Shown here: positions 1 through 32,000 of the stretch, in pieces
Layout of the letters: every line of letters begins with the position of its first letter
How positions within the stretch are numbered: position 1 is the first letter of the stretch
Source of the DNA: Ectothiorhodospira marina
GTDB taxonomy: Bacteria; Pseudomonadota; Gammaproteobacteria; Ectothiorhodospirales; Ectothiorhodospiraceae
Direction: 5' to 3'
Length of the DNA: 32,000 bases
NCBI RefSeq assembly: GCF_900109495.1
Contig: NZ_FOAA01000002.1
Location: forward strand, 220,956-252,955
Position numbers and translations under genes: made by a program
Notes under the pieces: model-generated
What the model was told of the DNA's origin: nothing
Database searches by the model: none
Seen by the model: only the letters and a program-made list of their open reading frames with translations

Positions 1-87
1 GGGGGTACGCGGGCTACCTGGCATGGCTATTGGTGTAGTTGCCTGAGGATGGGTAGGTCCAGAAGGCTTCCGCATCAAAGAACTGCG

Positions 88-116
88 TTGACCTTGGAAA
101 CTGTGGGGGCTATGTT
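88..116 (+). promoter_or_regulatory. Candidate sigma70-type promoter (TTGACC-17 nt-TATGTT) upstream of the methyltransferase gene
   Basis: TTGACC at 88-93 and TATGTT at 111-116 with 17-nt spacing, about 30 nt upstream of the ATG at 149. Motif match only. Confidence 0.3.
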
Positions 117-148
117 TGTCAAATCACTAACCCAGGCTCTGGACCACC

Positions 149-730
149 ATGCCCCGAGTCGATAATCAGGCCTTCTATCGTCGTGCGATGGCAGACCACG
201 GTGCAACGCCGCAGGGCTTGCACTGGCGCTCGGCCTACACCCAGACGGCACGTTTCGTGGCCCTGGCCCGCTGCCTGCCCGAGGATCTCGGTGGCGTGAC
301 CCTGGTGGATGCTGGCTGTGGTTTCGGGGATCTGTACGCATTCTTGTGCGAGCATCGCGGACCACCGGCCGGATATGTGGGCCTGGAGGTCTGTGAGCCG
401 ATGATTCAGACGGCACGGGAACGTACGGGATGCAAGATCCGGCTACAGGACGTGCTTCGTGATCCGCTGCCCGAGGCGGACTTCTATGTGTGCAGCGGGG
501 CCATGAATAATCTCACCCGAGAAGAGACCCGATGCTTCATCCAGCGCTGCCACGGTGCCGCGGGGCAGGCCTTCGTATTCAACATACTCAAGGGGAGCCC
601 GGGGCCGTCACGTTTCAACTACTATCTGCCGGACGAGATTCGGGCCCTGGGAGAGACCCTGGGCGCCCGCGTGGAGATCCTCGAGGATTATCTGGACAAT
701 GATTTGACCGCTGCCTTTCGCAAGACGTAG
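149..730 (+). CDS. Class I SAM-dependent methyltransferase
   Basis: 193-aa ORF with the glycine-rich SAM-binding motif I LVDAGCGFGDL. An acidic residue follows the next strand (GLEV), which is the typical Rossmann MTase layout. Confidence 0.75.
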   Translation: MPRVDNQAFYRRAMADHGATPQGLHWRSAYTQTARFVALARCLPEDLGGVTLVDAGCGFGDLYAFLCEHRGPPAGYVGLEVCEPMIQTARERTGCKIRLQDVLRDPLPEADFYVCSGAMNNLTREETRCFIQRCHGAAGQAFVFNILKGSPGPSRFNYYLPDEIRALGETLGARVEILEDYLDNDLTAAFRKT

Positions 731-843
731 CCGGGTCATCAGAGGGCCGATCCGGAGACTCACCCGGGCGTGATTCGCAACAATGCGTTATCCCTTCACA
801 ATGATGTAATCTGAGTGTCCTGCTACCTCAGTGCTGGTCCATC

Positions 844-1950
844 GTGTCATCCAAGTCAAATGCAACGCATCCTCCTCTGCCGGTGCCCGGAGCCGCGGCC
901 GCATGCTTTCGTGCGCATCGTGGCGAACTGGTCAATGCGGTGGCCCAGCGCATGGATCACCATCCCCGAATCCAGGCATTGCTGGGGGGGAACCGATTGC
1001 GGCTGATGGATACCACCCGGCGTCATCATGCGGCCTTCATGGCTGAAGCCATGGAGGGGGACGATGTCGCATTGGTTGAGCGTACGCTGGCCTGGGTATA
1101 CGCGACCTATCACAACCAGGGCGTGTCCTTCGATTTTTTCCTGTCCGAGTGGCAAACCTGGCAGCAGGTGATTGCCGAGATTCTGCCTGCAGGGGAGGCG
1201 GGAGCCATTCAGCCTGTCTACCAGTGGATGGTGGAACATCATGATGATCTCATCGAGGCCGCGCGCCATTACAAGGCTCGGCGGGTGTCGGTGCGGCCCT
1301 GCTGGGAGGAAGACTACCAATACATCGTCGACCAGCTCATTCAGGGAAATACGGTTGGCGTGATCGATCGTTGCCATGGCCTGTTACTGGATGGCATGTC
1401 CTACGAGTCCCTTCTCCAAAACCTGTTCTATCCGGCCATGGTGGATGTGGGGGCCCGCTGGGAAGCCGGTCAACTGTCGGTGACCCTGGAGCATCAGACC
1501 ACGGCCATGGTCTACCGTGTGCTGGCCGCCCTGTATTACGACCAGCCGTTCCCGGAGACCGACCGGGGTCGTGGTCTGGTCTCTCCCGTGTCCAATGAAT
1601 TCCATGAGATGGGCTCCTGGATGCTGGCCGTGAGCCTGGAACTGGATGGGTGGGATATCACCTTGCTCACCGCTGATACGCCTCCCGAGACCCTGGTGGC
1701 TACGGTTCTGGAGGAGCGCCCCCGGTTCGTGGCCTTATCGGTCACGCTGGTGGGTAATGTGGCCGAGGCGCGGGCGACCGTGGCCAGCCTGCGTGAGGCC
1801 CTGGGAGCGGATGACACCACTCCCATCGTTGTAGGGGGGCAGGCCTTTCGGGAGGCGCCTCAGCTGGCACAATCGGTCAATGCCGATCTCTACCTCGAGA
1901 GCGCCATGGCCGCGGTGGACTGGGCTCGAGGATTGGGTGATCCCCCTTGA
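844..1950 (+). CDS. Cobalamin (B12)-binding domain protein, putative sensor
   Basis: The C-terminal roughly 130 aa looks like a B12-binding Rossmann domain. It has an E-x-H-x-x-G motif (NEFHEMGSWM) followed by DITLL...FVALSVTL...PIVVGGQAF, and the N-terminal part is helical. The GTG start at 844 is uncertain; internal ATGs exist near 950-1010. Confidence 0.55.
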   Translation: MSSKSNATHPPLPVPGAAAACFRAHRGELVNAVAQRMDHHPRIQALLGGNRLRLMDTTRRHHAAFMAEAMEGDDVALVERTLAWVYATYHNQGVSFDFFLSEWQTWQQVIAEILPAGEAGAIQPVYQWMVEHHDDLIEAARHYKARRVSVRPCWEEDYQYIVDQLIQGNTVGVIDRCHGLLLDGMSYESLLQNLFYPAMVDVGARWEAGQLSVTLEHQTTAMVYRVLAALYYDQPFPETDRGRGLVSPVSNEFHEMGSWMLAVSLELDGWDITLLTADTPPETLVATVLEERPRFVALSVTLVGNVAEARATVASLREALGADDTTPIVVGGQAFREAPQLAQSVNADLYLESAMAAVDWARGLGDPP

Positions 1951-2903
1951 GACCGGATCTCCGCGATACCCCTCCAGGGCCTGACCTGGCCCGGGCCCTG
2001 TATGACTATGTTGTGGACTCGGGGCGTTTCATGGTCCTGGAGGTGAGTCAGGATGCCCGGATCATCTCGGCCAATGGCGCCTTTCGCTCTCGCTATGCGG
2101 GGTTCGCGGATGTGCGTGGCGAGCCACTGTCGCGTTTTTTCGCTGACGAGGATGACAGCCCTCTGGACATTGAGCCCGGCCAGGCCCATGAGAAGACGGT
2201 GGCGCGGGTCCTGCGGGCCACGGCGGAGGGGGAGCCTTGTCTGTTTCATGCCTATCCCCTGGATGGGCACACCCTGTTGATCGGCGAGGTAGCCGACGCC
2301 AGCGATCATGAAGTGGTGGCCCGCATGGGTAACCTCACCCTGGATATGTCCCGTTTGGTGCGTGACCTGAGGCGGGCAAACCGGGATCTGGCCCGGGCCA
2401 ATCAACTGAACGAAGAACTGGCCCGCACCGACGGCCTCACACGCCTGGCCAACCGGCGTCATTTCCTGGAGCGGCTGGAAGCGGGAGTGGCCCAGGCTCG
2501 GAGTCGGCAGCATCGTTTGTCGATCCTGATGATCGACCTGGATCATTTCAAAAATGTGAACGATACCTTTGGTCACGCGGCGGGGGATCGTGTCCTTGTG
2601 GCCTTTGCTGATCTGCTGCGCGCTCTGGTTCGGGTGTCGGATTTGCCGGGGCGTCTGGGTGGGGAGGAATTTGGCCTGTATATGCTCGATACGTCGCTGG
2701 ATGTGGCCATGACAGTGGGCGAGCGCGTGCGGGCGCGCACCCGGGAGTTGCGGCCCCTGGAGGAAAATTACCTGCCGAGTACCAGCATCGGTGCCGCCGA
2801 GTGGCGAGAGGGGGAGGATATGGATGCGCTGATGCAGCGGGCAGATGCGGCCATGTACAAGGCGAAGGCGGGGGGACGTAACCGGGTGGTGGCGGATGGG
2901 TAG
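1947..2903 (+). CDS. GGDEF-domain diguanylate cyclase with N-terminal PAS-like sensor region
   Basis: Carries the active-site motif RLGGEEFGL, plus DLDHFKNVNDTFGHAAGD and MYKAKAGGRNRV, all typical of GGDEF domains. The TTG start overlaps the upstream stop (TTGA at 1947-1950). The start codon is uncertain. Confidence 0.85.
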   Translation: MRPDLRDTPPGPDLARALYDYVVDSGRFMVLEVSQDARIISANGAFRSRYAGFADVRGEPLSRFFADEDDSPLDIEPGQAHEKTVARVLRATAEGEPCLFHAYPLDGHTLLIGEVADASDHEVVARMGNLTLDMSRLVRDLRRANRDLARANQLNEELARTDGLTRLANRRHFLERLEAGVAQARSRQHRLSILMIDLDHFKNVNDTFGHAAGDRVLVAFADLLRALVRVSDLPGRLGGEEFGLYMLDTSLDVAMTVGERVRARTRELRPLEENYLPSTSIGAAEWREGEDMDALMQRADAAMYKAKAGGRNRVVADG

Positions 2904-2911
2904 GGGCGGGA

Positions 2912-2940
2912 GCCTTCCTCTCCCCAGTGGGGAGAGGGGC
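2912..2940. terminator. GC-rich REP-like hairpin between convergent genes (possible bidirectional terminator)
   Basis: CCTCTCCCC (2917-2925), loop AGT, GGGGAGAGG (2929-2937), flanked by GCC/GGC. The same hairpin motif recurs at 15580-15603 and 15688-15710. Confidence 0.5.
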
Positions 2941-2947
2941 TTGATAT

Positions 2948-4720
2948 TCAAACTGAAGACACCCCGGGATTCCCTTCAACCCCTCGCAGCTTCGGCTCAT
3001 TCAGTTCGCTGATGGACACCGTTTCGTGGTCCCGTAGATAGTCAGCCACCACATCCCAGATCTTGCGACCGGTGTTGCCCGCGGGCTGTTCCTGCACGCT
3101 GGCCCAGCCAGCCACCACGTAACTCTCGTTGGGGGCAATGGGCTTGCCGTTCAGTTCCATATCACCGATGCGCTCGCCAATGGAACGGGTGGGATCGATG
3201 CTGTATTGCAGTCCGCCCACGCGCACCATATCGCCGCCCTGCTGGTAGAACGGGTCCTTGTTGTAGAGATTGTCGGCCACATCCTCCAGGATCTCCTTGA
3301 TCATGGCGCCGCTCATCTCATTGCGGGTGACGGCCGGATAGGTGAGGCCGGTCTGGTCCATGACGTGTTCGAAGGTGATGGGCATGCCAGGCAGCACCGT
3401 GGTGCCCCAGCGGAAGCCCGGTGAGAAGGCGATCTGGGCATCCACCTGCTCCATCAGGGCATCGCAGATGAGTTGATCGAAGGTGCCATTGAAATTCCCG
3501 CGTCGGTAGAGCAGGTCCTCGCTGACCGCCAATTCCTCGGAGAGCGCGTCCTTCATGTTGAAGGTCTGGCCATCGTAGGTGACCTCCTGGTCGCGTACCT
3601 GTTCGATATAACGGGCCATGTCCGGATCCGGCTCGATCAGATTGGCGAACACCGGCAGCAGACGGTACTGGTAATCGCGGATGCGCCCATCGCGGAAGTC
3701 CAGGTCCAGCACTCCCAGGAACTTGCCGTTGGAACCGCCATTGGTGACCAGGCAGGTACCCCCTTCCGGTCCCTTGATCTCCAGGGGAGCGGGGACCGCA
3801 TCGTGGGTGTGGCCACCCATGATGGCGTCGATGCCATCTACTACCTGGGCCAGCTTGATGTCCACATCCATGCCATTATGGGACAGCAGGATGACCACCT
3901 CGGCCCCGTCGGCGCGAGCGTTATTCACCGTGTCCTGCATCTCTCCATGGCGAATGCCAAAGGACCACTCGGCCACCATATGCCGTGGGTTGGCGATGGG
4001 GGTGTAGGGGAAGGACTGGCCGATGACGGCCACGTTCACGCCATTCATCTCGCGGATTGTGTAGGGCTTGAAGATGCGGTCGCCCCAGTCCACGTCCACC
4101 ACATTTTGGGCCAGGAATTCAATGTGGCCAGCAAAGTCGTTTTCCACGATCTCACGTACGCGGTCGGCACCGAAGGTGAATTCCCAGTGGCCGGTCATGA
4201 TGTCCACTCCCAGTTTGAGCTGGGCATCCACCATGTCCTGGGCATGGGTCCACAGGCCGGTGCCTGAGCCGCCTCCCCAGGTGTCCCCGCCGTCCAGCAA
4301 CAGCGCACCGGGGCGCTGGTCGCGGACCTTCTTGACCAGCGTGGCCAGATGGGCAAAGCCCCCCACGCGACCGTAGTGCTCCGCCAGTTTCACGTAGTCC
4401 AGGTAGGTGTAGGCGTGGGAGAGCAGGCCAGGGTGGTCAATCCCATAGCGTTCCAGCAGGGCCTTGCCGACCAGGTGCGGTGGCCGGCCCTTCATCTCGG
4501 CCACCCCCAGGTTGATGTGGGGCTCGCGGAAATAGACGGGCAGCAATTGGCCGTGGCAATCGGTGAAGTGCAGGATCGAAACATTTCCCCTGGCGGGTAG
4601 CTCATAAGGGTCGCTGGGATTCTTGCCGGCGGCTCCGAGCCGGGCGCTGGCGGGCAATGAAAAACCAGCCGCACCGGCGGCGGCCAGGACCTGCAGGAAT
4701 TCTCGGCGGGACAGATTCAT
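2948..4720 (-). CDS. soxB: Thiosulfohydrolase SoxB
   Basis: 590 aa with a twin-arginine signal (MNLSRREFLQVLAAAGAAGF). Metallophosphoesterase / 5'-nucleotidase-type motifs are present: HFTDCHGQL, DGGDTWGG, GHWEF, GGHTH. A GGAGGAAG RBS lies upstream. Confidence 0.93.
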   Translation of the reverse strand: MNLSRREFLQVLAAAGAAGFSLPASARLGAAGKNPSDPYELPARGNVSILHFTDCHGQLLPVYFREPHINLGVAEMKGRPPHLVGKALLERYGIDHPGLLSHAYTYLDYVKLAEHYGRVGGFAHLATLVKKVRDQRPGALLLDGGDTWGGGSGTGLWTHAQDMVDAQLKLGVDIMTGHWEFTFGADRVREIVENDFAGHIEFLAQNVVDVDWGDRIFKPYTIREMNGVNVAVIGQSFPYTPIANPRHMVAEWSFGIRHGEMQDTVNNARADGAEVVILLSHNGMDVDIKLAQVVDGIDAIMGGHTHDAVPAPLEIKGPEGGTCLVTNGGSNGKFLGVLDLDFRDGRIRDYQYRLLPVFANLIEPDPDMARYIEQVRDQEVTYDGQTFNMKDALSEELAVSEDLLYRRGNFNGTFDQLICDALMEQVDAQIAFSPGFRWGTTVLPGMPITFEHVMDQTGLTYPAVTRNEMSGAMIKEILEDVADNLYNKDPFYQQGGDMVRVGGLQYSIDPTRSIGERIGDMELNGKPIAPNESYVVAGWASVQEQPAGNTGRKIWDVVADYLRDHETVSISELNEPKLRGVEGNPGVSSV

Positions 4721-4770
4721 CTAGCTTCCTCCAGACATCATGCGCCGTGGGTCCGGCGTCTTTCCCGTAC

Positions 4771-4797
4771 AAAGAAAAGCCCGGCAGAACCGGGCTT
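4771..4797 (-). terminator. Rho-independent terminator downstream of soxZ
   Basis: On the minus strand, AAGCCCGG-TTCTG-CCGGGCTT is followed by TTTTCTTT. The stem is plus-strand 4777-4784 / 4790-4797. Confidence 0.6.
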
Positions 4798-4932
4798 GCT
4801 CAAATGGCAGGTATGATTGGTTTTTGTTCCTGCCGTGATCCGCCATCCCTGTGGATGGGCGAATCGCTCCTCTTGGTGGTCGTTCCGTGAGTGATCAGCC
4901 TGTTCTACTGGGGCTGCGATACCCAGCCCATC

Positions 4933-5241
4933 TCATCTGATCTGCACTTGGGTGCTGTCTGAATCCCCGTTGTTATCCACCCAGGAGAGTTCCAGGGTGT
5001 CACCGGAGGAGGCCCCCTCGAACTGGAAGGACAAATAGGGATTGCGGGAGATGGATGGACCCCAGTTGGCGGTGAGGATCTCACGATCCCGCACTTTTGC
5101 TTTGACCTCGGTAATGTAATGGGCTGGTATGGTATTGCCGCCGCTGTCGGTTCTTTGACCTGTTTCCATGGGGTGGCTGATCAGGGCGCGGACATTGGTC
5201 ACACCGTCACTGAGTTGGGCGCGTACACGAATGCTGGACAT
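4933..5241 (-). CDS. soxZ: Thiosulfate-oxidation carrier protein SoxZ
   Basis: 102 aa with the typical SoxZ sequence (ISHPMETG...IPAHYI...ISRNPYLSF). It lies directly downstream of soxY and has an AGGAGAA RBS. Confidence 0.92.
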   Translation of the reverse strand: MSSIRVRAQLSDGVTNVRALISHPMETGQRTDSGGNTIPAHYITEVKAKVRDREILTANWGPSISRNPYLSFQFEGASSGDTLELSWVDNNGDSDSTQVQIR

Positions 5242-5286
5242 GGTGAGTTCTCCTGGTTGGGGCCTGGGGATGTGCGGGCTGGCAAA

Positions 5287-5751
5287 TCAGCCGCCGCAAC
5301 CACCGATGGTGACCTTGACTTCCCGCGAGCTGCTGTAGAGCTGGCCGTTGGCCTTGAGCACGGCAACAATATCGGAGCTGTCGCCCATCTTGATGCGTGT
5401 TGCCACATAGGCCTTGGTCCCTTCACCCAGCTTGTAGCTGGAGGTCAGCGGGTTGTTGTTAGCGGCTGCCAGGATGGCAATGTCCGTCACGCCGGTGAGG
5501 CTGGATTCCACGGTAATGGGCACCACGGCTCCGTTTTCCGCCAGTTCCGGGGCGCTGATAGTGATATCCCCCGAGTCGTGGCTGTCCGAGCCCATGACCG
5601 ATTTGAGGGCGTCACTGACCGACCCGGCCTCGAAACCCTCGCGGGCGCTAGCCAATACGGTGCTGGGGGTGAGCAGGCCGGCGCCTACGGCGACCCCGAC
5701 GGTGCCCGCTGCCAGGGTGCCCTTGAGAAACACTCGACGCTTGCTGTTCAT
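5287..5751 (-). CDS. soxY: Thiosulfate-oxidation carrier protein SoxY
   Basis: Carries the C-terminal sulfur-carrying motif GGCGG-COOH and a Tat-like signal (MNSKRRVFLKGTLAAG). I chose the start at the ATG preceded by GGAGGAG, not the longer ORF to 5814. Confidence 0.92.
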   Translation of the reverse strand: MNSKRRVFLKGTLAAGTVGVAVGAGLLTPSTVLASAREGFEAGSVSDALKSVMGSDSHDSGDITISAPELAENGAVVPITVESSLTGVTDIAILAAANNNPLTSSYKLGEGTKAYVATRIKMGDSSDIVAVLKANGQLYSSSREVKVTIGGCGG

Positions 5752-5897
5752 GTGGTCTCCTCCGGTTACTTCAATGCGGGGCCGTCTCAGGCCCGTTGAT
5801 AGATCACAATCCACAGCCTACCTAACTAAATCTTTTTTACAAGTGTTTTTTGGTTATATATGTCAAGTCGAATATAAGGTCATGCCGAAGCGGGTGA

Positions 5898-7442
5898 TCA
5901 GTCTTCTGTGAAGCGGATGGCGATGTCCCGTTTACTCCGGATCCGGGCCTCCAGGTGCGGAGTGAGGTCCGGCGCCGTCAGGGCCCGATCCAGTTGCCTG
6001 ACTGCCTCCCGGTACTGTCCATGATGGAAGTAGTATTCCGCCATGCTCTCGTGGCTGATCGCTTGCCGGTTGGCGCGGGTGGCGGCGTCGGCTCGCAGAC
6101 GCAGCAGTTCCGGAGGGGGATGATCCGCCTCGAGCAACCGGTCGAGCACCTGGATGGCCTGGTCGTGGTGGCCGGCGTCCAGCAAGGCCTTGGCGTAGGT
6201 CTGGGCCACCGGCAGGTAACCGGGATAGATGTCGTGCAGGCGCTCCAGGATGTGAAGCGCTTCGGCATGGTCCGGATTCCGGCCCTCCATGTGGATTTCC
6301 GCACGCCCAAGTTCCACGTACAAGGCCAGGCTCTCATTGTCGGCGGTGTCGATCCGGTCCAGGGTGGCCAGGGCCTGGTTCCTCTGCCCCCGTTCGTTTC
6401 GGGCCAGGGCATAGCCATAGAGTTGTTCAGGCGAGGGGGCTTCGCTGTCCGTTCGTCGCTCATGCAGATCCATCATCCGTGCGGGGTCCTTTAGCGCCTG
6501 GATGCGGGTGCGGATCAGCCGGAATTCCTGGGAGTCGCTGCGGTACTCCCCCTCATACTGGTTGGCTCGGACGCGACTGTCGCTGATGCGGCTGCTGGTG
6601 ACCGGGTGGGTGCGCAGATATTCAGGGACCGCCTCGGCCAGTCCGCCACTGAGTTGCATCAGTCGCTCGAAAAAGGTGGGCATGGCCTGTGGGTCGAAAT
6701 CAGTGGCTGCCAGAATGGAGATGCCAATGCGGTCGGCCTCCTGCTCGTTGGCGCGGGTGAAATTGATGCGCGCCTGCGCGCTACCCGCCATGCCGCCCAC
6801 GATGGCCGCCTGGCCCAACTCCGGTACATAGGCACTGGCGATGATGCCCGCCAGGATGGCCAGGCCCGCGGCCAGGTCGATGCGGGTGCTGCCAGCGTAG
6901 GCGCGTGCGATATGTCGCTGGGTGACATGGGCAATTTCGTGGGCCAGCACGGCCGCCAGTTCGGCCTCGTTGCGGGTGGCCTCGATCAGGCCGGTGTTGA
7001 CCCCGACGATCCCCCCAGGCATGGCAAAGGCGTTGATGCCATCGTCTTCCACCACCAGAAAGGTGAAGTTGGGGTGCCCATCCGGGGCGCTGGAGACCAG
7101 ACGCTGACCCACGGCCTCCACATATCCCAGCAGTTGCGGGTCCTCGCTCAAGGGCAGATTGCGGCGCACCTCCCGCAGCAGCGAGCGACCCAGTTGCTGC
7201 TCCTGGGAGGGGGACAGCATGGCCGAAGAGGGGTCTCCGATCTCCGGCAGGGAGACCTGGGCCGGTGCATGCACGGGCCACAGCAGGGTCAGACAGAGCA
7301 GGGCGGTGATCAGTCGCGCCCACAGGCGGGAAGCGGGTGCGACCCGCTCCCGGCGCGACGGGGTGGCCCCGCGCGTGGTGTTGCCTACTTGCCCAGTCCC
7401 GGGGACGACGAATAGGCGGCCATGGAACTTCGGTTTTCCCAT
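5898..7442 (-). CDS. bepA: M48-family zinc metalloprotease with C-terminal TPR repeats (BepA/YfgC-like)
   Basis: Has the HEIAHVTQRH zinc motif, a downstream E (NEQEADR), a signal-peptide-like LITALLCLTLLWPVHAPA, and a TPR-like C-terminal half. The exact start is uncertain. Confidence 0.8.
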   Translation of the reverse strand: MGKPKFHGRLFVVPGTGQVGNTTRGATPSRRERVAPASRLWARLITALLCLTLLWPVHAPAQVSLPEIGDPSSAMLSPSQEQQLGRSLLREVRRNLPLSEDPQLLGYVEAVGQRLVSSAPDGHPNFTFLVVEDDGINAFAMPGGIVGVNTGLIEATRNEAELAAVLAHEIAHVTQRHIARAYAGSTRIDLAAGLAILAGIIASAYVPELGQAAIVGGMAGSAQARINFTRANEQEADRIGISILAATDFDPQAMPTFFERLMQLSGGLAEAVPEYLRTHPVTSSRISDSRVRANQYEGEYRSDSQEFRLIRTRIQALKDPARMMDLHERRTDSEAPSPEQLYGYALARNERGQRNQALATLDRIDTADNESLALYVELGRAEIHMEGRNPDHAEALHILERLHDIYPGYLPVAQTYAKALLDAGHHDQAIQVLDRLLEADHPPPELLRLRADAATRANRQAISHESMAEYYFHHGQYREAVRQLDRALTAPDLTPHLEARIRSKRDIAIRFTED

Positions 7443-7699
7443 AGTTTCGGCTTTAACATGGCTTCGGGCAGCATGAAGCGTTTCTTGTCGGAGACCGGCA
7501 CCGTGCGCACCACCCGGGTCACATCCTTATAAGGGATCTTGAACAGCAGGCCGGACTGAGCCCCACCGTCGGTGCGGCGGGCGATCATGTCCTGGTCGAA
7601 CAACTGGTGGACATACAGGTTGGCGGGTCGGAGTCGGCCATGGGTGTCACGCAGGGTGACGGCATACTGGGTGTCAACGGCAAAGGCTTTCTTGTCCAT
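7385..7699 (-). CDS. Hypothetical protein (104 aa)
   Basis: An ATG-initiated ORF in the only open frame of this interval. I recognise no motif. Its 3' end overlaps the annotated bepA start by 58 nt. Confidence 0.4.
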   Translation of the reverse strand: MDKKAFAVDTQYAVTLRDTHGRLRPANLYVHQLFDQDMIARRTDGGAQSGLLFKIPYKDVTRVVRTVPVSDKKRFMLPEAMLKPKLWENRSSMAAYSSSPGLGK

Positions 7700-7865
7700 G
7701 GTCTGGGGGTCCTCGGCTGATGTGGCGGGGATGGTCCCGGCCCGTTGAACACTACCACGCCTCAGACATCGACGTGGCTCCTTGGTTCAGGAGCGCAATC
7801 CCCGGCGGAATTTTCGGAACATCATAATTATATGTTGTCTTAGTATATGCTAATACGGTAACGTG

Positions 7866-7896
7866 TGTCGCAATTGAGTTGTCGCAAATCAACTCA
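7866..7896 (+). promoter_or_regulatory. Candidate operator upstream of the tusA-dsrE3-shdr operon (direct repeat plus inverted repeat)
   Basis: TGTCGCAA occurs at 7866-7873 and again at 7880-7887. It is interleaved with TTGAGTT (7874-7880) / AACTCA (7891-7896), inside the only AT-rich stretch of the 7700-8075 intergenic region. Confidence 0.25.
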
Positions 7897-8075
7897 GGCC
7901 GGCCAGCTATAAGTATGATGCTTCAGGGGATAAAAAATCCTTAAGACGCCAAAGCCCCGGAGCCTTGAGCATTCATGCGATGATCTGGCGGCGAAGGCTT
8001 TTATACATCACATCAGGGACGTTATCCGCGGTTGCGCCGAAGCCGCTCGTCCCGCGCAAGAGGAGTGATTGAACC

Positions 8076-8306
8076 ATGGCTGATTTCGACCAGGAACTGG
8101 ATGCCTCCGGACTGAACTGCCCGCTGCCCATTCTGCGCGCCAAGAAGGCCCTGGCCTCCCTGTCCAGCGGTCAGGTGCTGCACATCATCGCCACCGACCC
8201 AGGCGCGGTGAAGGACTTCGAGGCCTTCGCCAAGCAGACCGGCAACGAGTTGATGGAGCATAAGGAAGAAGGTGGCAAGTTCTACTTCCTGATGCGCAAG
8301 TCCTGA
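8076..8306 (+). CDS. tusA: TusA-family sulfurtransferase
   Basis: 76 aa with the canonical LDASGLNCPLPILRAKKAL motif (Cys-Pro-x-Pro active site). A GAGGAG RBS is present. Confidence 0.9.
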   Translation: MADFDQELDASGLNCPLPILRAKKALASLSSGQVLHIIATDPGAVKDFEAFAKQTGNELMEHKEEGGKFYFLMRKS

Positions 8307-8316
8307 CAGGGTTTGC

Positions 8317-8341
8317 ATGGCCGTCGCCCCGCGACGGCCAT
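8317..8341 (+). other. Intra-operon stem-loop between tusA and dsrE3
   Basis: A perfect 10-bp stem, ATGGCCGTCG / CGACGGCCAT, with a 5-nt loop. No T-tract follows, so it is not a classic terminator. Confidence 0.4.
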
Positions 8342-8416
8342 CTCGCTTGAGAGCCCTTCTTCAAAGGGCCAATGACCTGGCTGTTCAAGCAGGCAATTTT
8401 AAGGAGGATGTTGCAC

Positions 8417-8884
8417 ATGTCGGAAAAGAAACTCGCCATCATCGCCACCAAGGGGACCCTGGACTGGGCCTACCCCCCGTTCATCCTGGCCTCGACAGCC
8501 GCGGCCCTGGGCTACCAGGTACAGGTGTTCTTCACCTTCTACGGCCTCCAGTTGCTGAAGAAAAAGCCCGATCTACAAGTCACCTCGCTGGGCAACCCGG
8601 GCATGCCCATGCCCATGCCGATGCCCGTGCTGCTGCAGGCCCTGCCCGGGATGCAGGGCATGATGACCTCGATGATGAAGAAGAAGATGAAGTCCAAGGG
8701 CGTGGCCAGTGTGGAAGAGCTGCGGGAGATGTGCCTGGAGGCGGAGGTGAAGATGGTGGCCTGCCAGATGACCGTGGATCTGTTCGACATGTCCCGGGAC
8801 GACTTCATCGATGGCATCGATTACGGCGGTGCCGCCACCTTCTTCGAGTTCGCGGGTGACTCGGACATCTGCCTGTATGTGTAA
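8417..8884 (+). CDS. dsrE3: DsrE3-type (DsrE/DsrF-like) sulfurtransferase
   Basis: Shows a DsrE-fold signature (KLAIIATKGTLDWAYPPFILASTAAALG...VFFTFYG) and a conserved Cys in MVACQMTV. I chose the start at the ATG 9 nt after AAGGAGG. It contains a Met-rich insert. Confidence 0.8.
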   Translation: MSEKKLAIIATKGTLDWAYPPFILASTAAALGYQVQVFFTFYGLQLLKKKPDLQVTSLGNPGMPMPMPMPVLLQALPGMQGMMTSMMKKKMKSKGVASVEELREMCLEAEVKMVACQMTVDLFDMSRDDFIDGIDYGGAATFFEFAGDSDICLYV

Positions 8885-8993
8885 CGGCTAGCGAAGTCCG
8901 GGAAATGGTCTAGACTTCCTGAACGACTTAAAAGTTGACAGTTTTACTAGGGCATAGATCGATAACGCCCCGCGATATGCAACGAGGTATCCC

Positions 8994-9677
8994 ATGGCAA
9001 CCTATGCGGAAATGCAGCAGATCTACGATGACATTCGTGGGGACTTCCGTTACGACCACGAACTCAATGGCTGTCTCAACTGCGGTATCTGTACCGCCAC
9101 CTGCCCTTCGGCCCAGTTCTACGATTACAGCCCCCGGGAGATCGTGCAGCTGCTCTGGACCGAAAACGTGGAGCAGATCTACGACGCCATGCAGGAAAAG
9201 ATCTGGGCCTGTGCCCAGTGCATGACCTGCGCGGCCCGCTGTCCGTTCAAGAATTCTCCCGGTGGCCTGGTGGCCATCATGCGGGAGGTGGCCATTCAGC
9301 ACGAGATGCAGTCCGCCAAGGATGTGCTGAGGCCCTTCGGGCGGGTGATGCTCAAGCTGATCACCACCGGCAATCAGCTCTCCCCGGATATGATCCAGCC
9401 CGACCATTTCCCCGATTGGGGTCCGAATATTCAAAAGGTGGACGGGGACCTGCGCATCCTGCGCAAGGCCATCCCCATGCAGACCCTGCAGACCACCGAT
9501 ACTGCCTGGGAAGTCTCCCTGAAAACATCCGTAGAGATGTACACCATCTGGGAGATGACCGGGGTGCTCAAGTCGCTTGAGCTGATGGATGAAAACCTGT
9601 TCGACGTGATCGAGGATTTCATCGACGAGAAAAGGGAGGAATACGACGAGTGGCTCGAAGAACAGGAAGAAGATTGA
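8994..9677 (+). CDS. hdrC1: sHdrC1, heterodisulfide-reductase-like subunit C (2x[4Fe-4S] ferredoxin)
   Basis: Two Cys clusters, CLNCGICTATCP and CAQCMTCAARCP. The position and order match sHdr operons. Confidence 0.88.
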   Translation: MATYAEMQQIYDDIRGDFRYDHELNGCLNCGICTATCPSAQFYDYSPREIVQLLWTENVEQIYDAMQEKIWACAQCMTCAARCPFKNSPGGLVAIMREVAIQHEMQSAKDVLRPFGRVMLKLITTGNQLSPDMIQPDHFPDWGPNIQKVDGDLRILRKAIPMQTLQTTDTAWEVSLKTSVEMYTIWEMTGVLKSLELMDENLFDVIEDFIDEKREEYDEWLEEQEED

Positions 9678-9730
9678 GTCCACCTTCGCCTTGCACCACC
9701 ACATGCCGAGCGTAGAGGAGTGGCACACCC

Positions 9731-11137
9731 ATGACAGCTAAAGACCAGACCCCCGGTGGGCACAACGCCACCGCAGAAGGCACCGGCGCCGGTGCCATGA
9801 AACCCGGTTTCCATAATACCGATGGCCAGGGCGTCGCCGGCCACGGATCCTTTTTCCAGCAATCCCAGCTCTCCCGCGAGGAGGCCGTCACGGCCACCGA
9901 CTGGGTGCGCAAGCACGTGGACCGGCGCACCATCGACCTGGGCGACCGCATGGATGATGTGCGCGAACACATGTACGAGCTGGAGAAGGAAGGCAAGATC
10001 CTGATCCACCGCATCGAAGACCAGCACGAGCCCAAGATGGTCAAGACCCTGTTTGGCTGGGACAAGAAGATCCCCACCAAACAGTTGTGGCATCACAAGT
10101 CTTGTGGCCAGTGCGGCAACATCCCCGGCTATCCCACCTCATTGTTGTGGTTCATGAACGAGTTCGGCTTCGTGCCGGGCAAGGACTACCTGGACGAGAC
10201 CGACCAGACCTCCTGCACCGCCTGGAACTACCACGGTTCGGGCATCGGCAATGTGGAGTCCCTGGCGGCGGTGTTCCTGCGCAATTTCCATCAGGCCTAC
10301 GTATCGGGCCAGGCCCATGGCCACGAGGCCGGGCATTTCTACCCGCTGGTGCACTGCGGCACCTCCTTTGGCAATTACAAGGAGATCCGCAAGTACCTGG
10401 TGGAATCACCGGAGTTGCGCGAGAAGGTCACCAAGATCCTGGACAAGCTGGGGCGCCTGGTGGACGGCAAGCTGGTCATCCCCGAGGAGATCATCCACTA
10501 CTCCGAGTGGGTGCACGTGATGCGCAACCGCATCGCCTCGGAACTGCAGAAGATCGATGTCTCCCACATCCGCACCACCGCCCATGTGGCCTGCCACTAC
10601 TACAAGATGATCCACGAGGATGCGGTCTACGATCCCGAGGTCCTGGGCGGTAACCGCACCGCCATCATCACCTCCATGGCCCAGGCCCTGGGTGCCCAGG
10701 TGATCGACTACTCCACCTGGTACGACTGCTGCGGCTTCGGGTTCCGGCACATCATCTCGGAGCGCGAGTTCACCCGCTCGTTCACCATGAACCGCAAGAT
10801 CCGCGTGGCCCGTGAAGAGGCCAATGCCGATGTCATGCTGGCCAACGACACCGGCTGCGTCACCACCATGGACAAGAACCAGTGGATCGGCAAGGCCCAC
10901 GAGCAGGACTTCCAGATCCCCATCATGGCCGAGGTGCAGTTCGCCGCCCTGGCCTGCGGCGCCGATCCGCTGAAGATCGTGCAGCTGCAGTGGCATGCCT
11001 CGCCCTGCGAGGAGTTGGTGGAAAAGATGGGCATCTCCTGGTCCGAAGCCAAGAAGAACTTCCATGCCTACCTCAAGGAGGTGGAGCAGGGGAACATCGA
11101 ATATCTCTACAAACCCGAACTGGCTTATGGGGGGTAA
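9731..11137 (+). CDS. hdrB1: sHdrB1, heterodisulfide-reductase-like subunit B (CCG domains)
   Basis: 468 aa with Cys-rich CCG-type motifs (CGQCG, CTAWNYHG, YDCCGFGFRH, GCVTT). It lies between hdrC1 and hdrA. Confidence 0.88.
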   Translation: MTAKDQTPGGHNATAEGTGAGAMKPGFHNTDGQGVAGHGSFFQQSQLSREEAVTATDWVRKHVDRRTIDLGDRMDDVREHMYELEKEGKILIHRIEDQHEPKMVKTLFGWDKKIPTKQLWHHKSCGQCGNIPGYPTSLLWFMNEFGFVPGKDYLDETDQTSCTAWNYHGSGIGNVESLAAVFLRNFHQAYVSGQAHGHEAGHFYPLVHCGTSFGNYKEIRKYLVESPELREKVTKILDKLGRLVDGKLVIPEEIIHYSEWVHVMRNRIASELQKIDVSHIRTTAHVACHYYKMIHEDAVYDPEVLGGNRTAIITSMAQALGAQVIDYSTWYDCCGFGFRHIISEREFTRSFTMNRKIRVAREEANADVMLANDTGCVTTMDKNQWIGKAHEQDFQIPIMAEVQFAALACGADPLKIVQLQWHASPCEELVEKMGISWSEAKKNFHAYLKEVEQGNIEYLYKPELAYGG

Positions 11138-11143
11138 GGCATC

Positions 11144-12193
11144 ATGCAGGATACAGTACTGATCGTCGGGTCGGGGCCATCTGGCCTGTCGGCTGCCGCG
11201 CAGGTGGCCGGCGCCGGCTACAAGGTGGTGATGGTGGAAAAGGAGGAGACGCTGGGCGGTGCCCCCATCCTCTCCGGTTATGCCAAGCTGGTGCCCTCCG
11301 GCGAGTGGGCCAAGGATGCCATCGGTCGCATGGTGAAACGGGTGGAGGACGACAAGGCCGTCACCATCCACAAGGGGACGCGCGTCACCCAACTGGAGGG
11401 TGAGCCGGGCAACTTCACCGCCAAGCTGAGCAACAACAAGCAGATCAAGGCCGGTGCCGTGGTCTTGGCCACAGGCTTCACCCACTTTGATTCCGTCAAC
11501 AAACCGGAGTGGGGCTTTGGCACCTACCCGGATGTGCTCACCAGCACCCAGATGGAGCAGATGGTGGCGTCCGGCAAGATTGCCTGTCCCTCGGATGGAC
11601 GCGTGCCCGAGCGGGTGGCCATCCTGCTGTGCGTGGGTTCCCGGGATCGGCAGATCGGGCGCGAGTGGTGTTCCAAGATCTGCTGCACGGTCTCGGCCAA
11701 CCTGGCCATCGAGATCAAGGAAATGTCCCCCGAGACCGACGTGTTCATTTACTACATGGACATCCGTACTTTCGGACTCTACGAGGACCGCTTCTACTGG
11801 AAATCCCAGGAGGAGTTCAAGACCAAGTTCGTCAAGGCCCGTATCGCCGAGGTGACCGCCTCGGGGGATGGCCGCCTGCTGGTGAAGGGGGAGGACACTC
11901 TGGTCAAGCGACCCATCGTCATTCCCTTCGATATGGTGGTGCACGCCATCGGCATGGATCCCAACCAGGACAATCCGGAGATCTCCAAGGTCTTCGGGGT
12001 AGAGCTGGAGAAACATGGTTTCCTGCAAAAGGGTGAGCAATACACCAACACCTGCGGCACCTCCCGGCCTGGCGTCTATTCCTGCGGCGCGGCCTATGGA
12101 CCCGAGACCATCGACGATTCCATCGCCCAGGGGGCGGCGGCTGGCGGCCGTGCCGTGATGGATCTGGCGGCTCTGGTCCGCAAGGCGGGTTGA
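11144..12193 (+). CDS. hdrA: sHdrA, FAD- and [4Fe-4S]-containing flavoprotein subunit
   Basis: Has the dinucleotide-binding motif VLIVGSGPSGLSAA and the cluster motif CVGSRD...CSKICC typical of HdrA. Confidence 0.9.
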   Translation: MQDTVLIVGSGPSGLSAAAQVAGAGYKVVMVEKEETLGGAPILSGYAKLVPSGEWAKDAIGRMVKRVEDDKAVTIHKGTRVTQLEGEPGNFTAKLSNNKQIKAGAVVLATGFTHFDSVNKPEWGFGTYPDVLTSTQMEQMVASGKIACPSDGRVPERVAILLCVGSRDRQIGREWCSKICCTVSANLAIEIKEMSPETDVFIYYMDIRTFGLYEDRFYWKSQEEFKTKFVKARIAEVTASGDGRLLVKGEDTLVKRPIVIPFDMVVHAIGMDPNQDNPEISKVFGVELEKHGFLQKGEQYTNTCGTSRPGVYSCGAAYGPETIDDSIAQGAAAGGRAVMDLAALVRKAG

Positions 12194-12200
12194 GGCGGCC

Positions 12201-13001
12201 ATGGACAAGCCCATCCGGCCCGCCTCGCTGAAGGTCCGTCTGGAGCCGCGTATTGCCGCCAGCAAGCTGGAGCAACTGCTGGAGGACATGAAGGAGCGCG
12301 GTGGTGTGGAGACCTATCTGGAGGCCCTGCGCAGCAAGCATCAGGTCTTCACTGCCGCCTTGCCGGAGCAGCGTCCGGATGCCCTGCGAACCGAGATCTC
12401 CGGGGTCTTGCTGGAATGCGTCTTCCCGGCACGGCGCAAGCTCATCGGTCCCATGCAGACCCTCTCCCCGGAGGCCTTTTCCGAGGCCATCCTGGGGCTG
12501 GTGTATGGGCGGGGTGATCTGCTGAGCCGGATGCGCGCCTTTTGTGAGCGCATCCCCACCCAGACCCGCAAGGAATCGGGGGCGGCCTGGGATCTGGCGG
12601 CGGAACTGCTGCATTTCCGTCACCCGGAGACCATCCCGTTGATGACCCGCTGGGTGTGGGATACGCAGACCATGAGTGGTGCGGTACGCGAGTTCGTGGC
12701 CGGCAATGAAGGCATGAATGTCCTGCCTCTGGACGTGACGCCCGAGCATCAGGAAGCGGTGCGCAGCTGGTTTGTGGAGCACCTCACCGCCAGCGGCTTC
12801 TATCGGGATCTGCCCTTTGTCACCGATCTCATCCTGGCGCGGGCCTATTCGGATTACGTGCGATCCATCTCCGGCGGTCTGGGCATCCTGCAGGGCGAAT
12901 TTGGGGCCAAGCAGGACCCGATGGAGCTGGTGGTCAAACTGTTGGGTATCGATGCCCGACGCGGCGAGCGTCACGCCGCCGCGTCGCGTACATGGCATTA
13001 G
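12201..13001 (+). CDS. sHdrH (conserved hypothetical protein of shdr operons)
   Basis: 266-aa ORF tightly packed between hdrA and hdrC2, the position of the conserved hyp/sHdrH gene. It has no cofactor motif. Confidence 0.65.
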   Translation: MDKPIRPASLKVRLEPRIAASKLEQLLEDMKERGGVETYLEALRSKHQVFTAALPEQRPDALRTEISGVLLECVFPARRKLIGPMQTLSPEAFSEAILGLVYGRGDLLSRMRAFCERIPTQTRKESGAAWDLAAELLHFRHPETIPLMTRWVWDTQTMSGAVREFVAGNEGMNVLPLDVTPEHQEAVRSWFVEHLTASGFYRDLPFVTDLILARAYSDYVRSISGGLGILQGEFGAKQDPMELVVKLLGIDARRGERHAAASRTWH

Positions 13002-13045
13002 CCGGCCCGTATCGAACCCGGTCAAAGCGAGTTTCGGAGAACAGC

Positions 13046-13762
13046 ATGGCGATACACGAGAAATCCCTCATCGAGCCCGAGCGCCTGCTCCACCACGATG
13101 AACTGGTGGTGGATGGAGTGGACGTGTCCGGGCACTGGAACACGATGATCACGCCGCGAACCCTCACCGATTACGATGATGATTTCGAGGCGAAGATCCA
13201 GGCCATCCCCGGTGGCGAGAATGTGCATCGCTGCTGGCAATGCGGCTCGTGCACCAACTCCTGCACCATGTACGCCCAGAACGTGCAGTTCAATCCCCGC
13301 TACTGGATCTATGCGGTGCGCCTGGGGCTCAAGGAAGAGATCATCAAGGACAAGGACATCGTCTGGCAGTGCGTGTCCTGCAACAAGTGCACGAACATCT
13401 GTCCCAAGGACGTGAAGCCCGAAGGGGTGATGAAGGCCCTGGCCCACTGGATGGAAGAGGAGGGCATCACCGACAAGACACCCTCCACCATCTTCGACGA
13501 GGAATTCACCGAGCAGATCTATCACCGGGGTCGCATCGAGGACAGCCACGTGCTCATGGGCTTCTACCAGAAGACCGGCCAGTCCATGTTCCAGAACTGG
13601 TTGCGGGTGTTCGGCCTGCGCCTGGCCCGACACCTGCCGGTGCACCTGGGGCTCAAATTCGGTCGTAACCTGCTCATGAAGCCCCGCACCAAGTCCTGGG
13701 GCCGCACCGGTGAAGTGCTCCAGCAATACGTCCGTGAACAGAAGGAGGCCGCCCATGGCTAA
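13046..13762 (+). CDS. hdrC2: sHdrC2, ferredoxin-like subunit
   Basis: Contains CWQCGSCTNSC and CVSCNKCTNICP. I chose the start at ATG 13046, which follows GGAGA. Confidence 0.85.
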   Translation: MAIHEKSLIEPERLLHHDELVVDGVDVSGHWNTMITPRTLTDYDDDFEAKIQAIPGGENVHRCWQCGSCTNSCTMYAQNVQFNPRYWIYAVRLGLKEEIIKDKDIVWQCVSCNKCTNICPKDVKPEGVMKALAHWMEEEGITDKTPSTIFDEEFTEQIYHRGRIEDSHVLMGFYQKTGQSMFQNWLRVFGLRLARHLPVHLGLKFGRNLLMKPRTKSWGRTGEVLQQYVREQKEAAHG

Positions 13763-14666
13763 GGTTGCATACTACCCCGGTTGCGCGCTGGAAGGCTCCG
13801 GCGGCCCCTATGACAAGTCCACCCGGGTGTTGGTGAACTCCCTGGGCCTGGAGATGGAAAACCTGCGGGACTACAACTGTTGCGGCGCCATGGAGGTGAA
13901 GAACGTCCACCCCATGCTGCAGACCTACCTCTCGGCCCGTAACCTGGCCATCGCCACCGAGCAGATGGGCCTGGATACGGTCATGGCCCCCTGCAATGGC
14001 TGTTATCACAACCTCAAGAAGGCCGAGTTCGAAACGGCCACCTCCGAAGAGGTGATGCAGACCATCCAGGACCTGGCCCGCAAGTCCGATGACCCCGTCT
14101 ACACCGGCGACGTGCGCACCCTGCACCTGCTGGAGTGGCTGATGGAGGAACTGGGCCCCGAGGGCATCAAGCAGAAATTCACCAAGAGCCTCAACGGCAT
14201 CAAGATCGCCAACTACTACGGCTGCATGTACACCCGGCCCCGGCAGATCTTCCCGGAGAAGGACCAGGGCCCGGGCTCCGAGTCCAGCTACAAGCCCCAT
14301 TTCATGGACGACCTGCTGGCGGCCGCCGGCGGCGTGAACGTGGACTACCCTCTGAAGACCGCCTGCTGCGGCGGTGCCCATACCCTGTCGGATTCCGACA
14401 CCTCCACCCAGCTGGTGCTCAACCTGCTGCAGGCGGCGGAAGACTGTGGCGCCGAGGTGATCGCCACCGAATGCCCCACCTGTCATTCGGGGCTGGAGAT
14501 GCACCAGGTGCGGGCCGAGACCGAATTCGGCATCAAGACCAACGTGAAAATCCTCTACTTCACCCAGCTGCTGGGGCTGGCCATGGGGCTCTCGCCACGC
14601 AAGCTGGGGATTCACGAAAACGTGAGCGACTCCATTGGTTTCCTCAAGGATCGGGGGGTATTCTGA
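13755..14666 (+). CDS. hdrB2: sHdrB2, CCG-domain subunit
   Basis: Starts MAKVAYYPGCALEG, and carries NCCGA, PCNGCYHN, ACCGGAH and ECPTCH. ATG 13755 follows GAAGGAGG and overlaps the hdrC2 stop by 8 nt. Confidence 0.9.
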   Translation: MAKVAYYPGCALEGSGGPYDKSTRVLVNSLGLEMENLRDYNCCGAMEVKNVHPMLQTYLSARNLAIATEQMGLDTVMAPCNGCYHNLKKAEFETATSEEVMQTIQDLARKSDDPVYTGDVRTLHLLEWLMEELGPEGIKQKFTKSLNGIKIANYYGCMYTRPRQIFPEKDQGPGSESSYKPHFMDDLLAAAGGVNVDYPLKTACCGGAHTLSDSDTSTQLVLNLLQAAEDCGAEVIATECPTCHSGLEMHQVRAETEFGIKTNVKILYFTQLLGLAMGLSPRKLGIHENVSDSIGFLKDRGVF

Positions 14667-14671
14667 CCCGC

Positions 14672-15112
14672 ATGGAATGCAATGGCTGCGAATTCAAACC
14701 GGAGCTGTATTACGACGCGGAGTACCAGATCTGGCTGCGTCTGGAAGAGGACGACACCCTCACCGTGGGCATGACCGACCTCTCCCAGGCGATTGCCGGT
14801 CACATCCTCCATGTGCGTGTGCGTCGTCCCGGCACACGGCGGCCACCGGGTAAACCGGTGGCCACCATCGAGAGCGGGAAATGGGCCGGTCCCATCCCCA
14901 ATTTCATGGATTGCACCATCATCGAGGCCAACGAGGCGGTCATGGAACAGCCCGATCTGCTCAACCAGGACCCCTACGGGGCCTGGGTGGCGCGGGTGGA
15001 AGTGGAGGGCGGCGGCGCCAGCGTGCTGCAGGATTACCTCACCGGAGATGCCGCCTACGAGGGCTACTGCGAACGGGCCCGGCGCGATGACATCCACTGT
15101 CATCGGGACTGA
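14672..15112 (+). CDS. lbpA1: LbpA1, GcvH-like lipoate-binding protein
   Basis: Glycine-cleavage-H-like fold with the lipoyl-lysine motif IESGKWAGP. I trimmed it from ORF 14135-15112, whose 5' part is out of frame inside hdrB2. Confidence 0.85.
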   Translation: MECNGCEFKPELYYDAEYQIWLRLEEDDTLTVGMTDLSQAIAGHILHVRVRRPGTRRPPGKPVATIESGKWAGPIPNFMDCTIIEANEAVMEQPDLLNQDPYGAWVARVEVEGGGASVLQDYLTGDAAYEGYCERARRDDIHCHRD

Positions 15113-15123
15113 CGGGGCACACG

Positions 15124-15525
15124 ATGAACACACAGCCGGATTATCTGGACGGGGAAGAACAGACGGTGGTGCTGGTGATGACCAGCGGCCCCAGTACGCC
15201 GGCCCGCTGTGCCACCCCGTTCTATCTGGGGTCGGTGCTGGCCGCCATGGATGCGGATGTGCATCTGTTCTTCACCATGGAAGGGGTCAAGCTCATGCAA
15301 AAGGGTGTGGCCGAGGGCTTGCAAGCCATGGAGGGGGGCAAGTACCTGATCGATTTCATCCGGGATGCCAAGCGCGCCGGGGTGACACTGCACGTGTGTG
15401 ACCCGGCGCTGCCGGGCTACGGCCTGGATCCGGCCACCGATCTCATCGACGAGGTGGATCATGTGGCCCGGGCCAGCGACTTGGGGGACCTCATGCTGAG
15501 AGGGGACAAGGTCCTGTCCTTCTAA
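15124..15525 (+). CDS. DsrE-family sulfur-relay protein (DsrE4-like)
   Basis: 133 aa reading VVLVMTSGPSTPARCATPFYLGSVLAAMDADVHLFFTMEGV, which is a DsrE/F-like fold. It sits between the two lbpA genes. Confidence 0.78.
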   Translation: MNTQPDYLDGEEQTVVLVMTSGPSTPARCATPFYLGSVLAAMDADVHLFFTMEGVKLMQKGVAEGLQAMEGGKYLIDFIRDAKRAGVTLHVCDPALPGYGLDPATDLIDEVDHVARASDLGDLMLRGDKVLSF

Positions 15526-15579
15526 CGATCATGTATCACGGTGGTGAGTCACCCCAGATGATGAAAGATAGGCTACAAA

Positions 15580-15786
15580 CCCCTCTCCCCCCGGGGGAGA
15601 GGGGTGAGGGGCGAGGGCCAGCACAGTGCCTACCTCGCCCCCTCATCCCCAGCCCTTCTCCCCCGAGGGGGAGAAGGGAGTTTGAAGCCCCTCTCCCCTC
15701 GGGGAGAGGGGTGAGGGGGAAGGACCGGCACAGTGCCTATCCCGCCCCCTCATCCCCAGCCCTTCTCCCCCGCGGGGGAGAAGGGG
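15580..15786. repeat. Tandem pair of about 100-bp GC-rich composite palindromic (REP-like) units
   Basis: Unit 1 is 15580-15680 and unit 2 is 15688-15786, with an offset of 108 nt. Each unit holds three hairpins. The first is CCCCTCTCCCC..GGGGAGAGGGG. The second is TGAGGGG..CAGTGCC..CCCCCTCA. The third is CCCTTCTCCCCC..GGGGGAGAAGGG. Confidence 0.85.
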
Positions 15787-15922
15787 GTGTTGTAGCTGAC
15801 TTGATTCTTTCACGTTAGCGCGGGTGTGCCACGCGCCTTGATCCAGATCACCATGTGGTGTCCGGGGGACCCGGATACTGGTCAAGCAAACATCAATAAC
15901 CTTATAAACATCAGGAGGAAGC

Positions 15923-16360
15923 ATGAGCGACGTCAAAGGTTGTGACCTGCCGGAGGATCTGCTCTACAGCATCGAGAACAATGTCTGGGTCCGCCAGGAG
16001 TCCGATGGCACGGCCACCATCGGCCTAACCTCGTATGCCGGTTCCCTGGCCGGGCAGGTGGTGTCCTACACCCCCAAGAAGGTGGGCAAGGCCGTGAAGA
16101 AGGACAAGTCCTGCGCCACGGTGGAATCCGGCAAGTGGGTGGGCCCTGCCAAATCCCCCATCGGTGGCGAGGTGGCTGCAGTGAACGATGCCGTTTCCGC
16201 CAACCCCGGCCTGATCAATGATGATCCCTATGGTGAGGGCTGGCTGGTGAAGATCAAGCCAGATGACTGGGATGGCGATTCGGCCGCCCTGAAGACCGGC
16301 AGCGATGCCATTGATGCCTTCAAGGCCAAGATGGAAGCAGATGGCTTCAAGGGCTGCTGA
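15923..16360 (+). CDS. lbpA2: LbpA2, GcvH-like lipoate-binding protein
   Basis: 145 aa with the motif VESGKWVGP and the GcvH-like segment NDDPYGEGWLVKIK. An AGGAGGAAG RBS is present. Confidence 0.9.
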   Translation: MSDVKGCDLPEDLLYSIENNVWVRQESDGTATIGLTSYAGSLAGQVVSYTPKKVGKAVKKDKSCATVESGKWVGPAKSPIGGEVAAVNDAVSANPGLINDDPYGEGWLVKIKPDDWDGDSAALKTGSDAIDAFKAKMEADGFKGC

Positions 16361-16491
16361 AGCCCCCTGGCCCCCGGGGTGGGCTGACCGGTCCGCCCCG
16401 ATATCCAGCCCCGATGGCTCCCCTCGCCAGGACGCCCCGAGGCTTTCCGTGACCCGGCATCTCCCCTAACAAGGACCTCAAAAGGAACCCC

Positions 16492-17682
16492 ATGAGCCTC
16501 TTCAGCGACACCTCTCCGAGTCACTGGGAAGATCTCGTGCGCCACGTGGAACCCCTGGAGGATATCCCGCTGGATACGGATCTGGTGAGGACCCTCGAGG
16601 CAGAGAATGAACCCCGGTTCCGTGGCCGTGGTCACCCGGTGGACCTCTACACCCCCACCTTCAAGAGCTACCAGACCTCCGAGATCAGCAGCTGCGGCAA
16701 GAACGCTTGGCCGGCGGTGTCCATCACCGGGCCCGACTGCAAGCTGCGCTGTGATCACTGCAAGGCCAAGCTGCTGGAACCCATGACCCCGGCCCGCACC
16801 CCCGAGGCCCTGTGGCGCGTGGTGAACGACATCGTTGAACAGGGCGGGGAGGGCATGTTGCTCACCGGCGGCTCCAACCACCGCAACGAGGTGGAGTACG
16901 GCCCCTTCTACGACACCATCCGCCGCATCAAGGACGACTTCCCCGGCTTTCGCATCGCCCTGCACACCGCCCTGGTGGATGACGATGCCGCCCGTTGCAT
17001 GGAACAGGCCGGTATCGATGCGGCCATGATGGATGTGATCGGCGCCCAGGAGACCATCACCCAGGTGTATCACCTCAAGCGAACGGTGGCGGATTTCGAG
17101 GCCACCCTGGAGGCCCTGGTGAACACCCGCATGAAGGTGGTGCCCCACATCGTCATGGGCCTGCACTATGGCCGGTTCCTGGGGGAATGGGAGGCCCTGA
17201 ACATGATCCAGCGGCATCGCCCCGATGCGGTGGTGCTGGTGGTGGTCATGCCCTTCTACGCCCCCGACATCAAGCCCTTCGCTACGCCCCGGGCCGCGGA
17301 TGTGGGGCACTTCTTCCGCGATGCCCGCCAGGCCCTGCCGGACCTGCCCTTGCTGCTGGGCTGTGCCCGTCCGGCGGGGCAGGTGAAGGGCGAGATGGAT
17401 GCCTACGCCGTCATGGCCGGCATCGATGGCCTGGCCCATCCCGCTGATGGGGTGGTGGAGCTGGCGGCCCGCCTGGGGCGGCAGGTGCGGGTGATCCCCT
17501 CCTGCTGTTCCATGGCCGTGGGGGAGGAACTCATGGCCCTGGATGGCGGGCGTGAGGCCCTGGAGATCGATCTGGAGGCCATCGTGGCCGATGAGCGGGC
17601 ACGACGGCGGCAACGGGGGATACCGGGCATGGGGCCCGGCGGCATCCCCGTGATCATGGAACATGTGGCCCCCGGGGCCTGA
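16492..17682 (+). CDS. lipS1: Radical SAM protein, LipS1-type lipoyl synthase component
   Basis: Has the CxxxCxxC motif CKLRCDHCKAK. Its position after lbpA2 and before the lipoate ligase matches sHdr-associated lipoate assembly genes. Confidence 0.78.
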   Translation: MSLFSDTSPSHWEDLVRHVEPLEDIPLDTDLVRTLEAENEPRFRGRGHPVDLYTPTFKSYQTSEISSCGKNAWPAVSITGPDCKLRCDHCKAKLLEPMTPARTPEALWRVVNDIVEQGGEGMLLTGGSNHRNEVEYGPFYDTIRRIKDDFPGFRIALHTALVDDDAARCMEQAGIDAAMMDVIGAQETITQVYHLKRTVADFEATLEALVNTRMKVVPHIVMGLHYGRFLGEWEALNMIQRHRPDAVVLVVVMPFYAPDIKPFATPRAADVGHFFRDARQALPDLPLLLGCARPAGQVKGEMDAYAVMAGIDGLAHPADGVVELAARLGRQVRVIPSCCSMAVGEELMALDGGREALEIDLEAIVADERARRRQRGIPGMGPGGIPVIMEHVAPGA

Positions 17683-17716
17683 ATGCTGGTTGGATCTGAA
17701 TGTTGGTTGGAGAGGC

Positions 17717-18832
17717 ATGATGCGTGATGAACACACCCTGCGGGTCCTGGATACGGGCCTGCGCCGGGCCGCCGAGAACCTGGCCCTGAACCGCTCCCTG
17801 CTGGAGTGCCACCAGGAGGGGCATTCCCCCCATACCCTGCGCTTCTTGCGGTTTGAGCCCTCGGCCCTGGTGGGTTTTCACCAGAACGTGGACCAGGAAC
17901 TGCTCACCGAGGTCTGCCGCGCCGAGGGCATCGACATCCAGCGCCGCATCACCGGCGGCGGGGCCATCTATTTCGATCCCACCCAGATTGGCTGGGAACT
18001 CTACGTGGACAAGCGCTTCGTGGGCTCGGCGGATATGGAAAAGATCGCCGGACGCATCTGTCGCGCGGCGGCTCGGGGCATCAGCCGCCTGGGGGTGGAT
18101 GCCCAGTTCCGTCCCCGCAACGACATCGAGGTGGACGGGCGCAAGGTGTCGGGCACCGGTGGGGCCTTCGACGGGGATTCCATCATGTACCAGGGCACCC
18201 TGCTCATCGACTTCGACGTGGAACGCATGCTGCGGGTGCTGCGCATCCCCGCCGAGAAACTCTCCAACAAGGCCATCGCCTCGGCCCGCGACCGGGTGGC
18301 CAACCTGAGCGAACTGCTGGGCGAGACGCCATCGCTTGAGGTGATCCAGCGCTCCCTGGCCGAGGCCTTTGCCGAGACCTTCAACGTGACCCTGGCCCCG
18401 GCCGAAGGCATGGATGCCGTGGAACAGGCCCGTTTCGAGCAGGCGCTCAAGGAGATCGACAGCGATGAATGGATCTACCAGCGCAACCGGCCGGCGGTGG
18501 ACTCGCCCCTGCTGGAGGCGGTGCACCGGGCACCCGGCGGTCTCATGCGGGCCGGGCTGACCCTGGATCGGGAACGGGGGCGCATTGGCCAGGTCTGGAT
18601 CACCGGCGACTTCTTCACCAACCCCCGGCGCATGCTGGTGGACCTGGAGGCCGCCCTGCGCGGTATCGCCGTGGCGGACCTGGAACGCACCCTCCACGAC
18701 TTCTTCGACGACTACCCGGTGGAGATGCTCATGCTCACCCGGGATGACTTCATCCGCGTACTGCGTCTGGCCCTGGATTCCGACGACACCGCGCCCGCCA
18801 AGGGTGACCACCCCAGCCATGCGGTCGGTTGA
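17717..18832 (+). CDS. lplA: Lipoate-protein ligase (LplA family, sLpl(AB)-type)
   Basis: LplA-like N-terminal catalytic domain (LRFLRFEPSALVGFHQN, RRITGGGAIYFD, GRKVSGTGG) plus a C-terminal accessory domain. ATG 17717 follows GGAGAGG. Confidence 0.85.
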   Translation: MMRDEHTLRVLDTGLRRAAENLALNRSLLECHQEGHSPHTLRFLRFEPSALVGFHQNVDQELLTEVCRAEGIDIQRRITGGGAIYFDPTQIGWELYVDKRFVGSADMEKIAGRICRAAARGISRLGVDAQFRPRNDIEVDGRKVSGTGGAFDGDSIMYQGTLLIDFDVERMLRVLRIPAEKLSNKAIASARDRVANLSELLGETPSLEVIQRSLAEAFAETFNVTLAPAEGMDAVEQARFEQALKEIDSDEWIYQRNRPAVDSPLLEAVHRAPGGLMRAGLTLDRERGRIGQVWITGDFFTNPRRMLVDLEAALRGIAVADLERTLHDFFDDYPVEMLMLTRDDFIRVLRLALDSDDTAPAKGDHPSHAVG

Positions 18833-19892
18833 CGTCCTGGTGGTGGGCCTGGGTCCGGCCGGGGGGAGTGCCGCCCGGGTGGCCGCCAGTCAGCGCCTGT
18901 CGGTGCTGGGGATCGATCGGCGGGCGGTGATCGGTGAGCCCGTGCAATGCGCCGAGTTCATCCCCCTGCCCATGGGCAGCTATGCCCGGGACCCCAGCGT
19001 TTTCTCCCAGCCCATCGATCACATGACCACCCTGCTGCCCTCCGGCACCTGCCGGGAGTCGGATTTTCCGGGGATCATGATCAACCGGGCCGCCTTCGAT
19101 CAGGCCATTGCCGACCGTGCAAGGGAGCAGGGGGCCACCCTCTGGACCGACACCACGCTGCTGGATGTGGACCCCAAGGCCCGCACGGCCCGGATCCGGC
19201 ATGAGGGCCGCGAGCACAGCGTGGCCTTCCGTTCGCTGGTGGCGGCCGATGGCCCCCACTCCACGGTGGCCGCCCGACTGGGCTGGCCCGCCCTGCACAC
19301 CGTGCAGACACGCCAGTACACCGTGCCCCTGAAACACGCCCGGAACGACACCGTCATCTGGCTCTCTCCCGATTATCCCGGCGGCTATGCCTGGCTGTTC
19401 CCCCGCGGGGAGCAGGCCAACCTGGGCCTGGGGATGGACAAGACCCTGGCACCGGACCTGAAGACCCCGCTGGATACCCTGCACCGGGACCTGGTGGAGG
19501 CCGGCTGGGTGGGCGAGGGCATCCTGCGCCGCACCGGTGGGGCCATCCCCGTGGGGGGGCTACGCCCGCAGGTGTGCCACGGCCCGGTGATCTTCGCCGG
19601 CGATGCGGCAGGCCTCACCCACCCCATCACCGGGGGCGGCATCGCCCCGGCGGTGGTCTCCGGTGAGCTGGCGGGGGAGGCGGCCGTGGCCTGGTTGCGC
19701 GGAGACGAGGATGCCCTGAAGGACTATCACGAAGACCTGCTCGACCGTTATGGCCCCAGCCTGGACCGGGCCGTGGCCCGGCGCCGCGAGCTGGCCCGGA
19801 TCTGGGATCAACCCCAGGCCCATGAGGACGCCGTGCATCGACGCGGCTGGATTGCCTTTGGCGAATACTTCAACGACCCGGTCAGCCCCTGA
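18819..19892 (+). CDS. FAD-dependent oxidoreductase (geranylgeranyl-reductase-like)
   Basis: N-terminal motif DVLVVGLGPAGGSAA and a later FAGDAAG motif. It overlaps the ligase gene by 14 nt. Confidence 0.8.
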   Translation: MRSVDVLVVGLGPAGGSAARVAASQRLSVLGIDRRAVIGEPVQCAEFIPLPMGSYARDPSVFSQPIDHMTTLLPSGTCRESDFPGIMINRAAFDQAIADRAREQGATLWTDTTLLDVDPKARTARIRHEGREHSVAFRSLVAADGPHSTVAARLGWPALHTVQTRQYTVPLKHARNDTVIWLSPDYPGGYAWLFPRGEQANLGLGMDKTLAPDLKTPLDTLHRDLVEAGWVGEGILRRTGGAIPVGGLRPQVCHGPVIFAGDAAGLTHPITGGGIAPAVVSGELAGEAAVAWLRGDEDALKDYHEDLLDRYGPSLDRAVARRRELARIWDQPQAHEDAVHRRGWIAFGEYFNDPVSP

Positions 19893-19953
19893 GCGACACG
19901 GATCCGTGAGACACGCGTGCGGGCCTGGCACCGCACCAGAGGAGGAGACAACC

Positions 19954-21105
19954 ATGAGCACACCGGAGAGCGTCGCCGCCGAGACGGTGAACTTCTATCG
20001 GCCCGATCCCTACATCAAGACCCCGGACATGCGCTCGCCTGACTATGTGCAGATGTCCACGGCCGCGGCCATCACCCTGGGGCTGGTGCGAGGCTGGATG
20101 CACCGCACCGACTGCACCCACTGCCTGAACCTGCTGGTCACCTATCCCGAGGGCTGTCGCGCCAACTGCAGCTACTGCGGCCTGGCCCGTCACCGGGAGG
20201 AATCCCAGGACTATGCGGACCGCAACTTCATCCGCGTGGACTGGCCCACCGCCCGTTACGAGGACGTGATCCAGCGGGTGCGGGACGGGGCGGATCGTGG
20301 TCGCTTCGAGCGCATGTGCATCTCCATGATCACCCACCCGGATTCCGACGCCGACACCCTGGCCCTGCTCAAGCGCTGGGTGGAGGCCGTGCCCGACATC
20401 CCCGCCTCCATCCTCTCCAACCCCACCTCCATGTCCCGGGATGATCTGGTCCAGCTCAAGGAGGCCGGGGCCCAGATCTTCACCGTGGCCCTGGACGCGG
20501 CCACACCACAGATCTTCGAGCGCACCCGCGGCGCCACGGTGGACAGCCCACACCGCTGGGACAAGTACTGGCAGACCCTGGAGTGGGCCGCCGAGATCTA
20601 TGGTCCCAAGCGCTTCGGGGTGCACCTGATCTGCGGCATGGGCGAGACGGAGCAGGAAATGCTGGAGGTGTGTCAGCGGGTGCGCGACCTGGGTGGGCAC
20701 AATCATCTGTTCGCCTTCTTCCCCGAACAGGGCTCGCTGATGGAGGACTGGTCCCCGGTGCCCCGGGCCCAGTGGCGTCGGGTGCAACTGGCCCGTTACA
20801 TCATCGACTATCGGGATGGCCGGGTGGAGGACATGCGCTTCAACGACGCCGGCGAGGTGGTGGAATACGGGCTGGAACCGGCGGAGCTGGAGGCCCTGAT
20901 CAATGAAGGCACCCCCTTCAGGACCTCCGGCTGCCCGGGGCGCTCGGATCAGGACACCGTCTCGGCCTGCACCCGCCCCTATGGCGACTCCAGCCCCACC
21001 GACATCATGTCATTCCCGTTCGCCCTCAATGAGCGGGACGTGGCGGTGGTGCGTCGGCAGATGGCCGGGGAGTCCGTGGGCACCTTCGATCACGATGCGG
21101 ACTGA
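19954..21105 (+). CDS. lipS2: Radical SAM protein, LipS2-type (BioB/LipA-like)
   Basis: Has the CxxxCxxC motif CRANCSYCGL. A GGAGGAG RBS lies 6 nt upstream of ATG 19954. Confidence 0.78.
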   Translation: MSTPESVAAETVNFYRPDPYIKTPDMRSPDYVQMSTAAAITLGLVRGWMHRTDCTHCLNLLVTYPEGCRANCSYCGLARHREESQDYADRNFIRVDWPTARYEDVIQRVRDGADRGRFERMCISMITHPDSDADTLALLKRWVEAVPDIPASILSNPTSMSRDDLVQLKEAGAQIFTVALDAATPQIFERTRGATVDSPHRWDKYWQTLEWAAEIYGPKRFGVHLICGMGETEQEMLEVCQRVRDLGGHNHLFAFFPEQGSLMEDWSPVPRAQWRRVQLARYIIDYRDGRVEDMRFNDAGEVVEYGLEPAELEALINEGTPFRTSGCPGRSDQDTVSACTRPYGDSSPTDIMSFPFALNERDVAVVRRQMAGESVGTFDHDAD

Positions 21106-21127
21106 AGCGCCGGCCCCGGGAGGCCCG

Positions 21128-21496
21128 ATGAAGAAGATCGACATCACCAATGTCAGTGACCTGCGCAACCAGCTCAACCGCTACCGGCGGGGCAAGAAGT
21201 TCGACATCCACCAGTTCAACCAGGTGGCCCGTCTGGCCTGGCTGGGCAAGGTACTGATGCAGCCCCTGGACCCGGAGGACGAGACCTGCACGGCCTTCCT
21301 GGTTTATGTGGAGCACCCAGACGAGCTGGTGGCCCATTGTCTGAGCCCCGATGAAGACCTGGTGGGCCAGATGCACATCGTGGATGGTCAGCAGGCGCAG
21401 GCCCTGATCCAGATCCTCAAGCTGGGGGTGGAGGAGCGCGCCAAGCTCTACGATGACCTGTCCCGGTCCGATTTCTACTTCCGCTACTTCTCCTGA
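21128..21496 (+). CDS. Hypothetical protein (122 aa)
   Basis: Lies 22 nt after lipS2 with a GGGAGG RBS. I recognise no motif. Confidence 0.5.
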   Translation: MKKIDITNVSDLRNQLNRYRRGKKFDIHQFNQVARLAWLGKVLMQPLDPEDETCTAFLVYVEHPDELVAHCLSPDEDLVGQMHIVDGQQAQALIQILKLGVEERAKLYDDLSRSDFYFRYFS

Positions 21497-21502
21497 GGCG
21501 CC

Positions 21503-21919
21503 ATGTCAGCCCAAGCCCCCTCCGACACGCCCCAGGTCCCCACCATCGAGGCCCGCATGGAGCGGCGCTTCATCGTCATGACCACCCGGGAGGGGTTTTT
21601 AAACGCCCTGGAGCCGGTGACGCCGGCGGGTTGGACCCGGGTGACGGTGACGGATCTGGACGATATCGGCCCCTGGAACGACATCCTGCTGCACCGCTTC
21701 ATGCTCCTGGACCTGGATGATCCGGGGGCGTTTGATCCCCTGGATGTCATCCAGACCCTGCGCATGGAGTACCAGATCAACCTGCCGGTCTTCTGCCTGG
21801 GCGGGGGTGCGGACCTGCAAGGGGAGATGCGTCTGTCCCGGGCCGACCGGTTCTTCACCGAGGCCGAGTTGCTGGAGATGCTGCCCCGGTTCTTCGAACT
21901 CTACGGCTGGGGGCGCTGA
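21503..21919 (+). CDS. Hypothetical protein with degenerate receiver (CheY-like) pattern
   Basis: Alternating strand/helix pattern RFIVMTT...FMLLDLDDP...LPVFCLGGG. The N-terminal acidic pair is replaced by TT, and no K-P motif is present. Confidence 0.5.
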   Translation: MSAQAPSDTPQVPTIEARMERRFIVMTTREGFLNALEPVTPAGWTRVTVTDLDDIGPWNDILLHRFMLLDLDDPGAFDPLDVIQTLRMEYQINLPVFCLGGGADLQGEMRLSRADRFFTEAELLEMLPRFFELYGWGR

Positions 21920-21924
21920 AGGCC

Positions 21925-22242
21925 TCAGCCCACCCAGGCGTGTTCCGTGGTGTCGATGCGGATGTCCTGGCTGAAGGTTTCGCCGTTGCCCTCGATGCTG
22001 AGGGTGCCCACCCGGGTGCCGGCGGTGTCGTAATGAAAGCGGCAGTCAAAGGTGCCGGGCATCCGGACCTGCGTCTCGCACAGGGTCTTGCCCTCGGCCA
22101 CAAAGCGGGCCTTGGCGCTACCGGTGCCGTTCAACACGGCCTGCAGACGGAACTCCTTGCCCACCGGGCGGCGATAGAACTCCGGGTCGCGATTGGCGTT
22201 GTATTGCAGGTTGTTCAGTTTGACCAGCTTGACCAGTGCCAT
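21925..22242 (-). CDS. Hypothetical protein (105 aa)
   Basis: A clean ORF convergent with the previous gene (5-nt gap). No motif recognised; probably beta-rich. Confidence 0.5.
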   Translation of the reverse strand: MALVKLVKLNNLQYNANRDPEFYRRPVGKEFRLQAVLNGTGSAKARFVAEGKTLCETQVRMPGTFDCRFHYDTAGTRVGTLSIEGNGETFSQDIRIDTTEHAWVG

Positions 22243-22322
22243 CGGCTACCCCAGTGTCGTCTTGTTTAAGGTTATGTTTATATAACCACATATCCATGCC
22301 GCATCGATAGCCCGGGAACCTC

Positions 22323-23489
22323 GTGAGCGAAAAAAATCATCTCATCCCTGGCGCGGCCACCCGCGCCGCCACCCAGGCCTACGCCGAGGCGCATCAAAGC
22401 GCCGGCCGCGTGGCCGAGGGCCACTACAGCGACTTCCCCCGCGAACACCTGCAGCTCTCCAGCCTGGGCGTGGGCAGCTTTGGCGGCGAACCCAGCCCCG
22501 CCGTGGACGCCCGCATCAGCGCCATCGTGGCCCGCGCCCTGGGTGCCGGCATCAACGTGATCGACACCGGCGCCCACTATCGCTACGGCCGCTCCCTGGC
22601 CGCCGTGGGCGCCGGCGTGCGCACCGCCCTGGAGGCCGGCGTGCCCCGGGAGGCCATGTTCCTCATCTCCAAGGGCGGCTTTCTCACCCTGCGCGGCGGC
22701 CCGCCCAAGGACATGGCCCAGTGGTTCGAGCAGGAGATCACCGCCCAGGGCCTGGGCACCCGCGAGCAACTGGCCAAGGGCGCCCACCTGCTCACCCCCG
22801 AGTACCTGAACTACCAGCTGGAGCTGTCCCGCCACCTCATGGGGGTGGAGACCCTGGACGCCTTCCTGGTGGACCAACCCGAGGTCCACATCCCCGAGCG
22901 CGGCAAGGAGGCCACCCTGCAGCAACTGGAGCCCGTGTTCGAAATGCTCGAGCGCACCGTGCAGGAAGGCCGCCTCCGCCGCTACGGCATCTCCAGCTTC
23001 GAGAGCTTTCGGGTGGAGACCGACGCCCCCCTGTTCCTGTCCCTCACATCGCTCGTGGGCCTGGCCGAACGCGCCGCCCGCACCGTCACCGGCAACCCCC
23101 AGGCCCGGCACCACTTCAAGCTGGTAATGATGCCCTTCAACCAGGTGATGCTGGAGGGCTTCACCCGCTTCAACACCGCCACCGGCCAGGGCAACGTGGC
23201 CTCACCCATCCAGGCCGCGCATCAGCTCCAGCTTTACCTCATGGCCTCCCACACCCTCCTCAAAGGCCACCTGGGCAACCAGTCCGTGGATACGGTTGCC
23301 CGCGCCCTGGCCGACCTGCCCAACCCCGCCCAAAGGGCACTGCAGTTCAATCGATCGACGCCTGGGGTGGGGACAAGCCTGGTGGGGGTCAGCACGCCGG
23401 GGCATCTGGAGGATGTGTTGGCGGTGGCGGGGTTGGGGGTGATGGCGCGGGGGGGGTATTTGGGGATGTTTGAGAGGGTGGGGGAGTAG
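22323..23489 (+). CDS. Aldo/keto reductase family oxidoreductase
   Basis: AKR-like N-terminal region (LGVGSFGG..., GINVIDTGAHYRYGRS) and a C-terminal TSLVGVSTPGHLEDVL. It has a GTG start. Confidence 0.75.
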   Translation: MSEKNHLIPGAATRAATQAYAEAHQSAGRVAEGHYSDFPREHLQLSSLGVGSFGGEPSPAVDARISAIVARALGAGINVIDTGAHYRYGRSLAAVGAGVRTALEAGVPREAMFLISKGGFLTLRGGPPKDMAQWFEQEITAQGLGTREQLAKGAHLLTPEYLNYQLELSRHLMGVETLDAFLVDQPEVHIPERGKEATLQQLEPVFEMLERTVQEGRLRRYGISSFESFRVETDAPLFLSLTSLVGLAERAARTVTGNPQARHHFKLVMMPFNQVMLEGFTRFNTATGQGNVASPIQAAHQLQLYLMASHTLLKGHLGNQSVDTVARALADLPNPAQRALQFNRSTPGVGTSLVGVSTPGHLEDVLAVAGLGVMARGGYLGMFERVGE

Positions 23490-23754
23490 GGGGTTGGCGT
23501 ACCTAAAGGGATTACGCTCTCAGGCTCTTCCTTCGTCCTACCAGGGGCGCACATCGTGGGGCACGCGCCGATACGCGCATTCCTGAAACCTGAAACGCGT
23601 CACAGAATCCGCTAATCTGTGACCCACGAACACCAAGCGTGCGTAGGACATGGAATACAGGGAGCCCGAGCAGCCTGAACGGTGCATAGCAGGAGAGTTT
23701 AGATTTCTGGGGAATACCCCGCTGGCCCTGCTGCATCGGGCATGGGGGGTGGTC

Positions 23755-25140
23755 TCAGGTATCCAGGGGGCTTCTCACGGCAAGGCCTCCACGGTTCAAC
23801 ACGTGGGTGTAAATCTGGGTGGTGGACACATCGCTGTGCCCCAGCAGTTCCTGAACGGTTCTGATGTCATAACCCTGCTCCAGCAAATGGGTCGCAAAAC
23901 TGTGCCGCAAGGTGTGGCAACTGGCTTTCTTGTGAATGCCCGTCTTTCTAGCGGCTCCCTTGACGGACTTCTGCACAGCGGTTTCGTGCAGGTGGTGGCG
24001 CCGGGCTTTACCCGAACGCGGGTCTACCGAAAGACGACCGCTGGGAAACACAAACTGCCAGCGCCATTCGCGAGGCGCGTTGGGATACTTCCGCGCCAGC
24101 GCATCAGGCAGGAGCGTTTCCCCCAGTCCCTGCTCAACATCCCTGACGTGCAGTGCACGCACGGATTCCAGGTGCTCCGTCAGCGGGCCAACCAGCGATT
24201 CCGGCAAGGGCACGATTCGGTCCTTGTTCCCCTTGCCAGATCTCACCACGATCAATCCCCGGTCAAATTCCACGTCCTGTATGCGAAGCCGCAGGCATTC
24301 CATCAGTCTCATGCCGGTCCCGTAGAGCAGAGAGGCGACCAGGGAGGGAACCCCAGTCAGTTCGTCGAGCATGCGCCGCACTTCTTCCCTGGAGAGCACC
24401 GTGGGCAATCGCCTGGGGCGTTTGGCCCTGGAAAAGGGGCCAATATCGCCAAGGGGTTGTTCAAGTACCTTACTGAACAGGAAGGCCAGCGCGTTCAAGG
24501 CTTGCTTCTGAGTACTAATGGAGACATTGCGTGTGACCGCAAGATATTGGAGGAAATCAGCCACCTGCGCAGCTCCCAGACTGGAAGGCGCCTGTCCATC
24601 GCAATGGTGGATGAATCTGCAGATCCAGCCCATATAGGATTTTTCCGTCCTGATGGACATATTGCGAGTTCGCATCACCGCAATCAGCTTTTCGAAAACA
24701 GGCTGATGGGCAAGTATCAAGGGCGCAAAGCGTTTGTCACCCACATGCCGTGCAAACTCCGCCGGTGTGAGAGGCACATACTCCCGGGCCAAGGTCGCGT
24801 GCTGTGGTTCGAGCGCCTTGGCCGAAGCGCGCCAGTAGTCCCAGTCAAACGTTTCACTCCATTCCGTGTTTACCAACTTATACAGAATCTGTATAGCGTC
24901 GATGACCTGGAGGTACTGCCAAGGCTTCAGGTTAGGGGATTCGCCCACCTTGAGCAGATAGCCCGAGACGTCGTCAGGGGTGAGGGAGGCCAGTCGTCGG
25001 CGGGGGAAAGCACGGATGAACTGCTCCGCCCGAATCCGGTACCAGCGCACCGATTCCGGCTTGATTCCTTTTTGAATCAGATGTTTGCTAAAGCGGGACC
25101 AGAAAATGCGCTCTTTGTCCGTAAGAGGAGGGTTGGCCAT
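23755..25140 (-). CDS. intI: Integron integrase IntI (tyrosine recombinase) with about 145-aa N-terminal extension
   Basis: Carries the IntI-specific insertion [43 protein letters not shown]. Catalytic motifs are also present: [47 protein letters not shown]. Confidence 0.92.
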
Positions 25141-25269
25141 GTCCTTGGCTCCAATCAGGGTCTGAAAAAACTGTTCCGGGATGATGCAATACTTTGGGGA
25201 TGGGTGGCAAGCTCTGAAGAATTGCAGGCATGCTATACAGAATCCGTCTTTCCTGGGGAAGGCCGATTC

Positions 25270-25289
25270 TGTCGAATATACTGTTATAT
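25270..25289 (+). other. Candidate attI core (GTTATAT crossover box)
   Basis: This is the only GTT-R-like box between intI (25140) and the first cassette ATG (25305): GTTATAT at 25283-25289. The attI arms are not defined. Confidence 0.3.
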
Positions 25290-25304
25290 TTTAGGAAGTA
25301 ATCG

Positions 25305-26171
25305 ATGAAGTACGAACAACGGATAGTGGCCTTTATTGATATATTGGGTTTTAAAGCACTTCTGAATGAGACCACTGACAAAAAAGGGAATGATGATGAG
25401 AAGGCAATTGATGCAGTGGTCTCAGCCTATGAGGCAATTAGAGATATTTGGGATTTAGATAAAAAATCCGATTATCTCGACACAAAATCATCAGACACAA
25501 AGAAAGTTTCCATTTTTTCTGACTGCCTAGTTGTATCTTTCGAGATAAACCAGCCTAGTGAAGTGTTTTTCACTTTGTTAGAAATAAAATGGCTGATAAT
25601 GAGACTTATCGCACGCAAGATATTGTGTAGAGGAGCGGTATCTCTTGGAAAATTTATCCACACTGACAATTACCTGTTTGGGCCAGCGTTAGTAGAGGCA
25701 TATACGCTAGAATCAAAGGCTGCCATGTATCCGCGAGTCATTTTAGATCACACTGTGATTGAAGCTGGAGCTAAAAACAGAGGCCTTGATCATAGCTTTA
25801 GTCAAGAGCATGAGTATGTGCAGTCACTACTTGAGCTGGACTCCGATGGCATGTACTACATAGACTACTTTTTCAAAGCCCAATCAGAACTGGATGACCC
25901 TGAATATGATTTCCCCGAATATATAGAAAATTTGGCTGAAATAATTCGTAAAGGGCTTATGGGGTCAAGCCACCATAGTAAGGCTGACATAAGAGTTAAG
26001 TATTCTTGGATGAGAGAGCGCTATAACAAGATGGTTGATATTGTCACAAACAAGAGTGCCATCCAAAGACTTAAACAATCTGGAGAGTACGATCTTTCTG
26101 AATTTTATAGTCAACTGAAGAAGATCAGCCCAAACAAATATAACAAGGCATTGCAGCGGACGAGCCGCTGA
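25305..26171 (+). CDS. Cassette 1: class III nucleotidyl-cyclase-like (palm domain) protein with unknown C-terminal half
   Basis: Three segments are collinear with the cyclase-homology domain. VAFIDILGF aligns with F-x-D-I-x-GF. IFSDCLVVSF aligns with I-G-D-x-x-M-x-x-F. CRGAVSLGKFIHTDNYLFGPALVEAYTLES aligns with R-I-G-I-H-x-G....LFGDTVNxAxRxES. An AGGAAG RBS lies 6 nt upstream. Confidence 0.55.
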   Translation: MKYEQRIVAFIDILGFKALLNETTDKKGNDDEKAIDAVVSAYEAIRDIWDLDKKSDYLDTKSSDTKKVSIFSDCLVVSFEINQPSEVFFTLLEIKWLIMRLIARKILCRGAVSLGKFIHTDNYLFGPALVEAYTLESKAAMYPRVILDHTVIEAGAKNRGLDHSFSQEHEYVQSLLELDSDGMYYIDYFFKAQSELDDPEYDFPEYIENLAEIIRKGLMGSSHHSKADIRVKYSWMRERYNKMVDIVTNKSAIQRLKQSGEYDLSEFYSQLKKISPNKYNKALQRTSR

Positions 26172-26185
26172 ATGCGGCGTTAATG
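26138..26185 (+). other. attC site 1 (very short, overlaps 3' end of cassette-1 CDS)
   Basis: R'' is ATATAAC at 26138-26144 and R' is GTTAATG at 26179-26185. GCATT-G-CAGCGG pairs with CCGCTGAATGC, leaving one extrahelical G. Confidence 0.6.
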
Positions 26186-26369
26186 GCCTTGGCCCTGTCA
26201 GTGGTATCGTTGGGTTAGAGTTTGATCGAATTTGAATCTATTTATGAAAAACTGGCAAACGTATCTTCGAAGAAAAATAATTTTTCGACCTCGTTTATAG
26301 CTTGAGATTGGTAATTCTCGGTCAAAATATTAAAGTTATATCGGAATAGTTTGGGTGATAGATAGGCGA

Positions 26370-28040
26370 ATGGAAAGAAATGATGAATCACATTTTAATA
26401 TCTATTTTTGCGGAAGCGCTATTGAATTTCCAGATGTGAAGCGCCCGGCGATAATTTTTTCGCCAGTGAATGATAGCTGGAATGATTTTAGATATAAGTG
26501 TAGCTACCGATATCTAATTTATTTTGGAGACGGACGAAGGGAAATAGAAGGCCGCGTATTTCTCGGATTTACGTCAGGTAACGAAAATATCGAAGATAGT
26601 GGTCAGCTATCTAATCAAGTCGAGGTAGTCGAGGCGAGTGAACTACCTGATTTTTTTACACTACAGGGAGGCATGAAGGATTATCGTTACTTTGTGAATG
26701 AGCATGGAACTGAAGATGCAAACCGCCTTCTCCTGGCTTTCAACGATTTGGTTGCCTGTCGGCGTTTTCCAAAACGAGCGAAACTCGTCGATGTTGCAGT
26801 AAAAACGGAAGTATTTAGTTTAGCTTTAATGAGGGACTCTGATCGTTTTTTTGCGTTTCACAATGCGGACACGATTCTTGATGGTTTGGAGGAAGAAAGC
26901 TTTTCTAGAATTTCGACTGAGTTTTCACTTTCATATGATCTTGCAGGGTTCCCAGAAAATCACAATTTATATTTGAATTTTGATACGAACAGCATTCTCC
27001 CGAAAAGAATCAGCGTGCTAATTGGGCGAAATGGCCTAGGGAAAAGCCAGGCTCTCCACACAATAGTAAGGTCTTTGGTTAAAGGAGATCTGCGTTTCTC
27101 TGATCGTGACCACGGTAGACCAATGGTGAGCCGCTTGCTTGCCATTGCTACGCCGGGAGAAACAGCCAATACTTTTCCTCCTGAGCGCCAAAATAAAAGA
27201 ATTAAGTATCGACGATTGATACTCAATAGGAGTGCGAGAGCCAAGGCCTCAAGGGGGTTCGGTGATCTCTGCGTTCAGCTTGCTCGGTCCGAGGAACTGA
27301 TTGGCAATAACGACCGTTGGAGACTATTTGAAGATAGCATTCAGCTTTTTTCTAATATTAAGAATGTCGTCATACCTTTGAGCAAAGATATTTCAGTTGC
27401 GGCTGATCATGTTTTGAGAGTCAACGGTAAACGTTATGTGCCGCTTTTGAAGCTAAACCATGGGGGAGAGCAGGCTAAATTAGAAGTACAAGGTGCTGTC
27501 GTAAGCAACGCTAACCCAATGATGTACATAGAGGATGATATTTTTCCTCTCAGCAGTGGACAACTTTCATTTATTAAGTTTATTGTCCAAGCTTGTTTGT
27601 TTGTTGAAAATGGAACCCTCGTTCTACTAGATGAACCAGAAACACACCTCCACCCAAACTTTATATCGGAGTTTGTCAGGATCCTTGATCGGTTATTAAA
27701 ATCTACTGGATCTGTTGCCGTCATTGCCACACACTCTGCCTATTTCGTTCGAGAAGTCCCTAGAAACCAAGTTCTGGTATTTAAAGGCGACGGCGATGGT
27801 CGGGTAAGCATTCAAAATCCTAGACTGAAGACATTTGGTGCAGATGTTGGGACGATCTCTTATTTCGTTTTTGAAGATGAAATTACTAATGGGTTAGTTG
27901 AAGATATACTAGATCGATTCCCACAAAATCCTGAAGCTAGAGATTCGTTATTAAAAGAACTAGAAGCAGAGTTGTCCGCTGACGTTGTTATGTACCTGCG
28001 CAGGAAGCTGAACATGGAGGAAAATAATGAAGAGAATTGA
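26370..28040 (+). CDS. Cassette 2 gene A: ABC/SMC-type (AAA_15/21-like) ATPase, PtuA-like, with unknown N-terminal domain
   Basis: Walker A is GRNGLGKS (27024-27047), the ABC signature is LSSGQ (27549-27563), Walker B is LVLLDE followed by PETHLHP (27618-27656), and the H-loop is IATHS. The first roughly 210 aa carry no motif I recognise. The alternative GTG start at 26355 would add 5 aa. Confidence 0.8.
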   Translation: MERNDESHFNIYFCGSAIEFPDVKRPAIIFSPVNDSWNDFRYKCSYRYLIYFGDGRREIEGRVFLGFTSGNENIEDSGQLSNQVEVVEASELPDFFTLQGGMKDYRYFVNEHGTEDANRLLLAFNDLVACRRFPKRAKLVDVAVKTEVFSLALMRDSDRFFAFHNADTILDGLEEESFSRISTEFSLSYDLAGFPENHNLYLNFDTNSILPKRISVLIGRNGLGKSQALHTIVRSLVKGDLRFSDRDHGRPMVSRLLAIATPGETANTFPPERQNKRIKYRRLILNRSARAKASRGFGDLCVQLARSEELIGNNDRWRLFEDSIQLFSNIKNVVIPLSKDISVAADHVLRVNGKRYVPLLKLNHGGEQAKLEVQGAVVSNANPMMYIEDDIFPLSSGQLSFIKFIVQACLFVENGTLVLLDEPETHLHPNFISEFVRILDRLLKSTGSVAVIATHSAYFVREVPRNQVLVFKGDGDGRVSIQNPRLKTFGADVGTISYFVFEDEITNGLVEDILDRFPQNPEARDSLLKELEAELSADVVMYLRRKLNMEENNEEN

Positions 28041-28881
28041 TCCTCCTGCTATTGATGACATTAAAGAGTTACAGCTTCTAGCTAATAACCACGGTCTCGG
28101 GAGTTATCCGGGCCTGATGAATGAATATATCCGATTTCGTAGTCAATACAATGTCTATAGTAAAAGCGGTGGAAACCCTTGGAATATAGCTCCATTGCCC
28201 ATTAGTGACGATTTAAAGAAGGCATTAAGAACTCATTATGGCTCTCCTCCGCAAGGTCGGCTGCAATTTCTCAAAAAGTATCGTCGAGGTTTATCGCCAA
28301 CAATTTGCCCAATGTGTGGGGGGTTCGGTAATGGTACTTTGGATCACTATCTTCCCAAAGAGGACTACCCAGAGTACTCATTTTTTTCTAAAAATCTTAT
28401 CCCAGCTTGTAATTGTAACTCGTTAAGAGGGACTACTGTTAAAGGGGTAGCATCTCCTGCAAGAGTAATTCATCCATATTACGATGATTTTCTGCAAGAC
28501 CGATTGTATCAAGCTGTGTTTCAAGGTGAGTTTTCTGCACCTAGTATTTCTATTGAAATTATTGATAAAAGCCATCCTGAATTTGATATTTTAAAATTTC
28601 ATCTCGACGAAGTAATTAAAAATGAAGCAACTCAAGGTTGGTTTGAGAAATATTGGAGCGATTTAAGTCAGCGTCCCCATGATAAGCTGGAGTTGGTTCT
28701 CCCATTGCCCGCGCAAGATGTGAGCGGAGCTGATTTGAAAGTTGCTCTTGAAAGATATAGAAATCATATGGATAAAGATCATGATACGCCAAATAATTGG
28801 CTTTCTATATTCTATACTGGATTGATTAAGGATCATAATCGCTTAGACAAGTTAGCAGCGGTCATAAACAGCAAGAGATGA
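28027..28881 (+). CDS. Cassette 2 gene B: HNH endonuclease, PtuB-like
   Basis: HNH core CPMCGG...LDHYLPKEDYPEY...NLIPACNCNSLRG at 28306-28425. The ATG overlaps the end of the ATPase gene by 14 nt. Confidence 0.8.
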   Translation: MKRIDPPAIDDIKELQLLANNHGLGSYPGLMNEYIRFRSQYNVYSKSGGNPWNIAPLPISDDLKKALRTHYGSPPQGRLQFLKKYRRGLSPTICPMCGGFGNGTLDHYLPKEDYPEYSFFSKNLIPACNCNSLRGTTVKGVASPARVIHPYYDDFLQDRLYQAVFQGEFSAPSISIEIIDKSHPEFDILKFHLDEVIKNEATQGWFEKYWSDLSQRPHDKLELVLPLPAQDVSGADLKVALERYRNHMDKDHDTPNNWLSIFYTGLIKDHNRLDKLAAVINSKR

Positions 28882-28927
28882 TATATGTGCGCCTAGCTTG
28901 GAATAACGAATTTCATGGCAACCATGC

Positions 28928-28985
28928 CATTAACAAGGAGCGTAAGGCGGACGGCTTTCAGCCGCCGCTTCGCTCAGCGTTGGAC
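28928..28985 (+). other. attC site 2
   Basis: R'' is CATTAAC at 28928-28934 and R' is GTTGGAC at 28979-28985. GAGCGTAAGGCGGACGGC pairs with GCCGCCGCTTCGCTC, with bulged bases. Confidence 0.7.
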
Positions 28986-29003
28986 GCTGAAGTGAGGTAA
29001 CCC

Positions 29004-29624
29004 GTGGGGCTCTCAGTTCCGTTGCAGGCAGACAACAAATCCGTCTCGCCAAATTATCGCGTAATCGACTGGCATGACGCCATGCGGTCCGACGATTGGG
29101 CTACGATGGTCGCCATTTTTAGAGATCGGCTGCATGGCAGATTCTTGGAGCCAATCGAACACATAGAGGCAGATAGGAGGATAGGGGGGTTCGCAGGTTT
29201 CTCCATAATGGCACTTGATTGCCTGCTTGTTGAGACTTTAAATCAGTTCTATCACGGTCTCGATGAGACACCTAAGGATCACCAAAGACAGTTTTGGAAG
29301 TTTTTTAGTGGTAGCGAGCATTTCAAGTCTAACTTCACAAGGAAGGTCTCGGACATTTTTTATAGTCATGTGCGCTGCGGATTACTGCACCAAGCCCAAA
29401 CAAAGAAAGGCACATTGATTAGGGCCGACCAAGATAGGATGATAAGCCCGGCTCCTGGGGGATTGGTCAATGGGATAATCGTTGATCGCGTCCGTTTCCA
29501 TGATGCATTAAAGCAGGAAATAGCGACATACATCCGAACGCTGGAATCGGGAGAGGAAGGTGGTGCGGACCTCCGCAATAACTTCATCACAAAAATGCAG
29601 TACATCTGTGGAGGGCAGGCCTGA
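29004..29624 (+). CDS. Cassette 3: hypothetical protein with R-x4-H (HEPN-like) motif
   Basis: 206-aa ORF with a GTG start 6 nt after GAGG. It is predicted helical and carries RCGLLH at 29373-29390. I do not recognise the family. Confidence 0.5.
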   Translation: MGLSVPLQADNKSVSPNYRVIDWHDAMRSDDWATMVAIFRDRLHGRFLEPIEHIEADRRIGGFAGFSIMALDCLLVETLNQFYHGLDETPKDHQRQFWKFFSGSEHFKSNFTRKVSDIFYSHVRCGLLHQAQTKKGTLIRADQDRMISPAPGGLVNGIIVDRVRFHDALKQEIATYIRTLESGEEGGADLRNNFITKMQYICGGQA

Positions 29625-29628
29625 TGGC

Positions 29629-29706
29629 GTCCAACAATCGCATGCAGCCGACCGGCCTGCCTCCGCTGCGCTACTGCAGTCAGGCGGCTGATGCGCGGCG
29701 TTAGGC
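29629..29706 (+). other. attC site 3
   Basis: R'' is GTCCAAC at 29629-29635 and R' is GTTAGGC at 29700-29706; both fit the consensus. CGCAT-G-CAGCC pairs with GGCTGATGCG, leaving an extrahelical G. Confidence 0.8.
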
Positions 29707-29729
29707 TCCACCAGTTACGGAGGGAGTAA

Positions 29730-30140
29730 ATGGAAATCAAGTGTATTGCGGGTTTTGCGTCGATTACTAAAGATCCTGCGGCAAGTGCATCACTGTATCA
29801 GGGCGCCCTAGGTTTGCCGCTGGAGAAAATGGATGATTATCGTTTCATGGATAAATTTCCCGGAGCGAATCATTTCGGAGTATGGCCTCTAGCTATGGCA
29901 GCTCAGTCTTGTTTTGGTCAGGAGGAATGGCCTAACCATATTCCTGAGCCGACCGCTACGATTGAATTTGAGTTGGGGGATGCGGCTGCTGTGGAAGCGG
30001 CAGTAGAAGAAATGAAGGAAAAGGGGCAAGAGTTCGTTCATGAAGCCCGGACTGAACCTTGGGGGCAGACAGTCGCAAGGTTTATGAGCCCCGAGGGAGT
30101 GTTGGTTGGTCTCAGTTATGCGCCATGGCTTCATGAATAA
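29730..30140 (+). CDS. Cassette 4: VOC-family (glyoxalase/bleomycin-resistance/dioxygenase fold) protein
   Basis: 136 aa with a layout typical of small VOC proteins: N-terminal beta-alpha-beta-beta-beta (FASITKDPAASASLYQGALGLPLE) and a C-terminal EPWGQTVARFMSPEG. Confidence 0.7.
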   Translation: MEIKCIAGFASITKDPAASASLYQGALGLPLEKMDDYRFMDKFPGANHFGVWPLAMAAQSCFGQEEWPNHIPEPTATIEFELGDAAAVEAAVEEMKEKGQEFVHEARTEPWGQTVARFMSPEGVLVGLSYAPWLHE

Positions 30141-30141
30141 T

Positions 30142-30217
30142 AGCCTAACCATAGCGTCAACGCGGACTGGCTTTTCCGCTGACGCTCCAAAACCAGCCGG
30201 TTACGCTGGTCGTTATG
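30142..30217 (+). other. attC site 4
   Basis: R'' is GCCTAAC at 30142-30148 and R' is GTTATGT at 30211-30217 (one mismatch to GTTRRRY). AGCGTCAACGCGGACTGG pairs with CCAGCCGGTTACGCT, with bulges. Confidence 0.7.
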
Positions 30218-30271
30218 TGGACTTCACCTTTAGGCCACGGAAGAGGTTCTAATGACTGATTATTTCGGTTC

Positions 30272-30655
30272 TTGTGTCTGTGTGGCACAGTGAGTTTTCA
30301 GGTAAAAGGTGATTTCGATAGCTTCTACCTGTGCCATTGTCTGCATTGCCAAAAAGACACAGGTTCGGCTCATGCGGCAAATCTATTCTCGCATTCCGCT
30401 AAATTGGTCTGGCAATCGGGTTCAGATGCTGTAGCTTCCTTTACGCTTCCTGGCACTCGTCATAACAAAAGCTTTTGCAAGTTGTGTGGTTCAGCATTGC
30501 CAAATACACAGGTCGCGGGTTTGCTTGTTGTTCCGGCAGGGTGTTTGGACTCTCAAATAACGATGTTGCCTACGGCGCATATCTTCTCATCCAGCAAAGC
30601 TGTTTGGGATGAGCGGTTGGAGGAGGTGTCAAAGTTCGAGGGTCTACCAACGTGA
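30272..30655 (+). CDS. Cassette 5: GFA-family (glutathione-dependent formaldehyde-activating / CENP-V-like) zinc protein
   Basis: Contains CLCGTVSF...CHCLHCQKDTGSAH...CKLCGS, a typical GFA Cys pattern. It has a TTG start. An upstream ATG at 30252 lies in a different frame (see findings). Confidence 0.75.
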   Translation: MCLCGTVSFQVKGDFDSFYLCHCLHCQKDTGSAHAANLFSHSAKLVWQSGSDAVASFTLPGTRHNKSFCKLCGSALPNTQVAGLLVVPAGCLDSQITMLPTAHIFSSSKAVWDERLEEVSKFEGLPT

Positions 30656-30664
30656 ACCGCCACC

Positions 30665-30749
30665 ACATAACTAGTGCATTAAATTCGTTCCGGCCCGATG
30701 GGCCTCCACCGGACGCCCTAGTCGGGCGCCGTTTATGCAGGCGTTAAAT
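30665..30749 (+). other. attC site 5
   Basis: R'' is ACATAAC at 30665-30671 and R' is GTTAAAT at 30743-30749. TGCAT-T-AAA pairs with TTTATGCA. It overlaps the yoeB stop codon. Confidence 0.6.
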
Positions 30750-31003
30750 CAGTAGTGATACCGGAGCTGGGCGATAAGCAAAGCGTCATCCGTGACTTTG
30801 TAAACTATTCGGTGTTCTTCGTTGATCCGGCGGGACCAGTACCCGGCGAGGCTGTGTTTTAGGGGCTCTGGTTTGCCAACACCTTCGAACGGTTCTCGCT
30901 TGGTCTCTTTGATCAGCTTGTTGATTCGGTTAAGAATCTTTTTGTCGGTTTTCTGCCAGTACAGATAGTCTTCCCAGGCGTTCTCGGAGAAGATGAGTTT
31001 CAT
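30749..31003 (-). CDS. yoeB: Cassette 6: YoeB/Txe-family mRNA interferase toxin
   Basis: 84 aa reading MKLIFSENAWEDYLYWQKTDKK...GKPEPLKHSLAGYWSRRINEEHRIVY...RYHY, a canonical YoeB sequence. Confidence 0.92.
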   Translation of the reverse strand: MKLIFSENAWEDYLYWQKTDKKILNRINKLIKETKREPFEGVGKPEPLKHSLAGYWSRRINEEHRIVYKVTDDALLIAQLRYHY

Positions 31004-31251
31004 TCAAGAAGTTCCTTTTCTTGACCACCGCCTTGCTCCAGCTCGGCAACGGATTCCAGCAAACGCCGTGCGTTTTTTGGTGCGCGCAGAAGGTATGCAG
31101 TTTCTTGCAGCGCCTCGTAGTCCTCGAGGGAGATCATTACCACTGACTGCGACTTGCTCCGGGTGATGATCACAGGGGAATGGTCTTCACAGACCTGCTC
31201 CATGGTTTTTGCTAGATTGGTTCTAGCGGCTGTGTAGCTAATGGCATCCAT
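31000..31251 (-). CDS. yefM: Cassette 6: YefM/Phd-family antitoxin
   Basis: 83 aa reading MDAISYTAARTNLAKTMEQVCEDHSPVIITR...MISLEDYEALQETAYLLRAPKNARRLLES. The stop and the yoeB start overlap (4 nt). I chose the start at the internal ATG of ORF 31000-31341. Confidence 0.9.
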   Translation of the reverse strand: MDAISYTAARTNLAKTMEQVCEDHSPVIITRSKSQSVVMISLEDYEALQETAYLLRAPKNARRLLESVAELEQGGGQEKELLE

Positions 31252-31305
31252 AGGGTTGCTCCTGTACAGGATATTGGTCATGTTCAGGATACCGTACGCC
31301 AAAGG

Positions 31306-31383
31306 ATTTAACAATCGGCTGCACAGCGACCGATTTTCCACCGCTTCGCGGCTCCAAACCGGCGCGTGATCCGGGCGTTAGCA
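31306..31383 (+). other. attC site 6
   Basis: R'' is ATTTAAC at 31306-31312 and R' is GTTAGCA at 31377-31383. The central CCGCTTCGCGGC palindrome resembles the interior of attC 4. Confidence 0.65.
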
Positions 31384-31420
31384 AGATGCCATTAGGCACA
31401 CAGCCTGCTAGACTAGCCGT

Positions 31421-31693
31421 ATGAAGCAAATAAACTGGAATGCCGAAAAGAACCAGCAGCTGATGAGCGAACGCGGAGTCTCCTTCGAAGACGTTCTGTT
31501 TGCTCTCCAGTCTGGTGGTTTGCTTGATGATGGACCTCATTCCAACAGGGAGAAGTATCCAAGCCAGCGTATATTCGTGGTTCGGATAGATGATTATGCC
31601 TGGCTGGTGCCGTACGTTGAAAATGATAGGGAGTTCTTTCTCAAGACGATTGTTCCCAGTCGCAAGGCCACCAAGAAATTTTTAGGAGGATAA
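31421..31693 (+). CDS. brnT: Cassette 7: BrnT-family (DUF497) ribonuclease toxin
   Basis: 90 aa. INWNAEKNQQLMSERGVSFEDV fits the W-x-x-x-K-x-x-x-N-x-x-x-(H/R)-G-V-S-F-E pattern of BrnT toxins, and the C-terminus has SRKATKK. Confidence 0.75.
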   Translation: MKQINWNAEKNQQLMSERGVSFEDVLFALQSGGLLDDGPHSNREKYPSQRIFVVRIDDYAWLVPYVENDREFFLKTIVPSRKATKKFLGG

Positions 31694-31694
31694 C

Positions 31695-32000
31695 ATGGCG
31701 AAAACCAAATTGGATCCTGAAGAGCAAGAATTGCTTGAGGCATACGAATCCGGAAAGTTTGAGTCGGACTTGGATGCTGGTCGTCGCGAGTACCTAGCCA
31801 AGATGGCCGAAGAAACATTCAAGAAAGACAAAAGGATCAATATACGTATCTCTAGCCGGGATCTGGAGGCACTTCAGCGTCGGGCTCTGGAGGAAGGGCT
31901 TCCTTATCAGTCTCTCGTGTCCAGTGTCCTGCATAAGTATGTCTCTGGTGGCCTGAAGGACATTTCTGCTAACAAGTCAGGCCAGCGGACACGCTATTAA
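31695..32000 (+). CDS. brnA: Cassette 7: BrnA/CopG-type antitoxin
   Basis: 101 aa with the ribbon-helix-helix-like segment KRINIRISSRDLEALQRRALEEGLPYQSLVSSVLHKYV. It starts 2 nt after the brnT stop. The stop codon occupies the last 3 nt of the window. Confidence 0.75.
   Translation: MAKTKLDPEEQELLEAYESGKFESDLDAGRREYLAKMAEETFKKDKRINIRISSRDLEALQRRALEEGLPYQSLVSSVLHKYVSGGLKDISANKSGQRTRY
31967..32000 (+). other. attC site 7 (5' half only, truncated by window end)
   Basis: TGCTAAC-AAG-TCAGGCCAGCGG has the same R''-spacer-L'' layout (TAAC AAG) as attC 1 and 2. The partner half lies outside the window. Confidence 0.4.

Follow-up and report, generated by a model that had tools for sequence, protein, structure and literature searches.

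A chromosomal integron with a putative Septu-type cassette among its front cargo in Ectothiorhodospira marina

The right part of the 32,000-nucleotide stretch of Ectothiorhodospira DNA analysed here (the window) raises the question of whether a recombinase gene and the genes divergent from it constitute an integron, and whether the three cassettes closest to attI are anti-phage cargo, as proposed in a sequence-only reading. The locus is very probably a complete sedentary chromosomal integron of about ten cassettes, with an intact IntI and a partly defence-type proximal cargo. Among the three front cassettes there is one recognisable anti-phage system, one lone toxin relative, and one cassette without an assigned function. 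The integron was correctly placed next to the sHdr locus, as it stands directly beside the sHdr-LbpA/lipoate-assembly genes; on one side it is flanked by an aldo/keto reductase (AKR) gene that marks the edge of the sHdr-LbpA locus, and on the other by a nicotinamidase/NAPRTase block. The description of the host as a chemolithotrophic sulfur oxidiser was overstated, as pufLM genes are found in the genome and this Ectothiorhodospira is a phototroph, one of the purple sulfur bacteria, rather than a strict chemolithotroph. The GC content falls at about position 25000 from 0.58–0.68 to 0.40–0.51.

Integrase, attC sites and extent of the array

23755–25140, minus strand: intI, predicted intact integron integrase, 461 aa (TIGR02249 and VchIntIA matches)
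25141–25288, plus strand: intI–attI intergenic region, with the attI core at its end
25282–25288, plus strand: attI recombination core GTTATAT, exact reverse complement of the attC1 R'' box
26138–26185, plus strand: attC1, R''..R' ATATAAC..GTTAATG
28928–28985, plus strand: attC2, CATTAAC..GTTGGAC
29629–29706, plus strand: attC3, GTCCAAC..GTTAGGC
30143–30218, plus strand: attC4, GCCTAAC..GTTATGT
30665–30749, plus strand: attC5, ACATAAC..GTTAAAT
31306–31383, plus strand (array orientation): attC6, ATTTAAC..GTTAGCA
31967 to 126 nt beyond the window end, plus strand: attC7, TGCTAAC..GTTAAGC

The intI product has the features of a true and intact integron integrase. It scores 460.5 bits against the NCBIfam model TIGR02249 'integron integrase' (cut-off 265, not reached in any control genome) and 321 bits against VchIntIA (PDB 2A3V) over residues 155–460, and the aligned part takes in the insertion specific to IntI as well as the catalytic Arg, H-x-x-R motif and Tyr. 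The gene is full length, contains no stops, and retains every catalytic motif; a search of the whole genome found this single intI. At its N-terminus the protein has an additional SAM-like domain of about 148 aa, an extension that is conserved in the relatives. Inheritance of the platform is supported by an intI of 90–93% identity in congeners and by AKR adjoining it in G007. As had been described, intI is divergent from the array, being on the minus strand with the cassettes co-oriented downstream of attI. A promoter scan of the intI–attI intergenic region did not locate Pc (5 sites compared to 3.6 in shuffles), and no LexA box was found.

Circular-cassette biology predicts that the R'' box of an attC site matches the box at the 5′ boundary of its cassette, and in all seven cassettes R'' is the exact reverse complement, at 7/7 positions, of the GTTRRRY box at its own cassette's 5′ boundary. 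The chain starts from GTTATAT at attI, and the probability of a 7/7 chain by chance is at most (1/16)^7. The rule carries on to a second contig (C32), where attC8 has the R'' GCTTAAC expected from the start of cassette 8, and attC9 and attC10 follow it after in silico intron removal. The attC sites stand immediately 3′ of ORFs, and their bottom strands fold into hairpins in which an unpaired spacer separates the R-box from a bulged L-stem, the bulges always being on the '' arm. The thermodynamic z-scores are mixed (−0.5 to −4.1), and those of the attC3, attC5 and attC6 bottom strands (−0.5 to −1.9) reflect a stability no better than that of many shuffles. A covariance model of the attC arms matches all six complete in-window sites on the plus strand, has no further match in the 32 kb, and in relatives also matches sites next to intI that were not used in training and have the correct orientation; it is home-made from this array's own sites with the central parts spliced out, and for this reason differs from that of IntegronFinder. 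The sequence-only reading had claimed at least seven cassettes with foldable attC sites and had set a covariance-model search as a test; the chain, the hairpins and the home-made model all support the sites.

29701–30212, plus strand: cassette 4, VOC/glyoxalase-family ORF at 29730–30140 (PF00903, 1.9e-9)
30213–30743, plus strand: cassette 5, GFA-family (CENP-V/GFA) ORF at 30272–30655 (PF04828, 3.8e-23)
30744–31377, minus strand: cassette 6, yefM at 31000–31341 and yoeB at 30749–31003 (PhdYeFM_antitox 1.4e-24, YoeB_toxin 1.8e-41)
31378–32000, plus strand: cassette 7, incomplete at the window end, BrnT-like at 31421–31693 and CopG/BrnA-like at 31695–32000

Gene-content searches agree with the cassette order previously given from attI. 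The yefM-yoeB pair of cassette 6 is encoded opposite to the array, with attC6 in the array orientation. Of the two distal toxin-antitoxin (TA) modules that had been named, yefM-yoeB is well matched, whereas the BrnT and BrnA assignments in cassette 7 are weak, with BrnT at 23.4 bits falling below the Pfam cut-off of 34.5 and CopG_antitoxin at 30.9 bits above its cut-off of 28. A DUF4160/DUF2442 pair is present among the distal cassettes past the window, and all three pairs are probably TA-type modules of the array-stabilising kind. The array does run off the window, as had been noted, and the end that was sought lies on the second contig, which is reached across an IS insertion; the array ends there after about ten cassettes. 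The IS interrupts a LysE cassette, and an empty-site join across it restores a 205-aa LysE ORF and reveals an 8-bp target duplication. A group II intron lies inside the attC8 R' box, and the last attC is degenerate, with GTC instead of GTT.

The three front cassettes

25283–26179, plus strand: cassette 1, 897 bp, with attC1
25305–26171, plus strand: cassette 1 ORF, 288 aa, class III cyclase fold, PanT homologue (fold and profile comparison)
26180–28979, plus strand: cassette 2, 2800 bp, with attC2
26355–28040, plus strand: ABC-type ATPase, 561 aa (AAA_21 and AAA_15 domains, PADLOC)
28027–28881, plus strand: HNH nuclease, 284 aa, overlapping the ATPase gene (phrog HNH endonuclease, 1.2e-18)
28980–29700, plus strand: cassette 3, 721 bp, with attC3
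29004–29624, plus strand: cassette 3 ORF, 206 aa, all-helical orphan (alignment and AF2)

The earlier suggestion that all three of these cassettes carry anti-phage cargo holds for cassette 2, is plausible only for cassette 1, and is unsupported for cassette 3. From its PADLOC matches (PDC-M01A 2.6e-61, PtuA 5.5e-45, PDC-M01B 1e-39) cassette 2 is predicted to encode a Septu-type (PDC-M01) ATPase plus HNH defence-type pair, in line with its original description. There is overlap between PDC-M01 and Septu type I, and one preprint includes a matching system, SthRAP-11, among those it reports. In common with these systems, cassette 2 is a two-gene overlapping operon with strong full-length PDC-M01A and PDC-M01B profile matches as well as that to PtuA, an ABC/AAA_15-21 ATPase whose translation has intact Walker A (GRNGLGKS), Walker B (LLDEPE), signature (LSSGQ) and H-loop motifs, and a Cys4-HNH nuclease (CxxC..DH..N..CxCN). 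It departs from Septu type I in that its best profile is the candidate family PDC-M01 and not canonical PtuA (the ATPase scores only 41.9 bits against the NCBIfam PtuA equivalog, cut-off 500), and from both in being packed into one 2.8-kb integron cassette, which has an AT-rich leader of 175 nt. Most likely, this PtuA/PtuB-like pair would provide an anti-phage nuclease restrained by the ATPase.

The cassette 1 protein has no Pfam, PADLOC or NCBIfam match. The cyclase-like character assigned to it is upheld by its AF2 model (pLDDT 80), for which Foldseek finds adenylyl and guanylyl cyclases (E 2e-5, TM about 0.64 on the target). Like the class III cyclases Ma1120 and the Pycsar cyclase 8JSZ it has a palm-type cyclase-homology fold, with invariant D12/D73 and R109 at the metal- and phosphate-binding positions by motif reading; unlike them it lacks a Pfam Guanylate_cyc match and a partner effector gene, has about 100 additional residues at the C-terminus that form a helical domain, and appears from its motifs to have the transition-state Asn and Arg positions replaced. 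Its closest characterised relative is the TA toxin PanT of Burkholderia prophage phi52237 (YP_293707.1), a 'putative nucleotide cyclase' of a PanA-PanT type II TA pair and a prophage toxin validated as arresting growth (Kurata et al. 2022, PMC8832971). The two are homologous over about 235 columns (hhalign, 99.7% probability, E 1e-26), share the motifs YE.R.VAFIDILGFK, FSD.IV.S, RG.I..G and FGPA.V.AY..ES, and are both cyclase-like in fold; however, they are only 28% identical, the cassette 1 family is very large and consists mostly of stand-alone proteins of 250–290 aa, and there is no Panacea (DUF4065) antitoxin partner either in the cassette or in the whole genome (99.97% complete). An abortive-infection-like role would be plausible, and the protein is most likely a nucleotidyl-transferase-type toxin or abortive-infection effector that would be silent until triggered.

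The R-x4-H motif reported for cassette 3 stands, as R124-x4-H129 is invariant in the family alignment along with E77, but the defence role is unsupported. Although an invariant R-x4-H in an all-helical protein resembles the HEPN ribonucleases (R-x4-6-H), there is no Pfam match, HEPN Pfam families are matched by 0/60 family members, and the AF2 model (pLDDT 92.8) has no PDB or BFVD neighbour; HEPN membership is unsupported and the protein should not be classed there, and no relative of known function was detected. The remote relatives are genes of Bacillus and Agrobacterium plasmids, where their neighbours are series of small hypothetical genes and they adjoin zeta toxin and umuDC-like genes. 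With relatives of this type and no HEPN or fold match, a defence role is therefore a guess. Cassette 3 does appear to be a conserved mobile cassette moving between arrays, since homologues in two unrelated arrays (L032 and L033) have the same cassette boundaries, with the 5′ start TTGGAC GCTGAA.TGAGGTAAC and an R'' of GTCCAAC or GTCCAAT, and attC model matches adjoin both.

Alternative readings of the locus and its cargo

It is highly improbable that the sites are REP-like or terminator palindromes in an AT-rich island beside an Xer-like recombinase. A crude palindrome scan does find many AAC..GTT-flanked inverted repeats elsewhere in the genome, and some of the attC hairpins are thermodynamically unexceptional, but the 7/7 chain effectively refutes this reading, and the recombinase is far above an IntI-specific cut-off that all control genomes fall below. 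Moreover, the arm that carries the bulges never varies, the sites lie directly 3′ of ORFs, the attC model matches are confined to arrays and co-oriented relative to intI in relatives, and the same cassette (ORF, attC and 5′ start) recurs in unrelated arrays. The locus could instead be a genuine integron that is now a decaying fossil, without capture or shuffling and with merely inherited cargo, which we consider unlikely. In congeners intI is truncated at about residue 299–308 in G003, G004 and G010 and split by a 2.9-kb insert in G007; the IS in the LysE cassette, the intron in attC8 R', the GTC of the last attC, and the failure to find a LexA box or recognisable Pc also fit decay. Against this, intI here is full length, stop-free and complete in its catalytic motifs, and the R''/R' boxes match perfectly at every junction. 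The comparison with sister genomes that had been suggested as a check for turnover finds no homologue of the 13 proteins of the seven window cassettes in the arrays of five relatives, and none of the three proximal cassettes was detected in 10 further genomes of the genus, an absence that argues for their recent capture. Their GC content of 0.40–0.43 is far below the 0.62 of the host. Near copies of cassette 1 (85–88% amino acid identity) occur in unrelated sources such as Methylophaga thiooxydans (P0008).

That cassettes 1 and 3 are not anti-phage is a substantial possibility, if somewhat short of an even one; cassette 1 would be an orphan or addiction toxin or an inactive relative, and cassette 3 would do something unrelated, possibly on the mobile-element side, such as plasmid establishment or anti-defence. 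Cassette 1 has a single characterised relative, and this is a type II TA toxin unproven in defence (PMC8832971). PADLOC models match neither cassette 1, nor cassette 3, nor any of 56 diverse cassette 1 relatives, and both the plasmid setting of the cassette 3 relatives and its lack of a HEPN profile or fold match point the same way. On the other hand, abortive infection frequently has TA toxins or lone toxin-like enzymes as its effectors, and the cassette 1 family has a match to the prophage family phrog_23933 (5.5e-39). Its members also occur as variable genes that stand alone or, in a mobile region, next to a DNA methylase. The location beside a Septu-type system at the predicted expressed end of the array also fits defence-gene clustering.

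Proposed working and relationship to other integrons

In the integron that we favour, the gene of the IntI tyrosine recombinase points away from attI, and about ten promoterless or self-promoted cassettes would have been inserted at attI by IntI recombination of folded bottom-strand attC hairpins. In the established integron model Pc-driven expression declines with distance from attI, and therefore the three AT-rich, recently acquired proximal cassettes should be the expressed ones.

The 'biobank' of the V. cholerae superintegron (Darracq et al.) and the BRiCs of mobile integrons (Kieffer et al.) are built on the same IntI/attI/attC platform, with defence-type cassettes of one or two genes and with TA cassettes scattered through the array. 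They also share the occurrence of cargo homologues outside integrons, where attC is lacking; for the present array, Litchfieldella and Arsukibacterium have the Septu-like pair and Aeromonas has the cyclase-fold gene. The Ectothiorhodospira array differs from them in its small size of about ten cassettes, its haloalkaliphilic phototrophic host, the extra N-terminal SAM-like domain of its IntI, and its putative cargo. That integron cassettes carry defence genes has been published before as a general idea (Kieffer et al., bioRxiv 10.1101/2024.07.02.601719, who cite Darracq et al. for it), and the Ectothiorhodospira integron is a good new example of it.

Integrase, attI and the attC sites

The tyrosine recombinase encoded next to the array is, as judged from its sequence, a member of the IntI clade carrying the IntI-specific additional domain, and is the only integron integrase encoded in the whole genome.

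intI, 23755–25140, − strand, integron integrase of 461 aa

The product scores 460.5 bits against NCBIfam TIGR02249 (cut-off 265), and the crystallised Vibrio cholerae integrase VchIntIA (2A3V) aligns with residues 155–460 at 321 bits, an alignment that takes in the IntI-specific insertion (a patch ending RRHHLHE), the catalytic Arg, the H-x-x-R motif and the Tyr. Residues 1–148 (24700–25140) constitute an extra N-terminal SAM-like domain that retains 65–70% identity in other genera. Of the best 80 IntI loci, the majority match the query from residue 1–17 onward, with sources that include Chromatiales, Competibacter, Thauera and Desulfocapsa, among others, and the N-terminally extended protein would seem to be a long form of IntI with a wide distribution.

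An attI core of the GTTRRRY type, GTTATAT, is located at 25282–25288 between intI and cassette 1, and is the exact complement of the R'' box of attC1, the site at the 3' end of the first cassette. No + strand promoter consensus sites that could represent Pc were found upstream of 25305 (scan counts are no better than those of shuffles), and no LexA box (CTGT-N8-ACAG) was found near intI. The GC content drops at about 25000 from 0.58–0.68 to 0.40–0.43, and is approximately 0.50 from 29000 onward.

Both by eye and by a script using a banded local score, we identified seven attC sites in the window, and a further three lie on a second contig, C32; all are co-oriented. The strongest evidence for these sites is the relationship between their boxes. 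Of the R' box at a cassette's 5' edge, the variable part is carried by the cassette itself, and must therefore complement the R'' box of the cassette's own attC site. All seven nucleotides match in every one of the seven window cassettes, and the probability of this arising by chance is at most (1/16)^7, even if only the purine/pyrimidine choice is free.

Boundary boxes of the seven window cassettes (5' box; R'' box of the cassette's own attC)
Cassette 1: GTTATAT (attI, 25282–25288); ATATAAC
Cassette 2: GTTAATG; CATTAAC
Cassette 3: GTTGGAC; GTCCAAC
Cassette 4: GTTAGGC; GCCTAAC
Cassette 5: GTTATGT; ACATAAC
Cassette 6: GTTAAAT; ATTTAAC
Cassette 7: GTTAGCA; TGCTAAC

The bottom strands fold with a canonical R-box, an unpaired spacer and a bulged L-stem, and the single-base bulges are always on the '' arm; folding z-scores range from −0.5 to −4.1, so that stability by itself is not always exceptional. 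The sequence-only reading had proposed a covariance search as a test of its attC calls, and these held up: all six complete in-window sites were matched on the + strand, with no other match in the 32 kb. The model is our own rather than that of IntegronFinder, being built from nine attC sites of this array, of which both arms were kept and the variable centres removed, and was run with default filters; with the filters off only short attC sites (48–58 nt) are found, apparently through a hit-length limit. Sites on which the model was not trained were matched in four relatives' genomes (six in G007, four in G021, two in G024 and one in G004), each in an orientation that agrees with the local intI, and the model also matches sites flanking cassette 3 homologs on two unrelated contigs of metagenomic or genomic origin. 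An Rfam gathering scan of the window gave no match, Rfam having no attC family, and low-threshold genome-wide palindrome and chain scans were far too unspecific. IntI, an attI core and a co-oriented attC cluster are components of a complete integron that the locus has at the sequence level.

Two other places in the genome contain attC-like sites and no integrase. In a segment of contig C16 (L002; C16:160000–174000) an attC-like cluster lacking an integrase (CALIN) spans 5488–9245, and its sites at 5488–5546 and 7031–7112 obey the same box complementarity and bound a 430-aa ORF that has no assignment. To the 3' side of these are a GmrSD_N/NsnA/PD-T4-2_A-like gene (1.3e-69), a HEPN_RiboL-PSP gene and another attC-like site. 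Contig C33 contains two sites nearly identical to attC6 and attC8 (34597–34674 and 46513–46591), situated in a low-GC stretch at about 33–49 kb with no intI nearby.

Extent, setting and turnover of the array

The array had been described as running off the window, and indeed attC7, which is 160 nt long, ends at window-equivalent position 32126, with further cassettes on C32. The window's contig, C30, ends 499 nt beyond the window within cassette 8, a LysE-type exporter gene broken by an insertion sequence (IS), which is seen at C30 253360–253454 and C32 1–95 and breaks the assembly. It is bounded by inverted repeats TGCGTA..AAGGTTGCCAC, carries GCCAC motifs repeated in the subterminal regions and is flanked by an 8-bp target duplication (GGTATAAG), and its end sequence recurs on contig C2 and at the end of C14. 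Joining the flanks across the IS gives an intact LysE ORF of 205 aa and connects C30 with the beginning of C32, and the R'' box of attC8 on C32 is GCTTAAC, exactly as box complementarity predicts.

The R' box of attC8 (GTTA|GCC) is interrupted by a group II intron at 525–2565 of the C32 locus (L001), which matches RF02005 at 78.8 bits and RF00029 at 46.1 bits and contains a 513-aa reverse transcriptase ORF at 916–2457. Its removal in silico restores GTTAGCC, the complement of the attC9 R'' box. The intron is on the same strand as the cassettes, unlike classical group IIC-attC introns, which use the opposite strand (PMC3001079); a same-orientation case has been reported from a soda-lake metagenome (PMC7923331). 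Two further cassettes follow.

Cassette 9: a protein without known function; ends with attC9 at L001 3261–3308
Cassette 10: a DUF4160/DUF2442 pair; ends with a degenerate attC (GCACAAC .. GTCTCCC)

To the 3' side of cassette 10 there is a BrnA-like fragment, and then DNA of host GC content from about L001 position 4000. Because the array runs through attC8 to attC10 before giving way to host-GC DNA, the integron contains approximately ten cassettes.

An aldo/keto reductase gene adjoins intI, and upstream of intI the window contains an sHdr-type cluster.

Components of the sHdr-type cluster
HdrC/B/A-like proteins
DsrE
Lipoate-binding protein LbpA
Two radical-SAM proteins
LplA-like ligase
Geranylgeranyl-reductase-like protein

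Small ORFs without a family match, at 21503–21919 (+ strand) and 21925–22242 (− strand), are found in the segment 21128–22242, which separates the lipoate-assembly genes from the aldo/keto reductase gene. The genome encodes PufL and PufM, and the host is thus a phototrophic purple sulfur bacterium rather than a strict chemolithotroph; a chemolithotrophic sulfur oxidiser had been supposed.

Orthologues of intI with 90–93% identity are present in four congeners (G003, G004, G010 and G007; loci L027, L031, L022 and L028, respectively). The gene is cut at about residue 299–308 in G003, G004 and G010 and intact in the genome under study, and in G007 it is split by a 2.9-kb insertion with the aldo/keto reductase neighbour retained. 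The comparison with sister genomes that had been suggested as a check of cassette turnover gave no homolog of any of the 13 proteins of the seven window cassettes in the arrays of five relatives. Moreover, neither the cassette 2 ATPase nor the cassette 1 and cassette 3 families were found in ten other genomes of the same genus. The conservation of intI together with the absence of cassette homologs among the congeners indicates that the platform is vertically inherited while its cargo turns over completely. This turnover is indirect evidence that IntI may excise and integrate cassettes.

Cassette contents

The three cassettes closest to attI had been read as defence-related, and this holds best for cassette 2, a candidate defence system of Septu type. 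Its 561-aa ATPase matches AAA_21 (1.6e-16) and AAA_15 (2.4e-11), and among PADLOC profiles the candidate defence family PDC-M01A (2.6e-61) and PtuA (5.5e-45), with nucleotide-binding motifs that are intact as read from the translation. The 284-aa HNH nuclease, whose ORF overlaps that of the ATPase by 14 nt, matches PDC-M01B (1e-39) and phrog_10378, an HNH endonuclease (1.2e-18). The pair shares with Septu (PtuA/PtuB) an ABC-type ATPase of the AAA_15/21 kind and an adjacent HNH partner, but the ATPase reaches only 41.9 bits against the NCBIfam equivalog NF041760 PtuA, far under its cut-off of 500, and we therefore refer to the pair as Septu-type/PDC-M01 and not as canonical PtuA or PtuAB. PDC-M01 is reported to overlap Septu type I, and SthRAP-11, which matches PDC-M01, is listed among the defence systems of a Streptococcus thermophilus preprint (2026). 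The closest genomic relatives (69–71% identity), in Litchfieldella rifensis and Arsukibacterium ikkense, have the same overlapping gene pair and no attC, a pattern that Kieffer et al. (bioRxiv 10.1101/2024.07.02.601719) report for other defence cassettes. We note that the AT-rich leader 5' of the ATPase start is unusually long (about 170 nt, 26186–26354) and may contain a promoter of the cassette's own; its promoter consensus matches are no better than chance.

The 288-aa protein of cassette 1 has no Pfam, NCBIfam or PADLOC match, and had been described as cyclase-like. Its AlphaFold model (pLDDT 80) bears this out, as the top 50 Foldseek matches are all cyclases, being class III adenylyl and guanylyl cyclases and including one Pycsar uridylate cyclase. 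The family keeps D12, D73 and R109 unchanged (D12 and D73 in both alignment A1 and alignment A5), and the model is consistent with a cyclase-homology fold with two metal-binding Asp residues. The protein thus shares the fold and the Asp pair with the class III nucleotidyl cyclases, but it does not match their family profile, and by motif reading the transition-state Asn and Arg appear to be missing, as GPALVEAYTLES stands where G..VN.A.R.ES is expected. Pfam and PADLOC gave no match in 56 diverse relatives either, and a PDB profile search was empty. We reject a canonical cyclase.

The cassette 1 family comprises 9,642 clusters at 50% identity with E <= 1e-3 (5,145 with E <= 1e-10), mostly stand-alone proteins of 250–290 aa. 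Close homologs (60–88% identity) occur in Methylophaga, Aeromonas, Serratia, Vibrio and others; those of Aeromonas are solitary variable genes, and that of Methylophaga belongs to a mobile region that also contains an attC relic. In tblastn searches of phage records the only matches are in Burkholderia prophages (4e-10), to YP_293707.1, the neighbour of which is a DUF4065 gene, gp9. This is PanT of prophage phi52237, a validated toxin described as a 'putative nucleotide cyclase' that brings transcription and translation to a halt and that PanA neutralises (PMC8832971). The relationship is supported by BLASTP (5e-17) and hhalign (99.7% probability, E 1e-26, 234 columns). Toxin homology is shared with the PanA-PanT type II system, but the adjacent Panacea antitoxin is not: cassette 1 has a single ORF, and there is no Panacea domain (DUF4065, PF13274) in it or in the whole genome. 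A complete PanAT module is accordingly rejected, and cassette 1 is a solitary relative of a proven toxin. The earlier assignment to abortive-infection cargo survives as our best guess that the protein may have a triggered role of that type.

The 206-aa protein of cassette 3 has R124-x4-H129 and E77 invariant in 60 sequences, in agreement with its earlier description as an R-x4-H protein, and its predicted structure is confidently all-helical (pLDDT 92.8). A HEPN protein would share the R-x4-6-H motif, but the HEPN four-helix fold and profile do not match: none of the 60 members matches any Pfam family, HEPN families included, there is no PDB sequence match, Foldseek gives no PDB or BFVD neighbour at E < 0.01, and we reject this assignment. 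A tblastn search against phages likewise yielded no homolog, and the defence-like character ascribed to this cassette is a guess. Homologs on an Idiomarina-like contig (77% identity) and a 5-Mb metagenome-assembled contig (69%) have the same cassette start, TTGGAC GCTGAA.TGAGGTAAC, and attC sites with R'' GTCCAAC or GTCCAAT, from which we conclude that cassette 3 is a bona fide mobile cassette. More distantly related genes are found on Bacillus, Agrobacterium and Rhizobium plasmids, surrounded by small hypothetical genes. Rare fusions (P0202 and P0210) to gamma-glutamylcyclotransferase-like GGACT/AIG2 domains (PF13772/PF06094) and to PF20815 might hint at the function of the family.

Cassettes 4 and 5 encode a VOC and a GFA protein, respectively. 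The yefM-yoeB identification of cassette 6 is secure, with adjacent Phd/YefM antitoxin (86.1 bits) and YoeB toxin (140.5 bits) both over their cut-offs; the ORFs overlap by 4 nt and are encoded opposite to the array, as toxin-antitoxin cassettes commonly are. The brnTA call for cassette 7 is borderline, as a CopG_antitoxin match passes (30.9 bits, cut-off 28) but BrnT (23.4 bits, cut-off 34.5) and NCBIfam BrnA (20.1 bits, cut-off 60) do not.

Implications of the cargo

Phage-defence cargo in both mobile and sedentary integrons has already been published (Kieffer et al., bioRxiv 10.1101/2024.07.02.601719). The locus is a new, well-resolved case of this kind in an unusual host, and because the general principle is already in print it confirms and extends rather than surprises. 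A bolder proposal, which we consider unlikely, is that integrons shuttle between bacteria two new abortive-infection effectors, each a single gene, namely cassettes 1 and 3. In that case cassette 1 would encode a PanT-like enzyme of cyclase fold that has no partner and stays silent until phage infection, one of a nameless family with more than 5,000 sequence clusters, and cassette 3 would have a new helical fold with an invariant R-x4-H/E triad at its centre.

Beyond Vibrio and the clinical mobile integrons, the array is a clearly bounded case of a chromosomal integron with defence-type cargo, here in a haloalkaliphilic phototrophic sulfur bacterium; its cassette boundaries are exact and could be used for cloning without modification. 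Two small, uncharacterised cassettes at its presumably expressed end give the array practical value, and both are cheap to test: cassette 1, which stands alone, is related to a validated cyclase-fold toxin and belongs to a very large nameless family, and cassette 3, an orphan R-x4-H protein that demonstrably moves between arrays as a cassette.

Follow-up and report, generated by a model that had tools for sequence, protein, structure and literature searches.

What does a lone nucleotide cyclase-like gene do when it is carried as a single-gene cassette at the head of an integron? This question is raised by a locus of Ectothiorhodospira marina, located within a 32,000-nucleotide stretch of DNA (hereafter the window), in which the gene of a 288-aa protein forms the first cassette, next to a divergently oriented integrase gene. 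The translation of this ORF agrees with that given in the first-pass annotation, in which the product was described as a stand-alone cyclase-homology protein with no effector gene in the same cassette. Coordinates of the features discussed below are collected in Table 1.

Table 1. Features of the cyclase-like gene and its integron surroundings (window positions).
Feature	Position	Strand	Evidence or details
intI, integron integrase, 461 aa	23755..25140	-	TIGR02249, E-value 2.9e-138 over residues 150-460
intI-cassette intergenic region with attI	25141..25283	+	junction between G25283 and T25284, inside GTTATAT
AGGAAG, Shine-Dalgarno-like	25293-25298	+	within cassette, 6 nt 5' of ATG; conserved in the L001 copy
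288-aa ORF	25305-26171	+	
Class III cyclase-like palm domain, residues 1-190	25305..25874	+	AlphaFold topology, Foldseek, residue census
Family-specific helical bundle, residues 191-288 and stop	25875..26171	+	separate model, conservation
attC of cassette 1, 48 nt, unusually short	26138..26185	+	R'' ATATAAC 26138-26144; R' GTTAATG 26179-26185
Cassette 2, Septu-like pair	26355..28881	+	AAA ATPase 26355-28040; HNH-like partner 28027-28881

The integrase possesses an N-terminal extension of about 145 aa with an extra SAM-like domain, and in Pfam it matches Phage_integrase, Phage_int_SAM_4 (in two stretches) and Phage_int_SAM_1 (residues 16-67). A structure-based scan for attC sites, performed with a background control, showed that the site closing the cassette folds as the expected imperfect hairpin (-17.9 kcal/mol), with TAAC paired to GTTA and an L''/L' stem composed of GCATTGCAGCGG and CCGCTGAATGC (the left arm was also given as GCATT(G)CAGCGG). 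Its R' box shows one mismatch to the GTTRRRY core, and the last approximately 11 codons of the 288-aa ORF overlap the site. A near-identical attC closes the homologous gene in five other genera (loci L001, L013, L016, L019 and L021), and the site is conserved in at least 10 loci. The copy found in a Cycloclasticus MAG (L001) exhibits 96.6% nucleotide identity, confined to window positions 25283-26182, so the cassette limits proposed at first proved to be exact. Upstream of 25283 the two sequences are unrelated, being attI in the window and the attC of another cassette in L001, where the copy is located in the middle of the array; in Salinisphaera (L011), a gene of the family is again the first cassette, adjoining intI. 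The integrase match, the attC hairpin and the L001 junctions thus bear out the placement of the gene in the first, attI-proximal, position, within a unit that is bounded by an attC, inserted at attI by a divergent intI and mobile between different arrays. The AGGAAG ribosome-binding site and the codon positions of two aspartates discussed below (D12, 25338-25340; D73, 25521-25523) were also confirmed.

Only 21 nt separate the junction from the ATG codon, which therefore leaves no room for a promoter within the cassette. A simple scan of the intI-cassette intergenic region revealed no sigma70-like site on the + strand, and Pc was not located there. The GC content of the gene (40%) differs from that of its host (65-67%), so the gene is foreign DNA. 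The cassette moves alone, apparently without a promoter of its own, across phyla.

The AlphaFold model of the whole protein (pLDDT 81.4, pTM 0.81) exhibits the palm topology β-α-α-β-β-α-β-β-α-β, and in the Foldseek search against PDB the best 50 matches were all class III cyclase domains (E-values from 3e-5 to 2e-3, TM-score up to 0.66 on target length, 160-200 columns aligned with minimal cyclases), the closest solved folds being bacterial adenylyl cyclases such as Ma1120, Rv1264 and CyaC. Hhalign and hmmsearch agree on the register (D12, D73, R109-G110 and G126...E136-S137), although hhalign against a five-sequence cyclase alignment, which gave the right register, scored weakly (P 0.005-0.02) and is not treated as primary evidence. 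In the model, the motif residues are placed on β1, the β2-β3 turn, β4 and helix α4, which, together with the alignments, confirms that the three signature segments recognized by eye in the first-pass annotation lie on equivalent secondary-structure elements. Moreover, a distant member of the family, P0261, passes the gathering score of PF00211 (Guanylate_cyc; 23.7 versus 21.9 bits), which is the only Pfam family matched at an E-value below 0.01 by two of the 63 members compared. The proposed palm fold is thus upheld by the model topology, the structural matches, the register and the Pfam match of P0261. The window protein itself gave no match to PF00211 at E ≤ 1, PDB searches with the single sequence and also with the profile found nothing, and the search of viral folds in BFVD returned weak cyclase/GGDEF matches only. 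Two other assignments were rejected: that of a GGDEF diguanylate cyclase, as F-S-D-C-L stands where the GG[DE]EF motif would be expected (the 25 Pfam families listed for the 63 members do not include PF00990, and no GGDEF structure occurs in the best 50 PDB matches), and membership of Thg1, which had no structural or profile support.

Conservation was analyzed across 258 members of the family. D12 (99%) and D73 (100%) align with the FxDI and GD metal-binding aspartates of class III cyclases, and R109 is present in 100% of the sequences; the near-invariant residues of the palm are D12, S72-D73, R109-G110, H119, G126-P127, E136, P143-R144 and D179/D181. The third signature segment stood as regards its register but not as regards its canonical catalytic residues: the transition-state Asn and Arg (VNxAxR, α4) are absent, the window protein having V130 and T134. 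Within the family, position 130 is occupied by V (69%), I (17%) or N (9%), the Asn being kept in a few members (P0210, P0261), and position 134 is variable. The base-specifying pair (Lys/Asp for ATP, Glu/Cys for GTP) is absent as well; S or T (S69) stands four residues before D73, and no equivalent of the second base-specifying residue was identified in the window protein. Strict cyclase activity is therefore not implied by the fold, and with both sets of residues missing the chemistry may not be cyclisation. This bears directly on the possibility that the gene encodes an ordinary regulatory adenylyl or guanylyl cyclase, producing cAMP or cGMP and carried on a cassette by chance. The closest solved folds (see above) are those expected for such an enzyme, but a protein that fails PF00211, has neither the Lys/Asp or Glu/Cys pair nor the Asn/Arg pair, bears no sensory or membrane domain, is encoded by foreign DNA of 40% GC and has a toxin as its homologue (see below) makes this explanation highly improbable.

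The C-terminal half had been described as about 130 aa without a recognizable motif. The absence of a recognizable relative was borne out for the bundle itself, but the cyclase fold reaches approximately residue 190 and leaves only about 100 aa. Modelled separately, this module is all helical (pLDDT 81.7), and its fold search against PDB gave no match (best E-value 2.8). K232, W235 and N241 are near-invariant in it. In the tandem-duplicated member P0128, one copy has lost G15, K17, S72, D73, R109, K232 and N241 together, while the other copy keeps them; this pattern, seen in a single sequence, hints at a dimer with a composite active site to which K232 may contribute. It also matters for the idea that the protein is a pseudo-cyclase without catalytic activity, which would bind some phage component or a nucleotide and so serve as a sensor, a sponge or a structural inhibitor (and act in anti-defence, should the phage benefit). 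Such a role would agree with the absence of the canonical transition-state and specificity residues, with the presence among the structural matches of 6yii, which resembles class III cyclases but only binds ATP, and with the relatives found in phage families (phrog_23933). We consider it quite unlikely, as thousands of sequences keep both aspartates, R109 and some 20 further polar residues without variation, which is typical of an enzyme, as exactly these residues were lost in one copy of P0128 and kept in the other, and as the copy on the phage has an antitoxin beside it, which is expected of a toxin.

With 9,658 representatives at 50% identity scoring E ≤ 0.001, the family is very large, and it has no model in Pfam, NCBIfam or PADLOC: the window protein matched none of these databases (PADLOC at E ≤ 1), and the family is not represented in PADLOC 2023. 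Matches in PHROGs were limited to families of unknown function (e.g., phrog_23933, E-value 5.5e-39). The record look-up did not find the exact window protein, and no E. coli homologue was found at the DNA level.

Exactly one member of the family has been tested, namely gp8 of the Burkholderia prophage phi52237 (YP_293707.1), which the family HMM matches at an E-value of 6e-39, from position 2 to position 238 of the 266-position profile. The identity between gp8 and the window protein in BLASTP is only 28% (E-value 5e-17), and this distance speaks against the reading that we favour below. The phage protein was named PanT(Bur. phage) and described as a 'putative nucleotide cyclase'; it is toxic in E. 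coli and is neutralised by, and found in complex with, the DUF4065/Panacea antitoxin PanA (type II) (Kurata 2022, PMC8832971). It inhibits transcription most strongly, followed by translation and then replication, and induces RelA-dependent ppGpp with no loss of ATP; no new nucleotide species was reported (PMC8832971). The cyclase likeness has therefore been published for this homologue, and the fold is not new for the family. As the toxicity of PanT was ascribed to a putative nucleotide cyclase, the homologue does not carry a defined unrelated function that would contradict the cyclase-like assignment. The literature search found no subsequent work on the mechanism of the cyclase-like PanT, no report of anti-phage activity for the family and no named defence system built on it.

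PanT and the window protein are homologous over their full length, and both are carried on mobile elements. They share D12, S72-D73, R109-G110, H119, G126-P127, E136, P143-R144, D181, K232 and N241, whereas PanT has A in place of D179 and Q in place of W235, two positions of the C-terminal half that are kept in the window protein and whose replacement likewise speaks against the favoured reading, as well as an N-terminal extension of about 45 residues that the window protein does not have. Furthermore, panT belongs to a prophage accessory operon with panA adjacent to it, while the window gene is an apparently promoterless cassette without an antitoxin.

The physiology of PanT also brings into view a variant of the main explanation, in which the enzyme would be a nucleotidyltransferase acting on the end of tRNA or another RNA (a Thg1- or MenT-like outcome), so that blocked aminoacylation would activate RelA. 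RelA-dependent ppGpp normally reports uncharged tRNA, ATP was not depleted, and the cyclase-specific transition-state residues are lost; moreover, an approximately 290-aa protein made of a palm and a C-terminal helical module resembles the layout of Thg1. We regard this variant as unlikely, since neither a Thg1 nor a polymerase structure appears in the best 50 PDB matches, Pfam gave no Thg1 match, and PanT inhibits transcription more than translation.

As regards genomic context, about 50 loci showed no conserved partner, homologues of at least 55% identity have no operonic partner, and no flanks are conserved between genera. The cassette contains one ORF, and the original description of a stand-alone gene was borne out. 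PanA-like (DUF4065/Panacea) sequences were absent from the window and from 40 genome loci and occurred at the phage locus only. A hidden small antitoxin, either an ORF or an RNA, was considered and rejected, as there are no conserved flanks. The absence of an antitoxin or partner, the movement between phyla in an apparently promoterless cassette and the presence of relatives among defence genes set the window subfamily apart.

The neighbours of the gene and of its relatives are rich in defence functions. The second cassette of the window encodes a Septu-like pair (PADLOC: PDC-M01A, E-value 2.6e-61; PtuA, 5.5e-45; PDC-M01B, 1e-39) and is closed by an attC with the R' box GTTGGAC at 28979; the same array also has toxin-antitoxin cassettes. 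The survey of homologues, suggested when the gene was first annotated, located relatives among defence genes and in other integrons: with PD-Lambda-1 in Enterobacter and, at other loci, with HsdM plus PIN_12, RhuM/PDC-S05 plus HsdS, a PD-T4-6-like kinase, an HNH effector, Abi_C and Mrr-CTD12, a further context being a prophage accessory region. These neighbourhoods, as well as the cyclase fold with both of its metal-binding aspartates, would also be expected of a signal-producing cyclase of the Pycsar or CBASS type, whose cyclic nucleotide would act on an effector encoded at another locus of the genome. Such a cyclase is distinctly improbable here: none of about 50 loci shows a conserved partner, the gene travels alone between phyla, PanT by itself suffices for toxicity in E. 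coli, where no cognate effector is present, and the window protein matched none of the PADLOC models, which include PycC.

The lack of an effector gene in the cassette is best explained if the protein is itself the toxic effector, rather than by a Pycsar/CBASS-like signalling system deprived of its effector. We favour, with somewhat better than even confidence, the reading that the product of the cassette is a toxic enzyme that acts by itself and belongs to the PanT(phi52237)-type family, likely an abortive-infection effector; judged on the whole analysis, the window protein is probably a growth-arresting and likely anti-phage enzyme rather than a signalling cyclase. In the mechanism that we propose, the promoterless cassette would have been captured by the integron and, being in position 1, be driven by the promoter of the integron. 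Residues 1 to approximately 190 form the palm domain, in which the retention of D12, D73 and the phosphate-binding R109 makes two-metal nucleotidyl transfer on an NTP the most likely reaction. The remaining active site would have been rebuilt from the family-specific invariant residues H119, E136, R144 and D179/D181, probably with K232 and N241 of the bundle, and the enzyme is probably dimeric, by analogy with cyclases. Once active, it would arrest growth mainly by shutting down transcription and translation, the effects measured with PanT. Against this reading stands that a constitutive toxin in the most strongly expressed slot of an integron would be lethal, and therefore an unobserved control mechanism has to be assumed; the absence of the family from PADLOC 2023 and from reports of anti-phage activity, the missing canonical cyclase residues and the lack of a new nucleotide species in the PanT study also count against it. 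As the subfamily has no antitoxin, we infer that the enzyme is held inactive and turned on by phage infection; it would then be an abortive-infection defence consisting of a single gene.

More tentatively, and as a possibility rather than an expectation, the protein may be the founding example of a very large class of single-protein immune effectors, so far without a name, in which a cyclase-type palm and a private helical module together make a directly toxic nucleotide or modify an RNA upon phage infection, with no signal relay, separate effector or antitoxin, in a minimal cassette that spreads across phyla. The cassette is the smallest possible version of such a system (one gene, 897 bp, no partner), and it therefore offers a clean handle on the reaction of a cyclase-fold toxin and on its silencing in the absence of an antitoxin. 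If an anti-phage role were proven, the defence catalogue would gain a widespread system made of one gene, and the cyclase fold would be seen to serve immunity in a second way that involves no signalling. The case also illustrates that integrons carry such genes across phyla.

The gene may also be compared with three other groups of known systems. Like the defence cassettes of mobile integrons (BRiC) and of sedentary chromosomal integrons (10.1101/2024.07.02.601719, 10.1101/2024.07.02.601686), it is a compact, apparently promoterless, attC-bounded gene of the defence type; the family is absent from both of these papers, in which the word 'cyclase' occurs zero times, and the defence role of the window gene is one that we infer. 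With class III cyclase domains (PF00211; Ma1120, Rv1264, CyaC and soluble guanylate cyclase) it shares the palm fold and its topology, the pair of metal-binding aspartates and the β4 Arg-x-Gly in the same places, and the α4 'G...ES' in register, whereas H119, E136, R144, D179/D181, K232, W235 and N241 are additional invariant residues and the bundle of about 100 aa is an addition of its own. Finally, Pycsar (PycC with a TM or TIR effector) likewise employs a class III-type cyclase fold in a defence context, but the window gene has neither an effector gene nor a PADLOC match, and its homologue is itself toxic: the logic of Pycsar proceeds from sensor to signal to effector, while that of the window protein would be effector-only.

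The first cassette of the integron has exactly the limits proposed for it in the first-pass annotation, and its open reading frame and the codons of D12 and D73 (numbered as in the window protein, its 288-aa product) lie where they had been placed. In pairwise alignment, the nucleotide identity with the copy in a Cycloclasticus metagenome-assembled genome (MAG) (L001; 96.6%, the proteins being 98% identical) is confined to 25283-26182. Directly 5' of the shared GTTATATTTTAGGAAG, the window has the attI sequence and L001 the tail of a different attC (...GCGGGCGTTAT). The divergent integrase and the attI sequence at the 5' junction corroborate the attI-proximal position of the cassette, the GC content of which is about 40%, versus 65-67% in the host.

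Features of the integron in the window
Feature	Position	Strand	Remarks
Integron integrase	23755-25140	-	divergent; TIGR02249, E 2.9e-138
Cassette 1	25283-26185		first cassette
AGGAAG	25293-25298	+	6 nt 5' of ATG
Window protein ORF	25305-26171	+	288 aa; sequence as in the first-pass annotation
D12 codon	25338-25340	+	read from the sequence
D73 codon	25521-25523	+	read from the sequence
attC of cassette 1	26138-26185	+	short; overlaps gene 3' end
Cassette 2	26180-28985		two-gene Septu-like defence system
PDC-M01A/PtuA-like ATPase	26355-28040		cassette 2
PDC-M01B HNH-like	28027-28881		cassette 2
Cassette 3 ORF	29004-29624	+	206 aa; attC on both sides, R' at 28979 and 29700
Glyoxalase cassette	29730-30140		before toxin-antitoxin cassettes
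GFA cassette	30272-30655		before toxin-antitoxin cassettes
YoeB/YefM toxin-antitoxin cassette	30749-31341	-	inverted orientation
BrnT/CopG-like toxin-antitoxin cassette	31421-32000	+	

Near-unchanged, the attC of cassette 1 was also found 3' of the homologous gene in Halomonas, Shewanella, Porticoccus and a MAG labelled as Gracilibacteria, and longer forms of it occur in Vibrio, Ancylomarina, Chitinophagales and a deltaproteobacterium. This attC is unusually short (42-56 nt from TAAC to GTTA in the window and at L001, L013, L016, L019 and L021), almost the same across genera, and codes for the conserved C-terminal tail '...YNKAL(Q/H)RTSR' of many homologues. The GC content runs at 65-67% on the host side and about 58% through intI, and falls sharply to about 40% at the attI junction (25000-25400); it is 39-43% over the first two cassettes (to about 29000) and about 48-54% in the later ones. 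The integrase has 461 aa, about 145 aa above the usual length (324 aa in its Salinisphaera counterpart, L011), and an additional SAM-like domain lies in its extension (residues 16-67 match Pfam Phage_int_SAM_1, and there is a second Phage_int_SAM_4 stretch). The leader of cassette 2, about 175 nt long, contains two promoter-like sites (26252-26281 and 26302-26331), and the cassette 3 protein gave no significant match in Pfam, NCBIfam, PADLOC or PHROGs.

The window protein has no matches in Pfam, NCBIfam or PADLOC, matches only two families of unknown function in PHROGs, and found nothing in PDB sequence searches. The cyclase-homology palm fold, previously proposed by eye, was recovered in a confident AlphaFold model (pLDDT 81.4, pTM 0.81; input alignment of 39 homologues) with the topology beta1-alpha-alpha-beta2-beta3-alpha-beta4-beta5-alpha4-beta6. 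In a Foldseek search against PDB, class III adenylyl/guanylyl cyclase-type domains took all 50 top places (E 3e-5 to 2e-3; TM-score up to 0.66, normalised to the minimal cyclase Ma1120; 160-200 aligned columns). D12 lies where beta1 ends, D73 in the turn joining beta2 to beta3, R109-G110 at the start of beta4 and G126...E136-S137 on helix alpha4; the same register was obtained when the profile was aligned with one of five cyclase domains taken from PDB entries and in weak, independent hmmsearch matches of 98 of the 271 family members, which places the three motifs on equivalent elements. The cyclase reading thus withstands the refutation proposed for it, a missing palm fold or motifs on elements that do not correspond. 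A transitive sequence link from the family to PF00211 runs through its member P0261, which matches the family profile at E 5.8e-47 and PF00211 at 23.7 bits (Pfam gathering threshold 21.9). Among the 63 members searched, PF00211 was the sole Pfam family matched by two of them at an E-value below 0.01.

Across 258 members, Y3, R6, D12, L14, G15, F16, F71, S72, D73, S78, R109, G110, G115, H119, G126, P127, A132, E136, P143, R144, D179, D181, K232, W235 and N241 are 93-100% conserved. The cyclase signature therefore holds for the two metal-binding Asp and the Arg, but not for the canonical transition-state residues: V or I stands in place of the Asn (N in 9%), and the residue at the Arg site varies. 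Ahead of the second Asp, the base-specifying site has S or T. This census indicates that a two-metal core and a phosphate-binding Arg are retained and that the other catalytic apparatus is family-specific; beside such a core, a pseudo-enzyme working as a sensor or sponge is a less well supported reading.

The cyclase fold reaches about residue 190, including strand 145-147 and the D179/D181 hairpin, and only residues ~191-288 are additional to it. Modelled separately, this part gives a helical bundle with good confidence (pLDDT 81.7), for which the fold search offered no relative (best E 2.8); a C-terminal part without recognised motif was thus rightly noted, but it comprises about 100 aa, not about 130. 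In P0128, a 475-aa metagenomic representative, the whole family unit is tandemly duplicated, and the degenerate first copy has lost G15, K17, S72, D73, R109, K232 and N241 jointly and still has D12, H119, E136, R144, D179, D181 and W235. This pattern is reminiscent of the active/degenerate C1/C2 (pseudo-heterodimeric) pairing of cyclases and, as a single sequence, suggests that the protein may function as a dimer with a composite active site, in which K232 of the helical module would take part.

An exhaustive profile search retrieved 9,658 representatives of 50% identity clusters at E <= 0.001, of which 5,147 also passed E <= 1e-10. The proteins are mostly 255-290 aa long with a full-length match, and every named example is annotated as 'hypothetical protein'. 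The 40 reference-genome loci belong to Gammaproteobacteria, Alphaproteobacteria, Betaproteobacteria, Bacteroidota, Ignavibacteria, Elusimicrobiota, Verrucomicrobiota, Bdellovibrionales and candidate phyla, with identities between phyla of up to 72-74%, which implies horizontal transfer. The copies in a Candidatus Gracilibacteria MAG (L016, 407-1288, with the same attC) and a Paracaedibacteraceae MAG (L015) are 72-73% identical to the window protein and represent either striking horizontal transfer between very distant lineages or mis-binned short contigs; an alternative genetic code is presumed for one of these two lineages.

Close homologues (at least 55% identity) have no operonic partner, their apparent downstream genes being the next cassettes. 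Different genera share no conserved flank, and the window contains no sequence like the DUF4065/Panacea antitoxin PanA; the module thus truly consists of this gene alone. This agrees with the earlier view that no separate effector accompanies it, which is best explained by the window protein being the effector itself; a signalling cyclase with an effector located far off is less well supported. In Salinisphaera, the homologue is likewise the first cassette, adjoining an intact integron integrase, and in Enterobacter it adjoins an intI remnant. The proposed survey of defence islands and other integrons revealed recurrent defence neighbours: the Septu-like PDC-M01A/B pair in the window, PD-Lambda-1 in Enterobacter (L008-L010), HsdM and a PIN_12 protein on the flanks (L050, L051), RhuM/PDC-S05 and HsdS (L037), a PD-T4-6-like kinase (L043), an HNH effector (L023), Abi_C (L035) and Mrr-CTD12 (L034). 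A housekeeping cyclase is also less well supported. Distant members (31-48% identity; L050 4472-7778, L051 1394-4672, L037 5082-7940) are built into type I restriction-modification operons, where their stop and start codons overlap those of the adjoining genes: hsdM on one side and a PIN_12 gene on the other, or else a RhuM-like gene and hsdS. Such a slot is a classic place of Abi effectors, e.g., PrrC.

Among phage records, tblastn matched only P2-like Burkholderia prophages. The homologue in phi52237 is gp8 (YP_293707.1), which comes immediately after the DUF4065/SocA-type protein gp9; the two are the PanA-PanT(Bur. phage) pair described by Kurata et al. 2022 (PMC8832971). The window protein shows 28% identity to PanT across the palm domain (E 5e-17), and the family HMM matches it at E 6e-39 (profile positions 2-238 of 266). 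PanT, named a 'putative nucleotide cyclase' (HHpred probability 97% for adenylate/guanylate cyclase similarity), is toxic in E. coli, complexes with PanA and inhibits transcription more than translation, and translation more than replication; ATP is unchanged, GTP slightly lowered, and RelA-dependent ppGpp is induced, with a relA mutant still poisoned (Kurata et al. 2022, PMC8832971). The RelA activation would fit an RNA-directed nucleotidyltransferase, a less well supported reading; the best-supported one makes the window protein a toxic single-protein nucleotidyltransferase from the PanT(Bur. phage) family and, most likely, an effector of the abortive-infection type, which in this subfamily would be toxic and activated by phage. 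The main difficulty is an antitoxin-less toxin in the integron position with the highest expression, and for this reason autoinhibition of some form, or a trigger requirement, is assumed to keep it tolerable.

The cyclase likeness of a homologous toxin has already been published, and no later paper was found that explains how PanT acts or gives a name to a defence system from this family. PanT and the family have almost all invariant residues in common, K232 and N241 among them. PanA adjoins PanT in phi52237, whereas the window gene, carried on a cassette and free of an antitoxin, adds a new variant to a toxin family that has hardly been characterised.

Follow-up and report, generated by a model that had tools for sequence, protein, structure and literature searches.

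We identified a two-gene integron cassette in Ectothiorhodospira marina that encodes an ABC-type ATPase followed by an HNH nuclease. The cassette lies at positions 26180-28979 (plus strand, 2800 nt) of the window, the whole 32,000-nucleotide stretch of contig NZ_FOAA01000002.1 that was analysed, and occupies the second position in the array of a sedentary chromosomal integron. Judged by its structure, it is a genuine cassette and a predicted IntI-movable unit. Profile comparisons place the pair, including the large N-terminal domain of the ATPase, in an already catalogued family, the PADLOC candidate PDC-M01, whose prototype sequences include lambda-type Ea59 and Ea31 and which branches off distantly from Septu PtuA/PtuB. 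The pair is probably a PtuAB-like, ATPase-controlled anti-phage nuclease carried on a predicted IntI-movable cassette.

The array is located directly downstream of intI and attI. The features that define it and the ends of the cassette are as follows.

23755-25140, minus strand: intI, an open reading frame of 461 aa that matches TIGR02249 with 460.5 bits (cut-off 265) over residues 150-460
25277-25289, plus strand: attI crossover region with a GTTATAT box and the junction G at 25283; cassette 1 runs from 25284
26138-26185, plus strand: attC of cassette 1 (48 nt), whose R' box GTTAATG straddles the junction; crossover follows G26179
28928-28985, plus strand: attC of the two-gene cassette, 58 nt; R'' box CATTAAC at 28928-28934, with crossover after G28979

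The canonical match of IntI begins at residue 150, behind an N-terminal extension of about 147 aa, and its Pfam matches are Phage_integrase and Phage_int_SAM_4. The two-gene cassette starts with the bases TTAATG, and its own R'' box is the exact reverse complement of G plus these six bases. Likewise, cassette 1 has an R'' box, ATATAAC (26138), that is the reverse complement of G plus TTATAT. This complementarity, in which R'' pairs with G and the cassette's own first six bases, is obeyed by all seven cassettes of the array. We place the boundaries at 26180 and 28979 because of this rule and because a 93%-identical copy of the cassette lies between different neighbours elsewhere. The original prediction had drawn the cassette at 26186-28985; its length of 2800 nt is correct, but both ends lie 6 nt further upstream. 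On its bottom strand, the attC of cassette 1 forms a hairpin in which one base is extrahelical (-13.4 kcal/mol, z -2.2), and the attC of the two-gene cassette forms an L''/L' stem with bulged bases (-20 kcal/mol, z -4.0).

The neighbouring cassettes measure 512-896 nt, so that the two-gene cassette is three to five times larger. That the ATPase and HNH genes are packaged in one large cassette, as had been proposed, is upheld by the junction rule, the copy elsewhere and the size of these neighbours. Cassettes for YoeB/YefM and BrnT/BrnA-like toxin-antitoxin pairs are found downstream in the same array, as in sedentary integrons. An Rfam scan of the leader and the rest of the array gave no credible match.

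The 93%-identical copy is present on a metagenome contig (L008) and corresponds to window positions 26164-28981. Its homology stops at the downstream G|TT junction; upstream it covers another 16 nt of the attC ahead of the cassette, a part in which both attCs resemble each other. L008 also contains the attC of the two-gene cassette itself. The neighbours of the copy differ from those in the window, with another attC upstream and another cassette downstream. Identity is lower in the leader (85%) than in the coding parts (93-95%). The occurrence of the cassette between different neighbours is a footprint of mobility. Larger cassettes are recovered less well (bioRxiv 10.64898/2026.03.17.712381).

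The interior of the cassette consists of a leader and two co-oriented genes, with the following features.

26180-26354, plus strand: leader, 175 nt, AT-rich (35% GC)
26355-28040, plus strand: Ea59/PDC-M01A-type ABC ATPase, 561 aa, GTG start
26355-26900, plus strand: family-specific N-terminal domain of the ATPase, approximately residues 1-182
27024-27047, plus strand: Walker A GRNGLGKS, residues 224-231, with lysine K230; invariant in 82 sequences
27549-27563, plus strand: signature LSSGQ, residues 399-403
27618-27656, plus strand: Walker B LVLLDE (residues 422-427) and D-loop PETHLHP (residues 428-434)
27726-27737, plus strand: H-loop ATHS, residues 458-461
28016-28040, plus strand: coupling region, with GGAGG at 28016-28020, the ATG of the HNH gene at 28027 and the stop codon of the ATPase gene at 28038-28040
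28027-28881, plus strand: Ea31/PDC-M01B-type HNH nuclease, 284 aa, with the HNH core at 28306-28419

GC content rises from 35% in the leader to 41% in the cassette and 63% in the host. An AT-rich leader of 184 nt had been described; the AT-richness is confirmed, but the length is 175 nt to the GTG start or 190 nt to an ATG at 26370. The ATPase gene starts with GTG; in the 93%-identical relative, this position is occupied by ATG. Two sigma-70-like matches, at 26252-26281 and 26302-26331, are weak, each agreeing with the consensus at 9 of 12 positions within an AT-rich stretch. These two matches are weak evidence for a promoter inside the leader. The 14-nt overlap between the gene ends (28027-28040) is real, and the GGAGG sits 6 nt ahead of the ATG of the HNH gene. 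An overlap of the same length is kept in L008, L012 and L014-L016, and shorter ones are found in L005 (4 nt), in a V. cholerae pair (1 nt) and in the lambda-type phage HK630 (4 nt). The overlapping gene ends suggest translational coupling.

All of the ATPase motifs quoted in the original prediction (Walker A, signature, Walker B, PETHLHP and H-loop) are present, and their key residues are mostly invariant in 82 homologues, with the rest (e.g. Q403 and T459) at least 90% conserved. The Pfam matches of the ATPase, AAA_21 and AAA_15, are confined to its C-terminal part. The quoted motifs of the HNH protein were found as well, CPMCGG at residues 94-99, DHYLPK at 106-111 and NLIPACNCN at 123-131, which supply the core residues C94, C97, D106-H107, N123, C128 and C130. 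In 70 homologues the key residues of these motifs are mostly invariant, and the rest (e.g. N131) are conserved in at least 90%. A homing-endonuclease reading of the HNH gene was rejected, as the gene invariably accompanies an ATPase gene and encodes a conserved helical domain at the C-terminus.

In a scan against the PADLOC models, the ATPase matched PDLC04242 (PDC-M01A) with an E-value of 2.6e-61 over residues 27-521 and the HNH protein matched PDLC04270 (PDC-M01B) with 1e-39 over residues 36-276. Distant relatives that bear the N-terminal domain also have PDC-M01A as their best match. For lambda, we used the pair from phage HK630 (NC_019723.1) as reference, in which these b-region genes are next to int/attP. 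Its Ea59 and Ea31 fall into the same two PADLOC families (E-values of 8e-202 and 5.8e-113). Aligned with hhalign, the cassette ATPase matches Ea59 with 99.9% probability (E-value 6.9e-32, residues 38-543) and the HNH protein matches Ea31 with 99.6% probability (E-value 9.6e-24, 270 columns). The order of A followed by B, adjacent and on the same strand, also recurs in homologues from eight other contexts. The pair had been put forward as a previously undescribed Septu-like subtype, a view that does not survive these results, since the whole pair is PDC-M01 and is homologous over its full length to Ea59/Ea31. PDC-M01 is an unpublished candidate system; in genomes of Bacillus, the loci called as PDC-M01 are also called as Septu (PMC11811056). 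Our search of the literature found no phage-challenge test of any PDC-M01/Ea59-Ea31 family member.

The extension ahead of Walker A is confirmed. In the cassette ATPase the lysine of this motif is K230, compared with K43 in PtuA of Septu EcB88 (PMC13096335), and the cassette protein therefore carries about 180 extra N-terminal residues. In Septu the ATPase head is at the N-terminus, with the lysine near residue 40; here, the extra residues form a separate predicted domain. AlphaFold2 models it as a beta-sheet of five strands with a helical bundle after it (mean pLDDT 85), and its conserved residues are WNDF (42-45), Y110-R111, N130-D131, R160 and N170-A171. The domain had been called unrecognised. 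However, residues 1-216 alone match PDC-M01A models (E-value 5.5e-11) and the PtuA1 model PDLC00282 (E-value 1.1e-6), so that these residues are already covered by catalogued models, among them one of PtuA homologues, an outcome that the original prediction had itself named as speaking against it. The domain is matched by 348 cluster representatives; among the 150 of these that were listed, almost all are either proteins of 526-591 aa that carry the domain at their N-terminus or shorter sequences. Pfam scans of the domain, with the single sequence and with 29 family members, gave nothing recurrent, and a Foldseek search gave no match (best E-values of 0.5 in the PDB and 0.3 among BFVD viral models). 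What survives as new is a domain of about 180 aa that lacks an assigned fold or function. By analogy with PtuAB, it probably reads or transmits an infection cue.

The description of the pair as Septu-like is supported. More than ten PtuA1 models in PADLOC match the ATPase, the best being PDLC00282 (E-value 5.5e-45), and sequence searches of the PDB with the ATPase give weak matches to the retron Ec78/Eco7 PtuAB effector. For the AlphaFold2 model of the HNH protein (pLDDT 95), a Foldseek search of the PDB ranks four PtuB chains from retron Ec78/Eco7 first (9vhl_F, 9u9y_H, 9nnb_J and 9l7p_H), with a probability of up to 0.91, a best E-value of 0.055 and TM-scores of 0.36-0.45 (0.45 target-normalised). 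A PDB sequence search with the HNH profile returned a weak HNH match, 4h9d (E-value 0.013), and spurious S100 matches. The NCBIfam model NF041760 (PtuA; equivalog for the retron Ec78 protein) scores 41.9 bits with the ATPase, below its cut-off of 500. TIGR02646 is the only recurrent NCBIfam match of the HNH family (21 of 70 members) and scores 12.1 bits with the cassette protein against a cut-off of 52. The pair thus resembles PtuA/PtuB proteins that are solved or curated only weakly, and this counts against the anti-phage reading.

The surroundings of the homologues are varied. The V. cholerae pair is cargo within a type I-F3 CRISPR-associated transposon, and other homologues adjoin a SymE toxin, HATPase_c_3 proteins, a ScoMcrA-like protein together with a 1715-aa helicase, or a pair of AAA and S8 protease genes. 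Homologues also occur on rhizobial plasmids and in lambdoid phages. The neighbourhoods of the more distant homologues (L005 and L012-L016) resemble ordinary defence islands or transposon cargo.

We regard the pair as a likely anti-phage module because of its link to Septu, its invariant catalytic residues, the defence genes that accompany its homologues, and the mechanism of its relatives. In Septu, defence requires both the ATPase and the HNH activities, and tRNA-Tyr is cleaved upon infection (PMC13096335). With stand-alone PtuAB, ATP is reported to lower DNA nicking (PMC12819146). By analogy, the ATPase and HNH protein would be co-produced through translational coupling, and the ABC ATPase would oligomerise and keep its HNH partner in an inactive complex. 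The complex would be activated by an infection cue, for which phage proteins, DNA that is single-stranded or has free ends, and falling ATP levels are candidates; the family-specific N-terminal domain probably reads the cue or passes it on. The HNH nuclease would then cleave nucleic acid, either DNA or tRNA, and this cleavage would halt phage replication, possibly at the expense of the cell.

A similar arrangement could serve another end. If the ATPase restrains the HNH protein as an antitoxin restrains a toxin, the pair might stabilise the array or a carrier element rather than act against phages. Toxin-antitoxin cassettes abound in sedentary integrons, and this array has two of them (YoeB/YefM and BrnT/BrnA-like); retron PtuAB in its free form shows cell toxicity (PMC12819146), and homologues reside on mobile elements (the CRISPR-associated transposon, rhizobial plasmids and lambdoid phages). 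However, 2.5 kb of coding sequence is large for a stabilisation module, nothing points to a labile antitoxin, and homologues are also found in chromosomal defence islands. We consider such an addiction role unlikely. It would in any case be compatible with defence, as many abortive-infection systems act as toxin-antitoxin pairs.

The lambda genes raise the question of whether the pair is a mobile-element weapon. It would then serve whichever phage, transposon, plasmid or integron carries it, by attacking rival elements or superinfecting phages or by processing DNA in the carrier's life cycle. [quoted passage not shown] In lambda, ea59-ea31 is non-essential, being dispensable for lytic growth, and ea59 is annotated as an 'ATP-dependent endonuclease'. 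The enzyme of 1982 is probably the ea31/ea59 product. The lambda pair is both phage-carried and non-essential, so that its use may differ from host defence, which counts against the anti-phage reading. Full-length homology to a b-region pair beside int and attP, and the presence of homologues as cargo of a CRISPR-associated transposon and on rhizobial plasmids, speak for a weapon of this kind. The dispensability of the lambda genes and the lack of a known role in the life cycle of any element speak against it, and much of the proposal coincides with defence, since exclusion of superinfecting phages is defence. As a separate explanation it seems to us quite improbable.

It is most improbable that the pair is a restriction or repair accessory, with a restriction-associated AAA ATPase or a Rad50/SbcC/OLD-like protein acting on DNA ends, either for housekeeping or as a helper of restriction: TIGR04435 (restriction system-associated AAA ATPase) is the best curated NCBIfam match of the ATPase and aligns colinearly with residues 398-540, a single homologue has the ScoMcrA-like protein and large helicase as neighbours, and the annotation of lambda ea59 would fit, but the score of 82.6 bits is far under the cut-off of 300, the cassette holds no methylase, restriction or Mre11/SbcD-type gene and moves alone, and the neighbours of homologues vary by location and therefore poorly fit a fixed partnership. 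Rad50/SbcC-type DNA repair was rejected, the partner being an HNH protein and an Mre11/SbcD-type partner being absent.

Within the preferred anti-phage reading, a bolder and more tentative proposal is that the N-terminal domain is a new fold that senses infection for an Ea59-type branch of ATPase-HNH immunity. This branch would stand apart from canonical Septu, with a trigger and a substrate of its own, and would be one which integrons, CRISPR-associated transposons, plasmids and lambdoid phages have repeatedly acquired. This is possible, although we would not bet on it. If it is true, the long-unexplained ea59-ea31 of lambda would be an anti-phage or exclusion system, and the cassette would represent the lambda pair in a compact form that is portable by nature. 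The current picture of integrons and of Septu is left unchanged. The analysis joins three entries that are usually treated apart, namely PDC-M01, one Septu 'PtuA' model and lambda ea59-ea31, and provides a 2.8-kb unit with natural boundaries that can be cloned for a first test of the family and of the role of the N-terminal domain.

The lambda-type pair and the cassette pair share their two-gene order, overlapping ends and end-to-end profile homology, which includes the whole HNH partner. Within the N-terminal domain, DGWNDYSF of Ea59 aligns with DSWNDFRY of the cassette ATPase. However, identity is only about 22-26%, the lambda-type proteins are 525 and 296 aa in length rather than 561 and 284 aa, and the carrier is a temperate phage instead of an integron cassette.

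Septu, too, is an operon of two genes, one for an ABC-type ATPase and one for an HNH nuclease. The spacing from H to N is 16 residues in both, with H75/N91 in PtuB of Septu EcB88 (PMC13096335) and H107/N123 in the cassette protein, and PtuA1 models match the C-terminal half of the cassette ATPase. The similarity is remote, as the NCBIfam cut-offs for PtuA, PtuB and TIGR02646 are not reached. Retron Ec78/Eco7 PtuAB provides the closest solved structure to the HNH protein, although its PtuB chains are shorter (approximately 205-216 aa, compared with about 284 aa) and the cassette contains neither a reverse transcriptase nor a non-coding RNA. The N-terminal extension of retron PtuA is a partner-binding element (PMC12819146), but it is short, with Walker A at about residue 90-100, in contrast to a predicted folded domain of about 180 aa in the cassette ATPase, which has no structural match to the retron Ec78/Eco7 entries.

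Integron cassettes that encode defence systems have been in the literature since 2025 (Darracq, Kieffer; as summarised in PMC13434031). Like the systems of mobile integrons (BRiCs) and of the V. cholerae superintegron, the E. marina cassette places a defence-type function beside intI, and its expression would depend on array position (PMC13434031; bioRxiv 10.1101/2024.07.02.601719). Here, the carrier is the chromosomal integron of a purple sulfur bacterium, and the function is a predicted one. The reported cassettes tend to be small, whereas this one comprises 2.8 kb and two genes, and it offers a well-bounded example of a large two-gene defence-type module as an integron cassette in an environmental purple sulfur bacterium.

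The first 25 kb or so of the window have a GC content of about 62%, which falls to 40–51% thereafter; at this boundary lies a gene for an integron integrase (intI; TIGR02249, 460.5 bits against a cut-off of 265). Downstream of intI, seven or more cassettes form an array, and the features of this region are as follows.

23755–25140, minus strand: intI, integron integrase
25305–26171, plus strand: cassette 1 gene, 288-aa protein
26180–28979, plus strand: ATPase–HNH cassette, 2800 nt
26355–28040, plus strand: ATPase gene, 561 aa, GTG start
28027–28881, plus strand: HNH nuclease gene, 284 aa
29004–29624, plus strand: cassette 3 gene, 206-aa protein
30749–31251, minus strand (opposite to the array): YoeB/YefM toxin–antitoxin cassette
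31421–32000, plus strand: toxin–antitoxin cassette, BrnT/DUF4258-like toxin and CopG/BrnA-like antitoxin

The intI reading frame spans 461 aa, with the canonical IntI match beginning at residue 150. The approximately 147 residues ahead of this match contain a second, weaker SAM-like match (Phage_int_SAM_1, residues 16–67); either the N-terminal domain is duplicated or the real start codon lies further downstream.

To place the boundaries, we required the R'' box of each cassette to be the reverse complement of G plus the first six bases of that cassette. This rule is exact in seven of seven cassettes and gives junction G positions of 25283 (attI), 26179, 28979, 29700, 30212, 30743 and 31377. 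The original prediction had placed the ATPase–HNH cassette at 26186–28985; the length of 2800 nt is right, but by the R'' rule the coordinates are shifted by 6 nt. Neighbouring cassettes measure 512–896 nt, and recombination is known to be less efficient for large integron cassettes (bioRxiv 10.64898/2026.03.17.712381). When folded, the bottom strands of the attC sites form imperfect hairpins with bulged bases.

A copy of the cassette that is 93% identical is present in a metagenome contig (L008). Homology between the two stops at the downstream G/TT junction and extends upstream 16 nt into the preceding attC, and both the preceding attC and the following cassette differ from those in the window. 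This combination of different neighbours and junction-bounded homology is a direct sign that the unit has moved as a cassette, a status established for these two copies of the pair only. The attC upstream of the metagenomic copy (L008 1–45) closely resembles that of cassette 5 (window 30690–30750), and therefore L008 may come from a related integron in which the cassettes have another order.

The array also encodes a glyoxalase, a GFA-family protein, and the YoeB/YefM and BrnT/BrnA-like pairs, which is usual content for a sedentary chromosomal integron; both toxin–antitoxin cassettes are typical of such integrons. The cassette 1 protein has no match in Pfam, NCBIfam or PADLOC, and from sequence alone our impression is that its N-terminus (VAFIDILGFKALL) resembles the metal-binding strand in nucleotidyl cyclase-like folds. 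The cassette 3 protein matches no family. It does carry RCGLLH, an R-x4-H motif such as HEPN ribonucleases have, and thus the three cassettes nearest attI may all be of defence type.

The ATPase and HNH genes overlap by 14 nt, and GGAGG lies 6 nt ahead of the HNH start codon. An NCBI protein assigned to Ectothiorhodospira marina is 100% identical to the HNH protein. In L008 an ATG stands where the ATPase gene has its GTG, which supports this start. All of the ATPase and HNH motifs originally named were found in their places, and across aligned homologues (82 of the ATPase, 70 of the HNH protein) most of their key residues are invariant and the remainder at least 90% conserved. The leader, described earlier as the cassette's own, AT-rich and 184 nt long, is indeed AT-rich (35% GC) but measures 175 nt. 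With 85% identity to L008, against 93–95% for the coding sequence, it is the faster-diverging part; it contains only two promoter-like matches, each 9/12, and yielded no family in an Rfam search. From these matches a promoter inside the leader is possible. Being second in the array, the cassette probably owes its transcription to the integron promoter.

Both proteins match a candidate system in PADLOC over most of their lengths. The ATPase matches PDC-M01A (PDLC04242, E 2.6e-61, residues 27–521) and the HNH protein matches PDC-M01B (PDLC04270, E 1e-39, residues 36–276). More than ten Septu PtuA models also match the ATPase, the best being PDLC00282 (E 5.5e-45). Residues 1–216 alone match PDC-M01A models (E 5.5e-11) and, over residues 39–179, PDLC00282 (E 1.1e-6). 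The N-terminal domain (about residues 1–182), which had been thought unrecognised, is therefore already within catalogued models. PDC-M01A was also the best model for each of seven further relatives bearing this domain, six of which are among the weakest matches listed. According to a survey (PMC11811056), PDC-M01 is a PADLOC candidate that has not been published, and its calls duplicate those for Septu; by the matches above, the window pair is a further member of it. The first reading of the sequence was correct and careful, but its claim of an undescribed Septu-like subtype does not hold, given these matches and those to the phage proteins below.

Lambdoid phages were reached by tblastn of phage genomes. 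In phage HK630 (NC_019723.1, 2033–4497, compared with window 26355–28881) the match is a 525-aa protein, annotated as Ea59 or AAA family ATPase. Its gene overlaps by 4 nt the next one, which encodes a 296-aa HNH endonuclease and stands at the position of lambda ea31. The pair lies in the b region, adjoining int and attP. Profile comparison of the ATPase family with Ea59 gave 99.9% probability (E 6.9e-32) over window residues 38–543, and that of the HNH family with Ea31 gave 99.6% probability (E 9.6e-24) over 270 columns, so that homology between the lambda-type proteins and the window pair extends over their full length and takes in the N-terminal domain. Ea59 itself matches PDC-M01A PDLC04235 (E 8e-202) and PtuA1 PDLC00282 (E 8.8e-185), and Ea31 matches PDC-M01B (E 5.8e-113); lambda-type Ea59 and Ea31 are also the sequences behind PDLC04235 and PDLC00282. 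Taken together, the profile and PADLOC matches indicate that PDC-M01, the PtuA model bearing the N-terminal domain, and lambda-type Ea59/Ea31 are one family that includes the window pair. Among the papers searched, none ties ea59/ea31 to Septu or phage defence. The kinship of the window pair with these lambda genes is worth pursuing, as is the fold of the N-terminal domain. Presumably the ea31/ea59 product is the lambda-specified endonuclease described in 1982. That enzyme depends on single-stranded DNA (cited in PMC5241400). In lambda neither gene is essential, and the annotation of ea59 reads 'ATP-dependent endonuclease' (PMC10695390).

An AlphaFold2 model of the N-terminal domain (29 sequences) is confident, with a mean pLDDT of 85. 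It predicts a five-stranded sheet (residues 15–103) and a helical bundle (107–175), followed by two strands (189–208) read here as the opening hairpin of the ABC head. Conserved polar residues include W42-N43-D44-F45, Y110-R111, N130-D131, R160 and N170. Pfam scans found no family for the domain, and with Foldseek neither the PDB (best E 0.5) nor viral models (best E 0.3) gave a match. When 1.84 billion cluster representatives were searched with a profile, only 348 matched. Of the 150 that were listed, nearly all either measure 526–591 aa with the domain N-terminal or are shorter; five are 705–812 aa with an extra N-terminal extension (P0070, P0223, P0228, P0232 and P0320). In the few family members that have it, the extension places 150–280 aa ahead of the Ea59-type domain, and two other long homologues, P0080 and P0098, carry PF13271 in precomputed Pfam hits, which are on record for these two alone of the long members named. 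On this distribution, the domain is specific to this ATPase family rather than a module that other effectors share.

Relatives of the pair occur in diverse settings. A 45%-identical pair in Vibrio cholerae and related assemblies (L001–L003, 8001–10513) is cargo within a type I-F3 CRISPR-associated transposon, between tnsA-tnsB-tnsC (with an HTH gene and a VspR-like gene) and tniQ-cas8/5-cas7-cas6. Other relatives adjoin a SymE toxin and HATPase_c_3 proteins, one adjoins a ScoMcrA-like protein and a 1715-aa helicase, another an AAA and S8 protease pair, and further relatives are on rhizobial megaplasmids. The integron is thus only one of several vehicles for the family, and these neighbourhoods support a role in defence or inter-element conflict. 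It is established that integron cassettes can carry defence systems (Kieffer 2025 and Darracq 2025, both summarised in PMC13434031; also the preprint bioRxiv 10.1101/2024.07.02.601719).

By analogy with PtuAB, we infer that an oligomer of the ATPase would bind and restrain its HNH partner, and that infection would release or activate the nuclease. In retron PtuA an N-terminal extension is the element contacting the controlling partner (PMC12819146), and on this precedent the N-terminal domain is most likely a sensing or regulatory part. According to the same source, stand-alone PtuAB nicks DNA and ATP lowers that activity.

The relation to Septu proper is real but remote. For NCBIfam PtuA the ATPase reaches 42 bits where the cut-off is 500, and for TIGR02646, 'retron system putative HNH endonuclease', the HNH protein reaches 12 bits where it is 52; TIGR02646 is nevertheless the only recurrent match in the HNH family (21 of 70 members). 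When the HNH structure model (pLDDT 95) is compared with the PDB, PtuB chains from retron Ec78/Eco7 take the first four places and nothing credible follows, although the scores are weak (E 0.055, probability 0.91, TM-score 0.36–0.45). [quoted passage not shown] The H and N of its PtuB are 16 residues apart (H75/N91), as in the window protein (H107/N123), whereas the Walker A lysine is K43 in EcB88 and K230 in the window ATPase (PMC13096335).
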